A DNA stretch of 64,000 bases from a bacterium. GTDB taxonomy: Bacteria; Chloroflexota; Dormibacteria; Aeolococcales; Bog-877. The notes under the pieces were generated by a model. That model was not told the origin of the DNA, searched no databases, and saw only the letters and a program-made list of their open reading frames with translations. A program made the translations under genes and the position numbers. Shown here in pieces: positions 1-64,000 of the stretch (position 1 is its first letter; every line of letters begins with the position of its first letter). The stretch is taken from contig JAJYXT010000100.1 of NCBI GenBank assembly GCA_021801645.1, positions 4,364-68,363 on the forward strand. Direction: 5' to 3'.

Positions 1-1
1 C

Positions 2-655
2 TTCGATGAGATGTCGGACGAGGATGTCCTGGCCATCTCCCGCGAGCTGCAGATGCGAACCTTCGCGTCTGGTCAGAACTGCCTGCGGGACGGGGGGGAG
101 CGCGTCTACCTGCTGAAGAGTGGGCGAGTGCGCCTCTACCAGCTCACCCCCGACGGGCATGAACTGACGACCGCCGTGGTGGTTCCCGGCCAGCTCTTCG
201 GGATCGGGTCGCTGGTGGGCCAGGCGGGGTCGACCCAGGCCGAGGTCCTGGAAGAGAGCCTCATCTGCGAGACCGGGGCCCAGGAATTCATGATGATCCT
301 GGCCCACCACCCGGTGCTCATGGCCCGGGTGGTGATGGTCATGGCGCGGCAGATCTTTCAGCTGGAGGAGGCGCTGGAGAGCCTCGCCTACAAGCCGGTG
401 CCGGTCCGTCTCGCCGAGCTGTTGCTCTCGCTGATCCCCGATTCCGAGTCAGACTCCGGCACGATTGAGCTCCCCGCCTACTCTCAGGAGACGCTGGGGC
501 AGAGGATCGGCGCCACCCGGGAGGCAGTCGCGCGCACCCTTCACGATTGGCGAGAGATGGGGCTGGTTGGCCGGGGCCGACCGCTCACCATCGCGGACGT
601 CCGAGCGCTCCGCCGGGTGTCCGAAGGGCAGCGGGCCCGGCCCGACTCAGCCTGA
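2..655 (+). CDS. Crp/Fnr-family transcriptional regulator (5' end probably outside window)
   Basis: Track ORF 11..655. It has a cNMP-binding barrel (RVYLLKSGRVRLYQ...GQLFGIGSL) and a C-terminal HTH (ETLGQRIGATREAVARTLHDW). The frame is open to nt 2, and FDEMSDEDVLAIS resembles the usual internal LF..L..eel motif, so the true start is likely upstream of the window. Confidence 0.85.
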   Translation, partial: FDEMSDEDVLAISRELQMRTFASGQNCLRDGGERVYLLKSGRVRLYQLTPDGHELTTAVVVPGQLFGIGSLVGQAGSTQAEVLEESLICETGAQEFMMILAHHPVLMARVVMVMARQIFQLEEALESLAYKPVPVRLAELLLSLIPDSESDSGTIELPAYSQETLGQRIGATREAVARTLHDWREMGLVGRGRPLTIADVRALRRVSEGQRARPDSA

Positions 656-755
656 GAGCAGGGTCCAGGGCAAGAGTGGCAGGGCCCGGTTCACCTTGGT
701 CGGACCGGCGACACGGGCCAGTCCCCGGTCCTCGTGATCCCGGGAGGCGCACGCA

Positions 756-1349
756 TTGAGGCGCAGAGGTGGCGGCACTGGCTTCGTCCGAGAGGAGATC
801 CCGCTGGCCGGGGCTGCCGTGGTCGACCCGGAGAGCCTAGAGTCACGGGATCTGGGCCGGGAACCGGGTCTCGCTCTGCTGATCCTGATCCGGCACCGCT
901 TTTGACTTCCGTGCCAGGAGCACCTCGTGCAGGTGCGGGAGCGACGGGTGGAGGTCGAGGCCCGCGGCGCCAGGGTGCTGGTGGCCGGCTTCAGCCCACC
1001 CGAAGCGCTGGCGGAGCTGCGGCGGTACCTGAGTTTGCCCTGGCCCATCCTCAGCGATGTGCAGCGGGGCATCTATGACCGTCTGGGAGTGGATCGCACG
1101 GGCTGGCGTCACGTCTACACCGCGCGAACCCTGGCACGGTATGGCCGCGCCCTGATCGGCGGTCGCGCCGTGCACCGTCCCGTCGAGGACACCCGCCAGC
1201 TCGGAGCCGACGTCATCCTGGTGAACGGGGTGGCCAGGCTCGTCTACCGTCCCGCCAGCCCCGACGACCGGCCCACGGTCGACTCGCTCCTGGAAGCGTT
1301 GGACTCTGCCGCGCACATGGCGCAGGCACGGAACAAGGCGGCCCCCTGA
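756..1349 (+). CDS. PRXL2/SelU-like (AhpC-TSA_2) thioredoxin-fold protein read through in-frame TGA 903-905 (candidate Sec, U-L-P-C)
   Basis: Track ORF 927..1349 holds the C-terminal part of the fold (LPWPILSDVQRGIYDRLGV...QLGADVILVNGVARLVY). The same frame is open from 738 except for TGA 903-905. The upstream part reads GLALLILIRHRF-TGA-LPCQEHL. TTG 756 is preceded by GGGAGG at 742-747 with an 8-nt spacer. Confidence 0.55.
920..936 (+). promoter_or_regulatory. candidate SECIS-like hairpin downstream of TGA 903
   Basis: GCACC-tcgtgca-GGTGC: 5-bp stem and a 7-nt loop containing GU, starting 14 nt after the TGA. Hairpins are frequent in GC-rich DNA, so this is weak evidence alone. Confidence 0.3.
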
Positions 1350-1446
1350 AGCTCGGCCGGTCCGCCCGGAGCCCTCGAATCTCCGCCGCGTCAGGGTCCG
1401 GCGGCAGCCGGCCCTCTCGGCCCGGACCGGATGGTGGTCCGGGGCC

Positions 1447-1842
1447 TCAGTCGCGGTCCACCCGAGTGCAGGAGGCGATCTCCTCAGCCTGCTCGGCCAC
1501 TAGTGCCCGACTCACCCGCAGCAGCTCCAGCACCCTGGGGTCACGCACGGAGTAGAAGGCGGAGCGACCGTCACGCCGAACGGTCAGCAGCCCGCACGTC
1601 ACCAGGCAGGCGAGGTGGGCGGCCACCCGCCCCTGAGACAGCTGGGCGTGGTGCACACACTCGGTTCCCTGTCGTTCCCCGCCGGCGCAGAAATCCAGCA
1701 GGGCCAGCCGGGTTGGGTCGCCGAGGGCACGGAAGAACTTGGCGACCAGCTGCCTCCCCACGGGGTCCGTGGGGAGGAGCGAGAGCTGGGGTTGACCGGG
1801 CACTTCCACATCCGCCGTGGTCGCGCTCAGGCCGCGCAGCAT
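1447..1842 (-). CDS. ArsR/SmtB-family metalloregulator, downstream of and overlapping merA
   Basis: 131-aa ORF with a winged-HTH signature (FRALGDPTRLALLDF...QLSQGRVAAHLACLVTCGLL). The 16-nt overlap with the merA 3' end implies one operon. Confidence 0.85.
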   Translation of the reverse strand: MLRGLSATTADVEVPGQPQLSLLPTDPVGRQLVAKFFRALGDPTRLALLDFCAGGERQGTECVHHAQLSQGRVAAHLACLVTCGLLTVRRDGRSAFYSVRDPRVLELLRVSRALVAEQAEEIASCTRVDRD

Positions 1843-3479
1843 GAGAGCCTCCCCACATCCCGGGTGAACGTCTGGGCGGCCAGCTTGAGGCTCTCGGCCA
1901 TGGTGAGGTAGGGATGGAGGGTCGCTGCCAGCTCGGCGGTCGTGATTCCATGACGGATGGCGAGGACGGCGGCCGAGATCACATCGCCCGCGCCGTCCGC
2001 CAGGACCGTGGCCCCCAGCAAGCGGCCACTGCCGGCCTCCGCCACCAGCTTCACCAGCCCCCGGGTGTCCCGGTTGACCAGCGCCCGGGGGACGGCGGAA
2101 AGCGGCATTACGGTGGTCGCGACCTCCATGGCTTGGGCCCTCGCCTGGGCCTCGGTGAGACCGGCCGAGGCCAGCTGGGGCGCGGTGAAGGTGACCCTGG
2201 GCAGCCCCAGGAGGTCCACCTCGCGGTCGTCACCCAGGACGGCGTTGCCCGCGGCCAGCTGACCCTCGTAGGCGGCTACGTAGACGAACTGCGGCCCGCC
2301 GGTCACGTCCCCGGCGGCGAACACGCGCGGGTTGGAGGTGCGCAGGTGGGAGTCGACCTTGACGGCCCCCCTCCGGTCGACCTCGACCCCGGCCAGCTCC
2401 AGCCCCAGACCAGCAGTGTTGGGGGACCGGCCGATGGCGACCAGGATCTGGTCCACCTCCAGCTCCTCCTCGCCGGCGGTGGTACGGATCCTCAGCACCC
2501 GTCCTGCGGGCCGAGTAACCACCTCCAGGACCTCCGCAGGCGCCAGGACCCGCGCCCCCTCCTCCTGCAGGAGCTCTGAGAGTAGGGCTGCGGCCTCGGG
2601 CTCCTCCAAGGGCGCCACCCGCTCCGCCACGTCGATGAAGGTCACCTGGGCTCCCAGATGGAGGAAGAGTTGGCCGAGCTCAAGGCCGATGGCGGAGGAC
2701 CCGATGACGGCCAGACGGGCGGGCACCGACGTGAGCTCAAGCGCGGTGGTGGAGGTCAGGAAGCCGCCCTCTTCCAGGCCGCGGATCGAAGGCACGGTTG
2801 AGGAGGCTCCGGTGGCCACCAGGAAGGCCCGCGCCGTGAGCGTCCTCTCGGCCACCTGGAGCACGCCTGGAGCGGTGAACCGGCCGTGCCCGGACATCAC
2901 CTCGAAGCCGTATTCGGCAACCAGATCCTGGTACTTGGCGGACCTGAGCTCGGCCACCAGCTCGTCCTTCTGGGCGACCATGGCCCGGAGATCCGGGGCG
3001 GCGGCCGACGTGGACACCCCGGCGAAGGGATGGTGCCCGGCCGCCCAGAGGGTCTCGGTGGCTCGGAGCAGGGCCTTGGAGGGAACGCAACCGACGTTCA
3101 CGCAGGTGCCGCCCAAGGTCCCCTGCTCCACCATGCCCACGCGCAGCCCGCCCTCGGCGGCCCGGATGGCGGCGGCGAAGGCCGCGGACCCCGAGCCCAC
3201 CACCAGCAGGTCGAAGTCGGTCCCCGGAGCCATTGGGCCGGGCAGTTCACCGGCGCGCGCCAGCGCCCCCGGGTGGTAGCCGGCGGCCTCCACGGCGGCC
3301 CGGAGCGGCTGCTCCACGACGCCCTCGGGGAGCGAGAAGCGAGCTCGCCCAGCTCGCCAGTCCACGGAGACCTGGCGCGCCCCGGCCCCGGTGAGAGCCT
3401 CTGTGACGTGGCGAGCGCAATCGTCGCAGGTCATGCCCGCGACCTCCAGAGTGAACCTCGGATCGGCAGTCCGGCTCAT
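1827..3479 (-). CDS. merA: mercuric reductase with N-terminal HMA domain
   Basis: HMA motif GMTCDDC, disulfide-reductase active site GGTCVNVGCVPSK and a C-terminal SCCAA cysteine pair. Start placed at ATG 3479 (MSRTADPRF), preceded by GGGAGGG; the track ORF extends to 3551. Confidence 0.9.
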   Translation of the reverse strand: MSRTADPRFTLEVAGMTCDDCARHVTEALTGAGARQVSVDWRAGRARFSLPEGVVEQPLRAAVEAAGYHPGALARAGELPGPMAPGTDFDLLVVGSGSAAFAAAIRAAEGGLRVGMVEQGTLGGTCVNVGCVPSKALLRATETLWAAGHHPFAGVSTSAAAPDLRAMVAQKDELVAELRSAKYQDLVAEYGFEVMSGHGRFTAPGVLQVAERTLTARAFLVATGASSTVPSIRGLEEGGFLTSTTALELTSVPARLAVIGSSAIGLELGQLFLHLGAQVTFIDVAERVAPLEEPEAAALLSELLQEEGARVLAPAEVLEVVTRPAGRVLRIRTTAGEEELEVDQILVAIGRSPNTAGLGLELAGVEVDRRGAVKVDSHLRTSNPRVFAAGDVTGGPQFVYVAAYEGQLAAGNAVLGDDREVDLLGLPRVTFTAPQLASAGLTEAQARAQAMEVATTVMPLSAVPRALVNRDTRGLVKLVAEAGSGRLLGATVLADGAGDVISAAVLAIRHGITTAELAATLHPYLTMAESLKLAAQTFTRDVGRLSCCAA

Positions 3480-3497
3480 CGGCCGCCCTCCCAGCGC

Positions 3498-3525
3498 ATA
3501 TCTATTCGGATAAGCGGATAATAGC
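3498..3525. promoter_or_regulatory. AT-rich divergent merA/glcD promoter region with tandem direct repeat CGGATAA-G-CGGATAA
   Basis: catatctattCGGATAAgCGGATAAtag stands out from surrounding GC-rich DNA in the 95-bp gap between divergent merA and glcD. The repeat copies lie at 3507-3513 and 3515-3521. The regulatory role is inferred only. Confidence 0.35.
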
Positions 3526-3574
3526 ACGCAAGTGATGGCCCGCGGCAGCATCGGTCCGGCGGGCGGCCTAGGAT

Positions 3575-5050
3575 GTGCCCGTGGACCGGATCCCCGCCCG
3601 GCTGGACCAGGCGCCGCTGGATGCGCTGCGACAGGCGGTGGGTGGCCGATGGGTGCTGACCGATCCCGACCAGCTGCGCACCTATGAGTGCGACGGCCTC
3701 ACCGGTTGGCGCGCCGTGCCCCTGGCCGTCGTCCTTCCCTCGAGCACGGAGGAGGTGGTCCAGGTCGTGCGCATCTGCCGCCGGTCCCATGTACCCTTCG
3801 TCGCCCGGGGCAGTGGCACCGGGCTCTCCGGCGGAGCCCTGCCCGTGGAGGACGGGATCGTGATCGGCCTGAGCCGCATGCGCGAGATCCTCCGGCTGGA
3901 CCTGGACAACGAGCGGGTGGTGGTCCAACCGGGGGTGCCCAATCTGGAGGTCAGCCGGGCTGTGGCTCCCTACGGCTACCTGTACGCCCCCGACCCCTCC
4001 AGCCAGAGGGTGTGCAGCATCGGGGGCAACGTCGCCGAGAACTCCGGCGGCGCCCACTGCCTCAAGTACGGATTCACCACCAACCACGTGGTGGCGCTCA
4101 CCCTGGTCACCCCCGAGGGCGAGGTCGCCCACCTGGGGTCGGCGGTGCCCGACAGCCCGGGGTACGACCTGCTCGGGGTGGTGGTGGGAAGCGAGGGGAC
4201 CCTGGGGATCGTGACCGAGGTCACCCTCAGGGTGCTGCCGGTTCCCCAGCGGGTCCAGACGCTGCTGGCCGCCTTCCCCTCGACGGACGCCGCCGGTGAG
4301 GCAGTCGCCGAGATCATCGCCGCCGGAGTCCTCCCGGCCGCCATCGAGATGATGGACCGGGCCACCATCGAGGCGGTGGAGTTCGCCATGCACGCCGGAT
4401 ACCCGGATTGCGGGGCGGCGCTCCTCGTGGAGCTGGACGGCCCCCAGTCCGAGTGCGAGGCGCTCTTCGGCCAGGTGGTGGAGATCTGCCGGGGGTGCGG
4501 TGCCAGCGAGGTCCGGGTGGCGGAGGACGAGGCCGAGCGAGCCCTCCTCTGGAAGGGGCGGCGTGGAGCCTTCTCGGCGATGGGCCGAGTGAGTCCTGAC
4601 TACTATGTCCAGGACGGTGTGGTGCCCCGCTCCCAGCTGGCCCGGGTGCTGGCGGGGATACGGGAGCTGGAGGGCCGCCACGGGCTGAAGGTGGCCAACG
4701 TGTTCCACGCCGGGGACGGCAACCTCCATCCCCTCATCCTCTACGACCGCCGCTCACCCGAGGGCCCAGATCGGGCCAAGCGGCTGGCGGAGGACATCCT
4801 CACCCTCTGCCTGGAGGCGGGGGGCTCCCTCACCGGCGAGCATGGGGTGGGCCGCGACAAGGTCTGCCAGATGCCCAAGCTCTTCTCCCCCGATGACCAG
4901 ATGGTCATGCACCGGCTGCGCCGGGCCTTCGACCCCGAGGGCACCGCCAACCCCGGCAAGGTGCTGCCCACGCCCCGCCTGTGCGGCGAGCACCCGGGCA
5001 TCTACCGGCCTCATCCGCTGGAGCTGAGCGGGGCGGCGCAGCGGCTGTGA
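3575..5050 (+). CDS. glcD: glycolate oxidase subunit GlcD (FAD-linked oxidase)
   Basis: 491-aa ORF. YECDGLTGWRAVPLAVVLP...ARGSGTGLSGGALP matches the GlcD N-terminal FAD-binding region, and the gene is followed by glcE and glcF. Confidence 0.9.
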   Translation: MPVDRIPARLDQAPLDALRQAVGGRWVLTDPDQLRTYECDGLTGWRAVPLAVVLPSSTEEVVQVVRICRRSHVPFVARGSGTGLSGGALPVEDGIVIGLSRMREILRLDLDNERVVVQPGVPNLEVSRAVAPYGYLYAPDPSSQRVCSIGGNVAENSGGAHCLKYGFTTNHVVALTLVTPEGEVAHLGSAVPDSPGYDLLGVVVGSEGTLGIVTEVTLRVLPVPQRVQTLLAAFPSTDAAGEAVAEIIAAGVLPAAIEMMDRATIEAVEFAMHAGYPDCGAALLVELDGPQSECEALFGQVVEICRGCGASEVRVAEDEAERALLWKGRRGAFSAMGRVSPDYYVQDGVVPRSQLARVLAGIRELEGRHGLKVANVFHAGDGNLHPLILYDRRSPEGPDRAKRLAEDILTLCLEAGGSLTGEHGVGRDKVCQMPKLFSPDDQMVMHRLRRAFDPEGTANPGKVLPTPRLCGEHPGIYRPHPLELSGAAQRL

Positions 5051-6258
5051 CCAGCCTGGAGGCCGACCTCGAGGCACTCTTGGGCCGGGACTCCGTCACG
5101 CCCGCGGACGGGAGGGCAGGCCCAACGCCGGCGCCCACGGCGCGACCGAGGAGTGCCGAGGCGCTGGCCGAGGTCCTGGCGCTGGCCAATTCGCGCCGGC
5201 TCGCCGTGCTGGTGCGTGGCGGAGGCACCAAGTGGGGCTGGGGCCGAGCTCCTGGTCGCTGCGATCTGGTTGTGGAGACCACGGCGCTGAACCGGCTGCT
5301 GGAGCATGAGCCCGGGGACCTCACCTGCGTGGCGGAGGCCGGCCTCACCCTCGGCGAGCTGCAGCGCCTTGTGGCGAGCGCTCCCGGTCACCACCAGCGG
5401 CTCATGCTGGACCCACCTCAGGGCGGAGACGCCACCCTCGGAGGGGTCGTGGCCACCGCCGCCTCGGGACCGCTCCGGGCCCGCTATGGGACTCCCAGAG
5501 ACCTGCTGCTGGGCGCCCGGTTCGCCCTCGCCGATGGCACGCTCGCGCGCACCGGAGGCAAGGTGGTGAAGAACGTCGCCGGGTACGACCTCGGCAAGCT
5601 GCTCACCGGCTCCCAGGGGACCCTGGCCGTGATCGTCGAGGTGGCGCTCCGCCTGCACCCGGTGCCACCGGCCAGCTGTTGGGTTGTGGCCGAGCGGCTG
5701 GACCCCCAGACCGCCCAGGCCGCCCTGGCCGCGCTTCGCCGGGCGCCCGCGGTGCTGTCTATGGCCGAGCTTCTCTGGCCGGAGGGCAGGCTGCTGGCGC
5801 GCCTGGACGGGGCGCCGTCAGCCTGCGAGCAGCAGGCCGAGATCGTTCGCGCGCTGGTTCCAGGGGGCCGGTTGGCCGGAGAGCGGGAAACAGATGAGCT
5901 CGTCAGGATGATCGAGAGGCGGCCGTGGGACGGGGAGGGTCCCGTGCTTGGGATCTCGGTCCCCGTGAACAGGATCGGGGAGCTCTTGGCGCTGGCCGCG
6001 GTCGGGGGCCCGGTGGCCCATCTCTCGCTGAGGGGCACGGTGGGCGCCGGGGAGGCGCGTCTGCAGGCAGGGGCGGATCCGGCCCAGTTCGCCGCCCGGG
6101 TGGCCGACCTCGGAGGGTTCGTGTCCTGGCACCGCGGCGGGGACCGGGACTCGCCCCCGCTCCAGCCCCTGGACCCGGTGGCCGCCCGGCTCGCCCTGTC
6201 CGTGAAGCGGGCTCTCGACCCACACTCGACCCTCGCCCCTGGGCGGGGGCCTGTATGA
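5047..6258 (+). CDS. glcE: glycolate oxidase FAD-binding subunit GlcE
   Basis: FAD-binding PCMH-type sequence (VLVRGGGTKWGWG...KNVAGYDLGKLLTGSQGTLAVIVEVALRLHP). Start set at GTG 5047 (GTGA overlap with the glcD stop) rather than track start 4981. Confidence 0.85.
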   Translation: MTSLEADLEALLGRDSVTPADGRAGPTPAPTARPRSAEALAEVLALANSRRLAVLVRGGGTKWGWGRAPGRCDLVVETTALNRLLEHEPGDLTCVAEAGLTLGELQRLVASAPGHHQRLMLDPPQGGDATLGGVVATAASGPLRARYGTPRDLLLGARFALADGTLARTGGKVVKNVAGYDLGKLLTGSQGTLAVIVEVALRLHPVPPASCWVVAERLDPQTAQAALAALRRAPAVLSMAELLWPEGRLLARLDGAPSACEQQAEIVRALVPGGRLAGERETDELVRMIERRPWDGEGPVLGISVPVNRIGELLALAAVGGPVAHLSLRGTVGAGEARLQAGADPAQFAARVADLGGFVSWHRGGDRDSPPLQPLDPVAARLALSVKRALDPHSTLAPGRGPV

Positions 6259-7670
6259 GCACCCAGCCCCGCTCCCTCCCGCCGACCCCTCGGGGACGGC
6301 CACGGCCTGCGGCAGCACGCGCCGCCTTCGACTCCGACCATCCCCCAGATCCGGAGCTGCTCTCGGACTGCGTCCACTGCGGCTTCTGCCTCCCCGCCTG
6401 CCCCACCTACCAGCTCTGGGGCGAGGAGATGGATTCGCCCCGGGGCCGCATCCTTCTCATGGACCTGGCGGCCAAGGGGGAGCGGCCGCTCACCGCCGAG
6501 ATGGTGGCCCACTTCGACGCCTGCCTGGGCTGCCTGGCCTGCGTTCCCGCGTGTCCCTCGGGCGTCCGCTACGACCTGCTTCTCGAGAGCACCAGGCAGC
6601 AGGTGGAGCGTCGCTTCCGCCGCCCTATGGGACAGCGCGCCTGGCGCCGCTCCCTCCTGACCGCCCTCCCCCACCCCGCCGCGCTCCGGCTGGGGGCGCT
6701 GGCGGCCTGGGGAGCCGAACGGTTGGCTCCGGGTGCCGCCGGACGGCTCCCCGGAGGGCTGGGGACCGCGGCCCGGCTGCTTCCACTTCCTCAAGACCCA
6801 CGACGACTGCTGCGACGGCTGCCCGCGCCGCGCCGACCGGACGGGCGGGTGCGGCTGCGGGTGGCGCTGTTGGGCGGGTGCGTGCAGCGGGTGTCGTTCC
6901 CCATGGTCAACGAGGCCACCGCGGTCGCCCTGGCCGCGGCCGGAGCGGAGGTTCAGGTGCCCCCAGGCCAGGGCTGCTGTGGAGCGCTGGAGTTCCATGC
7001 CGGGCAGAAGGGGCCGGCACTGCGCCGGGCGCGACAGTTGGTGGAGCTCTTCGACGACCCCCGGGTCGACCGGATCGCGATCAACGCCGCCGGCTGTGGA
7101 GCCCTGGTCAAGGAGCTGGGCCGGCTCCTGGAGGACGACCCCCGGTTCAGCGATGCCGCTGCTCGGGTGGCGGCCAAGGCCAGGGACGTCTCCGAGATCC
7201 TGGAGGAGCTGGGCCCCCCGGCCCTCCTCCATGAGCTGCCGCTGCGGGTCGCCTACCACGACGCGTGCCACCTGAGCCAGGCCCAGGGGATTCGCTCCGC
7301 ACCCCGGCACATCCTGAGTTGGATCCCCGGCCTGGAGCTTCTGGAACTGGCCGAACCGGAGCTCTGCTGTGGAAGCGCCGGAACCTACAACCTCACGGCT
7401 CCGGACGCCGCCCGTGACCTCGGCCGGCGGAAGGCGCAGACCGTGCTGGCGGTTGGTCCCCAGGTGCTGGCGGCGGGCAACCCGGGGTGCCTGCTCCAGC
7501 TGCGGGCAGCCCTGTCCGCGTTGGGAGCGGAGCTCCCCGCCGTCCATCCTGTCGAGCTCCTGGCGGCCTCCATCCTCGGCCCTGGTCCCGGGGAGTTGAC
7601 GCCCTCTGCCCCCGCGTGGTTACGCCCGCCCGGTGGCGGTGGGTTTCTCCCTGGGCGGCCGCCGGGCTGA
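6255..7670 (+). CDS. glcF: glycolate oxidase iron-sulfur subunit GlcF
   Basis: Two ferredoxin-type cysteine clusters (CVHCGFCLPACP, CLGCLACVPACP) and CCG repeats (GCCGALEF, ELCCGSAG). Start set at ATG 6255 (ATGA overlap with the glcE stop); the track ORF starts at 5925. Confidence 0.85.
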   Translation: MSTQPRSLPPTPRGRPRPAAARAAFDSDHPPDPELLSDCVHCGFCLPACPTYQLWGEEMDSPRGRILLMDLAAKGERPLTAEMVAHFDACLGCLACVPACPSGVRYDLLLESTRQQVERRFRRPMGQRAWRRSLLTALPHPAALRLGALAAWGAERLAPGAAGRLPGGLGTAARLLPLPQDPRRLLRRLPAPRRPDGRVRLRVALLGGCVQRVSFPMVNEATAVALAAAGAEVQVPPGQGCCGALEFHAGQKGPALRRARQLVELFDDPRVDRIAINAAGCGALVKELGRLLEDDPRFSDAAARVAAKARDVSEILEELGPPALLHELPLRVAYHDACHLSQAQGIRSAPRHILSWIPGLELLELAEPELCCGSAGTYNLTAPDAARDLGRRKAQTVLAVGPQVLAAGNPGCLLQLRAALSALGAELPAVHPVELLAASILGPGPGELTPSAPAWLRPPGGGGFLPGRPPG

Positions 7671-7718
7671 GGGCCACCCTGTACCTCCGACGGGCGCTAA
7701 CGATACGGAGGGCCAACG

Positions 7719-8501
7719 GTGGATGGAGCGATGCCGGCGCGGAGGCTGGCGGTGCTGGTGATGGAGGCCAGGTCCAGGCGGGTGGGTCCGGACGGGCACT
7801 CCGAGGCCCTCATAGCGGGCGGGGAGATGGAGCCGCAGAAGGCGGAGAACCTGGGGCGGCTGCTGGAGGAGGCGCGGGCCCTGGGGGCGCTGGTGGCCTT
7901 CATCGCCTACCGCCGGTTGGAGCGGGAGCTTCCAGGCCTGCCCGGGGAGCCGGACACCGACCTGGTAACCCGAGGCGGGCGGAGCCGCGATTGGTTGGAG
8001 CAGCTGCGGGGGCGGCACCTCGTGGGCTACCGAGACGAGGGAGCCGTGTGCCTGGAGTGCGGGCGCGCCTGGCCCTGCGATGCCGCCCTGGCGGCAGAGG
8101 AGGCGCTCAGGCTGGGAAGGATGCTGCAAGGCCCGCCCCTGGGCGTCGCCGGGACCGCGGGCGCCGGGCCCCACCCCGGAGACCTCCTGATCTCCGGATG
8201 CCGGACGATGGATCCGTTCGCCTCCACTGAGCTGGATGCCATTCTGCGCGCCCGTGGCGTGGACACCCTGGCGCTGACCGGCTACCACACCAACTGGGGG
8301 CTGGAGTCCGCCGCGCGCTCAGCCTTCGACCGGGGCTACCGCGTCCTGCTGGTCTCCGACTGCGCCACGGCCGACAGCCCGGAAGCCGGCAGCTACTGCG
8401 AGCAGCACGTCTTCCCGCGGCTGGGCTCGGTCGTGAGCGCGGACCAGCTGCTCCAGGCGACCCGACCGGCCCGCGAGCTCAGTGGGGCCGCGGCGCGCTG
8501 A
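7719..8501 (+). CDS. isochorismatase-fold protein lacking the usual catalytic Cys, with an internal insertion
   Basis: The C-terminal half matches the family (LDAILRARGVDTLALTGYHTNWGLESAARSAFDRGYRVLLVSDCATA), but TNWGLES replaces the T-D-x-C-V motif. About 70 extra residues include CLECGRAWPC. Confidence 0.7.
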   Translation: MDGAMPARRLAVLVMEARSRRVGPDGHSEALIAGGEMEPQKAENLGRLLEEARALGALVAFIAYRRLERELPGLPGEPDTDLVTRGGRSRDWLEQLRGRHLVGYRDEGAVCLECGRAWPCDAALAAEEALRLGRMLQGPPLGVAGTAGAGPHPGDLLISGCRTMDPFASTELDAILRARGVDTLALTGYHTNWGLESAARSAFDRGYRVLLVSDCATADSPEAGSYCEQHVFPRLGSVVSADQLLQATRPARELSGAAAR

Positions 8502-8503
8502 GC

Positions 8504-10420
8504 TCAGTCTGCCGAGACGCCGGTCACCGGCCGGGCCTCTGGTAGAGGACCGGCGGAGGACTCCCCGTGAGGCACCGGACAGACGGCCGGGGCTACCTTG
8601 GCGCCGTGGTCCACCGGGCACGACCCGCCGGGTGTGGTCCCCTCCTCGCGGGGTCGGAGACGGGCCACCGTGGGAGAGGCCTCCCGAGGGATGTAGCGGC
8701 CACCGGGCCCACCGGCGGCGTACTGCAGGAGCGCCTGGTCCACCGGGCCAGCGTCGCCGGCCGCCTCCTCGAACCCCGGCAGGTCCCCCATCCCGGCGGT
8801 GGAGCCTTCCAGCGGGGTGCGGTGGGGCTGAGCGTTTGCGGCCCGGCCCAGCTCGGGGGCGATCAGAGGCTCGGCCACCTCCAGGGTGACCACGGCCAGC
8901 CGCCTGGTCCGGGCCACCTTCTCGATCTTGGCCTTGATCCTCCGGCGCAGGTACCCGGCCGGCATCTCATGGAGCAGTGTCCGCGCCTCCATGGACCAGC
9001 CGATCTTGCGGTTGTCGAAGGTGAGCTCCTCGGTGACCTCTCCCTCGGCCAGCGCCGCCTGGGCGATCCCCTCCCGGTCCACCCGGGCGAAGAGCTCGCT
9101 GGAGCCGCCACAGACCGGGCACTCCACGGGGAGCACCCCCCTCGCGGTGTAGCCGCAATCCCGGCAGACATGGACCTCGGCGTCGTCGGTAGGACGGGGG
9201 CTGACCTCGATCCCGATGGCCGCCGAGGCCTCGGGGGGGAGGATGTCACCCAGCGCGGCCACCACCAAGTTCTGGGAGATTATGGAGTGGCCCCGCTCCA
9301 TCGCCCAGCGCAGCACCGCCGTCCGGGAGAGCCCCTGGGCGGAGCAGGGGATCCGCTCCAGCACCTCGTTGGCCTCGGGGGTCCACACCACCTGGGCCTC
9401 GCCCCGGACGTCGATGGGGGGGACGTAGGTGCGGGAGGAGAGGAGGACGCTGCAGGGAGCCAGCCGGAGAAGGTTCTCGCTGTTCCCCCCGATGTCCATC
9501 CCCTGGTCGGAGTGCACCCCGATCCGCCCCACCACCAGGAGGCTGGCATCGCGCTCCCGCACGTAGCGGAGCACCTGCTCAAAGGCCTTCCCGTCCAAGA
9601 GGGTGATGGGCAGGTCGTAACCCTCGGCCCGAGCCACCTCCTTGGCTACCTTGAGGTGGGAGGAGTAGATCATCGCCAGCCCGGTGTCGATGATCTCCTC
9701 GTGGAGCGCCTCCTGCTCCTTGAAGCGGAAGACCTTGCTGGCCTCCTCGGAGAGGACCCCCACGATCCCGTTGAAGAGCACGTAGTGGAGATAGGGGTCG
9801 TACACCGAGACGGCCTCCACCGGGAGATCGAGTAGGCGCCCCATCTCCAGCGCCGAGCGCAGCCCGGCAAAGGACTGGGGGGAGCCGTCCACGGCAACCA
9901 CGATCGGCCCGGACAGCGGGTCCCGGCCTTCGCGGTGGCGGACCACCAGGGTGTCCCGGTGAGCGCGTCGGACCACCCGGTCGACGCAGGTGCCGATCTG
10001 CGTCTCCTTCACCTGCCCCAGGCCGCAGGCCCCCATGACCACCAGGTCGTACTGGTTCTCCTCGATGTCCTGGACCAGGACCTCCCAGTTCTTGCCGTCG
10101 AAGGTCTTGGGGGTGAAGGGGATCCCCTCCTCCAGGCAGCGCCGCTGGGCGGCCTGGAGGTAGGAGTCGGAGATGAGGTTGAGCCCGGTGGTGATCAGGC
10201 TGTCGTGGATCTTGCGCTGGCGCTGGAGCTCGACCTCATCCTGGTACTCCGCGGGCAGTGTGTACTCCATCTGCTTGAAGCGGTAATCGTGGAGCCGGGC
10301 GGCGTACACGTGGCTCCCCACCACCTCCGCGGAGCTGGCCCGAGCCAGCCGGATGGCCACCTCGCAGGCGGCGTTGGAGTGGTCGGAGTTGTCCAGCGGA
10401 AGATAGATCTGACGGTACAT
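8504..10420 (-). CDS. tandem universal-stress-protein domains fused to two PCP_red-like domains and a zinc ribbon
   Basis: Start placed at ATG 10420 (MYRQIYLPLDNSDHS); the track ORF runs to 10678. There are two USP modules (...LVVMGACGLG..., ...LLVVGRIGVHS...), then EANEVLERIP..., a ribbon CRDCG..CPVCG, then WSMEARTLLHEMPAGYLRRRIKAKIEKVAR. Confidence 0.8.
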   Translation of the reverse strand: MYRQIYLPLDNSDHSNAACEVAIRLARASSAEVVGSHVYAARLHDYRFKQMEYTLPAEYQDEVELQRQRKIHDSLITTGLNLISDSYLQAAQRRCLEEGIPFTPKTFDGKNWEVLVQDIEENQYDLVVMGACGLGQVKETQIGTCVDRVVRRAHRDTLVVRHREGRDPLSGPIVVAVDGSPQSFAGLRSALEMGRLLDLPVEAVSVYDPYLHYVLFNGIVGVLSEEASKVFRFKEQEALHEEIIDTGLAMIYSSHLKVAKEVARAEGYDLPITLLDGKAFEQVLRYVRERDASLLVVGRIGVHSDQGMDIGGNSENLLRLAPCSVLLSSRTYVPPIDVRGEAQVVWTPEANEVLERIPCSAQGLSRTAVLRWAMERGHSIISQNLVVAALGDILPPEASAAIGIEVSPRPTDDAEVHVCRDCGYTARGVLPVECPVCGGSSELFARVDREGIAQAALAEGEVTEELTFDNRKIGWSMEARTLLHEMPAGYLRRRIKAKIEKVARTRRLAVVTLEVAEPLIAPELGRAANAQPHRTPLEGSTAGMGDLPGFEEAAGDAGPVDQALLQYAAGGPGGRYIPREASPTVARLRPREEGTTPGGSCPVDHGAKVAPAVCPVPHGESSAGPLPEARPVTGVSAD

Positions 10421-10493
10421 CCCTGGTCCCGGTGGAGCTGGCGCTGCCGGGTGATCGTAGCAAGCCGGGCTCCCCCAGGACGGCGGCCCTCTC

Positions 10494-11933
10494 TCAGCCG
10501 GACTGCCGCCGGACCCAGGCCCGCCCGCGGCGCAGCTGCTCCGCCGCCCGCCGAAGGGCGTCCAACTGGGCCTCCGGGCCCGGCGCCCCGGGCTGCTCCC
10601 GGGCGGCGAGGGAACGCCTGGGATCCAGCAGCCCCGAGGGGTCATCGGCAAACCCCATCTCCCGCCAGCTCTCGCCAAGCACGAGGTCGAGCCCCCTCCC
10701 CTCGGCCTCCGCCCGGCTCACCAGCCTGCCCACCAGCTCGTGGGCCCGGCGGAAGGGGACCCCTTCCTGCACCAGTCGATCGGCCAGGTCGGTGGCCAGC
10801 AGCCGCGGATCGGAGGCCGCCTCGGCCATCCTCTCCCGGTTGAAGGACACCTCCCCCAGCAGACCGGCCAGCGCCTCCAGGCTGGCCTCCACCGAGGCCA
10901 CCGCGGGAAAGAGGTGGGCCTTGTCCTCCTGGAGGTCCCGGTTGTAGCTGAGTGGGAGCCCCTTCAGGACCAGCAGTAGGCCCAGGAGCGCGGCCACCGG
11001 CCTCCCCGTCCTCCCCCGCACCAACTCCAGGAGGTCCGGGTTCTTCTTCTGGGGCATGAGGCTGGAGCCGGTCGACCAGCGGTCGGGAAGGTCCAGAAAG
11101 CCGAACTCGGCGGTGCTCCAGAGGATCAGGTCCTCCGCCATTCGCGAGAGGTGGATGGCGACGAGGGCGCTGGCGAAGAGGAGCTCGAGGGCGAAGTCAC
11201 GGTCCGAGACCGAGTCCAGGCTGTTGGCCGTCGGCGCCCGGAGTCCCAGCTCGAGGGCGGCCGGGTGGCGGTCCAGGGGCAGGGTGGAGCCGGCCAGGGC
11301 TCCCGCCCCCAGGGGGGAGAGCCCGGCCCGCCGGTGAAGCTCCTGAAGGCGCTCCCGGTCCCGCTCCAGCATCTCGAAGTACGCCAGCAGGTGATGCGCC
11401 AGGGTCACCGGCTGAGCCCGCTGCAGGTGGGTGTATCCCGGAATCAGGGTCGCCCGCTCCCGCCGGGCACGGCGGAGCAGGACAGCCTCCAACTCGAGCA
11501 CCCCCTGGGACACACGGACGGCCGCGGCCCTGGTCCAGAGCCGAAGGTCCAGGGCCACCTGGTCGTTGCGGCTCCGCCCGGTGTGCAGCCGAAGGGCGGG
11601 CTCACCGATCAGCTCGGCCAGCCGGCGCTCCACCGCCATGTGGATGTCCTCGTCCTCGGGCCGGGGCCGGAAGTTCCCTGAGCGCACCTCCTGGGCGATC
11701 TGCTCCAGCCCGGACAGCAGCTGCTCTTGCTCTTGGGGCTGGATGAGCCCCGCGCGGGCGAGCCGGCCGGCGTGGGCCGCCGAGCCCCGGATGTCGAACT
11801 CGGCGAGGCCGAGGTCCTCCTGGACGGAGGTGGAGTACCGCTCCAGCACGGGGTCGGTCGGGCCCTGGAGCCGCCCGCTCCAGGCCTTGGGATGAGCGGG
11901 CCCACCCGGCGTCCGGTCAGCTCCCGGAGGCAC
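10494..11933 (-). CDS. argH: argininosuccinate lyase
   Basis: WSGRLQGPTDPVLERYSTSV...SRNDQVALDLRLW...GYTHLQRAQPVT...GSSLMPQKKNPD. Start set at in-frame GTG 11933; the track ORF extends to 12272 inside argG, so the exact start is uncertain. Confidence 0.9.
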   Translation of the reverse strand: MPPGADRTPGGPAHPKAWSGRLQGPTDPVLERYSTSVQEDLGLAEFDIRGSAAHAGRLARAGLIQPQEQEQLLSGLEQIAQEVRSGNFRPRPEDEDIHMAVERRLAELIGEPALRLHTGRSRNDQVALDLRLWTRAAAVRVSQGVLELEAVLLRRARRERATLIPGYTHLQRAQPVTLAHHLLAYFEMLERDRERLQELHRRAGLSPLGAGALAGSTLPLDRHPAALELGLRAPTANSLDSVSDRDFALELLFASALVAIHLSRMAEDLILWSTAEFGFLDLPDRWSTGSSLMPQKKNPDLLELVRGRTGRPVAALLGLLLVLKGLPLSYNRDLQEDKAHLFPAVASVEASLEALAGLLGEVSFNRERMAEAASDPRLLATDLADRLVQEGVPFRRAHELVGRLVSRAEAEGRGLDLVLGESWREMGFADDPSGLLDPRRSLAAREQPGAPGPEAQLDALRRAAEQLRRGRAWVRRQSG

Positions 11934-13212
11934 CGGGCTCCTCGGTACCGGGAGCGGCGGCGATCCCCCGGGGCGCCGACTGCAGCAGCGGGCGAGAGTC
12001 CTCCCAGAGACGCCCCTGCACCTGAGCCTGGGTCCTGAGGGGCAGGCCGAAGATCGAGAGGAAGCCAGTGGCCGCCTGGTGCTGGAACCGGTCGTCCTGG
12101 CGCTCATAGGTGGCCAGCTCGCGCCGGTAGAGCGAGCTGGGACTGCTCCGACCCAACAGCACGAGCGCCCCCTGGCGGAGGCGCAGCCGCACCTCGCCGG
12201 TGACCAGCGGCTGGGTGCTGGCCACGAAGGCCCCCAGGCTCTGCCGCAGGTGGGAGAACCAGAGGCCGTCATAGGTCAGCTGGGCCCACTCGTCCGCCAC
12301 CAGCCGCTTGAAGCGCAGCACATCCCGAGGCAGGGTGAGGGCCTCCAGCTGCCGGTGGGCCGTGTCCAGCACAACCGCGGCCGGCGCCTCGTAGATCTCC
12401 CTCGATTTGATACCCACCAGCCGGTCCTCGACGTGGTCGATCCGGCCCACCCCGTGGGCTCCCGCCAAGCGGTTGAGCGACTCCACCAGCTCCACCCCGG
12501 ACAGCTCCTCCCCATTCAGCCGGGTGGGGATGCCCGCCTCGAAGTGGATCTCGACCTCGACCCCCTCGGGAGGAGCCGATTCCGGGGCCGTGGTCCACTC
12601 GTATGCGGACTCTGGCGGGGACACCCAGGGGTCCTCCAGGATCCCGGTCTCGACACTGCGACCCCAGAGGTTGGCGTCGATGCTGTAGGGGCTCTCCACG
12701 GTCGCCCGAACCTCCAGCCCGTGGGTGGCGGCGTAGGCGATCTCCTCGCTCCGTCCCATGCTCCACTCGCGCAGGGGGGCGACCACCTGGAGGGCCGGGG
12801 CCAGAGCCCCCACAGCCACGTCGAAGCGGACCTGGTCGTTGCCCTTCGCGGTGCAGCCGTGGGCGACAGCGCTGGCCCCAACCTCCCGAGCCACCTCAAC
12901 CAGGAGCCGGGCGATAAGCGGGCGCCCCAGGGCGGTGGCCAGCGGGTACACGCCCTGGTACACCGCCCCAGCCTGCAGGGTGGGCCAGATGAAGTTGGAA
13001 ATGAGGAGCTCCTTGGCGTCCACCACGTGCGCCGCCACGGCCCCGGCGGCCAGGGCCCGGCGCTGAAGCGCCTCGGTGTCCTCGGTCTCCCCCAGGTCCG
13101 CGGAGAGGGTCACTACCTCAAAGCCCCTCTCGTGGGTCAGCCAGTGGACGGCCACGGTGGTGTCCAGCCCACCGGAGAACGCAAGAACGCAGCGGGGCCG
13201 TTCGGTGGTCAC
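11917..13212 (-). CDS. argG: argininosuccinate synthase
   Basis: CVLAFSGGLDTTVAVHWL...AHGCTAKGNDQVRFD. GTG start 13212 is preceded by GGAGGA. Confidence 0.95.
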   Translation of the reverse strand: MTTERPRCVLAFSGGLDTTVAVHWLTHERGFEVVTLSADLGETEDTEALQRRALAAGAVAAHVVDAKELLISNFIWPTLQAGAVYQGVYPLATALGRPLIARLLVEVAREVGASAVAHGCTAKGNDQVRFDVAVGALAPALQVVAPLREWSMGRSEEIAYAATHGLEVRATVESPYSIDANLWGRSVETGILEDPWVSPPESAYEWTTAPESAPPEGVEVEIHFEAGIPTRLNGEELSGVELVESLNRLAGAHGVGRIDHVEDRLVGIKSREIYEAPAAVVLDTAHRQLEALTLPRDVLRFKRLVADEWAQLTYDGLWFSHLRQSLGAFVASTQPLVTGEVRLRLRQGALVLLGRSSPSSLYRRELATYERQDDRFQHQAATGFLSIFGLPLRTQAQVQGRLWEDSRPLLQSAPRGIAAAPGTEEPGASGS

Positions 13213-13216
13213 AGTC

Positions 13217-13714
13217 TCATCCTCCTCTGGCTGGCAGCACCGGCGACGGGACGGCGTTCTCCTGGCAAGCGTGGCGCAGCCGCTCCACCACGGTCTTGGC
13301 CTCGCGGGCCGACCGCGCCTGGACGAAGATGGTGTCGTCGCCGGCCACCGTGCCCGCCACCTGGGGCAGCCGGAGGGAGTCGACCGCTAGCGCCACCACC
13401 TGGGCGGCTCCGCTGGGGGTGTGCAGGATGACCATGGAGCCGACGACGTCGATCTCCAGGAGCTGGAGGGCCAGGAGCTGCAGAAGTCGGCCCTGAGGCT
13501 CGGGGTCGGCGGGGGGGATGTATCGCCGCTCGGACCCTGCCACGGCCCTGAGGACCCCGAGCTGGCGCAGGTCCCGACTGATGGTGGTCTGGTCAGCGGC
13601 GATCCGCCGGCGGTGAAGCTCGTCGGCGAGCTCCTCCTGAGTGCGGACCGGCCGGGTGCGCAGCAGCTCCAGAATGGCCGCCTGGCGCTCGCGCCGGGCT
13701 TCAGCGGAAGTCAA
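13217..13714 (-). CDS. argR: arginine repressor
   Basis: N-terminal winged HTH (RQAAILELLRTRPVRTQEELADELHRRRIAADQTTISRDLRQLG) and a C-terminal oligomerisation domain (GTVAGDDTIFV). It lies inside the arg cluster. Confidence 0.9.
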   Translation of the reverse strand: MTSAEARRERQAAILELLRTRPVRTQEELADELHRRRIAADQTTISRDLRQLGVLRAVAGSERRYIPPADPEPQGRLLQLLALQLLEIDVVGSMVILHTPSGAAQVVALAVDSLRLPQVAGTVAGDDTIFVQARSAREAKTVVERLRHACQENAVPSPVLPARGG

Positions 13715-14913
13715 CCGCAGTCCCCGGCGCGCTCAAGTGCCTTGGCGAGCCGCGCCACCGCCAGCTCCACCTCATCGTCCGAGATCACAAGGGGCGGAGC
13801 GAGGCGGATGGTCCGGTCGCCGATGGCATTCACCAGCACCCCCTCGGACAGCGCCTCCTGAGCCACCAGAGCGGCGATTGGGCGGTCCAGACCCACCCCG
13901 AGGAGCAGCCCCCGGCCGCGCACATCGGAGACAGGCAGACCCCTCTGGGCCAGACCCAGGATCCCCTCCCGGAGCTGATCCCCAGCGGTCGCCGCCCGCT
14001 CCCAGAGCCGGTCGCGGCCGATCACCTCGAAGACCGCGCGCCCGGCGGCGCAGGCGACCGGGTTGCCCCCGAAGGTGCTCCCGTGGTCGCCGGGTTCCAG
14101 GACGTCGGCCCGACCTGACACCAGCACGGCCCCCAGGGGCAGCCCCCCGCCCAGCCCTTTGGCGGCCGTCATGACGTCCGGCACCGCGCCCGCCGGCTGG
14201 TGGGCCCACCAGCTGCCGGTGCGGGCCATCCCGGACTGGACCTCATCGAGGATGAGGAGCGCCTCGTACCGGTTGCAGAGCTCGCGCAGCTCCCTGAGGT
14301 ACGGGTCACCCAGCGGATGCACCCCGCTCTCGCCCTGGACGGGCTCGGCCATCACCGCCACCGCCGGCCGGAGTTCGTCAGAGAGGGCCGCCTCCACGGC
14401 GGCCAGGTCACCGCGCGGCACCTGGAGGAAGCCCGGGGGAAGCGGCTCGAAGGGTTCGGAGTAGTGGGGGTTGCCGGTGGCCGCCAGGGTTCCCAGGGTG
14501 CGGCCATGGAAGGCACCCTCCAGGGTGACTATGGTGTAGGCCCCCCCGCGGTGCAGCTGGCCCCACTTCCTAGCGATCTTGATGGCCGCCTCGTTGGCCT
14601 CGGCACCGCTGTTGCAGAGGAAGACCCGACCCGGAAAGGCGGTCTCCACCAGCCGTGCGGCCAGCTCCAGGGGCTCGGCGGTGTGGTAGAGGTTGCTGGT
14701 GTGCATGAGCCGGTGGAGCTGCGAGCTGGCCGCCTCCACCACCTCGGGGTGGCAGTGTCCCAGGACGTTGACCGCGATCCCGCCCACCAGGTCCAGCAGC
14801 CTTTGGCCGTCCTCTGTCTCCACCCAGCAGCCCTCTCCGGACACCAGGGTGACGGGGAGCCGGCGGTAGGTGTCGCAGAGCAGCGCGCCTTCACGCTCCG
14901 CCAGCGCCGGCAC
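13711..14913 (-). CDS. argD: acetylornithine aminotransferase
   Basis: Class-III aminotransferase motifs (FLCNSGAEANEAAIK, LILDEVQSGMARTG, TFGGNP). It overlaps the argR start by 4 nt. Confidence 0.9.
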   Translation of the reverse strand: MPALAEREGALLCDTYRRLPVTLVSGEGCWVETEDGQRLLDLVGGIAVNVLGHCHPEVVEAASSQLHRLMHTSNLYHTAEPLELAARLVETAFPGRVFLCNSGAEANEAAIKIARKWGQLHRGGAYTIVTLEGAFHGRTLGTLAATGNPHYSEPFEPLPPGFLQVPRGDLAAVEAALSDELRPAVAVMAEPVQGESGVHPLGDPYLRELRELCNRYEALLILDEVQSGMARTGSWWAHQPAGAVPDVMTAAKGLGGGLPLGAVLVSGRADVLEPGDHGSTFGGNPVACAAGRAVFEVIGRDRLWERAATAGDQLREGILGLAQRGLPVSDVRGRGLLLGVGLDRPIAALVAQEALSEGVLVNAIGDRTIRLAPPLVISDDEVELAVARLAKALERAGDCG

Positions 14914-14914
14914 C

Positions 14915-15808
14915 TCAGCCGGCCTCCGGGGGATCGATCATCGTGCCCACCCCGGCCTCGGTGAGCAGCTCGAGCAGGATGGAGTGGGGTTCCCTGCCGT
15001 CGATGATGTGGACCGCCACCCCGGCCCGGGCCGCGCTGCAGGCGGCCTGGAGCTTGGGGATCATCCCAGAGCTCGCCGTCCCATCCGCGAGCAGCTGCTC
15101 CGCGGCTCCCACCGGCAGCCGACTGAGCAGCCGCCCATCGCGGTCCCGGACCCCCTCCACGTCGGTCAGGAGCAGCAGCTTGGCGGCCCCCAGCTCCTCG
15201 GCGAGAGCGGCCGCCACCCAGTCGGCGTTGACGTTGTAGCTGCGCCCGTCGTAGCCCAGCCCGATCGAGGCCACCACCGGGATCATCCCCCGCTCAAGGA
15301 TCCCCAGCAGCGGGTCGGCGTTGACCTCCTGGACCTCTCCCACCAGCCCCAGATCCTCCCCCTGAGGTCCCATCTGGCGCCGCACCAGGATGGTCGGCCC
15401 GTCCTCACCCGAGAGCCCCATGGCCCGGCCCCCCAGCCGGTGGATGGCAGCCACCAGGTCCGGGGTGATCTTGCCGGTTAGGACCATCTTGGCCACCTCC
15501 ATGGTGGGCTCGTCGGTGACCCGGAGGCCGGCCACGAACTGGGTGTCCAGGCCGAGCCTGTCCGACAGCGCGGTGATCTCGCGCCCACCGCCATGCACCA
15601 GGACGGGGCGGAGGCCCACGAAGCGCAGCAGGACGAGGTCCTGGAGGACCGCGTCTCGAGCTGCGGGCTCCTCCATCGCCGCGCCCCCCAGCTTGACCAC
15701 CAGGGTTCGCGCGTGGAAGCGCTGGATGTAGGGCAACGCCTCCACCAGCACCTGGGCACGCAGGCTGTCGGGAATGTCCGGGGTGAGCTCAGGTTGAGTA
15801 GTCGGCAT
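14915..15808 (-). CDS. argB: acetylglutamate kinase
   Basis: TLVVKLGGAAM...VLVHGGG...NVNADWVAAALA are amino-acid kinase family motifs, in arg-cluster context. Confidence 0.9.
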   Translation of the reverse strand: MPTTQPELTPDIPDSLRAQVLVEALPYIQRFHARTLVVKLGGAAMEEPAARDAVLQDLVLLRFVGLRPVLVHGGGREITALSDRLGLDTQFVAGLRVTDEPTMEVAKMVLTGKITPDLVAAIHRLGGRAMGLSGEDGPTILVRRQMGPQGEDLGLVGEVQEVNADPLLGILERGMIPVVASIGLGYDGRSYNVNADWVAAALAEELGAAKLLLLTDVEGVRDRDGRLLSRLPVGAAEQLLADGTASSGMIPKLQAACSAARAGVAVHIIDGREPHSILLELLTEAGVGTMIDPPEAG

Positions 15809-17015
15809 TGATCCTCACGTAGTCGGCGCTGAGGTCGCAGCCCAGGGCGCTCGCCCCGGCCTCCCCCACGCCCAGGTTGACCTCGATCACGACCCGCTCG
15901 GCGAGAAGCCGGGGGGCCACCCGTTCCACCGCTCCCGGCACCACCTGCCCCCGGGTGAACAGCTCCTCGCCCTGCATCGAAAGCCGGCAGCGGTCCAGGG
16001 CCAGCTCCGCGCCTGAGCGCCCCACCGCCGCCAGCACCCGGCCCCAGTTGGGGTCACCGCCGTGGACGGCGGTCTTCACCAGCGGGGAGCTGCTGACGCA
16101 GCGCGCCGCGAGGAGGGCGTCATCCGGACTGGCGGCGCCGGAGACCCGGACCTCGAACACCCTTGTGGCCCCCTCGCCGTCCGCCACCACCTGCTCAGCG
16201 AGCGACCCCAGCACCGCGTCCAGCGCCTCCTCGAACTCCTCCCACCCGGCGGTCCCGGGCGTGAGCGCGGGGGAGCCGGTCGCTCCGCTGGCGAGCAGCA
16301 GGCAGCAGTCGTTGGTGCTAGTGTCGCCGTCCACGCTGATGCGGTTGAAGGTGTGGCCCACCACCCGGGCCAGCAGCTCGCGGAGCGCCGACGCCGGCAC
16401 TGCGGCGTCCGTGGTCAGGAACGCCAGCAGGGTTGCCATGTCGGGATGGATCATCCCCGAGCCCTTGGCCATCCCCCCGAGGTGGTGGGTGACTCCGAAC
16501 GCCGAAAACTCCACCCCCGCCTCCTTGGACCGGGTGTCGGTGGTCATGATGGCCCGGGCCGCGTCCGCCCCCCGTCCCGGCCCAAGGTCGGCGGCGGCAC
16601 GGGCGATTGCGGGCACGATGCGCTCCATGGGCATCGGCCGCCCGATCACGCCGGTGGAGGCGACCAGGACCTCGTGGGGGGCACAGTCCACGCTGTCGCC
16701 GGCGGCCTGGGCCATGCGCAGCGCGTCCCCCAGGCCCCGCGACCCGGTGGCGGCGTTGGCGTTGCCGCTGTTCACCACCACGGCCCGGGCCGTCCCGCGG
16801 CGCAGGTGCAGCTGGCTCACCACTACCGGGGCGGCCTTGACCCGGTTCCGGGTGAAGACGCCGGCGGCGGTGGCCAACCGGTCGGAGACCAGGAGCGCGA
16901 CGTCAGGGCGGCCCAGGCTCCCGTCCCGGACACCGGCCGCGGCCACCCCGGCGCTGAAGCCAGCGGCCATGGTCACCCCCACTGAGGGACGGGTCACCGG
17001 CTGGCTCACGGCCAT
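15789..17015 (-). CDS. argJ: bifunctional ornithine acetyltransferase / N-acetylglutamate synthase
   Basis: Start set at ATG 17015 (MAVSQPVTRPSVGV); the track ORF extends to 17693. Autoprocessing-region sequence MIHPDMATLLAFLTTDA and a C-terminal INADYST are present. Confidence 0.9.
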   Translation of the reverse strand: MAVSQPVTRPSVGVTMAAGFSAGVAAAGVRDGSLGRPDVALLVSDRLATAAGVFTRNRVKAAPVVVSQLHLRRGTARAVVVNSGNANAATGSRGLGDALRMAQAAGDSVDCAPHEVLVASTGVIGRPMPMERIVPAIARAAADLGPGRGADAARAIMTTDTRSKEAGVEFSAFGVTHHLGGMAKGSGMIHPDMATLLAFLTTDAAVPASALRELLARVVGHTFNRISVDGDTSTNDCCLLLASGATGSPALTPGTAGWEEFEEALDAVLGSLAEQVVADGEGATRVFEVRVSGAASPDDALLAARCVSSSPLVKTAVHGGDPNWGRVLAAVGRSGAELALDRCRLSMQGEELFTRGQVVPGAVERVAPRLLAERVVIEVNLGVGEAGASALGCDLSADYVRINADYST

Positions 17016-18031
17016 TGGGGCCTCCGACCGATCCCGGCTGTTACCTCCAGCCCCAGGCGCCAGTTGAGCGCCTGGACCGCCTGCCAGGCGGCTCCCCGCC
17101 CGAGGTTGTCGAGGACCGCCTCGACCACCAGATGGGATCCCTGAGAGTTGAGGTGGATGAAGGTGTGGTTGGTCCGGCTGGCCAGCTTGGTGGGGACGGG
17201 ATCCTCGACCAGATGGACGAAGGGGCTGGCCCCGTACGCCAGCCGGTACTCCCGGAGCACGCGGTCCAGGGCGACCCCTTCGTCCCAGCGCAGATAGCAG
17301 GTGACGCAGATACCCCGGGTCATGGGCACCAGGTGGGGCACGAAGGTGACTTCGACCACGGTTTGCGAAAGCTCCGAGAGCGCCTGCTGGATCTCGGGCT
17401 GGTGGCGGTGTCCGGGCACGGCATAGGGGAGCACCGCCTCGTCCAGCTCGGCGAAGAGGTATGCCGGCCCGGCTCCCCGGCCGGCGCCGCTGATCCCGGT
17501 CTTGCCATCCACCACCACCGCCGGCTGGACCAGCCCAGAGCGGAGGGCCGGGGCGGCGGCCAGGATGGCGGCGGTGGCGAAGCACCCGGGGAGAGCGACG
17601 ATGCGTCCTGCCCGGGAACCCAACTCCAGCTCCGGGACAGTGAGCTCCGCCTCCCGGAGCAGCTCCGGGGCGGGGTGCTCCCGGCCGTACCACGTCGGGT
17701 ACAGGCCGGGATCCCGGAGGCGGAAGTCGGCCGAGACGTCTATCACCACAGCGCCGCTGTCCACCCAGCTACCCGCCTGGGCGGCGGCCTCGAGTGGGGA
17801 CTGGGCTGAGATGACTACGTCTAGGCGGGTGGGGTCTAGCTCCTCGGTTAGCTCCAGATCGCAGCCGGAACCCGGGCACGCCTCCCGGTGCACCCGGCCG
17901 GCCTGTCTGCGGGAGCTGACCTGGGTGAGTTGCGTGAAGGGGTGCTCCAGGAGCAGGCTGACAACCTCGGCGCCCGCGTATCCCGTAGCTCCTGCCACCC
18001 CAACCCGGGGCGCGCCCGCTGCCTGCTCCAT
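17006..18031 (-). CDS. argC: N-acetyl-gamma-glutamyl-phosphate reductase
   Basis: VGVAGATGYAGAEVVSLL and the active-site region ALPGCFATAAILA. It is the first gene of the arg operon. Confidence 0.9.
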   Translation of the reverse strand: MEQAAGAPRVGVAGATGYAGAEVVSLLLEHPFTQLTQVSSRRQAGRVHREACPGSGCDLELTEELDPTRLDVVISAQSPLEAAAQAGSWVDSGAVVIDVSADFRLRDPGLYPTWYGREHPAPELLREAELTVPELELGSRAGRIVALPGCFATAAILAAAPALRSGLVQPAVVVDGKTGISGAGRGAGPAYLFAELDEAVLPYAVPGHRHQPEIQQALSELSQTVVEVTFVPHLVPMTRGICVTCYLRWDEGVALDRVLREYRLAYGASPFVHLVEDPVPTKLASRTNHTFIHLNSQGSHLVVEAVLDNLGRGAAWQAVQALNWRLGLEVTAGIGRRPQWP

Positions 18032-18042
18032 TTCGGCAGTAT

Positions 18043-18073
18043 TGCATATTTATGCACGGGAACGCATGATGCG
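18043..18073. promoter_or_regulatory. ARG-box-like ArgR operator(s) upstream of argC
   Basis: TGCATAttTATGCA (18043-18056) has perfect 6-bp inverted arms and matches the actinobacterial ARG-box core TGCAT...ATGCA. A weaker CGCATgATGCG lies at 18063-18073. The first box sits 12 nt upstream of the argC ATG. Confidence 0.6.
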
Positions 18074-18096
18074 GGGAAACCGGCGATAATCCACAC

Positions 18097-18951
18097 GTGC
18101 TCAGGAGGGGCCGGTTGCGCCCGCCACGGGTGCGCCAGCTCTGGGCTGCGGACCGGGATGAGGTCGAGGCTTGCCTGGGTCAGAGTCCCTTGGAGAACGT
18201 GTTCCTGCGCAGCGAGGTGCGCCGGGGAGCGCTCCGTGACGGCGCCCTCCTGGGAGTCCAGCGGGCGGGGGAGCGCCGGGTCCGGGGAGTTGCGCTGAGG
18301 GGGCCGCTGCTGGTGCCCTGGGCGCCCCAGGCCCCCGACCTGGCCGCCCTGGCGGAGGCTCTCCGCCCCACTCTGCACCGGGTCCAGTTGATCGTGGGAC
18401 CGAAGGACCAGGTGGAACGGCTGCAGCGTCTCTGCGAGGGGGACCTCCGACCGGTCCGCCTGCTGCGCGGCGAGCAACCTCATTACTCGGTGACCGCGGA
18501 GCAGCTTCGCCCGGTGCCGGGACCGCGGGCCCCGCTGCGGCTGGCTCGGATCCAGGACCTGGAGCGCGTCGCCCAGGCCGGAGCGGCCATGCACCTGGAG
18601 GAGATGGGCTTCAATCCGCTGGAGCTCGATCCGGTCGGCTGGAGGGAGCGGGTGGTCACCGCCATCCGGCGCGGATGGGTGCACCTGTGGGAGGAGGACG
18701 GGAGGATCGTCTTCAAGGCGGAGTGTTCGGCGGTGACCCCGGAGGCGATCCAGATCCAGGGCGTGTGGACCGACCCCGAGCTCCGGGGCCAGGGCCGGGC
18801 GTCCGCCGGCATGGCCGAGGTCTGCCGGACGCTCCTCGCCAGCACCGGCGCCGTGACTTTGTTCGTCAACGACTTCAACCTGCCCGCCATCCGGGTTTAC
18901 GAGAAGGTCGGCTTCACCCGGATCGGCACCATGCGCTCGGTGCTCTTCTGA
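18097..18951 (+). CDS. GNAT-family N-acetyltransferase (DUF4081-like N-terminus)
   Basis: The C-terminal GNAT core is IQGVWTDPELRGQGRASAGMAEVCR...NLPAIRVYEKVGF. The start may instead be GTG 18130 (VRQLWAADRDEVEA). Confidence 0.75.
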   Translation: MLRRGRLRPPRVRQLWAADRDEVEACLGQSPLENVFLRSEVRRGALRDGALLGVQRAGERRVRGVALRGPLLVPWAPQAPDLAALAEALRPTLHRVQLIVGPKDQVERLQRLCEGDLRPVRLLRGEQPHYSVTAEQLRPVPGPRAPLRLARIQDLERVAQAGAAMHLEEMGFNPLELDPVGWRERVVTAIRRGWVHLWEEDGRIVFKAECSAVTPEAIQIQGVWTDPELRGQGRASAGMAEVCRTLLASTGAVTLFVNDFNLPAIRVYEKVGFTRIGTMRSVLF

Positions 18952-19049
18952 CCTGGAGGTCACCAACCGCCCCGAGCAGGGCGGCACCGCCGTCGTCTCG
19001 GCGCTCGGCAATTCGCCACTGGGGGCGCTGCTCATAGTATTGGTCGGTC

Positions 19050-19424
19050 ATGCCCCCGGCCTGGCAGCGGGCGGCCCGGGCTCTGTTCCCGGTCTTGGTG
19101 CTGCTGGCGGCGCTGGCGGTGGCGGGTCCGCTCTGGCCTGCCATCACCGCGATGGTGGCACTCACCATCTACTGACTGAACAGCCCCGCAGTCAAATTCG
19201 CCGCCCGCGGCGACGGCGCGGCCTTCGTCGACGTGCTGACGGCGCTCTCCGCTATCCGGATCCCGCCGCCCCTGGCCGCCTTCTCGAACAGCTGTCGGAG
19301 CCCGGACGAGTACCTGACGCAGATCCCCCGCTGGCTCTGGACGGGGTCGTCATCCTGCTGGGGGGAAGAAAGGGCCGACCTCGAAGGCCAGCTCCCAACT
19401 GGCCTCCTCCCCCCAGGGGAATGA
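19050..19424 (+). other. small membrane-anchored ORF interrupted by in-frame TGA 19173-19175 (pseudogene or recoding)
   Basis: ATG 19050 opens a 41-codon TM-like ORF (ALFPVLVLLAALAVAGPLWPAITAMVALTIY), too short for the track. The same frame continues after the TGA with high third-position GC (LNSPAVKFAARGDGAAFVDVLTAL...) to 19424. Confidence 0.3.
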
Positions 19425-19462
19425 CCCCCGTGGTGTTTGATCCCGCTCCGGCCGGGAGGTCA

Positions 19463-21775
19463 CTAGGCGACGTCGCGCACCCCCGGCAGAGCCGCCACGG
19501 GCGCGTGGGAGAGGCGGGAAGGCCACCAGTTCCAGCGTCCCAGCAGGACCACGAATGAGGGGACCACCAGGGTGCGGATGATGAAGGTGTCCATGAACAC
19601 CCCGGCGGCGATGCCAAAGCCGATCTGCTGGATCTGAGAGCCACCCGAGCCGCTGCCGGCGATCGCGAGCACTGCGAAGGTGCCGCCCAGGACCAGACCG
19701 GCGGTGCTGACGGTGGTCCCGGTCATGCCCACGGCCCGGCGCACGGCCTGGCGCAGGGGCATCTGCTGGACCTCCTCGCGGATGCGGGTCATCATCAGGA
19801 TGTTGTAGTCCGACCCCAGCGCCATCAGGAACACGAACATCAGGAAGGGAAGGATGAAGTTGATCCCGTCCTGGCCCAGCAGGTGCACGAAAATCACCGC
19901 CACTAGCCCCAGCGCCGCCAGGTAGGAGAGCACGACGCTGACCACCAGGTAGAGGGGAGCGACCAAGCTCCTCATCACCAGTGCCAACAAGATGGCGATC
20001 AACACCGCGACCAGGGGGATGATGTGGACGAGGTCGCTGTTGGACAGGCTCTGGACGTCATAGGCAAAGGGCAGAACGCCAAAGAGCCCGTTGTCAGTGG
20101 CCCCGATCCGACTGGCCACTCGGGCGATCGCGGCACGCACCGCTGGGACCGCCGCGATCGCCTTGGGGGAGCTGTCGCTGTTGTTCAGCAGCAGGGTCGA
20201 GAACTGGATGGTCCGGCCCTCAGGGCTGATGAACTGGGCCAGTTCCCGGTAGGAGTTGTAAAGGCTGGGGCTGATGGGCAGCGAGGCTGGCTCGGTGGGC
20301 GGCAGGAGCCCGGGGGCGCCCAGCTGCCGGTGCAGGGAGGTGATCTCAGCGGGCGTCAGTCCCGAGGCCGCGGCCGGGCCGATCACGGTGCGGAACTGGC
20401 CCGTCTGTTGGAGGCCCAGCTGGGCGGTGGCGAGGACTCCCGGGTCACTCCAGGCGGAGCTGTGCAGATCGAACAAAACCGCTGAAGCCTGCACGTTGGA
20501 GGCGGGGAAGTCCTTGGCCAACACCGCTGCCCCCGCCGCTGAGTCGGTCCCGCTGGGCGCGCTGGCGTTGGCGAAGCCGGCGGTGGTGCCGGTGAGCGAG
20601 CCGACCGCCAGGCCGCCGAAGACCACCACCCCCGTCACCACGAGCCAGAACGGATGGCGCACCACCGCGCCCGCCATGCGCCCGTAGATGCCGGTCCGGG
20701 GGGTCTCCTCCCTGGAGGTGCGGGTGGGCCAGAAGACCGCCCTCCCGAAGATGGCCAAGAGGGCGGGAAGCAAGGTGAGCCCGGCCAGCAGCATCAGCCC
20801 GATGCCGATCGCCAGTGCTGGCCCCAGGCTCTGGTAGATGCCGAACTGGGCCAGGATCAGGCTGAGCAAGGCGGCGATCACGGTCAGCGCCGAGAAGGTG
20901 ATCGACTCCCCCACCGTGCTGACCGCCGTCACCACCGCCTGATGGGGGTCGAGCCCCCGGCGCAGCTCCTCCCGAACACGAAACACCAGGAACAGGCCGT
21001 AGTCGGTGCCCGCCCCCAGCACCAGCACGATCAGGATTACTTGAGTGATCACGGACACCTGGACTCCGACATGGGTCGCCTCCGCGACCACCGGGCCGGA
21101 GAGGGCCAGCACCAGGGCCGCCGGCAGCAGGGTTACGAACGGCGCCAGCACCGCCCGGAAGGCCAGCAGCAGCAGCGCGATGATGAAGATCACGGAAAAC
21201 AATTGGGTCAGGTTTTGCGACTGCTTGGAGGACTGCTGACTGTCGATCACGGTGGGCAGGTCTCCGGTGAGGTGATAGGTCAGCCCGGGCACGCTGGCCG
21301 CCGTGAAGTCGGCTCGGATGGACGCCACCAGAGCGGGCCCGTCCCCGCCCCCGAAGGCTGGCACGGCTGCCTCGATGAGGGCCTGGCGCGCCTCTCCATT
21401 GGGTGAGGTGCCCAGGTCCCGCACCAGCTTGACCTTGGGCAGACGGCTGATCTTGGCCTCGAACCGGGTGACCGCCGCCTGCTGCGTTGGCGACAATGGC
21501 CCGTCGCTGCTGACCGCCACCAGAGTGGACGCCGCCAGCGTCGAGTTCTGGAAGGGGCGGGCCAGCTGGGCTGCCCGCATGCTGGGGGCGTTGCTGGGCA
21601 GGAAGGCGGAGTTGGAGTCCTTGCTGACCGAGGCCAGGGTTGGCAGCAGGTGGACGCAAACCACCGCCACCACGACCCAGGCCACCACCACGGGAACCCG
21701 AAAGCGCACCACGAAACGGCCGAGGCCGGCGAAGAAACGGCTCAAGATTTCATTCCCGGCACCGGTGGCTGGCAC
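19463..21775 (-). CDS. MMPL-family RND-type membrane transporter
   Basis: 770 aa with two 6-TM blocks and large loops, and the MMPL-typical repeat GTDYGLFLVFRVREEL / GSDYNILMMTRIREE. Confidence 0.9.
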   Translation of the reverse strand: MPATGAGNEILSRFFAGLGRFVVRFRVPVVVAWVVVAVVCVHLLPTLASVSKDSNSAFLPSNAPSMRAAQLARPFQNSTLAASTLVAVSSDGPLSPTQQAAVTRFEAKISRLPKVKLVRDLGTSPNGEARQALIEAAVPAFGGGDGPALVASIRADFTAASVPGLTYHLTGDLPTVIDSQQSSKQSQNLTQLFSVIFIIALLLLAFRAVLAPFVTLLPAALVLALSGPVVAEATHVGVQVSVITQVILIVLVLGAGTDYGLFLVFRVREELRRGLDPHQAVVTAVSTVGESITFSALTVIAALLSLILAQFGIYQSLGPALAIGIGLMLLAGLTLLPALLAIFGRAVFWPTRTSREETPRTGIYGRMAGAVVRHPFWLVVTGVVVFGGLAVGSLTGTTAGFANASAPSGTDSAAGAAVLAKDFPASNVQASAVLFDLHSSAWSDPGVLATAQLGLQQTGQFRTVIGPAAASGLTPAEITSLHRQLGAPGLLPPTEPASLPISPSLYNSYRELAQFISPEGRTIQFSTLLLNNSDSSPKAIAAVPAVRAAIARVASRIGATDNGLFGVLPFAYDVQSLSNSDLVHIIPLVAVLIAILLALVMRSLVAPLYLVVSVVLSYLAALGLVAVIFVHLLGQDGINFILPFLMFVFLMALGSDYNILMMTRIREEVQQMPLRQAVRRAVGMTGTTVSTAGLVLGGTFAVLAIAGSGSGGSQIQQIGFGIAAGVFMDTFIIRTLVVPSFVVLLGRWNWWPSRLSHAPVAALPGVRDVA

Positions 21776-22308
21776 CCCGAGGTTGCGGAGATGGAGCGGC
21801 CGGCGGCCGGCTCCGCCCCGGCGACCCTCTCCAGGAGGTCGACCAGGGTCGTCAGATCGCGGTGGTCAAGCTGGGCCAAGAGAGCCTGGGTGCCGGACAC
21901 CAGCAGCTGCCCAGCCTGCTCCGCCATCTCCCGGGCGGGTGCCGTCAACTGCACCACCACGGCCCGGCGATCACCCAAGACTGGCAGCCGCTCCACCCAC
22001 CCGTGCTCAACCAGCCGGTCCACCAGCTCGGTGGCGCTGCTGGCGGTGACCCCCAGGTGACGGGCCAGATCGCCCATGGCCAGCGGACCCTCCTGATGCA
22101 AGGCAAGCAGGACCGCCCGCTGGTGCCGTGTGGCCTCCCTGAGGGTGGCGGAGAAGGCCTGACCTCCGGCATCCAGGGAGCCGGTGAGGCGGGTGCGGAT
22201 CATGTTCCCCAGGTGCCACTGCAACCGGATGAACCGGTTGATCAGCTCCTCGCGGCTCGGCACCGCCCGGGCCTGCTCGGAACCCGTTTCACTAGCTGGG
22301 CTGAACAT
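21742..22308 (-). CDS. MarR-family transcriptional regulator
   Basis: Start set at ATG 22308 (MFSPASE); the track ORF extends to 22524. wHTH: LLALHQEGPLAMGDLARHLGVTASSATELVDRLVEHGWVERLPVLGDRRAV. It lies upstream of, and overlaps, the MMPL gene. Confidence 0.85.
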   Translation of the reverse strand: MFSPASETGSEQARAVPSREELINRFIRLQWHLGNMIRTRLTGSLDAGGQAFSATLREATRHQRAVLLALHQEGPLAMGDLARHLGVTASSATELVDRLVEHGWVERLPVLGDRRAVVVQLTAPAREMAEQAGQLLVSGTQALLAQLDHRDLTTLVDLLERVAGAEPAAGRSISATSGCQPPVPGMKS

Positions 22309-22585
22309 GCGGATAAATGATACTTCGCACTCCGAAGATAGGGCGCGCGCCGAGTTCTCTGCCCGTCTCCCACCGGGGCACGGTCGGGCCCGTAGGGACT
22401 GTCCAGGTGACCGTGTAAATCCGGTCCAGCCGGCGGATGGGCTGGAGGGGCAGAACCATGGACACAGCGATCGAGACCAACCACCCGGCCGGGCAACAAG
22501 GGCCAGTGGTGAGGGCCAGGGCACGGATGACCGGGATGGCCAGCGGGACGAGCAGCTGATCGGCTAGCTGGCCGAGAGGGCTTAG

Positions 22586-22831
22586 GGTCCGGCCCTCACC
22601 CGGCGGAACATGGTGCTGGCGCAGCTGACCCGAGCGGTGACCGAAGGGGCTCCGGAGGCCGGGATGGACGCCCAGCTGGGCTACGCTCGGAGCCAGCGGA
22701 CTGAGGGTGAGGACGGCAACGTCCGCGACGGGACGCGTCCCAAGACGCTGCTGCCCGGCGTGGGGCCGGTGGAGGTTGGCATGCCTCGGGACCGGGCCGC
22801 CGGCTTCGGATCACTGCTCTGCACCCGGGCG
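22586..22831 (+). pseudogene. IS256/mutator-family transposase N-terminal fragment
   Basis: EAGMDAQLGYARSQR...NVRDGTRPKTLLPGVGPVEVGMPRDRAAGF matches the conserved E.E...HLGY...NxRNG..xKTL...G.v.i.vPRDR.G.F block. Similarity is lost after about 22800, and no catalytic DDE region follows. Confidence 0.6.
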
Positions 22832-22986
22832 GAACGGCAATCCCCAGGACCCCATCAGCACCCACCGGACAAGCTCACGACCGCCCCGAACTTGGTGCCA
22901 GCGGCGCGTCCCGCAGCGCCCCCGGGGGCTCCCTCGTGGCCCCTCCACTGATCCAGGCGTGAGCCCGGAGCTGCCCGCGGATACCT

Positions 22987-23934
22987 TCAGCCGCCCTCGA
23001 CCAGTGCCGGGGCGGGACGCCTGCGGCGGGCCAGGGCCGGCCCGCTCACCATGAGCACCACCCCCACCGTGATCATCACCGCAGCCGCCACCGTTCCCAG
23101 CGTCAAACCCTGTCCCAGGACCACCCACCCGAGCAAGATCGCCACCAGAGGGTTGACGTAGGCGTAGGTGGCCACGGTGGTGGTGGGAAGGTTGGCGAGC
23201 GCGAACACGTAGCAGGAGTAGCCGAGGAGAGATCCCCCGACCACGAGCCAGCCGAAGGCCAGGACCGTCGATGCTCCCACGTGCTGGACGTGGAATTGAT
23301 GCAGCTCTCCGGTGGCTGTCCCCAGCGCCACCAGGCCCAGACCACCCGCCAGCATCTCCAGCGCAGAGGCCTGAAGGAGGCTGCGCGGGAGGGACGCGGT
23401 CCTGGAGTACAGGGACCCCACGGCCCAGAGGAGTGAGGAGAGGAGTAACGCGGCGGCGAAGACTGGCTGAAGACGGCCGCCCGAACCGGGTCCGGCCAGC
23501 AGCGCGACTCCGGCGAGCCCCACCGCCACTCCAGCCCAGCCCAATACCCCGGGACTCGCAGTGCGGCTGAGTGCCACTCCAAGGACGGCCATCCAGAGGG
23601 GCACCGTGGCGATCATGAGGGCCGCCATCCCCGACGGCACCCGGAGCTCCGCCCAGCTGACAAGGCCGTTGGCGCCCAGCAGCAGGAGCGCCCCGACGAC
23701 CGCCGCTGACCGCAGTTCGCGAAGGCTGGGCCGATGGTGGCCAGAAGCCGTCCTCCCCGCGACTAGGTAGAGGATCACTCCGGCGACTAGGAAGCGGCTG
23801 CCGGCCATGAGAAAGGGGGGCACCCCTCGCACCGCCACCTGGATCGCGGTGAAGGTGGATCCCCACATGAAGTAGACGACCACCAGCGCCGCCCAGGCGA
23901 CCAGCCAGCGAGATCTGCGAACCTTGGTGAACAT
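22987..23934 (-). CDS. EamA/DMT-family transporter
   Basis: 315 aa with about 10 predicted TM helices. The N-terminus WGSTFTAIQVAVRGVPPFLMAGSRFLVAG is typical of EamA domains. It is divergent from an Lrp regulator. Confidence 0.85.
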   Translation of the reverse strand: MFTKVRRSRWLVAWAALVVVYFMWGSTFTAIQVAVRGVPPFLMAGSRFLVAGVILYLVAGRTASGHHRPSLRELRSAAVVGALLLLGANGLVSWAELRVPSGMAALMIATVPLWMAVLGVALSRTASPGVLGWAGVAVGLAGVALLAGPGSGGRLQPVFAAALLLSSLLWAVGSLYSRTASLPRSLLQASALEMLAGGLGLVALGTATGELHQFHVQHVGASTVLAFGWLVVGGSLLGYSCYVFALANLPTTTVATYAYVNPLVAILLGWVVLGQGLTLGTVAAAVMITVGVVLMVSGPALARRRRPAPALVEGG

Positions 23935-24017
23935 CTGTAAGTGCCCACTCCACGCGTCCTAAGTAACCAAGCCAATACTAGCGCCTGAGCTTCGAAACTT
24001 GTGGCACAATCGCGAAG

Positions 24018-24473
24018 ATGGATGACATCGACCGTCGCATCCTCGGCTTGCTCACCGTCAAGGGCCGTATGACCCTGGCGGCCTTGGGCGAGGCCGTGGG
24101 GCTCTCGGCTCCCGCGGTCCATGACCGAGTGCACCGGCTGGAGAACAGCGGCGTGATCCGAGGGTATGCCGCCCTGCTGGACCCCGACCTTCTACACCTG
24201 GGCACCGCGGCGATGGTTTCGATGACCCTGGGAGGGGACCCGGAGGCCCGCCAGGAGCTGGAGCTGCGGCTGGCCGAGGATCCGCGGGTCCTGGAGCTGC
24301 ACGAGGTCGCCGGCGACGACTGCTATGTGGCCAAGGTGCGGGTGAGCTCCCCCAAGGCGCTCGCTTCTCTCCTGGCCGAGCTCCGTCTGAGCTTCCCGGG
24401 GCTCAGCACCCGTTCCATGATGGTGCTGCGGTCGTGCTTCGAAAGGCCGCTCGGGCCGGGGGCCGAACAGTGA
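24018..24473 (+). CDS. Lrp/AsnC-family transcriptional regulator
   Basis: MDDIDRRILGLLTVKGRMTLAALGEAVGLSAPAVHDRVHRLENSGVIRGY followed by an RAM/ACT-like domain. Confidence 0.9.
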   Translation: MDDIDRRILGLLTVKGRMTLAALGEAVGLSAPAVHDRVHRLENSGVIRGYAALLDPDLLHLGTAAMVSMTLGGDPEARQELELRLAEDPRVLELHEVAGDDCYVAKVRVSSPKALASLLAELRLSFPGLSTRSMMVLRSCFERPLGPGAEQ

Positions 24474-24682
24474 GGCGCCACGGTCTGTTCACCGAAGAAG
24501 GGTCGCCGGCGAGCTAGGTGCCCGGACGGGCGAAGGCCTGATATGTCGCCTCCGATCCCCGGGCGGGGGCTTGAGCGAACGTGGCCAACTCCCTCCCGCA
24601 ATCGGCCACGGTGCGTTCAGAACCAATGCTCGTCCTCAGGGTCGCGTCTCGGGCCGGCTCCACCGAGCCTAAACAGCGGTCG

Positions 24683-24766
24683 TCACCCGAGGCGCGGGAG
24701 GTGGCGGTAGATGGAGGGGCGGCAGACGCCGAGCTCGGCGGCGCTCTCAGGGCGTCCTGCCCCATG
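24683..24766 (-). pseudogene. short recombinase/transposase-type HTH remnant
   Basis: A minus-strand frame between two stops reads PPHGAGRPESAAELGVCRPSIYRHLPRLG*, resembling the C-terminal HTH of serine recombinases/IS proteins (..aaeLGVSRpTiYRhL). It has no start codon and is very short. Confidence 0.25.
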
Positions 24767-24846
24767 CGGGGGTCATTCCTAAGCCCTGAAGGCGTTCAGG
24801 CCGCGCTCGTCGTTCCCCCCTCCGCTATTCCTCTGTTCCTCTGCTC

Positions 24847-25599
24847 CTATCGGCCGACGGCACCGGGGAGTAGGCGCGGTTCGATCCTGGTCTCCTCGGC
24901 CAGACCGTCGGGGCCGCGCTGAACGTGATAGGCGCCGGGGCCAGCCACCTCGGTCACCGCCTCCACCATCTCGGTTCCCCGGTAGACCAAGCCCACACCG
25001 TTGTCGGTGGCGTACCCCGCGGGCAGGACGCCCTCAGCCACGAGCCGCTGGAAGAGAGGCCGCCGTTGCTCCTCGGCGTCGTAGTGGACCCCGTTTGAGA
25101 ACGGCAGGAACCCGAGAGCGTCGGTGACAGGGCGCAACTCGGGGCCAAAGGAATCGGTGGTGCCCCCCACGTGCCAGCAGATCGAGCCAGCTGACACCCC
25201 AGCCAGCACCACGCCCGCCTCCCAACAGTCCCGTAGGATCCTGTCCAGGCCGTGAAGTCGCCACAGGGCCAGCAGGTTCGCCGTGCTTCCGCCACCGACC
25301 CACACGACATCCTGGGAGAGAAGGTGGGCTGCGGCGTCGGTCAGGTTGGGCATCGGGAACAGGTTGAGGCACGACACCACCACGTCGCGCTCGTAGTAGG
25401 CGGCGTGCATGGTCGCGTTCCACCAGGCTTGGTCGCCCCCAGCTGTGTTGATGAAGCACAGCCTCGGCGTGGACTTCGGCCGGGCCAGCTCCAGAGCGTA
25501 GTCGAGTAGCGGCCCGGGCCGCACGAGGGTCCGGGGATCAGGGAACAAGCCCCCACTGGTGGCAAGGATGGTCGGCATATCCGCAGGCATGAACCGCAT
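24847..25599 (-). CDS. peptidase E-like (S51) / type 1 glutamine-amidotransferase-like protein
   Basis: ILATSGG...VVWVGGGSTANLLALWRLHGLDRILRDCWEAGVVLAGVSAGSICW...SNGVHYD. Candidate starts are ATG 25599, 25590 or 25578; the track ORF extends to 25848. Confidence 0.75.
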   Translation of the reverse strand: MRFMPADMPTILATSGGLFPDPRTLVRPGPLLDYALELARPKSTPRLCFINTAGGDQAWWNATMHAAYYERDVVVSCLNLFPMPNLTDAAAHLLSQDVVWVGGGSTANLLALWRLHGLDRILRDCWEAGVVLAGVSAGSICWHVGGTTDSFGPELRPVTDALGFLPFSNGVHYDAEEQRRPLFQRLVAEGVLPAGYATDNGVGLVYRGTEMVEAVTEVAGPGAYHVQRGPDGLAEETRIEPRLLPGAVGR

Positions 25600-25871
25600 G
25601 ATGTCAGGCTGCGACGGCTCCACGCCGCTGGCCGCTCCGTTCGACCGGCTTGAGACGCCCTCCACGCCGCTGGCGGCCGCTGGTGACGACGAAGTATGGT
25701 GCGGTGGACCTGCCGCCGGGGCGACGTCCAGTGGATTGGCGACAGTTGCAGTCCGCCGGCCCGTCAGTGGCCCTGATAGCGGACTCATTCGCGGTGAGGC
25801 CAAGGCCGGGGTCACGTCCCGTATGGTGGTGTAAAAAGCGGGACCCACCTGGAGCCTGAAGAGGGTCTGGG

Positions 25872-26237
25872 GTGGGCCATCGCCCCCCAGCCCCTCCTCC
25901 AGAGCCTCCGCCGCCCTTCAGGATCTGCTGCGGCCGTGACCACCTGGGCTGGGTCAGCGCCTCGCCCCAGGTCGCGACCTTGGTCCTCGGCCCACCCCGC
26001 AGCGGCAAGACCAGAGGCCTGATCATCCCCAACGTGGCCGCTTGGGAGGGTCCGGTGGTGATCACCGACTCCAGCAGCCTCGACACCCCCGAGGGGGACA
26101 CCCAGGCCGCCCGCCAGGCGCTGGCCGCCCGCTCGGCAGGGGCGCACCCCGCCCTGGCTGCCACCACCCTCCTCAAGCAGGCGAAGCTGGCTGCTGCGGC
26201 TGCTGCCGAGCTCGCCACGGTGGCAGCCGGGGGATGA
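25872..26237 (+). pseudogene. fragment of a type IV secretion coupling protein (TraD/TraG/VirD4-like)
   Basis: ATLVLGPPRSGKTRGLIIPNVAAWEGPVVITDSS matches the Walker A region of conjugative coupling ATPases (vlvlGPtrSGKT.glviP.ll.w.GpvvatS.K). The rest of the roughly 500-600 aa protein is absent. Confidence 0.45.
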
Positions 26238-26315
26238 TCGACCGCCCGCCCGATGTGAGGCAGGAGGGCCAGGGAGGCCGCTCCTCTGGTCTGTCGAGCA
26301 TCCAAACTCCCCGTT

Positions 26316-26324
26316 TTGTACAAT
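26316..26324 (+). promoter_or_regulatory. palindrome TTGTACAA overlapping a TACAAT -10-like hexamer upstream of the antitoxin
   Basis: The 8-bp perfect palindrome lies at 26316-26323 and TACAAT at 26319-26324, 8 nt before ATG 26333. This could be a promoter or autoregulatory operator for a near-leaderless TA transcript. Confidence 0.3.
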
Positions 26325-26332
26325 CCGTAGGC

Positions 26333-26596
26333 ATGGAAGAGCTTGCGGTCAGCCAGGCCCGTGATCATCTGGGCGAGGCGGTGAATCAGGTCCAGTACGG
26401 GCGGGAGATGGTCTATCTCACCCGGCACGGCCGCCGGGTGGCGGCGCTGGTGCCAGTTGAGGTTTTGGAGGCCATCGAGGCCGCTGAGGATGCCGAGGAT
26501 GTGGCCGAGGCCGCCTCTGCCCTGGCCGAGCCCGGCCCCGACTTCCCTCTCGCCGAGATCCGCGCTGCTCTCGGGATCCCGCCCCGGACCCGCTGA
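26333..26596 (+). CDS. Phd/YefM-family type II antitoxin
   Basis: MEELAVSQARDHLGEAVNQVQYGREMVYLTRHGRRVAALVPVEVLEAIE. It is the internal ATG of track ORF 26042..26596 and sits directly upstream of the toxin. Confidence 0.85.
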   Translation: MEELAVSQARDHLGEAVNQVQYGREMVYLTRHGRRVAALVPVEVLEAIEAAEDAEDVAEAASALAEPGPDFPLAEIRAALGIPPRTR

Positions 26597-26613
26597 GTCC
26601 CGCGGGAAGCTGA

Positions 26614-26886
26614 TTGCCTGCTCAGGCCTACGAGGTCTGTCTGCGGCCGGCTGCCCGCCGCCAGCTGGAGAGGCTCGAGCGGGCTGTGCAGCTCCGTTTG
26701 ATCGAGGCCATGGCCGGCCTGGGAGAGCAGCCAAGACCAGCCGGAGTCAAGGCGCTCCAGGGTCTTCCGGGACTCCTCCGCCTCCGCGGTGGCTCCTACC
26801 GGGTGCTCTATCAAGTAAATGATGACCGGCTTCTGGTCCTGGTCCTGACCCTTGGCCACCGTCGCGACGTCTACCGCCGGCGCTGA
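26614..26886 (+). CDS. RelE/ParE-family type II toxin
   Basis: 90 aa. LRLIEAMAGLGEQPRPAGVKALQGLPGLLRLRGGSYRVLYQVNDDRLLVLVLTLGHRRDVY is the classic RelE/ParE C-terminal pattern. Confidence 0.85.
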   Translation: MPAQAYEVCLRPAARRQLERLERAVQLRLIEAMAGLGEQPRPAGVKALQGLPGLLRLRGGSYRVLYQVNDDRLLVLVLTLGHRRDVYRRR

Positions 26887-26889
26887 GGG

Positions 26890-27150
26890 TCATCGGGCGC
26901 GGTTTCCTACTGCGTCGTGGGAGAAAACTGGGACGGTTGCGGAGGAGGCCTTGAGGTCGGTTCTCCACAGGGGAGGCTCGCGCCAGCGAGGCTCGACGGG
27001 GACGCCCTTGTCCTTGAGGATCGCGACGTAGCGGTGCGCGGCGCGCTCCGTGACGCGCACGCGATCAGCGACCTCGCCCGTGGTGACCCCGGGAGGGTCC
27101 GGCGAGGGCCTCGAGGGTCCGCAGCGCCGGGCCGTCGGACTAGCTCCGGG
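26890..27150 (-). pseudogene. HTH_11/DeoR-WYL-type regulator fragment without start codon
   Basis: The minus frame reads ...GVTTGEVADRVRVTERAAHRYVAILKDKGVPVEPRW..., like the N-terminal HTH of YafY/WYL regulators (taaeLAerl.VSeRTvyRDi.aL...GVPv). There is no ATG/GTG/TTG upstream, and the WYL part is missing. Confidence 0.3.
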
Positions 27151-27265
27151 CTACCCGTCATAAGGGCTAGATGACGTTGATGGCGAACCGGTAGCGGACG
27201 GTCAGGAATCGTATTTAGCATGACCAGCGCGGGCACCTGGGCTCCGTAGAGCGAGGAGGACAGAC

Positions 27266-27949
27266 ATGGACGTAGTGCTCATCGCCGGACTATGGCTGGA
27301 CGCATCCGCCTGGGCCGCGGTCGCACCGGCACTCGAGGGGCTCGGTCACCATCCCGTGGCGCTCACCCTCCCTGGCCAAGGCGACGGGGACACCTCTGCC
27401 ACCCTCGACGATCAGTTGAGGGCGGTGGTCGGAGCGGTGGATGCGGCCCCCGGCCCCACCTTGGTCGTCGGTCACTCGGCAGCCGCCACCCTTGCGTGGA
27501 TGGCCGCGGACGCCCGGCCTGACAAGGTGGCGCGAGTGGTAATGATCGGCGGCTTCCCATCCGGCAATGGGGATGCGTACAACGACTCATTCCCGGTGGT
27601 CGACGGCGCCATACCCTTCCCCGGCTGGGATGCGTTCGAGAATTCAGACGTTGCCGACCTCGACGAAGCGCACCGCTCGGCGATCGAAGCCCGCGTCGTT
27701 GCCGTGCCCGAGACTGTGGCGAAAGGGGTCGTCCATCTTGGCGACGAGCGGCGCTTCGACGTTCCCGTCACTGTCGTCTGCCCAGAGTTCTCGCCCGCGC
27801 AGGCGAGGGAGTGGATCGACTGCGGCGCACTGCCCGAGCTGAGACGGGCCCGCCGCGTCGAGTTTGCCGATATCGACTCGGGGCACTGGCCGATGTTCAG
27901 CCGGCCGGTCGAGCTCGCCGAGCTGTTGGGGGACGCCGCTGATACCTGA
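27266..27949 (+). CDS. alpha/beta-fold hydrolase
   Basis: 227 aa with nucleophile elbow VVGHSAAA and a C-terminal DSGHWPMFSRP histidine motif. Confidence 0.8.
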   Translation: MDVVLIAGLWLDASAWAAVAPALEGLGHHPVALTLPGQGDGDTSATLDDQLRAVVGAVDAAPGPTLVVGHSAAATLAWMAADARPDKVARVVMIGGFPSGNGDAYNDSFPVVDGAIPFPGWDAFENSDVADLDEAHRSAIEARVVAVPETVAKGVVHLGDERRFDVPVTVVCPEFSPAQAREWIDCGALPELRRARRVEFADIDSGHWPMFSRPVELAELLGDAADT

Positions 27950-27968
27950 GCCGGGTGCGGGCACTGCC

Positions 27969-28220
27969 ATGGATCCGGGGCCTTACACGTTCAGCCCGCT
28001 CCGGCCGACCTCCTGTGAGGCGTTCGCCCATCTCGTCGAGCGCGGCAACGGCATCTAGTGTGGGTGTTGGTGCGCCTGCAACCACACCGAGTACCGACGG
28101 GGCATCAGCCACCCTCGCGGCCTCAAAGAAGAGCTCGTCCGGGCGGGACGCGCCCACGCCGCGCCGGTCTTCGACCGCGAGGGTCGTGCGCAGGGCTGGT
28201 GCCAGTACGGCACCGCGGAT
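27969..28220 (+). pseudogene. GNAT-like (GCWC-motif family) gene with in-frame TAG 28056-28058 and truncated 3' part
   Basis: MDPGPYTFSPLRPTSCEAFAHLVERGNGI-TAG-CGCWCACNH...VFDREGRAQGWCQYG follows the pattern of small acetyltransferases (..F..lfg..g...GCWCm.....d...vGWc.v.p). The acetyl-CoA-binding C-terminus is not recognisable. Confidence 0.4.
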
Positions 28221-28488
28221 GAGCTCACCTTATCTGCGTCCTCGCCAGTCCGCACCTCCAAGATCCTGAGCTGCGTTCCTCACCCGCGGGGGCGGGTGGT
28301 GACGGCTGGTGGTGGGGCGGTAGACGCCGAACTCGGCGGCGTCGTCGGGGAGAGTGGCAGCTCGCAGGCTGGGCGCGTGCGCAAATGAGAGGTGTTGGGG
28401 AGCACCGTGGAGGCTCAGGAACAAGGCCGCCAAACACGAACGCTGGGCCTCACCTCATAGGCTCGCCGATGCGAAACTGCGAGGCCGG

Positions 28489-29249
28489 ATGACAAACTCC
28501 GTCGCGGTTCTGTCCGACATTCATGGCGTGCTGCCGGTCCTCGATGCCGTGCTCGCTGAACCGGGGGTTGCCGGTGCTGATCTGGTGGTCGTCACCGGCG
28601 ATCACGCCTCCGGCCCCCAGCCCACTGCCGTCCTGGAACGGCTGGTCGCGCTCGGCGATCGCGTAGTGCTCGTGAGGGGCAACGCCGACCGGGAGCTCGT
28701 GGCCCTGGCTCGCGGCCAGACGATCGAGATCCCGGATGAGGTGACTCCGTGGGCCGCTGCCCAACTGTCGCCTGAACACGTCGACCTTCTGGCCTCGTTG
28801 CCCCACCCGGTCACTCTTGAGGTCGAGGGGTTCGGGCAGGTTGTCTTCTGCCATGGCACGCCTCGCGACGACGAGGAGGTGGTCCTCGTTGACACCCAAC
28901 TTGATCGCTGGGGTGAGGTCTTCGCTAAGCTGCCTGACGAGGTCAGGACGGTGGTGTGCGGCACACCCACATGCCCTTCATCAGACTCGTCAACCGACGG
29001 CTCGTCATCAACCCTGGCAGCATCGGCATGCCATACGGCCGCGCCGGTGGGCATTGGGCCCTGCTCAGCAGGGGCGCGGTCACATTGCATCGGACCCCGA
29101 TCGACGTCGAGGCGGCCTGCGCCCGACTCGTAGCGGAGTCGACCTACCCACAGAGGCAGGAGTGGGCCGACTACTACATCCGGGGCACCGCTAGTGATGC
29201 CCAGGCCCTGGCCACCTTCGCAGCGCGCGAGGGCCGGCACCTTCGATGA
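28489..29249 (+). pseudogene. metallophosphoesterase disrupted by a 1-nt frameshift near 28961
   Basis: Frame 1 reads MTNSVAVLSDIHG...VVTGDH...LVRGNAD...FCHGTPRDD...RTVVCG. Frame 0 continues HTHMPFIRLVNRRLVINPGSIGMPYG. The expected motif GHTH is split: tgcggcacaccc appears where tgcggCcacaccc is expected. Confidence 0.7.
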
Positions 29250-29584
29250 CCCTAGCCCCGGCTTGGGCGGCATAGCTCCACCCTGGCCAGCGCCGAGCTC
29301 AGCCTAGCGGTCACTGGATGGCGCTGCTCAGCGGTGCGTTGGCCACACCCAAACCGGGGCGTACAACCGCGAACGGGAGCCAAACCGCCATTTGGGACCT
29401 GGCGTGTTGGAGAGGCGCCAGGAGCGGGCCGGACGGCGACCAGAGGCAAGAGCGGGCCTACTTTGAAGGCCAAAGCGCGGGTGGGGGGCTGGCCCAGTCG
29501 GGCGAGTCGCCTATCTCTTCCTAGGGGTGAGCGCTTGACTCGGATGGCTCGGCCGTCTGTGGGAGATCCGTCGGCGAGCAGCCC

Positions 29585-30445
29585 TCAGAACTCCTCCTCT
29601 TCCTCATCCAGGTCGTCATCGTCGTCGACCACCGGCTCGTCGGCCTCATCACCGTCCTCGAACTCCCCGAAGCCCTCGTCCAGCTCGGTGCGGACGGGGG
29701 CCGTGCCGACCAGCTCCTGGTCGTCGTCGTCGAGCTGGAGCGGCTCGGTGTCCCGGGCGAGCAGCGCCTCCTTGGCGTAGGGGCGGTACTCGGCCTCGCG
29801 CCCCTTGCGGACGGGGAATGCCACCGTCCCCACCGCCTCCGGGGCCTGGTGCACCTCGCGGATGAGCAGGTTTACGGAGCCGCCCTCCACCCTCACCACC
29901 CCTGCCTGGTACCTGTTCCCAAGCGAGACCAGATGGCGCACCCGCTGCGCCAGCCGTGGCTCGAGTGCCCCCAGGGACACCCCTCTTAGGGTCCGCGCGA
30001 GCACCTCGCCATCCCCCAGCTCCAACTCCACCGGATCCCCGGCCGCTACCTGGGCCGGGTCCACCCGGGCGGGCGGCGCGATGCGGGTCATGGTGGTCTT
30101 GCCCGGTTCCTCGGTGAAGAACCGCGGAGGAAGGGATGCCTCACCCGGCACGGCGGCGGCCCGACCCTCCATCAGCTCGTCCAACTTGGAGAGCTGGCGC
30201 TTGGCGATCTGGTTCAGGGGATTGAGCGCCAGCGCACGCTGGTAGGCCTCCTGTGCCTCTTCGAAGCGGCCGGTCTCGATGAGCGCCTTGCCTAGGCGAT
30301 TGGCGGTCTCCTCATCCTCGCCGAACCGCTCCTGGATCTCCAGGTTGGCGCTCACCGCCTCCTCCCAGCGGGCCGAAAGAGCCATCTGGACGGCGTCTTG
30401 CACCAGTTCCAGCTTGGTCCGGGCGTGGTCGCCTACGTCGGACAC
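29585..30445 (-). CDS. TPR-repeat protein with strongly acidic C-terminal tail
   Basis: GTG 30445 is preceded by GGAGG; the track ORF extends to 30862. The TPR-like N-terminus is GKALIETGRFEEAQEAYQRALALNPLNQIAKRQL. The tail is ...LQLDDDDQEL...FEDGDEADEPVVDDDDDLDEEEEEF. Confidence 0.75.
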   Translation of the reverse strand: MSDVGDHARTKLELVQDAVQMALSARWEEAVSANLEIQERFGEDEETANRLGKALIETGRFEEAQEAYQRALALNPLNQIAKRQLSKLDELMEGRAAAVPGEASLPPRFFTEEPGKTTMTRIAPPARVDPAQVAAGDPVELELGDGEVLARTLRGVSLGALEPRLAQRVRHLVSLGNRYQAGVVRVEGGSVNLLIREVHQAPEAVGTVAFPVRKGREAEYRPYAKEALLARDTEPLQLDDDDQELVGTAPVRTELDEGFGEFEDGDEADEPVVDDDDDLDEEEEEF

Positions 30446-30623
30446 TGCGCTGCCTCCTGCAAACTCGTTTGAAGTTGGGTTCCGGGAGCGAGGGCGGCCG
30501 CTGGGCACGCTCCGCGCCCAATTCGGCCACGCGTCCCCCGCCCACCGGGGCCGCCATATGATAGCGGCAGCGTGCACCCGTTTCGGCCGCTGACACGGCC
30601 GGGCGCCGCAGGGTCCCTCAGTC

Positions 30624-31430
30624 ATGTCCTCGAACCACCACCCCACCTCCGAGCCCCAGATCTTTGCCGTGGCCAACCAGAAGGGAGGCGTGGGGAAGAC
30701 CACCACGGCCGTCAACCTGGGAGCGGCGCTCTCCGAGCGCGGCGCCAGGGTGCTCTGCATCGACCTCGACCCCCAGGGCCACCTCACGGTCAATATGGGG
30801 GTCGCCAAGCCGGACGACCTCCGCCTCACGGTGTACGACGTTCTCTGCGAGCACAACGTCACCGCCGCCGACGTGCGCCTCTACTCACCCGGGGTGGACG
30901 TTGACTTCCTTCCCGCCAATGTGGAGCTGGCGGGCGCTGAGCTCCAGCTGGTGACCGAGATTGGCCGGGAGTCGGTGCTCCGCGAGAAGCTGCACCCCAT
31001 CCGCCACGAGTACGACTTCATGATCATCGACTGCCCCCCGTCCCTGGGGCTGCTCTCGATCAACGCCCTGGTGGCGGCCACCGAGGTGATCATCCCCCTG
31101 CAGTGCGAGTACTTTGGCATGAAGGGCATGGAGCAGCTGCAGCGGACCATCGATCGGGTGCGCACCAAGCTGAATCCCCGCCTGCGCATCCACGGCATCC
31201 TCCCCACCATCCACAAGGGGCGGACGGTTCACGCCAACGAGGTGCTGCGGGACGTGACCGAGCACTTCGGGGACCTTGTCTACCCCTTCCAGGTCGGGGA
31301 CAGCATCCGCTTCGCAGAGTGCCCACTCGCGGGGCAGTCGATCCTCCAGTACGCCAAGGACTCGGACGGGGCCGCGGCCTATCGGAGCCTGGCCGAGCAT
31401 GTGATGGCCCAGACCCAGGAGAGGAAGTGA
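30624..31430 (+). CDS. parA: ParA/Soj-family ATPase (orphan; no parB adjacent)
   Basis: Deviant Walker A motif FAVANQKGGVGKTTTAVNLGAAL, then IDLDPQG and FMIIDCPPSLG. Confidence 0.9.
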   Translation: MSSNHHPTSEPQIFAVANQKGGVGKTTTAVNLGAALSERGARVLCIDLDPQGHLTVNMGVAKPDDLRLTVYDVLCEHNVTAADVRLYSPGVDVDFLPANVELAGAELQLVTEIGRESVLREKLHPIRHEYDFMIIDCPPSLGLLSINALVAATEVIIPLQCEYFGMKGMEQLQRTIDRVRTKLNPRLRIHGILPTIHKGRTVHANEVLRDVTEHFGDLVYPFQVGDSIRFAECPLAGQSILQYAKDSDGAAAYRSLAEHVMAQTQERK

Positions 31431-31431
31431 G

Positions 31432-31770
31432 ATGGCGTTCAAGCGCGCCAGCCTGAGCGGCTCAGCCCAGCTCTTCCAGCCCACCAGGGTGCCGCCCCGC
31501 GAGGCCCCGGAGGAGCCGGTGGACCCCGCGGCCGCCATGGGCCCAGAGGAGTACTCCCTTCCCCTGGTCACCGAGGCCGTCCCGGACGTCGTGCCCCAGG
31601 GGCATCTCTACCGCCTCACCGACGAGGAGGTGGAGACCCTGGTGGCGGCGCTGCAGCACGCCAAGTTCCCGCACTCCTACCAGCGGCTGCCCAAGCCCCC
31701 GCTGGAGGAGTTCGAGCAGCTGGAGGCGCTGCGGCAGAAGCTGGTGGACCAGCGGGGGCAGCGCCTCTGA
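31432..31770 (+). CDS. hypothetical protein coupled to parA
   Basis: 112-aa ORF starting 1 nt after the parA stop, with high third-position GC. I recognise no family. Confidence 0.6.
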   Translation: MAFKRASLSGSAQLFQPTRVPPREAPEEPVDPAAAMGPEEYSLPLVTEAVPDVVPQGHLYRLTDEEVETLVAALQHAKFPHSYQRLPKPPLEEFEQLEALRQKLVDQRGQRL

Positions 31771-32381
31771 GCACGGAGCCGGCCCGGCCCCGCCTCAAGA
31801 TCGCCCGGGTCCGGGTCACGGGCACCCAGGATTCGAATTGCTACGTGGTCGCCTGCGCCCGCAGCGGCGCGGCGGTGGTGATCGACCCCGGAGCCGAGGC
31901 GGATAAGGTGGTGGCGCAGTGCCAGGGTCTGGAGGTGATGCACATCGTGCTCACCCACGGCCATCGGAACCACGCCGGGGCCAAGGACCAGGTCAAGGAG
32001 GCGGTGGGCGGGGTCACCGCCATGAGCCTTCTGGATGCCACGGGCTACCTGCGCTCAGCGGAGCGCTACCTGCAGGACGGGGACCGCCTCCCCTTCGGCG
32101 ATTTCGAGCTGGAGGTCCTGGCCACCCCCGGGCACAGCCCGGGCAGCCTCTGCTTCAAGGTGGGGAACCACCTCTTCAGCGGGGACACCCTGCGCCAGGG
32201 CGACATCGGCCCCACCAACCTTCCCGACCAGGACCTGGCTCGCCAGCTGACCTCGGTGCTCTCCCGGCTGCTGACCCTTCCGGAGAACACGGTCGTCTAC
32301 CCCGGACACGGCCCCACCACCACCGTGGGCCAGGAGCGCATCTCCAACGTGGCGGTGGAGATGCTGCGCCGGGCCCGATGA
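31767..32381 (+). CDS. MBL-fold metallo-hydrolase (start uncertain; first canonical start is GTG 31845)
   Basis: VLTHGHRNHAG (HxHxDH-type motif), ATPGHSPGS and YPGHGP. The domain's first strand, LKIARVRVTGTQDSNCYVV, lies upstream of 31845. The only start-like codon there is CTG 31767, overlapping the previous TGA. Confidence 0.8.
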   Translation: MSTEPARPRLKIARVRVTGTQDSNCYVVACARSGAAVVIDPGAEADKVVAQCQGLEVMHIVLTHGHRNHAGAKDQVKEAVGGVTAMSLLDATGYLRSAERYLQDGDRLPFGDFELEVLATPGHSPGSLCFKVGNHLFSGDTLRQGDIGPTNLPDQDLARQLTSVLSRLLTLPENTVVYPGHGPTTTVGQERISNVAVEMLRRAR

Positions 32382-32710
32382 GGGACCTCGAAGCCAGCTC
32401 CTACACTAGCCGGATGGTGGTGGGAAGCCTCCAGCTCACGCTGCACCTGCCCCTCAGCCGCTCGCTGAAGGCCAAGCGGCAGGTGGTGGGGTCGCTGACC
32501 GCCCGTTTGCGGAGGGCCTTCAATGTGGCGGTGGCGGAGGTGGACCAGCTGGAGAGCTGGCAGCTCGCGGTGATCGGGGTCAGCTGTGTGAGCAATGACC
32601 GGAGGGTGGCGGACCGACTCCTGCAGCAGGTGGCAGACTGGGTGGCCGAGGACGCGGGTGGCGGCGAGGCCATCCTCACCCGCCAAGACATCGAGGTGAT
32701 CAACGTATGA
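32378..32710 (+). CDS. DUF503-family protein
   Basis: MVVGSLQLTLHLPLSRSLKAKRQVVGSLTARLRRAFNVAVAEVDQLESWQLAVIGV matches the DUF503 pattern. ATGA overlaps occur with both neighbours. Confidence 0.8.
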   Translation: MRDLEASSYTSRMVVGSLQLTLHLPLSRSLKAKRQVVGSLTARLRRAFNVAVAEVDQLESWQLAVIGVSCVSNDRRVADRLLQQVADWVAEDAGGGEAILTRQDIEVINV

Positions 32711-33552
32711 GCCCACTGGTGGCGGTCATCAAGATCGGCATAGACCCCGTCTTCCAGCTCGGGCCGCTGACCATCCACTGGTACGGGGTGGGCTACGCCG
32801 TGGCCATCCTGGTGGGCCTCCAGGTGGCCCTCCCCTACGCCGAGCGGCACGGGATCCCCCGGGGCAAGGCGAGCTGGATCGCCTTCTGGGCGGTGGTCGC
32901 CGGGCTGGTGGGGGGCCGCCTGTTCTACGACCTGCAATCGGGGGCGCTCTACTACCTCACCCACCCGGCCCAGATCTTCGCCTTCTGGAACGGGGGCATG
33001 GCGTTCTTCGGGGCCATCTTCCTGGCCGCCCTGACCATGCTCTTCCTGGCCTGGCGGGAGAAGCTCAACTTCTGGGTGCTGCTGGACGCCGCCGCCTTCT
33101 TCGCGGTCGTGGGCCAGCCCATCGGGCGGATCGGCAACATCATCAACGGGGACATCCTCGGTTACCCCTCCAATCTCCCCTGGGCCACCGAATACACCAA
33201 TCCCCATGCCTTCGCCCCCAAGCTGGGGGTCGCCTACCAGCCGGCCGCCGCCTATGAGGCCCTGGTCATCCTGCTGGTCCTCGGCTTCCTGGTCTACCTG
33301 CGCCGCCGGGGGGTCCCGGACGGCTGGGTGGGGATCTCCTACCTCATCCTCTACCCCCTCACCCAGATCGGCATCTTCTTCCTCCGCGACCCGGTCAACG
33401 TCCCCATCATCGCCTTCGGGCTGAAGCAGGCCCAGCTGACCTCGATCGGGGTCCTGGTGCTGGGGATCCCGCCCCTCATCTACGCCTGGCGGCGGACCAA
33501 CCGGCCCCGGGAGAACGCGGCGCTCCCGGCGGTGGAGTCACCGCCGGCGTGA
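32707..33552 (+). CDS. lgt: prolipoprotein diacylglyceryl transferase
   Basis: GPLTIHWYGVGYAVAIL...GGRLFYDL...WNGGMAFFGAI...GRIGNIINGD are Lgt signature motifs. Confidence 0.9.
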   Translation: MSPLVAVIKIGIDPVFQLGPLTIHWYGVGYAVAILVGLQVALPYAERHGIPRGKASWIAFWAVVAGLVGGRLFYDLQSGALYYLTHPAQIFAFWNGGMAFFGAIFLAALTMLFLAWREKLNFWVLLDAAAFFAVVGQPIGRIGNIINGDILGYPSNLPWATEYTNPHAFAPKLGVAYQPAAAYEALVILLVLGFLVYLRRRGVPDGWVGISYLILYPLTQIGIFFLRDPVNVPIIAFGLKQAQLTSIGVLVLGIPPLIYAWRRTNRPRENAALPAVESPPA

Positions 33553-35957
33553 CCCCCCTGGCCTCGGGGCCGGAGGATCCCGGGCTCGAGGCCTTCGAGG
33601 CCACCCTCCCCTTCCGCCTCGACCCCTTCCAGCGTCAGGCGATCGAGGCCCTCTCGACCCACCGCGGGGTGCTGGTAAGTGCGCCCACCAGCAGCGGCAA
33701 GACCGTGATCGCGGAGTGGGCGATCTGGGACTGCCTGCGCCGGAACGGGGAACGGGCCATCTACACCTCGCCCCTCAAGGCCCTTTCCAACCAGAAGTTC
33801 CAGGATCTCTGCCGACGGTACGGGGAGGACACGGTGGGACTGGTGACCGGGGAGACCTCGGTGCGTCCCTCAGCCCGGGTGGTGGTGATGACCACCGAGA
33901 TCCTGCGCAACCTCATCTACGAGGACCCGGAGTCGCTGGCCCGGGTTGGCTGGGTGGTGCTGGACGAGGTCCACTACATAGACGAGTTCCCAAGGGGCAC
34001 GGTCTGGGAGGAGGTGATCGTCCAGGCGCCCTCTCACGTCCGGTTCATCGGGCTGTCGGCCACCATCACCAACGTGGACGACGTGGCCGCCTGGATGGAG
34101 GAACGCCGGGGGCCGACCGCGGTGGTGGTCAGGACCGAGCGGCCCGTTGAGCTGGTCACCTGGCTGGGGGTGGGCAACCGGCTGCTCCCCCTCCTGGGCC
34201 CGGACGGCAGGCTGGACCGAAGGACGCTGGAGGCCGCTGAGCGCGAGGCCGAGGGTGATCGGCGGTTCGGCGGCAACCGGGTGGTGCTGGCGGCGGAAAA
34301 CGACCTCCTGGCGATCCTCAGGGAGCTGGCCGCCCAGCGGATGCTCCCGGCGATCTACTTCATCTTCTCCCGGAGGGGATGCCAGGAGGCGCTCTCCCGC
34401 TGCGCCACCCACGGCCTGGACCTCAACTCGCTGGAGGAGAAGTTCCTGGTCGACGACCTGCTGGCGGACCGGCTGAGCGCGGTGGATGACCCGGAGGAGG
34501 CGGCGGTCTACACCTCATCGCTCAACATGACCATGCTGCGGGCGGGGATCGCGGTCCACCACGCCGGCCTTCTGCCGTACGTCAAGGAGACCGTGGAGCT
34601 GCTCTTCCAGCGTGGCCTCCTCAAGGTGGTGTTCGCCACCGAGACGCTGGCGCTCGGCCTCAACATGCCGGCGCGGGCCTGCGTCATCTCCACCTTCACC
34701 AAGTTCGACGGCCAGGGCTTCAGTCCACTGCGCTCCGGGCAGCTCACCCAGCTCCTGGGACGGGCCGGCCGCCGCGGGATCGACGAGATCGGCCACGGGG
34801 TCATCCTCCGGGACCCCGAGGTGGATCTGGGGGTGATCTGCGAAACCCTGCTGGGCAACGACATGGCGGTCGAGTCCAAGTTCGCTCCCACCTACAACAT
34901 GACCCTGAACCTGCTCCGGAGGCGGAGCCCCGAGGAGGCGGAGGAGCTGCTGGAGCAGTCCTTCGGGCAGTTCCAGCGCCTCATGGCGCTGGAGAATGTC
35001 GCCCGCCGCCGGCCCAACCTGGAGGCCCGCCTGGAGGACCTCCGGCAAAGCCGGTTCCGACATCCCCGGGTGGCCTGTGACGAGCGCACCCTGAGCCGCT
35101 ACCTGAGCGCAGAGCGGCAGGCGGCCTCGGCCCGGGCCGAGGCCCGCCTGCTGCGCCGGCAGCACTTCCGTGACCGGCGGGAGGGCCGGTACGGCCGGGA
35201 CGCACGGGACCCCGGCGGGCAGCTTGAGCGGGCCCGACGCCAGCTGCGGGAGCAGGAGCACCGGATGAGCGCGCTCCCCTGCCGCGGCTGTCCCTTCCTT
35301 CCCGCCCACCGGGCAGCCCGCGAAGAGGCCGGGGAGCTGAAGGCCGCCATCTCGGGCGCGGAGGAGACGGCCGCCGCGCGGCGTGACGAATACCGGAGGC
35401 AGTTCCGCGCCTACCGTGAGGTGCTGGAGGAGACCGGCTTCCTGAACGGGGACCACCCAACCCGGATGGGCCTTCTGGCGGCCGCCGTGTACGGCGAGAA
35501 CACCCTCCTGGTCGCCCAGGCGGTCGCCGAGGGGTGGTGGACTGGCCTCTCCACCCCCGAGCTGTGCGGCGCTTTGGTGATGCTGGCCGGGGAGGACCGC
35601 AACCCGGACCGCGCGCCGCCGCGCCGGCGCCTCCCCACCCGGCGGCTGGAGGAGATCGCCCGGCGGCTTTCCAAGGCTCAGGCGGAGCTGGCCCGACTGG
35701 AGGCGAGGTGGCAGATCCGGGAGTGCCGCCCCGCCTCCCTGGATCATGTGGGCTATGTGTACGAGTGGAGCCGAGGTGTCGCCCTGACCGCCCTCCAGCC
35801 GCCACCGGGTGTGGACCCCGGGGATGCCCTGCGCGCCACCAAGGCCTGCTTCACCTTGGCCCGGCAGCTGGAGGGAGCGCTGGAGGGATGGGACCTCCAT
35901 GCCGACGTGCGGCAGGCACGGCAGAGCCTGGAACGCGATCTGGTCCGGCGGGTGTGA
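33549..35957 (+). CDS. helY: Ski2-like DEAD/DEAH-box RNA helicase (HelY-type)
   Basis: Motifs APTSSGKT, DEVH, SAT and HHAGLLP, then a long arch/DSHCT-like C-terminus. GTGA overlap with lgt. Confidence 0.85.
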   Translation: MTPLASGPEDPGLEAFEATLPFRLDPFQRQAIEALSTHRGVLVSAPTSSGKTVIAEWAIWDCLRRNGERAIYTSPLKALSNQKFQDLCRRYGEDTVGLVTGETSVRPSARVVVMTTEILRNLIYEDPESLARVGWVVLDEVHYIDEFPRGTVWEEVIVQAPSHVRFIGLSATITNVDDVAAWMEERRGPTAVVVRTERPVELVTWLGVGNRLLPLLGPDGRLDRRTLEAAEREAEGDRRFGGNRVVLAAENDLLAILRELAAQRMLPAIYFIFSRRGCQEALSRCATHGLDLNSLEEKFLVDDLLADRLSAVDDPEEAAVYTSSLNMTMLRAGIAVHHAGLLPYVKETVELLFQRGLLKVVFATETLALGLNMPARACVISTFTKFDGQGFSPLRSGQLTQLLGRAGRRGIDEIGHGVILRDPEVDLGVICETLLGNDMAVESKFAPTYNMTLNLLRRRSPEEAEELLEQSFGQFQRLMALENVARRRPNLEARLEDLRQSRFRHPRVACDERTLSRYLSAERQAASARAEARLLRRQHFRDRREGRYGRDARDPGGQLERARRQLREQEHRMSALPCRGCPFLPAHRAAREEAGELKAAISGAEETAAARRDEYRRQFRAYREVLEETGFLNGDHPTRMGLLAAAVYGENTLLVAQAVAEGWWTGLSTPELCGALVMLAGEDRNPDRAPPRRRLPTRRLEEIARRLSKAQAELARLEARWQIRECRPASLDHVGYVYEWSRGVALTALQPPPGVDPGDALRATKACFTLARQLEGALEGWDLHADVRQARQSLERDLVRRV

Positions 35958-36011
35958 GCGTGCCGGCCTTCCGCTACGATCTCGACATCCGAGCGTTGAG
36001 GCGGGGGGATA

Positions 36012-36794
36012 GTGGTGCCTGAAGAGCCGTTGGTGGGGTACCGGACAGCGGGTCATGTGGCGATGGTCACACTGGATTCGCCTCAGAACCGCAACGCCCT
36101 CTCCAGCTCACTTCTGAGCCAGCTCGGGACGGCGCTGCAGAGGGCCGCCGAGGACCCCCTCGTCCGGGTCGTGGTCCTAGGTCACACGGGGACCACCTTC
36201 TGTGCCGGGGCAGACCTCAGAGAGCAGGAGGCGGCCCGAGCCCGCACCGGCAGGAGTCCCGGAGCTGGAGCGCTGGCGCCCATCCTGGCGGCGATCCTCG
36301 ACTGTCCCAAGCCGGTGGTGGCCGAAGTCGCGGGGGCGGTCCGCGGCGGGGGCATGGGGCTGGTCGCCGCCTGTGACCTGGCCGTGGCCGCCGAGCCCGC
36401 CACCTTCGCCTTCAGCGAGGTGCGGGTAGGGGTGGCCCCTGCCGTGATCGCCCACGCGGTGCTGGCCAGGATGGCCCCTGCCTGGGCCTCGGAGCTGTTC
36501 CTGACCGGCCGTACCTTCAGCGCCGCGGAGGCTCAGAGCGCCGGCCTGGTCAGCCGGGTGGTCCCGGCGGGGGAGCTCTCCGCCGAGGTGGCGAGACTGG
36601 TCTCCGAACTGATGGCCGGCGCCCCCTTGGTGCAGGCCGAGGTGAAGCGGCTCCTGGCCCGGGTGCCCCGGCTGGAGCGCGACCAGGCGCTGGAGGAGAT
36701 GGTGGCCCTCTCGGAGCGCCTGTTCTCCGCCGAGGAGGCGCGCGAGGGGATCTCCGCCTTCAGGGAGCGGCGCCCCCCGTCCTGGTCAGGCTGA
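36012..36794 (+). CDS. enoyl-CoA hydratase/isomerase family protein
   Basis: VAMVTLDSPQNRNAL...FCAGADL...GAVRGGGMGLVAACDL are crotonase-fold motifs. Confidence 0.85.
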   Translation: MVPEEPLVGYRTAGHVAMVTLDSPQNRNALSSSLLSQLGTALQRAAEDPLVRVVVLGHTGTTFCAGADLREQEAARARTGRSPGAGALAPILAAILDCPKPVVAEVAGAVRGGGMGLVAACDLAVAAEPATFAFSEVRVGVAPAVIAHAVLARMAPAWASELFLTGRTFSAAEAQSAGLVSRVVPAGELSAEVARLVSELMAGAPLVQAEVKRLLARVPRLERDQALEEMVALSERLFSAEEAREGISAFRERRPPSWSG

Positions 36795-36802
36795 GGCGGT
36801 TC

Positions 36803-37180
36803 TCAACCGCGCAGCACCAGACGGTGCTGGTCGCTCGCCAGCACCGCCACGGCCAGCCCGAACACTCCCAGGTCGCGAGCCACGATGTCGGTGACCCCGC
36901 CGGTGAGGGAGAGGGAGATGACGATCTCGAGCAGGGCGAGCGCGCTGAGGGCCGCGGCCAGCCGGGTGGCAACCCCCAGGCACAGCGCCACTCCGAGCAC
37001 CGAGAGGGCCCAGCCGTGGACCAGGACCAGGGCGAGGGCCAGGTGGGAGGTTGAGGATATTACCGGCACGTAGCCGGTCCAGAGGCTGGGCTGGATGAGC
37101 TCGTGGATCCCGAACCAGAGCAGCACCAGCCCCAGCGCCACCCGGGCCACCACGGGAGCCCAGGGCTGGATCCGGTCCAT
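36803..37180 (-). CDS. DoxX-family membrane protein
   Basis: Start set at ATG 37180 (MDRIQPWAPVVARVALGLVLLWFGIHEL). Four TM segments are typical of DoxX. The track ORF extends to 37306. Confidence 0.75.
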   Translation of the reverse strand: MDRIQPWAPVVARVALGLVLLWFGIHELIQPSLWTGYVPVISSTSHLALALVLVHGWALSVLGVALCLGVATRLAAALSALALLEIVISLSLTGGVTDIVARDLGVFGLAVAVLASDQHRLVLRG

Positions 37181-37308
37181 CGCCTGGCCCCTCGGGTGCG
37201 AGCCGGACGCCAGGGCGACAGGGGTGGCGGCGGCCGGGGCCACCGAGGCCGCTGGTCGCTCGGCGGCGCGGAGGGCGGCTCGAGCCATCCGGTTGCGTCG
37301 CGGCACCG

Positions 37309-37866
37309 TCAGCCCACCACGTGGCCGGAGGCGTCGGTCACCACCAGACCGTCGTCGCCGTAGTTGTACTCGGTGTTCTGGGCATCGTCCCCAAAGCTGG
37401 CCTCGACGAAGTACACATGGTCGGAGGCGGGGTAGGTGTTGGTGATAGGAGCCTGGCCCCCGCCGAGCACGTTCAGGGTGAACACGATCGAGCTGCCCTC
37501 GCTCTTCACCTTGTAGGAGAAGCCCGACAGCGCCAGCCGGGCGGTCTGGCTCGGCGTCCCCGGGTAGAGCTGGTAGGTGTACGAGGCGTAGGAGGTGGAG
37601 GAGAGGAGTGGCCCGGGGGTGCCGGACGCGGTGGGCTGAGCGCTGGGGCTGCTGCTGGGGCTGGCCCCCGGTGACGGCTGGGCGGAGGCCTTGGGGGTGG
37701 GAGTGGGGGTGGTCGAAGCCGCCAGCGGCTTGCTCCCGGTGAGCGGCGCCACTCCGAGACTGCCCGGACTGGAGTAGCCGTGCACCGCCAGCACGGCGGC
37801 CGCCACCGCCGCCAGGGAGAGCGCGGCCGCCCCCCGCCTGCCGATCTGCTCGCCACCTATGCGCAT
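37309..37866 (-). CDS. membrane-anchored/secreted hypothetical protein with Pro/Ser/Thr-rich linker
   Basis: An N-terminal hydrophobic anchor (ALSLAAVAAAVLAV), a PST-rich spacer and a beta-rich C-terminal domain. No family recognised. Confidence 0.6.
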   Translation of the reverse strand: MRIGGEQIGRRGAAALSLAAVAAAVLAVHGYSSPGSLGVAPLTGSKPLAASTTPTPTPKASAQPSPGASPSSSPSAQPTASGTPGPLLSSTSYASYTYQLYPGTPSQTARLALSGFSYKVKSEGSSIVFTLNVLGGGQAPITNTYPASDHVYFVEASFGDDAQNTEYNYGDDGLVVTDASGHVVG

Positions 37867-37902
37867 GCTTCGATCACCTCAGATGCTCCCCGCGCCTCAG
37901 AG

Positions 37903-37941
37903 ATTAACCAAAACCGGGGCCCGAGGTGGTCACACCACCTC
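37903..37941 (-). terminator. hairpin plus U-rich tract downstream of the Grx-TrxR-like gene
   Basis: The minus strand reads GAGGUGGU-GUG-ACCACCUC (8-bp perfect stem, 37923-37941), then GGGCCCCGGUUUUGGUUAAU. It begins about 14 nt after the stop at 37956. Confidence 0.45.
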
Positions 37942-37955
37942 AAACAGCGGTCCTC

Positions 37956-39164
37956 TCAGGCGTTGACCTCGACCAGCGCCAGGTGATGGTGCTGCTGCAG
38001 ATAGGCGCGCACCGCCAGCAGCGCGGCGGCCCCCTCTCCCACCGCCGAGGCCAGCTGCTTGGTGGAGCCCGCGCGCACGTCACCGGCCGCGTAGACGCCG
38101 GGCATGGACGTGCGGTAGGCCAGATCGGTGCTGACGAAGCCCCAGCGATCCAGCTCCACCACCCCGCGCAGGACCTCGGAGTTGGGGGTGAGCCCGACGA
38201 ATACGAAGACCGCGGCCGGGTGCCAGACGTACTCCTCGCCGGTGTCGGAGTTCCGGGCGAGGACCTCCTCCACCCGGGTCTTTCCACGGATCTCGGTCAG
38301 CTGGGTGGAGGTGTGGACCTCGAACCTGGGGTCGGAGGCCACCTTGTCCTGCAGGAGCCTCGAGGCCGTGAGCTGGCTCTGGTTCTGCACCAGCCGGATC
38401 CGGCGCGCGAACTTGGCGAGGAACAGTCCCTCCTCCAGGGCGGCGTTGCCGCCCCCCACCACCAGGATCTCCTCGGCCCCACGGTAGAAGGGGCCGTCAC
38501 AGGTGGAGCAGAAATGCACCCCCGCTCCCAGGAGCTGGTCCTCGCCGGGGATCCCCAGCCGGCGGTAGGTGGAGCCGGTGGCGAAGAGGACGGCGTGGGC
38601 ACCCAGCAGCTGCCCCCCCGCCAGCGCCACCTGGAGGTCCTCGCCGGAACGGTCGACTGAGGCCACCCGGGCCCCGGCCACCAGCTCCACCTCGTAGCGG
38701 CGGGCCTGGGCCACGAAGCGCTCCATCAGCTCCGCACCCCCCACCCCGTCCGGGAACCCGGGATAGTTGTCGATGCGCTCGGTGACGCCGGCGTTTCCCC
38801 CCAGGCCGCCGGAGTCTATGATCACCGCCGAGATACCCTCCCGGGCGGCGTAGATGGAGGCGGCCAGACCGGCCGGTCCCCCGCCCACGATGACCAGGTC
38901 GTAGGCCTTGTGGCTCGCCTCCACCTGGATCCCCAGCTTGCGCGCCAGCTCCTCGTCGCTCGGTTCAAGCAGGTGGGAGCCATCGGGAAAGACGATGGTG
39001 GGAATGGTCCGACCACCGCCCTGGAGCTTCTCCACGAACTCCAGGCCGCCCGTGTCCTGGTCGATGTCCACCCAGCCGTACTCGATCCGGTGGGAGCTGA
39101 GGAAGGCCTTGCTGCGCTGGCAGTCCGGGCACCAGGGAGCGCCGTAGACGGTGATCTGGTTCAT
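37956..39164 (-). CDS. glutaredoxin/NrdH-like domain fused to a thioredoxin-reductase-like flavoprotein
   Basis: N-terminus ITVYGAPWCPDCQRSKAFL (CPxC redoxin). This is followed by VIVGGGPAGLAAS (FAD), the redox pair HFCSTCDG, VVGGGNAALEEG and AAGDV. Confidence 0.85.
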   Translation of the reverse strand: MNQITVYGAPWCPDCQRSKAFLSSHRIEYGWVDIDQDTGGLEFVEKLQGGGRTIPTIVFPDGSHLLEPSDEELARKLGIQVEASHKAYDLVIVGGGPAGLAASIYAAREGISAVIIDSGGLGGNAGVTERIDNYPGFPDGVGGAELMERFVAQARRYEVELVAGARVASVDRSGEDLQVALAGGQLLGAHAVLFATGSTYRRLGIPGEDQLLGAGVHFCSTCDGPFYRGAEEILVVGGGNAALEEGLFLAKFARRIRLVQNQSQLTASRLLQDKVASDPRFEVHTSTQLTEIRGKTRVEEVLARNSDTGEEYVWHPAAVFVFVGLTPNSEVLRGVVELDRWGFVSTDLAYRTSMPGVYAAGDVRAGSTKQLASAVGEGAAALLAVRAYLQQHHHLALVEVNA

Positions 39165-39224
39165 TCGTCAAGTCTCTCACAGCGCGAGGCTTTCCAGCCA
39201 GCAGGGACCGTACACTGAGGTCAC

Positions 39225-39758
39225 ATGGCCAGCGAATCCGCCGCCGCGACCGACGACCGACAGCTCCTGGAGACCGCGGTCCTGCGGGCGGTGCGAAACC
39301 TATCCGAGGCCATGCCCCAGCACACCGTGGCCGCTGCCCACCACCTGGGGATGTCCCCGAGCGAGGTCCGCGCCCTCAACGTGGTCAGCAGCCACCGGGG
39401 CATGACGGCCGGTGAGCTGGGAGCGGCGCTGGGAGTCACCAGCGGGGGGATCACCGGGATCGTGGACCGGCTGGAGCGGGTCGGCCACCTGCGCCGAGAG
39501 CCGGACCGCTCGGACCGCCGGCGGGTGAAGGTCGAGGTGACCGAGGAGGCCGGACAGGTGGCTCGGGAGATGCTCTCGGGGCTCAACCGGGAGATTCGTC
39601 TGCTCCTCCAGGACCGGACCCCGGCGGAGCTCGTGCTCCTCGAGGACTTCCTGGTCCAGCTGGCGGCGGCCCTTCGCCGGGGCGCCAGGGAGCTGGCGGC
39701 CACGCCACCGCGTTCCCGGACACCCACGCCGACCTCCGGCCCCGCCTCCCGGCGCTGA
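39225..39758 (+). CDS. MarR-family transcriptional regulator
   Basis: LNVVSSHRGMTAGELGAALGVTSGGITGIVDRLERVGHLRREPDRSDRRRVKV. It is divergent from the Grx-TrxR-like gene across a 60-bp gap. Confidence 0.85.
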   Translation: MASESAAATDDRQLLETAVLRAVRNLSEAMPQHTVAAAHHLGMSPSEVRALNVVSSHRGMTAGELGAALGVTSGGITGIVDRLERVGHLRREPDRSDRRRVKVEVTEEAGQVAREMLSGLNREIRLLLQDRTPAELVLLEDFLVQLAAALRRGARELAATPPRSRTPTPTSGPASRR

Positions 39759-39944
39759 CTCCGGCGTCGCTCCCCGTCCCGAAGGCACCGGCGCTCTGGC
39801 CGGGCCGATGCAACCTCCACCGTTAGCTCTCCCCGCCCGCGCGCTCTCGGTGGGCCGAGGCTCTTGGGGTCAGGAAAGGTGGCGCCGCTGGAGCCATCAG
39901 CTGCGGGTGGAAGTCACCCGGACTCTGGCGGACAGCGCGGGAGC

Positions 39945-39984
39945 TTGACATTTACCGAAAGGTTATATAACCTGTCGGTTATCC
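39945..39984 (+). promoter_or_regulatory. sigma-70-like promoter (TTGACA-17-TAACCT) overlapped by 12-bp palindrome GGTTATATAACC
   Basis: TTGACA lies at 39945-39950 and the perfect palindrome at 39961-39972, followed by an extra half-site GGTTAT at 39977-39982. All are upstream of the ArsR start GTG 39999 and inside the 5' part of track ORF 39864..40337. Confidence 0.55.
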
Positions 39985-39998
39985 CAGTTCAGGACCCC

Positions 39999-40337
39999 GT
40001 GAGCCGCACCTTCTCCGCGCTGGCCGACCCCACCCGGCGGTCGATCCTCGAACGGCTCGCCAGCGGCGAGCTGGGGGTGGTGGAACTTGCCCGGGGAACG
40101 GCGCTCACCCAGCCAGCCATCACCAAACACCTCCGGGTGCTGGAGCAGGCGGGGCTGGTGAGCCGGTCGCGCGCAGGGCAGCGGCGACCTGCCCGATTTC
40201 GGGCAGACGGCCTGGTCGAGGCGGACGCCTGGATGCGGCGCGCCCGGGAGGAGTGGGCAGATCGCCTGGACCGGCTCGAATGGCATCTCGCCAACTGGCA
40301 CAGTCCACCCCACGTGGAGGAAGCCCCGGATGCCTGA
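39999..40337 (+). CDS. ArsR/SmtB-family transcriptional regulator
   Basis: VSRTFSALADPTRRSILERLASGELGVVELARGTALTQPAITKHLRVLEQAGLV. GTG 39999 is preceded by AGGA. The track start 39864 would place the promoter inside the gene. Confidence 0.85.
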   Translation: MSRTFSALADPTRRSILERLASGELGVVELARGTALTQPAITKHLRVLEQAGLVSRSRAGQRRPARFRADGLVEADAWMRRAREEWADRLDRLEWHLANWHSPPHVEEAPDA

Positions 40338-40848
40338 TCTTCATCTCCCCGCCGATCTTCGCCAGGCGAGCCCCCGCAGGGAGCTGGTCGTCCGGCGCAC
40401 CCTGAAAGCCACCCCCGAGCGGTTGTTCGAGGCGTTCACCGAACCGGAGCAGCTCAAGCGGTGGTGGTGGCCGAGCGGGTTCGCCGCCCCCGCCGCCGAG
40501 GTCGACCTGCGTGTGGGTGGGACCTACCGGATCGCCATGACCTGGCCGGAGTTCATCCCTCAGGAGTCCCAGTTCTCCCACCACATGGGCGGCGAGTACT
40601 ACGAGATCGATCGGCCCCGCCGGCTGGTGATGAGCGGCCGAGCGGTCAACGAGGAGCAGGGCGAGCTCTTCGCGACCCTGATCGAGCTGACCCTGGAGGC
40701 GGTCCCGGAGGGCACGCTGCTGACCATGCGCCAGACCTACTTCGATCCCATGCCTCCGAAGGCAGCCCTCGAGGGTGCCGAGCAGGGCTGGGCGGAGCAG
40801 CTGGACAAGCTGGAGCGGCTGCTGGGAGCGGCCGGCGCGGACCGGTGA
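40330..40848 (+). CDS. SRPBCC-domain (AHSA1/START-like) protein
   Basis: RRTLKATPERLFEAFTEPEQLKRWWWP...VGGTYRI...GWAEQLDKLERLL. This is the typical partner of ArsR regulators. Confidence 0.85.
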   Translation: MPDLHLPADLRQASPRRELVVRRTLKATPERLFEAFTEPEQLKRWWWPSGFAAPAAEVDLRVGGTYRIAMTWPEFIPQESQFSHHMGGEYYEIDRPRRLVMSGRAVNEEQGELFATLIELTLEAVPEGTLLTMRQTYFDPMPPKAALEGAEQGWAEQLDKLERLLGAAGADR

Positions 40849-41738
40849 TCGCTTCCCACACGCTCGGCATCAGGGGCGTTGATCTTGTCTACGACGTCCG
40901 CGGGCCGCTGCCTCCCCGGGATGGCGCGCCGCCTCTTCTGATGATCGGACAGCCCATGGACGCCAGCGGCTTTGGTGCGCTGGCTGCGCACTTTCCCGAC
41001 CGCACGGTGGTCACCTACGACCCCCGCGGCATCGGCCGCAGCACCCGCTCGGACGGACGGGCGGATCATCATCCGCTGGTCCAGGCGGAGGATCTGCACC
41101 AGCTGATCGCCGAACCTGGCTCCGGACCGGTCGAGATGTTCGCCAGCAGCGGAGGCGCGGTCACCGCCCTGGCCTTGGTGGCGGCCAATCCGGCGGATGT
41201 CCGAGTGCTGGTGGCGCACGAGCCGCCGATCCTGGGGCTGCTGCCCGACCGGGAAGCGGCTGAGAGGGCGATGGGCCGGGTCCTGGCCGCCTATCAGGCG
41301 GGAGGACCGGGCACGGGCATGGCCGCCTTCATCGCCATGACCTCGTGGCCCGGCGAGTTCACCGAGGAATACTTCGACAGGCCGCTGCCTGAGCCTTCTC
41401 AGTACGGAATGTCGGCCGAGGACTCGGGAGGCCGGGACGACCCGCTGCTCTCCGGGCGCTCAGCCGCCGTGACGGCCTGCCGACCTGATCTTGCCGCCCT
41501 GGAGGCATCTCCCACGCGCATCGTCATCGCCATGGGTGAGGAGTCGGCGGGGACGCTGGCCGCTCGATCCGCGGCCGTCATCGCCGGGCGCCTTCACCAA
41601 CAGCCGGCGGTCTTCCCCAGCCACCACGGCGGCTTCGTTGGAGGCGACCATCCCTTCGCCGGACAACCCGAGGCCTTCGCGCGGCGGCTGCGGGCGGTCC
41701 TCAGCGCGCATGGGCCGAATCCGCAAGAACTCGGATGA
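40845..41738 (+). CDS. alpha/beta-fold hydrolase
   Basis: Start set at GTG 40845 (GTGA overlap). LLMIGQPMDASGF...YDPRGIGRS and nucleophile elbow MFASSGGA. The track ORF starts at 40461. Confidence 0.8.
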   Translation: MIASHTLGIRGVDLVYDVRGPLPPRDGAPPLLMIGQPMDASGFGALAAHFPDRTVVTYDPRGIGRSTRSDGRADHHPLVQAEDLHQLIAEPGSGPVEMFASSGGAVTALALVAANPADVRVLVAHEPPILGLLPDREAAERAMGRVLAAYQAGGPGTGMAAFIAMTSWPGEFTEEYFDRPLPEPSQYGMSAEDSGGRDDPLLSGRSAAVTACRPDLAALEASPTRIVIAMGEESAGTLAARSAAVIAGRLHQQPAVFPSHHGGFVGGDHPFAGQPEAFARRLRAVLSAHGPNPQELG

Positions 41739-41771
41739 ACGGCAGCCGGGGCCGCCCTTCAGGAGCGGACG

Positions 41772-42827
41772 CTAGCGGTCGATCAGCGGTCGAGCACCGG
41801 CGCCCACGAGCTCGGAGACGGCAGTCGGGGCGGACGCGGGCTCTTCCGCCCCCGCGCCTTGGCGAAGAAGCCGACGGCCCCTGAGGCCGAGCCATCCGAT
41901 CAGGCCCTCGGGAAGGGCGACCAGGAGATCCATCACCTGGATCTCCAGCCCCAGGGTGAGGGCGGGGCCGATGGCGAGGCCGGCCAGCGCCAGGCCCGCA
42001 CCCCACCAGACCTGGGAGGTCCCGAACCCCCCGACGCCCTGGATGGGTAGGGCGAAGAGGAGCGTCCGCACCGCCAGCGCCAGCCACACCTGCCAGAACG
42101 TCACGTGCGCCCCCAGGGCCAGGAAGAGGCAGAGGTACTCAAGGGCCGCCAGCACCCGGGCCCCGGCGGTGGTGGCCAGAAGGCCGACCCCGACCTGCCA
42201 ACTGCTCAGCTCCCCAAGCGCGGTCTCGGCCCGCGCCGCGAGCCGGCCGATGAAGCGGACGCCCTCCACCCGCCTGAGCAGAGGCTGGCGCACCCGCTCT
42301 ATGAAGAGGGCGGCGATGACCAGGAGGAGCGCCACAGCAAGAGCGATGGCACCGACCCGCAGGGAGCGGGGCAGCCGGGCCCCGGCCAGGTCCGCGGACA
42401 CCAGCAGGATCACCGCCAGGCTGGCGAAGTCGAAGAGTCGCGCCACCACCGCCGCCCCAGTTCCCCGGGGGATCGAGGCCCCCAGCTCGCGGCGAGCGAG
42501 CCAGATGAAGGCGGCGTCCCCACCCGGGCCGGGAAGGACCTGGCCGGCCCCCCAGCTGGCGGCCGTCACGCCCAGGACGGCCGGGGAGGAGCCGCCACCC
42601 AGCAGCAGCCGGTAGCGAATGGCCCGCATGGCCACGTAGCCGGCGGCCAGGAGGGCAGCGAGCAGGACCAGGGGCGGCGAGACGTGACCCAGAGCGCGCC
42701 CCACCGTCGCCAGGGAGACCTTGTGCAGGACCAGGAACAGCAGCACCACGGCCACCAGAACTCCCAGGCCGACCCGGGACCAGGGGCGCCCGGCCCACCT
42801 GGCCAGCGCGGAGATTCGGGTGCTCAT
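41772..42827 (-). CDS. LPG-synthase-TM/flippase-like (UPF0104) integral membrane protein
   Basis: 351 aa with about 8 TM helices. The N-terminal pattern VGLGVLVAVVLLFLVLHKVSLATVGRAL and the general layout are typical of PF03706-type proteins. Confidence 0.7.
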   Translation of the reverse strand: MSTRISALARWAGRPWSRVGLGVLVAVVLLFLVLHKVSLATVGRALGHVSPPLVLLAALLAAGYVAMRAIRYRLLLGGGSSPAVLGVTAASWGAGQVLPGPGGDAAFIWLARRELGASIPRGTGAAVVARLFDFASLAVILLVSADLAGARLPRSLRVGAIALAVALLLVIAALFIERVRQPLLRRVEGVRFIGRLAARAETALGELSSWQVGVGLLATTAGARVLAALEYLCLFLALGAHVTFWQVWLALAVRTLLFALPIQGVGGFGTSQVWWGAGLALAGLAIGPALTLGLEIQVMDLLVALPEGLIGWLGLRGRRLLRQGAGAEEPASAPTAVSELVGAGARPLIDR

Positions 42828-42905
42828 TTCATCTCCATTCTGAAGGGATCGACGGGAGGGGGGCTGAATCGCGGCTGAGAGCCCCGCCGCGACCGCTTCT
42901 CGGCG

Positions 42906-45623
42906 TCAGCCGCGCTCCACCGCGAAGCGCTTGGCGCCCACCGGCAGTGACGGCGGAGGCGCCTCTATCCTCGCCCGGGCGTCCACCACGTACGCCCCCC
43001 TCTCGGTCACCACCACCGGGTTGCATTCCACCTCCGCCAGCGCCGGATGCTCCTCGGCCAAGGCGGCCAGGGCGGCCAGCGTCCGGACTGCGGCGTCCAC
43101 GTCGACCGGCGGGGCGCCACGGAAGCCGGTGAGGAGCGGGTAGGTGCCCAGCTCCCTGAGCATCTCGCCGGCATCGGTGGGTGAGACCGGGGCCAGCCGG
43201 ACCGAGGTGTCATGGAGCAGCTCCACCGCGGTTCCCCCGGCCCCACAGGCCACCACGGTCCCGAACTGGTGGTCGCGCACGGCTCCCATCAGCAGTTCGA
43301 CCCCGCCCTCCAACTGGGGCTGGACCAGGAACGACTCCACGTCTACGTCCTGACCGCGCAGCCTCGTCGCCATCTCCCGGGCGGCCTCCACGACCTCCTC
43401 CTCGGAGCGAAGCCCGAGCCGCACCGCTCCCAGCTCACTCTTGTGCAGGATTGCTCGCCCCGCTCCCTTCAGCACCACGGGAAAGCCCAGCTCCGCGGCC
43501 TGCCGGGCCGCGTCCTGGGGGTCTGAGGCCTGCCTTGTGGGCAGGACCTGGATGCCGTACTCCTGAAGGAGGCTGTCAGTCTCCTCACTTCGGAGCCATC
43601 TGGGTCCGGCTCGAAGCCAGTCGGACAGCAGGGCGGCCACCCGGAGCTGCTCCGGCGCCGGGGTTCCCTCCTCATCCCCCTCGGGCCGCTCCCGCCACCG
43701 CCTGAGGCGCAGCGCCGCGGCGAGGACCCGAGCGGGATTCTCAGGGAACGGGTATGAGGGCACCTGCACATCTCCCGAACGGAGCTGCTCGGGAACCCCC
43801 TCGCTGGTCATGAACACGGTGACCACGGGGAGCCGGCGGGTCAGGGCGCCTGCCGCCTCCCGTATGGCTGCGGCCACATCCTCCGCCCGGGTCACCAGGG
43901 GAGGGGTGAAGATCACCACCAGCGCATCGACCCCCGGGTCCGAGCTCACCACCTCGATGGCCCGCCGGTAGTCCTCGGCCGAGGCGCTCGCGATCATGTC
44001 GACCGGGTTCCCGGTGGCGGCCTCGGGCGGCAGGAAGCTCTGCAACTGCTCCCGGGTCTGCGGCTGCAGCTCCGCCACCGCGAGTGAGTTGGCCTCCAGG
44101 GCGTCCGAGCAGAGGATCGCAGGCCCCCCGGAGTTGGTGATGATGCCGACCCTCGGCCCCTCCGGCAGCGGCTGGGTGGCGAGCATGGAGAGCAGATCGA
44201 AGAGGTCGGAGAGGGTCTCGGTGCGCAGCACCCCGGTGTGCTTGAAAAGAGCGTCTACGGTGGCGTCTGAGGCGGCCACCAGGGAGGCGGTGTGGGAGGC
44301 GGCTGCCCGGGCTCCGGCCTTGCCCCGTCCGCTTCGGACCGCCACGATGGGCTTGCGCCGCGACACCCGGGCTGCGATCTGGGCGAACTTGCGCGGGTTG
44401 CCGAAGGATTCCAGGTACAGCGCCACCAGCTCGGTCCGAGGGTCGTTCTCCCAGTAGCACAGGAGGTCGTTGCTGCTGAGGTCGGCCTTGTTGCCCACCG
44501 AGACGAAGCTGCTGAGTCCCAGCCCCAGCGTCCTGGTGCTCTCGATGATGGCAAGCCCCAGCGCCCCGCTTTGGGAGAGGAAGCCGATGGTCCCCGGCCA
44601 CGGTGTGGAGGGGGCGAAGGTGGCGTTGAGCCGGACATCCTCGGCGGTGTTGAGGACCCCCATGCAGTTTGGGCCCACCAGCCGCATCCCCGACTCCCCA
44701 CAGATGCGAAGTAGCTCCCGCTGGCGCTCCTGTCCCGCGGGGCCGGCCTCCGCGAAACCGGCGGAGATCACCACAAGCGCCCTCACCTGCTTGTCCACAC
44801 ACTGCCGGGCGACGTCGTTGACCGCCTTGGCGGGAACACAGACCACGGCCACGTCCACTGGGCCCGGTATCGCTGTCACCGAGCGGTAGGCGGCCACCGA
44901 CTGGACCACCGAAGCGGCCGGGTTGACCGGATACACCGGACCCTGGAAGCCGTACTCCAGCAGGTTGTGGAAGACCTCCCCTCCGATGGTTCCGCGGTCC
45001 CGGCTGGCTCCCACGACCGCCACCGAACGGGGTTCCAGGACCGCCGCGACCGCGGCCGCCGCCGCCTGGCTCTCCCGCTCCAGGAACCGCTGCCGGGCAC
45101 CCTTGGTGATCTCGGTGGGGAATTCGACGGCCACCGATCCCGGCTGGGAGTCGGTGTGCAGGGCGAAACCGCTGTTGGCGAAGACCTCGATCATCGCCGA
45201 GTTCTCCGGCAGCACCGAGGCCTCGAAGACGCCGATCCCCAGACGGTTGGCCGCCTCTGCCAGCTGGGCCAGCATGATCGAGGCCAGTCCCTGACCCTGG
45301 TATTCGTCCACCACGGTGAAGGCGACCTCGGCCCGGCCCGGGGAGGTGGCGATGCAGATGGCGTGGGCGAGCGGGCGCGGAGGATCCCCCTGAACGGCCA
45401 GCAGCCCGAAACTCCGCCTGCCATCCACCTGCACCAGGAGGTCGGAGGTGGCCTCCAGGTCGACTGCGCCTGAGAAGAAGCGGGTGGCCAGCGCCCTCTC
45501 GGAGAGGCTGGCCAGCAGCTGCCGGACCAGCTGCCCATCCGCCGGCGTGAGCTCGCGGAGCCGGGCGGTGGACCCATCCCGGAGCACGACCTCGCTCGCA
45601 TGGAGAAGCGCCTCGTCGACCAT
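42906..45623 (-). CDS. GNAT acetyltransferase fused to NDP-forming acyl-CoA synthetase-like domains (Pat-type protein acetyltransferase)
   Basis: N-terminal GNAT (VVDEYQGQGLASIMLAQL), a CoA-binding domain (RSVAVVGASRD...VYPVNP), a ligase-CoA domain and a C-terminal ATP-grasp (GFPVVLKG...HKSELGAV). Confidence 0.9.
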   Translation of the reverse strand: MVDEALLHASEVVLRDGSTARLRELTPADGQLVRQLLASLSERALATRFFSGAVDLEATSDLLVQVDGRRSFGLLAVQGDPPRPLAHAICIATSPGRAEVAFTVVDEYQGQGLASIMLAQLAEAANRLGIGVFEASVLPENSAMIEVFANSGFALHTDSQPGSVAVEFPTEITKGARQRFLERESQAAAAAVAAVLEPRSVAVVGASRDRGTIGGEVFHNLLEYGFQGPVYPVNPAASVVQSVAAYRSVTAIPGPVDVAVVCVPAKAVNDVARQCVDKQVRALVVISAGFAEAGPAGQERQRELLRICGESGMRLVGPNCMGVLNTAEDVRLNATFAPSTPWPGTIGFLSQSGALGLAIIESTRTLGLGLSSFVSVGNKADLSSNDLLCYWENDPRTELVALYLESFGNPRKFAQIAARVSRRKPIVAVRSGRGKAGARAAASHTASLVAASDATVDALFKHTGVLRTETLSDLFDLLSMLATQPLPEGPRVGIITNSGGPAILCSDALEANSLAVAELQPQTREQLQSFLPPEAATGNPVDMIASASAEDYRRAIEVVSSDPGVDALVVIFTPPLVTRAEDVAAAIREAAGALTRRLPVVTVFMTSEGVPEQLRSGDVQVPSYPFPENPARVLAAALRLRRWRERPEGDEEGTPAPEQLRVAALLSDWLRAGPRWLRSEETDSLLQEYGIQVLPTRQASDPQDAARQAAELGFPVVLKGAGRAILHKSELGAVRLGLRSEEEVVEAAREMATRLRGQDVDVESFLVQPQLEGGVELLMGAVRDHQFGTVVACGAGGTAVELLHDTSVRLAPVSPTDAGEMLRELGTYPLLTGFRGAPPVDVDAAVRTLAALAALAEEHPALAEVECNPVVVTERGAYVVDARARIEAPPPSLPVGAKRFAVERG

Positions 45624-45769
45624 GGTCTATGGTTTAGCGCACCCAGGCCCCGGGCGGCGCGGGTGATTCCCACCGCCCAGCTTGGCAACTTCACCCGAGC
45701 GTGGTTCCACCCGCTCCGCTCCCCGTGGTAACACCCTGCCCCAGAGGAGCGGGGGGACCGATGATCAGG

Positions 45770-46030
45770 TCATGGCGGCAGGGTTGCGCTCGGCTTTGCG
45801 GAAGATGGAGGGGGCTCCGGCGGTAACGGTCCGCCTTAGGCCCGTGGCCGAAGGCAGGGGCCGGACCTGGCGGGAGATGATGGCACTGCTCCCGCAAGTG
45901 GAGCCGGTGTGGCTCTCATCCGAACAGCAGACTTGCACCGAATGCGACTCCGTGCCTGGGCTGACGACCCTGCCGCCTGATTCCTACATCGGCTGACACC
46001 GGCGGGCCTGGGAGCCCGCGTCTTGCCTTT
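45770..46030 (+). promoter_or_regulatory. candidate structured 5' leader (riboswitch-like, class unresolved) ending in a terminator-like hairpin
   Basis: It lies in a 435-bp gap with no convincing ORF. GCACUGCUCCCGCAAGUG (45883-45900) and GGGCUGACGACCCUGCCGCC (45958-45977) loosely resemble cobalamin-riboswitch core and B12-box segments. Hairpin GCGGGC-cuggga-GCCCGC (46002-46019) is followed by GUCUUGCCUUU. Confidence 0.3.
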
Positions 46031-46058
46031 GGCTGGAGCCCTAGCTAGTCTCCGGTGC

Positions 46059-46787
46059 ATGGCCGAGCCTCGGGAGGACCCGGAGTTTCGCACCACCCTC
46101 ACCCCGGAGGAGGTGGCACGCATCCGGCGGTGGCATGAGGATGCCTACCAGGCGGCCAAGGGGGAGTCCGTACGGCCCAGGTCATACGGCTACCTGGGGC
46201 TCCGCCTGGTCGTCCCCTGCGAGGTGCAGCCGATCACCGGCGTCTCCCACCTCCTGGGAGAGGCGGTGCTGCGCGAGGTGCACGCCGGAGAACGGGTCCT
46301 GGACATGGGCACCGGGTGCGGGGTGAACGCACTCCTGGCGGCTGGTCAGGGCGCCCAGGTGGTGGCGGTGGACGTGAGCCCGCTGGCCGTGGCCGCCGCC
46401 CGGGACAATGCCCGGCGCAACCACCTCGCGGGGGCGGTGGACATCCGCCAGAGCGACGTCTTCTCAGCGGTCAGAGAGCGCTTCGACCTCATCATCTTCG
46501 ACCCGCCATTCCGGTGGTTCCAGCCGCGCGACCTCCTTGAAGTCGCCACCTCCGACCACAACTATCGGACCCTGACCAAGTTCTTCCTCGAGGTGAGATC
46601 CCACCTCACCCCGTCCGGTCGGCTCCTGGTCTTCTTCGGCAGCTCCGGTGACCTCGGCTATCTCAGATGGCTGGTCGGACACGCGGGCTTCCGGCAGGAG
46701 GTGGTGGCTCGCGCCGAACTCGCCCGGGGTGATCAGCTGGTGGAGTACCTGACCTTGCGCCTCACCCAGGCGCCCTCCCGCCCCTGA
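46059..46787 (+). CDS. class I SAM-dependent methyltransferase (HemK/PrmC-like fold)
   Basis: VLDMGTGCGVNAL (motif I), VVAVDVSP and the DPPF motif (IIFDPPF). Start set at ATG 46059; the track start is TTG 46023. Confidence 0.8.
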   Translation: MAEPREDPEFRTTLTPEEVARIRRWHEDAYQAAKGESVRPRSYGYLGLRLVVPCEVQPITGVSHLLGEAVLREVHAGERVLDMGTGCGVNALLAAGQGAQVVAVDVSPLAVAAARDNARRNHLAGAVDIRQSDVFSAVRERFDLIIFDPPFRWFQPRDLLEVATSDHNYRTLTKFFLEVRSHLTPSGRLLVFFGSSGDLGYLRWLVGHAGFRQEVVARAELARGDQLVEYLTLRLTQAPSRP

Positions 46788-46808
46788 TCCGGGGGCGTCT
46801 CGGTGGCC

Positions 46809-47507
46809 TCAGTCCTCGGTCGGCAGGTGGACGAACATGGTCTGGATGCCCACCCTACCCGGGCCACGGAGCCGGTTGAACACCAGCCGGCCCACGCCGG
46901 CGAAGATCCCGGTGCGCAGGCCGTAGACGGTGGGGCGCATGCGCACGTTGGGGTCCATGTACACCCATCCCCCGGGCTCCACGTCTATCTCCTCCCCCGC
47001 CTCCAGCTCCTTCTCCAGGACGTTGCCGTACCCGTGGAGCCAGACCACCCCATCCCCGTCCCGGGCCTCAAAGCGGTCCACCCAGAACCCGTTGTCCCCG
47101 AAGAGGTTGTTGGAGATCCCTCGGATCCGCGAGGCGCTGTACCGGGTCGAGGCGGTGGCGGCCAGGAACTGGTGCTCGCGGACCAGGATGGCGGCTCCGC
47201 GGGGAAGCTCCAGGGGGAACACATGCCCCGGGGCGTCCCGGGAGAAGGCGATCTCCCCTCTCCCCCGGGCCTCGGTGAGGAAGACCTCCCGCCCGGCCAC
47301 CAGCCGCCGGGCGGCTCCCCGAACCGCCGCCAGCCGGATGTCCACCTGGGGGTCCTTCCAGAGGACCACGTGGTGCTCGAAGTACAGCGGCATGGAACCG
47401 TCGAGGTGGCAATGGAGGAGGGGCACCAGCTCCCCCTGGATGCTGTACTCCACCCCTGGCCCCTGCCCGCCGCGGAGGGCGGTGGGTAGCAGGTGAGGGG
47501 GGTTCAA
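46809..47507 (-). CDS. AIM24/TIGR00266-family protein
   Basis: VEYSIQGELVPLLHCHLDG...VVWLHGYGNVLEKELEAGEEIDVEPGGWVYMDP resembles the AIM24/DUF124 beta-rich family. The start may lie downstream of 47507. Confidence 0.75.
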   Translation of the reverse strand: MNPPHLLPTALRGGQGPGVEYSIQGELVPLLHCHLDGSMPLYFEHHVVLWKDPQVDIRLAAVRGAARRLVAGREVFLTEARGRGEIAFSRDAPGHVFPLELPRGAAILVREHQFLAATASTRYSASRIRGISNNLFGDNGFWVDRFEARDGDGVVWLHGYGNVLEKELEAGEEIDVEPGGWVYMDPNVRMRPTVYGLRTGIFAGVGRLVFNRLRGPGRVGIQTMFVHLPTED

Positions 47508-47572
47508 GGCGCCTGCCGGTTAGTGGTCATGGCCGGACTGTACGTCCGCTGGGGAACCGGGTACGAGCCCGG

Positions 47573-48439
47573 TCAGAGATGGATGGTCGGGACACCACCC
47601 GCCGTCACCGTGAAGGAGGCCCACATTCCCAGCCCCTCGTGCCCCGGGACCAGGCAGGCGATCCGGAAGGAGCCCACGGCCGAGGCCACGAAGGAGAAGG
47701 TGAGTCTCCCGCCCGGGTTCAGACCCACGGTGGGATCAGGGCTGCTGGCTCCGGGGAACACCGGGGTGGTGCCCGTGGGCGTCACCACCGCCGCGGAGTG
47801 GTTGATGGTGGCGGCATTGCTGAAGTCCACCACCACGGTCCAGCCCACCGGCACCGAGACCGCCAGCTGGCCATTCGAGTAGCCGTCATAGCTGAGCCCG
47901 CGGTTCACCCCCTTGTAGCCGGCGACCAGCTTCAGGGTGGCGGAGCGGGCGGCGGGATCGTAGCTGAGCCACTGGTCGAGGGTGATGCTGGTGGGGGTCG
48001 GGGTGGGGCTGGGCCGGACCTTGGGGGTCGGCGTGGGGGTGGGTGTGGGCGGGATGAAGAACTTGGGGCTGGCGGTTATGAGCCCATCGGCGGTCACGGT
48101 CACGGAGGGGGCCACGCTGGTCTGACCGGCGACCACCCAGGAGACGAAGGGATTGGTCGTGGGGTTGGTGGCCTGCGCGGTGAGGGTCGCCTGCTGCCCG
48201 CAGCTGAGGGGAATGGTGGTGGTCCCGAGGTCGAGGCGTCTGGTGGTGCCCCCGACCCGCGCCTGCACCGTCCCCAGTAGCCCTGAGCCCGCGGCCGGGA
48301 TCTGGACGGTGACCGAGCAGCCGACTCCCTGAGAGGGTGAGTTCAGCGGTCCTCTGCCGCACCCCACCAACAGGAGCCCGCCGGCCGCAATCAGGGAGAG
48401 GGGAGCTGCGGCCAAACGGATGGGCGCACCACGAGTCAT
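47573..48439 (-). CDS. lipoprotein with C-terminal sulfocyanin-like type-1 copper (cupredoxin) domain
   Basis: Start set at ATG 48439. Lipobox LLLVGCG, a PTPTPTPTP linker, then copper ligands NHSAAV and CLVPGHEGLGMW (C..PGH...GM). The track ORF extends to 48652. Confidence 0.75.
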   Translation of the reverse strand: MTRGAPIRLAAAPLSLIAAGGLLLVGCGRGPLNSPSQGVGCSVTVQIPAAGSGLLGTVQARVGGTTRRLDLGTTTIPLSCGQQATLTAQATNPTTNPFVSWVVAGQTSVAPSVTVTADGLITASPKFFIPPTPTPTPTPKVRPSPTPTPTSITLDQWLSYDPAARSATLKLVAGYKGVNRGLSYDGYSNGQLAVSVPVGWTVVVDFSNAATINHSAAVVTPTGTTPVFPGASSPDPTVGLNPGGRLTFSFVASAVGSFRIACLVPGHEGLGMWASFTVTAGGVPTIHL

Positions 48440-48545
48440 CCCTGGGAATCCCCTGGCACCATCCCCCTCAGAGTACCGGATCGGCAGGTCGCCCCGGCCC
48501 TCCGGCGGGTGCGCGGTGCGTCCGGCCGCGGTAGGGTATGCGCGT

Positions 48546-48836
48546 ATGGCAGCCGTCCAGCCGGTCGTCACCCACGGCACCGGGCACTCCGCCAGCGAGG
48601 AGCGGGACCGCCCTTGGCAGGTGGTGGTCTGGAACGACCCCGTGACCCTCATGAGCTACGTGGTGGTGGTGTTCCGTCGGCTCTTCGGGTACGACCTGGA
48701 GACCGCCACCCAGCTCATGTTGAAGGTCCACGTGGAGGGCCGGGCGGTGGTCGCGACCGAGCCTCGTGAGCGCGCCGAGGTGTCCGTGGCGCAGCTCCAC
48801 GCCCACGGTCTCCAGGCGACCCTGGCCCGCGACTGA
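48546..48836 (+). CDS. clpS: ATP-dependent Clp protease adaptor ClpS
   Basis: PWQVVVWNDPVTLMSYVVVVFRRLFGYDLETATQLMLKVHVEGRAVV is the ClpS core. Start set at ATG 48546; the track ORF starts at 48420. Confidence 0.85.
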   Translation: MAAVQPVVTHGTGHSASEERDRPWQVVVWNDPVTLMSYVVVVFRRLFGYDLETATQLMLKVHVEGRAVVATEPRERAEVSVAQLHAHGLQATLARD

Positions 48837-48838
48837 GC

Positions 48839-49282
48839 TTGGCGGAGATCCGCCGCGAGGGCGATCTGACGGTCTTCCAGCTCGAGCCCAAGGAGCGGCA
48901 GGTGCTGCTGGAGATCGTGGACCGGATCGAGCCGATGCTGGGCAGCTCCCACTGGGTGGCCCCCCGAGCCTACCGGGAGGAGGAGCTGGAGCGCGAGTTC
49001 CGCCGGCTGGCTGGGGAGGATCTGGAGCGCGCCCGCCAGGCGGACCTGGCGACCCTGAGGGAAGGGCTCTCCGGCCCATTGCCGGTCCGTCTCGGGGACC
49101 CCGAGGTCTGGGGGTGGGTCAGGGCCCTCAACTTCCTGAGGCTGGCCCTGGCGGAACAGCTGGGAATCGCCGAGGACGGCTGGGAGGAGGGCTACTCCCC
49201 CCGCCAGCACCGCCGCCCGCCCCTGGCCACCCTCCACCTGCTCAGCTGGTTGCAGGAGGAGCTCATCGACTCTCTGGCCTGA
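48839..49282 (+). CDS. DUF2017-family protein (ClpS-associated)
   Basis: 147 aa, starting 2 nt after clpS. LTVFQLEPKERQVLLEIVDRIEPML and its position after clpS match the actinobacterial DUF2017 arrangement. Confidence 0.7.
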   Translation: MAEIRREGDLTVFQLEPKERQVLLEIVDRIEPMLGSSHWVAPRAYREEELEREFRRLAGEDLERARQADLATLREGLSGPLPVRLGDPEVWGWVRALNFLRLALAEQLGIAEDGWEEGYSPRQHRRPPLATLHLLSWLQEELIDSLA

Positions 49283-49397
49283 GCCATCCCTCGGGTGGGT
49301 CGGTCCCCGGGGACCGTCTCGGCGGTGCCCTTGCCGGCGGGTTGGGGGGCGGGCCAGGGGTCAGCCGCCGGGCACGAGGGGCGGGCGCTGTCCCGCC

Positions 49398-49703
49398 CTA
49401 GGCCGAATCGCCTGACTTGAGCCAGAGCCACCACCGCTGGACGCTGGTGATGGTGAGGACCGTGCCCCGCCAGGGGTCCTGGGCGAGAGCGCTGTGCGCG
49501 GCGGGCTCATCTTCAGCCTCCACCAGCAAGAGGGCGTCCCCCGCGTCGACGTCGTAGCCAAGCGGGCCGCCGATCAGAATGCGGCCCCGATCGACCAGGG
49601 CATCCATGAACGCGGCGTGCGCTTCGAACCCGTCCTGGGCACGACGCGGTCGCGCTGGGTCCCAGGCGGGGCCGTGACTCAGGCGGACCAGGTAGTGCGG
49701 CAT
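49398..49703 (-). CDS. YciI-family protein
   Basis: Start set at ATG 49703 (MPHYLVRLSHGPAWDP...HAAFMDALVDRGRILIGGPLG...ALLLVEAEDEPAAHSALAQDPW). The track ORF extends to 50090. Confidence 0.8.
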   Translation of the reverse strand: MPHYLVRLSHGPAWDPARPRRAQDGFEAHAAFMDALVDRGRILIGGPLGYDVDAGDALLLVEAEDEPAAHSALAQDPWRGTVLTITSVQRWWLWLKSGDSA

Positions 49704-50016
49704 CGGGCAAGGGTACCCGGTGCCGGTGGAACTGGTGCGCCGCGGCCAGACGGTGGGGCGCCGCGGCCAAGTTCGGAAGAGGTCCGGGGGACCCTTGTGT
49801 CGCCAACGGCTCCGGCCGGACGTGGCTGCACCAGTGGTGGGCACCCGGGGCCCGCCGGGTGCCCCAGAGTGGCGGAGCGCGGCCGCCCGGCGCTGGAGTT
49901 GACCTGGCGGGGTCGCTGCCTGGCCAACACCTGCCTGCGCGTGCCTTCCGCCTGTTCCCGGCCGCAGGAGGTGCCTCGCCGGCTCAGGGCGCCGCCGCCT
50001 CCGGAGGTGATCGCCG

Positions 50017-51471
50017 CTAGCCCCGGCCCTCGGCCCAGACCTCGGCCATCCAGGCCTCCACCTCGTCGGCCCGCGAGGGGAGCGCTGCACTGAGCACCCG
50101 GCAGCCGTCGGCTGTCACCACCACGTCGTCCTCGATCCTGACCCCGATCCCCCGCAGCTCCGCCGGGACGGTGCCGTCGTGGGGCTGGAAGTAGAGCCCG
50201 GGCTCCACGGTGAGCACCATTCCCTCCACCAGCGGGCCCTTGGGATAGAGCTCCTGGGCGGCGTGGGCGCAGTCGTGGACATCCAGGCCGAGCATGTGAC
50301 TGACCCCGTGGAGCGTGTAGCGCTGGTGCAGCTGGCTGTCCGGGGCCAGCGCCTTCTCGGCGCTCACCGGCAGGATCCCCATCTCCTCGAGCCCCTGGGC
50401 CAGGACCCGCTGCGCCGCCCGGTTTGGGGCCTGGAAGTCGTTTCCCGGCCGCACCTCGGCAAAGCCGGCCTGCTGGGCGGCCCAGACCAGATCGTAGACC
50501 CGGCGCTGCTCCCTGGTGAAGCGGCCGCTTATCGGCAGGGTGCGGGTCACGTCGGCGGTGTAGTAGCGCTGCGTCTCCACCCCGGCGTCCAGGAGGAGGA
50601 GTTCCCCCGGACGCAGCTGCCCGGTGTTGTGGCTCCAGTGGAGGATGGTGGCGTGTGCCCCGGCGGCGGCGATGGTGGGGTACCCGGTGTCATAGCCACC
50701 GGTGCGCGCCCGGCGGAAGAAGACCGCCTCAACGTCCCTCTCAGATCGGCTTGCGGGAAGCTCCCGGACCACATCACCGAATGCGGCCGCGGTGAGGTCA
50801 ACCGCCTCCTGCAGGAGGTCGACCTCCAGCTGGTCCTTGACAAGCCGCATCTCCGAGAGCCGGGCCTGGAAATCCTCGTCCGGCCCCGCGATGTCCGCCG
50901 CCAGCTGGTCGACGGTGGGATCCAGCCCCCGCAGCACCGCCCCCCGGTCATGGGCCGCGAGTACCCGGGGCAGCTCAGCGAGGGAGCGCGCCTCGAGGCC
51001 AAACCGCGAAGCCGTCGCCCTCAGTCCCCGCCGGGGCCCGACCCAGAAGACGCCCTTGGCCCGATCGGTGAAGAACTCCGACCGCGTGAAGTCGGCCTCG
51101 GGCTCACAGTAGAGACGGGCCAAATGGCCGCCCCCCTCCTGGGGCTCCAGCACCAGGACCTCATCCGGCTCCCCATCCCCTACGAGGTACAGGAAGTCGG
51201 TGCCGGGGCGGAAGCGATACTCGGTGTCGTTGGAGCGGACCCTGCCCACTCCGCTGGGGACGACCAGCAGCTGGCCCGGGAACATCTCCGAGATCCGGCG
51301 GCGGCGCTCCTGGTAGAGCTCCAGCCCACTGATGGGGCTCACCGACTCAGCTGGAAGCGGCTCCCACCCCTGGGTCATGAACTCCAGCAGGGCGGACGGA
51401 GGGACCCGGTCGTAGTTGGTGCGAGCGCCCTGGCTCTCCGTAGCGCCCTTCTCCCCCTCCAGCTCGCTCAC
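50017..51471 (-). CDS. Xaa-Pro aminopeptidase (M24B, aminopeptidase P family)
   Basis: N-terminal AMP_N domain and an M24 core with metal ligands (LLLDAGVE..YYTADVTRT, HGVSHMLGLDVHD, VLTVEPGLY, GIGVRIEDDV). Confidence 0.9.
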   Translation of the reverse strand: MSELEGEKGATESQGARTNYDRVPPSALLEFMTQGWEPLPAESVSPISGLELYQERRRRISEMFPGQLLVVPSGVGRVRSNDTEYRFRPGTDFLYLVGDGEPDEVLVLEPQEGGGHLARLYCEPEADFTRSEFFTDRAKGVFWVGPRRGLRATASRFGLEARSLAELPRVLAAHDRGAVLRGLDPTVDQLAADIAGPDEDFQARLSEMRLVKDQLEVDLLQEAVDLTAAAFGDVVRELPASRSERDVEAVFFRRARTGGYDTGYPTIAAAGAHATILHWSHNTGQLRPGELLLLDAGVETQRYYTADVTRTLPISGRFTREQRRVYDLVWAAQQAGFAEVRPGNDFQAPNRAAQRVLAQGLEEMGILPVSAEKALAPDSQLHQRYTLHGVSHMLGLDVHDCAHAAQELYPKGPLVEGMVLTVEPGLYFQPHDGTVPAELRGIGVRIEDDVVVTADGCRVLSAALPSRADEVEAWMAEVWAEGRG

Positions 51472-51917
51472 CCGGCGATCTTAACCGCCCCGGTCTCCCC
51501 CGCACTCGGAGCTGGTGTCGGCGGACCCGGCCACCCGTGGCGGCGGTGCCACTCGAGGTCGAGCAGCTCAGCCAGACGGGTGCGGACCTGAGGCCCGAGG
51601 CGCCGGGAGCGGGCCGCGCTCCGTTCCCCTAGGCGCAGTGCCTCCTCGTAGGCCCAGGCATCGAAGATCGCCGCCAAGAGCAGGAGGCCCGGGGCCCTCA
51701 GGGGATGCGCCCAGAACCGGCGCCGGGACATCGCGACGCCCACCACGCACCCCTCCCGCGCCGGACCGGGCCCCCTCCAACCCAGGTCGGCTCGCCGAAT
51801 GGGCAACCCGGCGGCGAGATGGGCGCGCGCCCGGTCCAGCGAGGCGTGGTCCAGAGCGTGCAGGCCCTGAAGCAGGCGCCGGTCATGTGCTCGCAGCTCA
51901 GGTGGCGGAGCGGGCAT
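51468..51917 (-). CDS. hypothetical protein
   Basis: 149-aa ORF whose stop overlaps the aminopeptidase start by 4 nt. No recognisable family. Coding status rests on position and frame only. Confidence 0.4.
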   Translation of the reverse strand: MPAPPPELRAHDRRLLQGLHALDHASLDRARAHLAAGLPIRRADLGWRGPGPAREGCVVGVAMSRRRFWAHPLRAPGLLLLAAIFDAWAYEEALRLGERSAARSRRLGPQVRTRLAELLDLEWHRRHGWPGPPTPAPSAGETGAVKIAG

Positions 51918-52057
51918 CGGGGTCTCACCTAACGGAGCGTCCTGTGGCTTGCGGGCCAGTTTAGACCCGCCCGGGGAGAGGGATGCGGGGAGGAAAGGCG
52001 GCCCGGCCGGTAACCTTGTGGGCCGTGCGCAGTGTCGAGACGTTTGAGGTGCAGGTG

Positions 52058-54328
52058 ATGGCGCCGGCGGTCGGAGATCCCGGCCGTGCAGAGGCGATGC
52101 CCAAGGTGGCCTACTTCTCGCCCGAATTCGGGGTGAGCGAAGACCTCCCCCAATACTCGGGGGGATTGGGGGTGCTGGCGGGCGACTACCTCAAGGTCGC
52201 GGCGGCCGAGGGGCGTCCCCTGGTGGGGGTCGGCCTCTTCTACCACCTGGGGTACTTCCACCAGCGGTTGGGCCGAGAGGGCTGGCAGGAGGAGGTGTAC
52301 GAGGAGCTCGACCCCGCCGGGCGCGGGCTGGAGCCGGTCCCGGGCCCCGGGATCGAGGTGGCGATGGGCGGCGTCACAGTCCAAGCGCTGGTCTGGCGGC
52401 AATGGGTGGGAAGGGTTCCGCTCTACCTCCTGGACACGACCGGGGCGGACAACTCCGAGGAGGCACGCCAGATCACCGACCGCCTCTACGGCGGCGATGT
52501 CGAGCACCGTCTACTGCAAGAGATCCTGCTGGGAGTCGGCGGGGTCCGGGCCCTCCGGGCGGCGGGTGAGGATCCCACCCTCTTCCACAGCAACGAGGGG
52601 CACGCCGGCTTTCTGGTCCTGGAGCGGCTGCGGGAGCTGGTCCAGGACCGCGGCCTGGGCTTCGACGAGGCCGTTGAGCTAGTTCGGGCGGGGACCGTCT
52701 TCACCACCCACACCCCGGTCCCGGCCGGCATCGACCACTTCCCACGGGAGCTGATGGAACGGTACCTCGGCGGCTTCTGCGCCGATCTGGGAATCCCCGT
52801 GGACCGGCTGATGTCCCTCGGGCACTTCCCCGGAGAGGAGCCCGGCGCGCCGTTCAACATGGCGGTCTTCGGGCTGAGGATGTCCGGAAGGGCCAACGCG
52901 GTCTCCGAGCTCCATCGCGAGGTCAGCCAGGAGATGTTCCGCAGGCTGTGGCCGGGGCTGGGCGCCAGCGAGATCCCCATCGCCGCGGTCACCAACGGCG
53001 TGGACGTGCGCTCCTGGGCCTCGCCGGAGGCGGCCGCTCTACTGGACACCCGGCTGGGGCCGGGTTGGGACCGGGCCGGCGAGGCGGACTTCTCCGACCT
53101 CCTATCGGTGCCCGGACCCCAGCTCTGGGAGATGCGCCAGCCCGGACGCCAACGGCTGATCAGAGCTGTCCGAGAGAGGTTGCGCCACTCTCTGCGCAGG
53201 CAGGGAGTCCCGGATCCCGAGCTGGAGTGGACCGACCGGGCGCTGGACGAGGGCGGCATCCTGGTCGGATTCGCCCGCCGGGTGGCGACCTACAAGCGGG
53301 GAAATCTGCTTTTCAGCCAGCCGGAGCGGCTGCGGCGGCTGCTGCTCGACCCCCAGCGGCCGCTGCAGCTGGTGTTCGCCGGCAAGGCGCACCCCAAGGA
53401 CGAGGAGGGCAAGCGCATCATCCAGCAGCTGGCCCAGGCCGCGGGGGAGCTGGAGCTGCGCTCGCGCCTGGTCTTCCTCGAGGACTACGACCTGGCTCTC
53501 GCCCGGGTGATGTACCAGGGAGCTGACGTGTGGCTCAACACGCCCCGGCGCCCCATGGAGGCCTGCGGCACCAGCGGGCAGAAGGCTGCCGTGAGCGGCG
53601 CCATCAACCTTTCAATCCTGGACGGCTGGTGGGACGAGGGTTACCAGGAGGGCAACGGCTTCGCCATCCCCTCGTTTGAGGACGAGGCGGATCTGGCCAC
53701 CAGGGATCGGCTGGAGGCCGAGGCGCTGTTCCAGCTGCTCGAGGACGAGGTGCTCCCCGCCTTCTACGAACGAGGGCCGGACGGGCTGCCGGAGAGGTGG
53801 CTGCAGACCCTGCGGCGGTCGATGGCCACGGTGACGCCGCTGGCGCTGGGATCCAGAATGCTCGAGGATTACGTGCGCCGCCTCTATCTGCCGGCGGCCA
53901 CCTCCAGGGGGCTGCTGGAGGCAGGCGACGGGCGCGGGGCGCTGGCTCTGGCCGGGTTCCGGGCCCAGGTCCGGCGCAACTTCACAAACGTCCGGCTGGC
54001 CGCTCGCAGCCGCCCGCTCGCCCCCGGGGGCGAGCGGCTGGTGGAGGCCGTGGCAGAGCTCGGTGAGCTCCGCCCCCACCAGGTCGAGGTCCAGCTGCTG
54101 CACGGGCCGGTGACCGAGGACGGGCAGCTGGCGCCGGCCGCGGTGGAGACCATGCTCCTGGACCAGACCGCGTCCAACGGCCGCGCGCACTACCGAGCCC
54201 TGCTTTCCCCGATGGCGGCCGGCCGGTACGGATTCGCGGTACGGGCCCTGGCCGCCCCGCCACTCCCGGAGCCGGTCGCTCCCGACTCGCCGGTGGTCAT
54301 GGCTGAGCCTCTGCGCCTGCGGCGATGA
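52058..54328 (+). CDS. glgP: alpha-glucan (glycogen/maltodextrin) phosphorylase, GT35
   Basis: KVAYFSPEFGVSEDLPQYSGGLGVLAGDYLK...TTHTPVPAG...FARRVATYKR...TSGQKAAVSGAINLSILDGWW. ATG 52058 is preceded by GAGGTG; ATG 52097 is an alternative start. Confidence 0.9.
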   Translation: MAPAVGDPGRAEAMPKVAYFSPEFGVSEDLPQYSGGLGVLAGDYLKVAAAEGRPLVGVGLFYHLGYFHQRLGREGWQEEVYEELDPAGRGLEPVPGPGIEVAMGGVTVQALVWRQWVGRVPLYLLDTTGADNSEEARQITDRLYGGDVEHRLLQEILLGVGGVRALRAAGEDPTLFHSNEGHAGFLVLERLRELVQDRGLGFDEAVELVRAGTVFTTHTPVPAGIDHFPRELMERYLGGFCADLGIPVDRLMSLGHFPGEEPGAPFNMAVFGLRMSGRANAVSELHREVSQEMFRRLWPGLGASEIPIAAVTNGVDVRSWASPEAAALLDTRLGPGWDRAGEADFSDLLSVPGPQLWEMRQPGRQRLIRAVRERLRHSLRRQGVPDPELEWTDRALDEGGILVGFARRVATYKRGNLLFSQPERLRRLLLDPQRPLQLVFAGKAHPKDEEGKRIIQQLAQAAGELELRSRLVFLEDYDLALARVMYQGADVWLNTPRRPMEACGTSGQKAAVSGAINLSILDGWWDEGYQEGNGFAIPSFEDEADLATRDRLEAEALFQLLEDEVLPAFYERGPDGLPERWLQTLRRSMATVTPLALGSRMLEDYVRRLYLPAATSRGLLEAGDGRGALALAGFRAQVRRNFTNVRLAARSRPLAPGGERLVEAVAELGELRPHQVEVQLLHGPVTEDGQLAPAAVETMLLDQTASNGRAHYRALLSPMAAGRYGFAVRALAAPPLPEPVAPDSPVVMAEPLRLRR

Positions 54329-56028
54329 GCCCGCCCTCCGCCCGGCGACTCCCCCTCCGCCCCCTCTGGCCGGAGTCTCCGGCGGAGCCACCTGGGCGTG
54401 ACCGGGTGGAGCTCTACACCCGGACCTTCCTAACCGTGCTGCGCTCCTCTGGCGAGGTCCGCGCCCGGGTCCTGGAACGGGCCCACCTGGAGATGGGGTC
54501 GTCGCTTCACCCGCTGGCGGAGTCGGACCAGATCGACACCGGGGCCCTCCTCTACTCGCTGCAGCGGCTGCCACCGGTGGTGCCCCACCTCGAGCGCGTG
54601 GTGATGGGGCAGTCACCCTCGGAGATGGTGGGCGGGGAGGGTTGGGTCCCGATGACCGCTCCGGGAAGAAGGCGGAGGTGGTGGTGGAGCCGGGAGGGCC
54701 GGACCCTGGCCGCGGCCCTGGCGAGCAGCTCGGACCTCGACGACCTGGTGCCCATGCTGGTCGCCGTCCAGATCGAGTGGAACAAGGCCCACCGGCGGCT
54801 GCGCCGAGTTACCGGCGACCTGATGCGGGTGGCCAGATCCCGTCTGGGGATAGGCGCCGACGACTGGGGCCGGCTGGAGGCCCTTTTCCGCGAGCGGATG
54901 CCGGAGTTCCTCGGCGAGGTCCGCCGTCGCCCGATGGATCTGCGGCTGAGGCTGGTCGGGGGGACGCAGGTCGGCTACGCCAGGGCGACGCGGGAGTGGT
55001 GGGGGCCGGTCGGCGAGGTCCTCACCCGGGAGGGGCTGCGCCAGCGGCCCCTGGTCTTCGTGAGCAGCAACGCCCACTCGTTGGTGAACCTCCTGTCCGG
55101 CGTCGCCCGGCGCCATCAGGAGGAGATCCTGGCCTGGGCGGCGGGCTCACCGGACCACGAGCTGCGCGAACTGCTCGCGGAGAGCCGCTCGGCCGGCTCC
55201 CAGATCTCGCGGGACAACCTGCTGTACTTCGCCGCCCGGATGTGGTTCGCGGCCCACCCGGAAGCCCGGGCTCGAAGGGCCGCCGAGGAGCGGCTGGAGG
55301 GAATCTTCCACGTGGAGGCAAGGTCCGGCACCGCGGTCGCCGCCCAGGTGATGGTACTGGACCGGCTCTCCTGGGAGCATCTCGACCCCCGCCTGGGGGT
55401 GGGGGCGTCTCATGCGCCCGCCCTCGGTCGGGCTCCCCACGTGATCCTCAACATCCAGTACCCCCTGGGGCTGGGCGCGTACCACATCCTGCGCCAGATC
55501 ATGGAGGCCACCGATCGGGTGGAGGGGGTATACGTCCTGGGCAAGGCCGCCACCCTGAACGCCGACGTCGGCGACGTCATGATCCCCGACGTGGTTCACG
55601 ATGAGCACAGCTCCAACACCTACTGGGTGGACAACTGCTTCTCCTTCGGAGCCGTCGCCCCGTACGTCACCTCGCGCTCCGTGTTGGACCGCCAGCGGGC
55701 GGTCTCGGTGCGCAGTACCTTCCTGCAGAACCGCGCCTATCTGGACTTCTACTACCGCAACGCCTACACCGTGGTGGAGATGGAGAGCGGGCCCTACCTG
55801 GGGGCGGTGTACGAGGCCGGGGACAGCTCCCGCTACCCGACCGGCGAGCAGGTGGACCTGACCCGCCCGGCGATGGATGTCGGCATCATCCACTACGCCT
55901 CGGACACCCCCTACACCCAGGCGAGGACGCTGGGCGCCCGGGGGCTCCGGTTCGAGGGTATGGAGGCCACCTACGCGGGAGCGCTGGCGATCGCGCACCG
56001 TGTGCTGCAGCGGGCGGAGGTGCTTTGA
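54325..56028 (+). CDS. uncharacterised protein with C-terminal nucleoside-phosphorylase-like (PNP_UDP_1-type) domain
   Basis: 567 aa with an ATGA overlap to glgP. The C-terminal third reads VYVLGKAATLNADVGDVMIPDVV...AYTVVEMESGPYLGAV, like the phosphorylase superfamily. I do not recognise the N-terminal ~350 aa. Confidence 0.75.
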   Translation: MSPPSARRLPLRPLWPESPAEPPGRDRVELYTRTFLTVLRSSGEVRARVLERAHLEMGSSLHPLAESDQIDTGALLYSLQRLPPVVPHLERVVMGQSPSEMVGGEGWVPMTAPGRRRRWWWSREGRTLAAALASSSDLDDLVPMLVAVQIEWNKAHRRLRRVTGDLMRVARSRLGIGADDWGRLEALFRERMPEFLGEVRRRPMDLRLRLVGGTQVGYARATREWWGPVGEVLTREGLRQRPLVFVSSNAHSLVNLLSGVARRHQEEILAWAAGSPDHELRELLAESRSAGSQISRDNLLYFAARMWFAAHPEARARRAAEERLEGIFHVEARSGTAVAAQVMVLDRLSWEHLDPRLGVGASHAPALGRAPHVILNIQYPLGLGAYHILRQIMEATDRVEGVYVLGKAATLNADVGDVMIPDVVHDEHSSNTYWVDNCFSFGAVAPYVTSRSVLDRQRAVSVRSTFLQNRAYLDFYYRNAYTVVEMESGPYLGAVYEAGDSSRYPTGEQVDLTRPAMDVGIIHYASDTPYTQARTLGARGLRFEGMEATYAGALAIAHRVLQRAEVL

Positions 56029-56029
56029 G

Positions 56030-56347
56030 ATGGTCGAATTGAGCCGTGAGAGCTGCCAGCCGCGGCCGCCGGCGCTCTCCGTGGAGGAGGCTTCAGAGCT
56101 GCTGAGAGGCCTCAGCTCCGAATGGCGTTCAGAGGAGGGGCGGCTGCGGCGGGACTACCGGCTGCGGGGGTTCGGGGAACCGGTGGCGCTGGCCGTCCGG
56201 GTCGCTCTTCTGGCGGAACGGGAGGACCATCACCCCGAGCTGCGACTGGGGTACGGCCACCTGGAGGTGGAGCTCACGACGCACTCCGCCGGGGGACTCT
56301 CTCGCAACGACTTCATCCTGGCGGCCAAGATCGACGCCCTGGGCTGA
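56030..56347 (+). CDS. 4a-hydroxytetrahydrobiopterin dehydratase (PCD/DCoH family)
   Basis: EASELLRGLSSEWRSEEGRLRRDYRLRGFGEPVALAVRVALLAEREDHHPEL...GLSRNDFILAAKID. Starts 2 nt after the previous stop. Confidence 0.85.
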   Translation: MVELSRESCQPRPPALSVEEASELLRGLSSEWRSEEGRLRRDYRLRGFGEPVALAVRVALLAEREDHHPELRLGYGHLEVELTTHSAGGLSRNDFILAAKIDALG

Positions 56348-56362
56348 GGACGTACCGAGCAC

Positions 56363-56743
56363 TCATTCCGGCTCGTCGTCGGCCTCGGGGGAGCTGGATC
56401 CGAGCAGCCTCGCCCTCCCCTCGTCGGGGGCGAACACCAGGCCGCAATCGGGGCACTGCAGCTCAAGGTCGGCCTCCACCCCGGACGGAGCCAGCAGCGT
56501 GACACCGCATCCTGGGCAGGTCAGCTCCTCCTCGAGAGGCGCGGGCGCCTGGCGCCGCAGGGCCCGCTCTGCCGCGGCCAGGTCCACCGCCACCGCACCG
56601 CACATGGCACAGGTGAAGGTCGCCACCTCCGTCTCGTGCCGGAGGCAGTGGCCAGCCGAGTCAACCAGGACCCGGCCGCCCAGCAATTCGAAGGCACCCC
56701 CGGGGCAGGAGTTGGGACAGACGAGGTGGCGCGCCCCAGCCAT
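56363..56743 (-). CDS. cysteine-rich zinc-ribbon protein
   Basis: Start set at ATG 56743, preceded by GAGGG, 5 nt after the dus stop. Cys pairs: CPNSC, CAMC, CPGC, CPDC. The tail is acidic. The track ORF extends to 57334. Confidence 0.65.
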   Translation of the reverse strand: MAGARHLVCPNSCPGGAFELLGGRVLVDSAGHCLRHETEVATFTCAMCGAVAVDLAAAERALRRQAPAPLEEELTCPGCGVTLLAPSGVEADLELQCPDCGLVFAPDEGRARLLGSSSPEADDEPE

Positions 56744-56748
56744 CCCTC

Positions 56749-57792
56749 TCAGCCCTCGCCGGAGCTGAACTCGGGCCGGTGCCATCCCTGGGGGCCTTCT
56801 CCGGCCGCCAGGATCTCTTTGTACATCTCGTCGATGTCCTCGGCCCTCTCCAGGTCGGCCACCCGGGCCCGCAGCCGGGCCGCGCCGGCGCAACCCTTGA
56901 TGGCCCACACGACGAACTTGCGCGCCAGCCGCACCCCGCGCCGCTCCCCGTGGAACACCACCATCCGATCCCAGTGCTCCCGGGCCAGAGTGAGCCGCTC
57001 CTGGAAGCTGGGCTCGGGCCCCGGGTCCCCCTGGCGGAGCTGGGCCACGGTCTGCTGCAGCAGGTGCCAGTCGCCCATCATCCCCCGGGCGATCACCACC
57101 CCGTCCACCACCCCGGCCCGGATCCGGCGCTCCACCTCTCGAGGGTCGCGGACGTCCCCGGAGCCGAGGACCGGGATGGCGTCCACCGCCTCCTTGACCC
57201 GGGCGATCTGCTCCCAGTCGGCGAATCCCGTGTAGCGCTGGCAGCGGGTGCGACCGTGAACCGTGACCGCGGCCACCCCCACGGACTCCAGCGCCCGGGC
57301 CAGCTCCGGAGCGTTGATGGTGTCGTGGTCCCACCCGAGGCGCATCTTGGCGGTCACCGGGACAGGCACCGCGGAGACCATCGCCTCCAGCACCGCGGCG
57401 GTGCGATCGATCTCGCGCGCCAGGGCCGCTCCGGAGCCAAGACGCACCACCTTGGGGACGGGACAGCCGAGGTTGACATCGACGATGTCAGCGCCCATGG
57501 CGACGCAGATCTGAGCGGCGTCCGCCATCATCTGGGGGTCGTTCCCCACCAGCTGCGCCGCCACCGGGTGCTCGTCCGGGGCCAGGTCCAGCACCCGCCC
57601 CAAACTGTCCTCGGGCGCGCGCACCAGCGCGGCGGCCGCGGTCATCTCACTGCAGGTGAGGCCGGCCCCAAGCTCCCGAGCCATGGACCGGAAGGGACGG
57701 TCGGTGATGCCCGCCATGGGGGCGATGAAGATCGGGTTGGCGAGCTCCACGGAGCCGATGCGGAGGGAGCTGGCACTCAGCGCTGCGGGCAA
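56749..57792 (-). CDS. dus: tRNA-dihydrouridine synthase
   Basis: IFIAPMAGITDRPFR...DVNLGCPVPKV...VTVHGRT are Dus family motifs. TTG start. Confidence 0.9.
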   Translation of the reverse strand: MPAALSASSLRIGSVELANPIFIAPMAGITDRPFRSMARELGAGLTCSEMTAAAALVRAPEDSLGRVLDLAPDEHPVAAQLVGNDPQMMADAAQICVAMGADIVDVNLGCPVPKVVRLGSGAALAREIDRTAAVLEAMVSAVPVPVTAKMRLGWDHDTINAPELARALESVGVAAVTVHGRTRCQRYTGFADWEQIARVKEAVDAIPVLGSGDVRDPREVERRIRAGVVDGVVIARGMMGDWHLLQQTVAQLRQGDPGPEPSFQERLTLAREHWDRMVVFHGERRGVRLARKFVVWAIKGCAGAARLRARVADLERAEDIDEMYKEILAAGEGPQGWHRPEFSSGEG

Positions 57793-57896
57793 GGCACACC
57801 GTCCTTGGGGTTGACTCTCTGCCGTCAGTATCGCCGACCAGAGACCCGGCTATAGTCCGGCTTGGCCAAACTGGCCCGATCTCAGGAGGGTTCCGG

Positions 57897-58661
57897 GTGC
57901 TGCTGGCGCTGGATGCGGGCAACTCCAACCTCACGGTGGGGGTATTCGAGGGCGACCGGCTCGCCGCCCATGGGCGTTTCGCCACCCGCCGTGACGCCAC
58001 ACCGGACGAGCTGGGGGGGCAGCTCCTGCAGCTGCTGGCCCACCGGGGCATCGCCCCCGAGTTCCGCCAAGTGGCGATCAGTTGCGTGGTCCCCCCCCTG
58101 AATCAGCCGCTGCGGGAGGCCAGTCGGGAGTACTTCCACCGGGAGCCGCTGCTGATCGGGCCCGGGACCATCACCGGGATGCGGGTCAACTACGACCCGC
58201 CCCGCGACGTGGGTGCGGATCGGATCGCCACCGCCGTGGGTGTGCGCCACCGCTACGGGGCCCCGGCGATCATGGTCAGCTTCGGCACGGCCACGGTGTT
58301 CGATGCCATCGGCCCAGATGGGGACTACCTGGGGGGGGCGATCGCGCCTGGGTTGCAGATGTCGGTGGATGCGCTGTTCGCGCGGGCGGCGAGGCTCCCT
58401 CGGGTCGACCTGGTGGCTCCCGACCGGGTGCTGGGAACCAACACCGTCTCCTCCATGCAATCGGGGATCATGTTCGGGGCCGCAGCCCAGGCGGAGGGGC
58501 TGCTGCGGCGGATCCGCGCTGAGCTGGGGACACCGGCACAGGTCGTCGCCACCGGGGGAATGGCGGAGCTGGTCGGCCCCATGGTGGACGGCGTCGATGT
58601 GATCGACCCCTTGGTGCTCCTGGAGGGGCTGCGGGTGCTGGCGGAGCTCAACCACCAGTAG
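57897..58661 (+). CDS. coaX: type III pantothenate kinase
   Basis: LLALDAGNSNLTVGVF...GADRIATAVG...VSFGTATVFD...VATGG. Confidence 0.9.
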   Translation: MLLALDAGNSNLTVGVFEGDRLAAHGRFATRRDATPDELGGQLLQLLAHRGIAPEFRQVAISCVVPPLNQPLREASREYFHREPLLIGPGTITGMRVNYDPPRDVGADRIATAVGVRHRYGAPAIMVSFGTATVFDAIGPDGDYLGGAIAPGLQMSVDALFARAARLPRVDLVAPDRVLGTNTVSSMQSGIMFGAAAQAEGLLRRIRAELGTPAQVVATGGMAELVGPMVDGVDVIDPLVLLEGLRVLAELNHQ

Positions 58662-58664
58662 GGC

Positions 58665-58697
58665 AAAAAAAAGGGCGCCCCCCGAAAGGGACGCCCC
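58665..58697 (-). terminator. intrinsic terminator (minus strand) with U8 tail; hairpin also abuts the coaX stop
   Basis: The minus strand reads GGGGCGUCCC-UUUC-GGGGGGCGCCC followed by UUUUUUUU (A8 at 58665-58672 on plus). It lies 215 nt downstream of the methyltransferase stop (58912) and 4 nt after the coaX stop. Confidence 0.7.
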
Positions 58698-58911
58698 GAG
58701 AGGGGGGGGCGACATGAATCCGGGGACCTGCCCCGGGGCACGCGGTTAGCCTAACACCACCCACCTCCGGGGGCAAATTGCGAACTGGTGAAGGTCTCGC
58801 TACAGACTCGTGCGATCGGCGTCACTCGAGATGGCGTCACCCGGCTCCCGAACTCCGCTCCACGAGCAGGTGGGCCGAAGAGTAACTGTGGCCCCGGACA
58901 GCCGGCCGGAG

Positions 58912-59709
58912 CTAGCGCTTCTGGGCAAGCAGCGAGTAGCTGAGGGGTAGCCGGGGCCAACCGGGGGGCAGCCTCCAGACACCCGGCTCCGCTGGCACCA
59001 GCTCCGGAAAGCGGGCAAAGAAGATCTCGCTGCGCTCGCGGAGAAGGCGAATCTCCAGCCCTGCCCGCGCCAGGCAGCTCACCACCTCCCCGAGTGGGTG
59101 GACCATCTCATGGGTCCGATTGCTCTTGGTGACCGCCTCCGGGACGGCGTAGTCCCCCGGTTCATCCCACGACGTGGCCTCAGGGTCGACGTAGTCCAGC
59201 TCGAACTCCGGCGTCTCCCCCATGCAATCGATGAGCGGATGGGACTCCACCAGATAGAGCAGCCCGCCCGGTCGGAGCAGGCGGTTGACGACCTCGGCCC
59301 AGGAGCTCAGGTCGGGCAGCCAGGGGAGCGCCCCCTTGCCGGTGTAGACGATGTCGAACTGCCGCTTCAGGGCGGAGGGAGCCTCCGCCACGCTGGACAA
59401 GGTGAACTGGGCCGTGACGCCGTCCTCCTCGGCCAACCGGCGGGCGGCGGCAACCGCCCCCGGAGAGTAGTCGAGGCCCGTGACCCGGGCCCCGAGCCTG
59501 GCCCAGGAGATGCTGTCCAGCCCGACGTGACATTGCAGGTGGAGGAGCTCCTTGCCCTCAACCTCGCCCAGCTCCTCCAGCTCGTAGGGGAAGAGCGAGC
59601 TGCGCCCGGCCCGAAACGAGGGCAGGTCATAGAAGTCGGAGCCAAGGTGGAGTTCGACCCGTTCCTCCCACCAGGCGAGGTTGTCTCGATCCCAGCTCTC
59701 GTCGACCAT
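58912..59709 (-). CDS. class I SAM-dependent methyltransferase
   Basis: LLHLQCHVGLDSISWARLGARVTGLDYSPGAV...FDIVYTGKGALPWLPD...LLRPGGLLYLVESHP. Confidence 0.85.
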   Translation of the reverse strand: MVDESWDRDNLAWWEERVELHLGSDFYDLPSFRAGRSSLFPYELEELGEVEGKELLHLQCHVGLDSISWARLGARVTGLDYSPGAVAAARRLAEEDGVTAQFTLSSVAEAPSALKRQFDIVYTGKGALPWLPDLSSWAEVVNRLLRPGGLLYLVESHPLIDCMGETPEFELDYVDPEATSWDEPGDYAVPEAVTKSNRTHEMVHPLGEVVSCLARAGLEIRLLRERSEIFFARFPELVPAEPGVWRLPPGWPRLPLSYSLLAQKR

Positions 59710-59973
59710 GACCGGCCATGCTACCCGGGCCGAGAAGGCCCCATTTTGGCGCCATGGCGGGTGAAGTCCGGCCCGAGGGACGGTCGAGGCTCGGCCCCGC
59801 CCACGCAGCCCTCTGGCCGGACCGCGACCAAGGGCCGATCGCCACCGGCGCCAAGGCCCGACTTGTCACTCGGGCACCGGTCGGGTAGACTTCCCATCCC
59901 GGCCCACGCCTCATGAAGACCTCGAAGGCGGGCCACAGACGCCGGCTGCGGCCGGCAGGGAGCCAGTACAAAG

Positions 59974-60438
59974 ATGCAGGACAAGCCAGTTCCCCTAACT
60001 CCCGACGGCCTGCGCCGCCTGCAGGAGGAGCTCGAGCACCTGGTCGGCCAGCGCCGCCCCGAGATCGCCCAGCGGATCAAGCATGCCAAGGAGTTCGGCG
60101 ACCTGAGTGAGAACGCCGAATACGAGGATGCCAAGAACGAGCAGGGCTTCGTGGAGGGCCGGATCATGACCCTGGAGCAGATGATCCGCAACGCCAGCCT
60201 GATCGGCGAGGCAGCCGCGGACGGTTCGGTCCGACTCGGTTCCACGGTGACCGTCCAGGACGAGTTCGGCACCAGCAGCTACACCATCGTCGGGCCTGCG
60301 GAGGCAGACGCGGCCTCTGGCAGGATCTCCCTGGAATCGCCGGTGGGCAAGGCTCTCATCGGCAGGGAACCGGGAGAGGAGGTGGAGGTGGAGACTCCTG
60401 GCGGCTCCCGGCGGGTGCGGATCCTAGAGCTGGCGTGA
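59974..60438 (+). CDS. greA: transcription elongation factor GreA
   Basis: LTPDGLRRLQEELEHLV...RPEIAQRIKHAKEFGDLSENAEYEDAKNEQGFVEGRI...SPVGKALIG. Confidence 0.95.
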   Translation: MQDKPVPLTPDGLRRLQEELEHLVGQRRPEIAQRIKHAKEFGDLSENAEYEDAKNEQGFVEGRIMTLEQMIRNASLIGEAAADGSVRLGSTVTVQDEFGTSSYTIVGPAEADAASGRISLESPVGKALIGREPGEEVEVETPGGSRRVRILELA

Positions 60439-61919
60439 CCGGGGAGCCCCCGGCCGCGGGAGGCTCCCTGGCCCAGATCCTGGAGGAGCGCAGGCGCAAG
60501 GCCGCCCTCCTGGCCGAAACCGGGGTGCGGCCCTGGGGCGTCGACTTCACCCCCGACCACAGCTGCAAGGAGGCGGCCGAATTGGCGCCGTCCGCGGTCG
60601 GGGTCAAGGGACAGCGGGTCGCCGTGGCCGGCCGGATCCTCCGGCTCAGGCCCAGCGGCGGGATCACCTTCGCCGACATCTTCGACGCCAGCGGACGGCT
60701 TCAGCTGCTGGCCTCGGCCGACGGGGAGGATCCGAAGCTGGTTCAGCGGCTGGGGGAGTTGGACCTCGGCGACATCGTCGGCGCCAAGGGTGTGCTTATC
60801 AGGACCAGACGCGGTGAGCCATCCCTGGAGCTGTCGGAGCTGTCACTGCTGGCCAAGGCGCTCCGGCCGCCGGCGGGCAAGCACTCAGGGGTGGTGGACA
60901 CCGAGCTTCGCTACCGCCGCCGCTACCTGGACCTCCTGACCACTCCGGAGCACCAGGTTGCCTTCCGCCAGCGATCCGCGGTGATCGGATCACTGCGCCG
61001 GACCCTGGACGAGCGTGGGTTCCTGGAAGTGGAGACCCCCGTCCTCCAGCCCATCCCCGGGGGTGGGGAGGCCCGGCCCTTCAGCACTCACCACAACTCC
61101 CTTGGGACCGACCTCTACCTGCGCATCGCCCTGGAGCTGTATTTGAAGCGGCTGCTGGTGGCGGGCTTCGAGCGCGTGTACGAGGTGGGGCGTGTCTTCC
61201 GCAACGAGGGGCTCTCCCCGCGCCACAACCCCGAGTTCACCCTCCTGGAGGCCTACCAGGCGTACGGGGACCTGGCCTCAATGATGGCCCTCTGCGAGGC
61301 CCTGGTGGCCGGCGCGGTAGGGGCAGCGGCTGAGGCCGGACCGGTCCCGGAGTCCGCCCGGGACCTCCGCCCCCCGTTTCCCCGCAGAACCATGGCCGAA
61401 CTGGTCGGCTCCGGGCTGGGAGTGGACCCGCTCTCGCTCTGGGCCGAGCCCGGCGAGCTGGCCGCGACGGCTCGGACAGCCGGCGCGACCGGGCCCCTCC
61501 CCGACACCTCGGGTGAGCTGCTCTTCGCGATCTACGAGCAGTTGGTCGAGCCCACCATCGAGGTCCCGACGTTCGTCACCGACTACCCGGTCGAGGTCTC
61601 CCCGCTGGCCCGCCGCTCCGCCGATCCGCGCTTCTGCGAGCGGTTCGAGCTGGTGGTCCGAGGGCGTGAGCTGGCCAACGCCTTCTCCGAGCTCAACGAC
61701 CCGGTGGAGCAGCGACGCCGCTTCGAGGAGCAGGCGCGGCGCCGAGCCCAGGGGAACCTCGAGGTACCACCGTTCGACGAGGACTTTGTCGAGGCGCTGG
61801 AGCATGGCATGCCCCCGGCCGGGGGGATCGGGCTCGGGGTGGACCGGCTGGTGATGCTCTTGGTGGGGGCGCCCAGCATCCGCGACGTGGTCCTCTTCCC
61901 CACGCTGCGCCCGGAGTAG
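60435..61919 (+). CDS. lysS: lysine--tRNA ligase (class II)
   Basis: OB-fold N-terminus, then RYRRRYLDL, FLEVETPVLQ, FRNEG, ELANAFSELNDP and GIGLGVDRLVML. GTGA overlap with greA. Confidence 0.95.
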   Translation: MTGEPPAAGGSLAQILEERRRKAALLAETGVRPWGVDFTPDHSCKEAAELAPSAVGVKGQRVAVAGRILRLRPSGGITFADIFDASGRLQLLASADGEDPKLVQRLGELDLGDIVGAKGVLIRTRRGEPSLELSELSLLAKALRPPAGKHSGVVDTELRYRRRYLDLLTTPEHQVAFRQRSAVIGSLRRTLDERGFLEVETPVLQPIPGGGEARPFSTHHNSLGTDLYLRIALELYLKRLLVAGFERVYEVGRVFRNEGLSPRHNPEFTLLEAYQAYGDLASMMALCEALVAGAVGAAAEAGPVPESARDLRPPFPRRTMAELVGSGLGVDPLSLWAEPGELAATARTAGATGPLPDTSGELLFAIYEQLVEPTIEVPTFVTDYPVEVSPLARRSADPRFCERFELVVRGRELANAFSELNDPVEQRRRFEEQARRRAQGNLEVPPFDEDFVEALEHGMPPAGGIGLGVDRLVMLLVGAPSIRDVVLFPTLRPE

Positions 61920-61921
61920 CC

Positions 61922-61940
61922 GGGTGGGCTGAGCCCACCT
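61922..61940 (+). terminator. hairpin between lysS and serS
   Basis: GGGUGGGC-UGA-GCCCACCU: a 7-8 bp stem immediately after the lysS stop, followed by a weakly U-containing CGGUUGCGU. A function as terminator or attenuator is inferred. Confidence 0.35.
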
Positions 61941-61961
61941 CGGTTGCGTAACCTAGAACCC

Positions 61962-63245
61962 GTGCTGGCCCTCAGCTATATCCGTGACCATCCCGACCTG
62001 GTCCGGGAAGGAGCCCGTCTCAAGGGCGAGGATGCCCCGGTGGACGAGGTCCTGCGGCTGGATCGCGAGCATCGAACTGCGCTGACCCAGGTGGAGACCC
62101 TGCGGGCCGAGCTCGGCCAGCGTTCCGCAGAAGTGGGACGGCGAGCCCGGGAGGAGCCGTCGGCCGCCGCGGCGGAGCGCTCTGAGCTGGCGGAGCTGAA
62201 GCGCCGCATTGGGGAGCTGGACGCGCACCGCCGTGAGGTTTGGGAGGAGCTGCAGCGGCTTCTCCTGACGATCCCCAACCCGCCCCACCCCTCGGTCCCC
62301 TTCGGCGTCGGGGACGAGGACAACCAGGTGGTCCGCACCTGGGGGGAGGCGCCCACGTTCGACTTCGAGCCGCTGACCCACTACGACCTCGGGGAGCGGC
62401 TGGGCATCTTCGACTTCGAGCGGGCGGTGAAGGTCGCCGGGAGCCGGTTCGCGCTCCTCAAGGGGCCGGGGGCCAGGCTGGAGCGCGCCCTCACCTGGCT
62501 GATGCTCGATCTCGCCACCGCCGACCACGGCTACGAGGAGGTCTCGCCCCCCTACATGGTGAGCCGGGATTGCATGGTGGGTACCGCTAACCTTCCCAAG
62601 TTTGAGGATGAGGCCTTCCACGTGGCGGAGGGCGACCGCTTTCTGATCCCCACCGCCGAGGTCCCGGTGACCAACCTCTACCGGGAGGAGGTGCTTGACG
62701 CCGACCGGCTTCCCATCCGGCACGTGGCCTGGACGCCCTGCTGGCGGAGTGAGGCCGGGGCACCGGGGAAGGACACGCGGGGGTACATCCGTCTGCACCA
62801 GTTCAGCAAGGTGGAGCTGGTTAAGTTCGTGCGGCCGGAGGATTCCCTGGACGAGCTGGAGTCCCTGGTGCGCGACGCGGAGTCGGTTCTCCAGGCGCTC
62901 GGCATCCACTACCGGGTGCGGCTGATGTGCTCGGGGGACATGGGCTTCGCCCAGTGGAAGAAGTACGACATCGACGCCTACGCTCCCGGTCTGGGCCGCT
63001 ACCTCGAAGTCTCGTCATGCTCCGTCTTCGGGGACTTCCAGGCCCGGCGGGCCAACATTCGCTTCAGGCTCCCCGGGGGGAAGCCCGAGTTCGTGCACAC
63101 CCTCAACGGGAGCGCCCTTGCCCTGCCTCGCACCTTCGACTGCCTGGTTGAGACCTACCAGACGAAGGGGGGCGGGATCCGGGTGCCCGAGGCGCTCCGT
63201 GGCTACCTGGGCGGCCTTGAGGAGATTGGCCCCCCGGAGTCTTGA
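61962..63245 (+). CDS. serS: serine--tRNA ligase
   Basis: The N-terminal coiled coil begins (V)[13 protein letters not shown], aligning with MLD..LiR. Class II motifs [24 protein letters not shown] and TLNGSALA are present. The track start is TTG 61944. Confidence 0.95.
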
Positions 63246-63302
63246 CAGCAGTCTCTCGAAGCATTACTCTCGAGACTCCGCTCGCCAATAGGAGTTCCCG
63301 AG

Positions 63303-64000
63303 TTGCCCTGGTCCCTCCGCCTTCCCGGAATCCTCAGAGAACGACGGTTTCTGATCTTCGCGGGCGGTCAGGGGGTGTCGGCCATCGGGGACGGGGTCTA
63401 CCTCGTGGCCCTGGCCTGGACGTCGCTGCAGCTCACCCGCTCCCCGGTCTACCTGGGGCTGCTGCTGACCACCTCGGCCCTCCCGAGGGCGATCCTCATG
63501 CTCGCGGGCGGGGTGGTGGTCGACCGCCTCGGCCCGCGCCGGGTGATCCTGGGAAGCGACATGAGCCGCGCGCTGCTCATCAGTGGGGTCGCGGCGGTGG
63601 TCCTCCTGGGCCATCTGTCTGTCCTGCTGCTCTTCCTGATCGCCTCCATCTTCGGTGTCTTCGACGCCCTCTTCTACCCCGCGACGATGACCCTGGTGCC
63701 GGCGCTGGTCAGCCCCGAGCGGCTGTCCGCCGCCAATGGCGTCTGGCAACTGGCGGTGGAGGGGACCATGATCATCGGCCCGCCGCTGGGTGGGCTGGTG
63801 ATCGGGCTGGCCGGGCCGGGGCCGGCGTTTCTCGTGGACGGGGGGAGCTTCCTGGTAGCGTTCGCCGCGCTGCTGGTGGTCCGGGCCACCACCGCCCCGG
63901 GTCCCACGTCCCAGCCCAGGGAGAGCGGATGGGCCTCCCTGACAGCCGGGTTGCGCGCCAGCCTTGCCAACCCCCTTCTGCGGGCACTCATGCCGCTCAC
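63303..64000 (+). CDS. MFS transporter (EntS/MFS_3-like), 3' end outside window; absent from the ORF track
   Basis: My hand translation from TTG 63303 (GGAG 8 nt upstream) gives RFLIFAGGQGVSAIGDGVYLVALAW...LLLTTSALPRAILMLAGGVVVDRLGPRRV...GPPLGGLVIGLAGPGPAFLVDGGSFL. There is no stop before 64000 and third-position GC is very high. Confidence 0.8.
   Translation, partial: MPWSLRLPGILRERRFLIFAGGQGVSAIGDGVYLVALAWTSLQLTRSPVYLGLLLTTSALPRAILMLAGGVVVDRLGPRRVILGSDMSRALLISGVAAVVLLGHLSVLLLFLIASIFGVFDALFYPATMTLVPALVSPERLSAANGVWQLAVEGTMIIGPPLGGLVIGLAGPGPAFLVDGGSFLVAFAALLVVRATTAPGPTSQPRESGWASLTAGLRASLANPLLRALMPL

Follow-up and report, generated by a model that had tools for sequence, protein, structure and literature searches.

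Does an in-frame TGA end the protein encoded by a thioredoxin-fold gene, or is it decoded as selenocysteine (Sec)? The question is raised by a locus in a 64,000-nucleotide stretch of DNA (hereafter, the window), for which it had been proposed that the ORF caller hid a selenoprotein with Sec as the first residue of a redox-active U-x-x-C motif. Three of the tests named alongside this original prediction were run, and all three came out in its favour. Our reading, to which we assign a probability of roughly 0.87, is that positions 756–1349 encode a single 197-residue cytoplasmic thioredoxin-fold protein of about 21 kDa, peroxiredoxin (Prx)-like and SelL-related, in which the UGA at codon 50 is read as Sec.

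Reading frame and start codon

Reading the sequence from position 738 to the stop at 1347–1349, we found the frame open except for the TGA at 903–905 (Table 1); the in-frame stop upstream is a TGA at 735–737. Every coordinate given in the original prediction holds (this upstream stop, the GGGAGG, the TTG, the internal TGA and the GTG at 927), and its read-through translation around the TGA (...LALLILIRHRF*LPCQEHLVQV...) was reproduced as written. At 70.7% GC, an open frame upstream of the TGA is not significant by itself. The 49 upstream codons nevertheless have a coding-type GC profile over the three codon positions that matches the downstream part (0.78/0.51/0.76 versus 0.78/0.50/0.86), and comparison of these 49 codons with those of a close relative (L002) gave 20 identical, 10 synonymous and 19 non-synonymous codons. 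The N-terminal IPLAG...DLG...LLILIRHRF pattern is conserved in L002, L003 and other relatives, and L002 also retains a stretch related to the GGGAGG region of the window (GTGAGGCACATGC versus GGGAGGCGCACGC). The TTG at 756 is the probable start: no start codon lies between it and the stop at 735–737, and a protein begun there includes the conserved IPLAG block, which the alternative start at GTG 819 would cut off.

Homologues in the databases were nearly all called at approximately 125–140 amino acids and spanned only the C-terminal 60–74% of the query, as is typical of genes split at a UGA. In the window, a start at GTG 927 would, as had been pointed out, delete the motif and the first strands of the fold, leaving a 140-residue piece without strands 1–3 and U-x-x-C. 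We conclude that the real gene very probably runs from 756 to 1349 on the forward strand with the TGA as codon 50, and that the 140-residue ORF is a miscall. A scan of the window for other TGA-split frames (GC3 of at least 0.80 on both sides) returned only antisense shadows of genuine genes; the filter also missed the 756–1349 gene.

Table 1. Positions of the predicted selenoprotein gene, its signals and its neighbours in the window
Feature	Position	Strand	Details
Full coding sequence, Prx-like/SelL-related predicted selenoprotein	756–1349	+	197 codons including Sec50; stop TGA 1347–1349
GGGAGG, Shine-Dalgarno-like	742–747	+	Read from the sequence; 8 nt 5' of TTG 756
TTG, probable start codon	756–758	+	Inferred; first start codon past the stop at 735–737
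Shortened 140-aa ORF as called by gene callers, very probable miscall	927–1349	+	Database protein P0001 identical to ORF
In-frame UGA, predicted selenocysteine codon U50	903–905	+	Aligned codon in 66 related loci
TGC, Cys53, predicted resolving partner in U-L-P-C	912–914	+	Alignments
SECIS-like hairpin	920–936	+	6-bp stem, G920-C936 to U925-A931; apical loop CGUGC, 926–930
Crp/Fnr-family regulator	11–655	+	Directly upstream of 756–1349; NCBIfam Crp/Fnr matches, all below cutoffs
ArsR/SmtB metalloregulator	1447–1842	-	Convergent with 756–1349; NF033788, 68.7 bits versus cutoff of 55
Mercuric reductase MerA with N-terminal HMA domain	1827–3551	-	TIGR02053, 544 bits versus cutoff of 454

Codon 50 in related loci

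The codon aligned to the TGA was compared across 66 motif-bearing loci of Actinomycetota, Chloroflexota and Dormiibacterota, and was found to be TGA in 51, a Cys codon (TGC or TGT) in 14 and TGG in one. Close as well as distant relatives carry TGA rather than TGC or TGT at this site, the TGA forms being 32–70% identical to the window protein and deriving from metagenome-assembled genomes (MAGs) labelled Actinomycetota, Pseudonocardia, Acidimicrobiia, Chloroflexota and Dormiibacterota. TGA forms also lie on long assemblies (OY970233.1, a complete chromosome, and CAVZHQ010000002.1, CAWFYU010000009.1, CBDHES010000002.1 and JAESFT010000011.1). Conservation at the protein level extends across the TGA on both sides (IRHR[FY]-U-LPCQEH). 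Homologues do not begin near residue ~58, the upstream strand and the motif both being conserved, and those of full length with Cys (P0032, P0048–51, P0132 and P0144) read CLPCQEH, placing Cys in alignment with codon 50. That TGA and Cys codons alternate at the leading residue of a CxxC motif is the accepted signature of Sec. Sec forms far outnumber Cys forms in this family, which is unusual. The partner residue, Cys53, is invariant among the five full-length sequences of one alignment (A1) and present in all motif-bearing loci, for which the search pattern itself required PC.

We also considered a reassigned genetic code and rejected it, because UGA serves as the normal stop of 45 of the 53 predicted genes in the window.

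Fold and active site

The Pfam AhpC-TSA profile (PF00578; cutoff, 26 bits) matched residues 26–116 of the read-through protein with 33.5 bits and the 140-residue form with 17.6 bits, so that only the former passes. The closest curated model was NCBIfam NF040769 ('SelL-related redox protein'), which aligned over positions 25–172 of its 173 with residues 38–181 (106.7 bits, E = 1e-30); given the cutoff of 120 bits, the window protein is a relative of NF040769 and not a member by the NCBI rule, and the Cys homologue P0032 also falls below this cutoff (101.7 bits).

An AlphaFold model was made of P0032 in place of the window protein (pLDDT 95.6). It contains a strand (residues 29–33) that is encoded 5' of the Sec codon, and Cys39, the equivalent of Sec50, lies just before the helix formed by residues 40–51 and caps it. 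On this model, residue 50 is placed at the N terminus of helix 1 as the first Cys of a thioredoxin-type CxxC. The nearest solved folds were those of BCP/PrxQ, ResA/TlpA, AhpE and PRXL2B; in the ResA/TlpA CxxC, the first Cys is the counterpart of U50, and C53 aligns with both the second Cys of ResA and the peroxidatic Cys of BCP/PrxQ. The TGA had been described as occupying the redox-active position, which is right in the sense of the first Cys of a thioredoxin-type CxxC and not in the sense of a peroxiredoxin, whose peroxidatic Cys corresponds to C53. Typical peroxiredoxins, including Sec-containing ones (TxxU), share the fold and this alignment of C53, whereas the window protein has Sec at their Thr position and Arg at their Pro position, in a CxxC-type, thioredoxin-like layout. 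A classical peroxiredoxin was rejected, as R46-H-R-F-U50-L-P-C53 departs from the PxxxTxxC signature.

Assignment of the gene to the PRXL2/SelU family, as first proposed, proved approximate. In its favour, human PRXL2B (PDB 9usa), with its CxxC-type Prx-like fold, is a structural match (TM 0.71, rmsd 2.7 Å) and many homologues carry precomputed matches to AhpC-TSA_2 (PF13911); against it, the PF13911 scores of the read-through and shortened forms (20.3 and 21.4 bits, respectively) do not reach the cutoff of 27, and structures of BCP/PrxQ and ResA/TlpA match as well or better. Pfam AhpC-TSA, NF040769 and the 'Prx-like 1' UxxC class of the literature are better anchors for the family.

A SECIS-like hairpin

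A stem-loop just 3' of the UGA with G and U in its apical loop, the arrangement expected of a bacterial SECIS element, is present: the hairpin begins 14 nt downstream of the UGA, and G927 and U928 of its loop are nucleotides 25 and 26 when the U of UGA is numbered 1. It exists where the original prediction had put it and is better drawn with six base pairs and the loop C926-G927-U928-G929-C930. The GTG at 927 from which the shortened ORF is called is the GUG within this loop.

Taken on its own, the window hairpin does not stand out (z = -1.1; 29 of 200 shuffles were as well folded). Comparative data, in the form of conservation and covariation among relatives, back the SECIS proposal. RNAalifold predicted the same helix independently from 12 relatives, and the window-type hairpin is 96–97% paired (96.7%) with compensatory changes at four pairs, values that none of 500 shuffles matched with L029 included; three of these four pairs depend on that single divergent sequence. 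In a second clade, the hairpin is shifted by 6 nt, with the loop further downstream, and has five compensatory pairs (0 of 500 shuffles); here a D codon (GAT/GAC) tracks ATC/GTC, and Val-GTG/His-CAC, Ala-GCG/Arg-CGC and Leu-CTG/Gln-CAG pairs are found. The mean energy of the best hairpin was -10.7 kcal/mol in 42 Sec forms versus -4.8 kcal/mol in 12 Cys forms (p = 0.002, uncorrected for phylogeny), and distant Cys forms have neither hairpin type. Some Cys forms (L018, L036, L048 and L069) retain the hairpin, which may therefore owe part of its conservation to coding sequence that was simply inherited.

Like the fdhF-type SECIS of Escherichia coli, the hairpin is a stem-loop directly 3' of the UGA, within the coding sequence, and has G and U in the apical loop. 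Unlike that element, the stem in the window family is shorter (6–7 bp) and has no evident bulged U, and the loop of the sister clade lies 6 nt further downstream. The loop G and U of the fdhF element are G23 and U24, versus positions 25 and 26 in the window. A gathering-threshold Rfam scan of the window returned no matches, a result that says nothing about the hairpin because Rfam, as a 2026 preprint notes, covers SECIS elements of bacteria poorly.

Sec-decoding genes and alternative readings of the UGA

The original prediction had cautioned that selA, selB, selC and selD were missing from the window, and we found none of the four there, nor in the roughly 9 kb that precede the window on its contig, nor in 69 related loci. 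All of these are fragments (the contig is 75 kb), for which such absence is expected and uninformative. ARAGORN detected no tRNA-Sec in the window and 52 locus flanks; tblastn with SelA, SelB and SelD gave no match at E ≤ 0.01 across the window and 69 loci (458 kb), a weak search given that the E. coli queries were approximate; and Pfam searches of 30 of the larger window ORFs returned no Sec genes. Those ORFs include an arginine operon, an MMPL protein, a DSHCT-type helicase and aminoacyl-tRNA synthetases, among others, a gene content that points to Actinomycetota.

The failure to find Sec machinery in the window or the upstream contig would fit a selenium-free read-through, in which Trp, Cys or Arg would be supplied by a suppressor or near-cognate tRNA and the hairpin would only slow termination, as would the TGG of the single relative L001 (protein P0004), which makes Trp encodable at the site in at least one contig. 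Nevertheless, we regard this reading as improbable: TGA alternates with Cys codons at the first CxxC position (14 Cys versus 1 Trp), Trp would abolish the redox chemistry, and the hairpin matches bacterial SECIS elements in its position and its GU loop. Moreover, Sec machinery is documented in Actinomycetota, namely in Mycobacterium (PMC13449736) and Actinomarina (preprint 10.64898/2026.04.03.716425).

Slightly less credible again is that the UGA is a true stop and that the 140-residue product from GTG 927 is the real protein, acting alone or together with a separate 49-residue upstream peptide. Gene callers choose this product, and RF2 termination always competes with Sec insertion, some shortened upstream peptide probably being made. 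Nonetheless, it would be without strands 1–3 and the whole U-x-x-C motif, its start sits in the hairpin loop with no Shine-Dalgarno sequence noted 5' of GTG 927, the called starts of the shortened homologues fall at differing codons that are not conserved, and the full-length Cys homologues are single polypeptides.

The poorest candidate, and a very improbable one, is a pseudogene or assembly error, in which the TGA would be a recent nonsense mutation or a miscalled TGC or TGT and no full-length protein would be made: a single window and the TGG of L001 are compatible with it, whereas 51 independent loci, which span three phyla and different samples, have TGA at precisely this codon, both of its flanks are conserved at the protein level, and a nonsense mutation would not be expected to strike repeatedly the one redox-active codon at which the other homologues have Cys.

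Relation to known selenoproteins

Selenoproteins of the Prx-like UxxC kind have been catalogued since 2004–2008, so reading the window gene as a selenoprotein gene soundly corrects its annotation but does not reveal a new type of system. The label 'Prx-like 1' was used by the ocean-metagenome GOS survey of 2008 (PMC2398784), and a 2026 review (PMC13188914) credits its reference 12 with the Prx-like thiol:disulfide oxidoreductase selenoproteins (PF00578, UxxC/UxxU). Under '#Prx-like 1', Dataset S1 of the GOS survey (PMC2398784) holds the UxxC read JCVI_READ_1092963558137 (…VVLIFHRHIHULPCTEHVIAVSDRL…), which shares up to 61% identity with L059 and L060 of the family; over 54 amino acids, its identity with the window protein is 37% (E = 2e-7). 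The window protein shares with this class the thioredoxin/Prx fold, a PF00578 match above cutoff and Sec in the first position of U-x-x-C (U50-L-P-C53), and the same logic of a Sec/Cys pair plus SECIS stands behind the prediction. BLASTP between the window protein and a typical Prx-like 1 member (…YRGHWUPYC…) gave no match, which marks the bin as a heterogeneous class and not as one closely knit family. Unlike the class at large, the window protein falls in a distinct subgroup marked by RH-x-x-U-LPC-QEH, PVEDTRQLG and SPDDRP and found mainly in Actinomycetota; our literature search found neither a separate description of this subgroup nor the term 'SelL-related'.

The redox motif of NF040769 and eukaryotic selenoprotein L (SelL) lies at the same place as that of the window protein. 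In SelL itself, the motif is U-x-x-U and a diselenide is formed, whereas the window motif, U-x-x-C, has one Sec. SelL is a eukaryotic Prx-like protein (PMC2398784).

Hundreds of database entries of the family are stumps of approximately 130 amino acids named 'hypothetical protein', 'peroxiredoxin' or 'AhpC/TSA family protein', and no current model rescues them, NF040769 scoring below its cutoff. A dedicated family model that marks which residue is Sec would correct these shortened entries and supply a selenoprotein marker for MAGs of Actinomycetota, Chloroflexota and Dormiibacterota. The two clades, with hairpin loops offset by 6 nt and covariation in both, form a compact case for drift of SECIS position within a coding sequence; knowledge of how Sec is decoded is unchanged by the window gene.

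Predicted mechanism and gene neighbourhood

On the bacterial paradigm, SelB·GTP·Sec-tRNASec would bind the GU-containing apical loop of the hairpin, and Sec would be delivered to the UGA in competition with RF2. Position and fold suggest that Sec50, at the N terminus of helix 1, acts as the attacking residue, as Cys does in a thioredoxin-like CxxC, and that Cys53 resolves it. In reducing its oxidised substrate (a disulfide, a peroxide or the like), the protein would pass from the selenol/thiol state to an intramolecular selenenylsulfide and back, the return step probably relying on a thioredoxin-type system. In several relatives, an adjacent flavoprotein disulfide reductase may replace that system as reductant; such an enzyme is a recurring neighbour of the family gene (for example beside L049 and L058) and a testable candidate for the electron donor.

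More speculatively, the RH-x-x-U-LPC-QEH / PVEDTRQLG clade may be a distinct unnamed family in which Sec predominates and which is widespread among the mostly aerobic Actinomycetota, and the substrate-facing half of a two-protein system in which a dedicated class-I flavoprotein disulfide reductase, encoded alongside, is the reductant; the selenol of the window lineage, beside MerA under an ArsR-type regulator, might handle Hg(II) or soft metals rather than peroxide or disulfide. We consider this proposal as a whole unlikely.

MerA is itself a flavoprotein disulfide reductase, and its translation shows GMTCDDC, the HMA motif, as well as a CC pair at the C terminus. For the regulator on the other side of the gene, Pfam cNMP_binding and HTH_Crp_2 domains were found in the relatives L070, L002 and L001.

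A candidate selenocysteine codon within an open frame

We put the probability that codon 50 of the gene at 756–1349 is decoded as selenocysteine (Sec) at about 0.87, and regard the gene as a new, unannotated bacterial selenoprotein of a kind already known. The coordinates of the original prediction were all borne out by reading of the sequence (600–1500), the ORF listing and translation of 738–1352, and the conceptual product comprises 197 codons (...LALLILIRHRF-[TGA]-LPCQEHLVQV...). Openness of the frame carries little weight because the GC content of the window is 70.7%. The 49 codons 5′ of the TGA have codon-position GC values of 0.78/0.51/0.76, a pattern like that of the downstream part (0.78/0.50/0.86), and the Pfam AhpC-TSA score of the protein rose from 17.6 to 33.5 bits (cutoff 26) once the stop was replaced by Cys, with the match then beginning at residue 26. 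A reassigned genetic code was ruled out because UGA is the ordinary stop here (45/53 predicted genes in the window).

Features of the candidate selenoprotein gene and its neighbours
Feature	Position	Strand	Basis or remark
Crp/Fnr-family regulator	11–655		precedes selenoprotein gene
In-frame stop TGA	735–737	+	direct reading
GGGAGG	742–747	+	direct reading; TTG 756 begins 8 nt later
Only in-frame TGA within gene	903–905	+	translation
140-aa ORF start GTG	927	+	ORF listing
Stop of gene	1347–1349	+	translation
ArsR/SmtB regulator	1447–1842	minus	convergent with selenoprotein gene
MerA, bona fide, with HMA domain and C-terminal CC	1827–3551	minus	TIGR02053, 544 bits (cutoff 454)

The read-through sequence retrieved 47 relatives in a protein search. 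Almost all are 125–140 aa long, and the truncated ones span only the C-terminal 50–70% of the query. Longer relatives include a Cys homologue (P0032, 175 aa; ...HRHLA-C-LPCQEH...) and a Trp homologue (P0004, 198 aa; ...IRHRF-W-LPCQEH..., with a genuine TGG in its DNA). The DNA around two truncated relatives (L002, 70% identical to the window protein, and L003, 52%, from an NCBI MAG) has an in-frame TGA at the equivalent codon and conserved upstream sequence. Scanning GTDB representative genomes and JGI metagenomes, once each, added 65 loci. Across all motif-bearing loci the aligned codon is TGA in 51, TGC in 9, TGT in 5 and TGG in 1, counts that are, if anything, biased against TGA because one of the two scan patterns demanded Cys or Trp there. 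Two of the proposed checks favour the prediction: Cys homologues such as P0032 (CLPCQEH) have their Cys in line with codon 50, and relatives both near and far carry TGA there. The MAGs with a TGA form bear the labels Actinomycetota, Pseudonocardia, Acidimicrobiia/Ilumatobacteraceae, Microthrix, Chloroflexota and Dormiibacterota; Cys forms come from some Acidimicrobiia and one Deltaproteobacteria MAG. A second search, with P0032, yielded 382 relatives. Among the 120 best, some 110 are stumps of ~130 aa that go under 'hypothetical protein', 'peroxiredoxin' or 'AhpC/TSA', which indicates that the Sec form predominates and is systematically miscalled by gene callers. The original proposal, in which the ORF caller conceals a selenoprotein gene, is essentially right. 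The single TGG (228–230 of L001, the locus of P0004, which is 46% identical to the window protein) stands where others have TGA or Cys, with the hairpin kept; the copy could be inactive, the codon could be wrongly sequenced, or the substitution could be tolerated.

No tRNA-Sec was found in the window or any locus flank, tblastn gave no SelA, SelB or SelD match in 458 kb (with approximate E. coli queries), and Pfam revealed no Sec-decoding genes among 30 larger window ORFs, nor were any found in the ~9 kb of the source contig (JGI 3300039716 Ga0438459_0000474, 75,348 bp) that precede the window; this absence is uninformative because only a 75-kb fragment is covered. Sec machinery is documented in Actinomycetota, namely in Mycobacterium (PMC13449736) and acidimicrobial Actinomarina (preprint 10.64898/2026.04.03.716425).

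SECIS-like hairpins

In isolation, 916–940 folds into 6 bp (G920–C936 to U925–A931) with a CGUGC loop at −8.9 kcal/mol, which is unexceptional alone (z = −1.1). With the U of UGA as position 1, G927 and U928 of the loop are at positions 25 and 26, compared with G23 and U24 in the loop of the E. coli fdhF SECIS. The annotated start codon (927–929) is the GUG of the apical loop; called starts of truncated homologues lie at various nearby codons in the alignment. RNAalifold independently predicted the same helix on twelve window-type relatives, among which it is 96% paired and the closing pair switches between G–C (6) and C–G (4), where a synonymous CTG/CTC change at Leu is matched on the other strand of the stem by Gln-CAG/Glu-GAG. 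An Acidimicrobiaceae locus (L029, 34% identical) forms the helix from a different sequence (UCACGCC/GGCGUGA) at unchanged alignment columns; its addition gave 4 compensatory pairs, 3 of which depend on this locus alone, and 0/500 shuffles were as extreme as observed. A SECIS in the window gene, as first proposed, is plausible, with comparative support from the conserved, covarying helix.

The hairpin of a second clade (...H-x-x-AVRD...) lies 6 nt further 3′ and has 8 bp, a CGUGC loop, 5 compensatory pairs and 26 compensated cells (0/500 shuffles); sliding the partners collapsed the pairing. Synonymous GAT/GAC tracks ATC/GTC in this clade, and the co-changing amino-acid pairs (GTG/CAC, GCG/CGC, CTG/CAG and GTC/GAA) would make sense only as RNA pairing. 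The loop GU, counted from the U of UGA, is at 25–26 in the window-type alignments (A2/A5) and at 31–32 in that of the second clade (A3), with covariation in each; one locus (L037) combines the window-type protein motif with the hairpin of the other clade.

Mean best-hairpin energy was −10.7 kcal/mol for 42 Sec forms versus −4.8 kcal/mol for 12 Cys forms (Mann–Whitney p = 0.002, phylogeny ignored). The hairpin was not found in the distant Cys forms L011, L012, L040, L041 and L046, and is kept in Cys forms near Sec forms (L018, L036, L048 and L069), as expected after recent Sec/Cys exchange. The motif regions of L048 (TGT) and L054 (TGA) are near-identical, and this pair looks like such an exchange.

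Fold position and known families

In a profile alignment of five full-length sequences, U50 and C53 correspond to the first and second Cys of the ResA/TlpA CxxC, and to the Thr and peroxidatic Cys of the BCP/PrxQ T-x-x-C; the peroxiredoxin signature PxxxTxxC is absent from the window protein. The Sec thereby occupies the first, nucleophilic place in a CxxC of the thioredoxin type. A confident AlphaFold model of P0032 (pLDDT 95.6, pTM 0.91) has a strand (29–33, encoded 5′ of the Sec codon), a short loop and then Cys39, the Sec equivalent, directly preceding helix 40–51; judged from this model, the 140-aa ORF would be without the first strands and the entire active site. The nearest folds (Foldseek) are BCP/PrxQ, ResA/TlpA, AhpE and human PRXL2B (9usa, TM 0.71).

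The initial PRXL2/SelU label is a loose fit, the window protein scoring below the PF13911 cutoff; of the curated HMMs, NF040769 'SelL-related redox protein' comes closest (106.7 bits versus a cutoff of 120). 'Prx-like thiol:disulfide oxidoreductase, PF00578, UxxC/UxxU' is a high-confidence predicted family in a 2026 review, which includes several further thioredoxin-fold UxxC families (PMC13188914). Under '#Prx-like 1', Dataset S1 of the GOS 2008 survey (PMC2398784) contains JCVI_READ_1092963558137 (...VVLIFHRHIHULPCTEHVIAVSDRL...), which shares up to 61% identity with two family members (L059 and L060) in alignments that span the TGA, and 37% with the window protein over 54 residues, whereas a typical read of this bin (...WUPYC...) has no detectable similarity to the window protein, so that the bin is a class. 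As far as could be found, the literature holds no separate description of the clade of the window protein.

Gene neighbourhood

The substrate and reductant of the window protein are matters that we infer. A class-I flavoprotein disulfide reductase bearing a GGxCxxxGCxPSK motif lies ≤3.5 kb from the family member in 11/65 loci, among them upstream in L040, L046, L049 and L051, downstream in L050, L054, L055 and L058, and on the opposite strand in L062, often directly adjoining on the same strand (the four upstream cases, L054, L055 and L058). In the three such reductases inspected, a C-terminal Cys pair is missing and no NCBIfam cutoff is reached. The recurrent adjoining position suggests that the reductase may recycle the selenenylsulfide as a candidate dedicated reductant. 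L002, from the same sample as the window, shares its layout of Crp/Fnr regulator, selenoprotein, ArsR/SmtB and MerA genes. A functional link of the selenoprotein gene with ArsR/MerA is conceivable, because mercury-related families exist among the selenoproteins of the 2026 review (PMC13188914).

A block 5′ of the Crp gene is conserved between the window's contig (L070 4088–8465, preceding the window) and L002 (1–3480), and encodes a 461-aa pyridine nucleotide-disulfide oxidoreductase, a methyltransferase, a radical-SAM protein with a Zn_ribbon_HMPTM domain and a CDP-alcohol phosphatidyltransferase. Within the window, 37959–39164 (minus) encodes a 402-aa fusion of an N-terminal glutaredoxin and a Pyr_redox_2 (thioredoxin-reductase-like) domain, and 11920–18031 (minus) holds an arginine biosynthesis cluster (argG, argR, argD, argB, an argJ-sized gap and argC). 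MMPL, a DSHCT-type helicase and DUF4081 are encoded elsewhere in the window; taken with the arginine cluster, they may indicate Actinomycetota. A distant glycogen-phosphorylase-like gene (51983–54325) lies directly 5′ of a gene for a 567-aa DUF6909 protein (54325–56025, +; 608 bits), with stop/start overlap.
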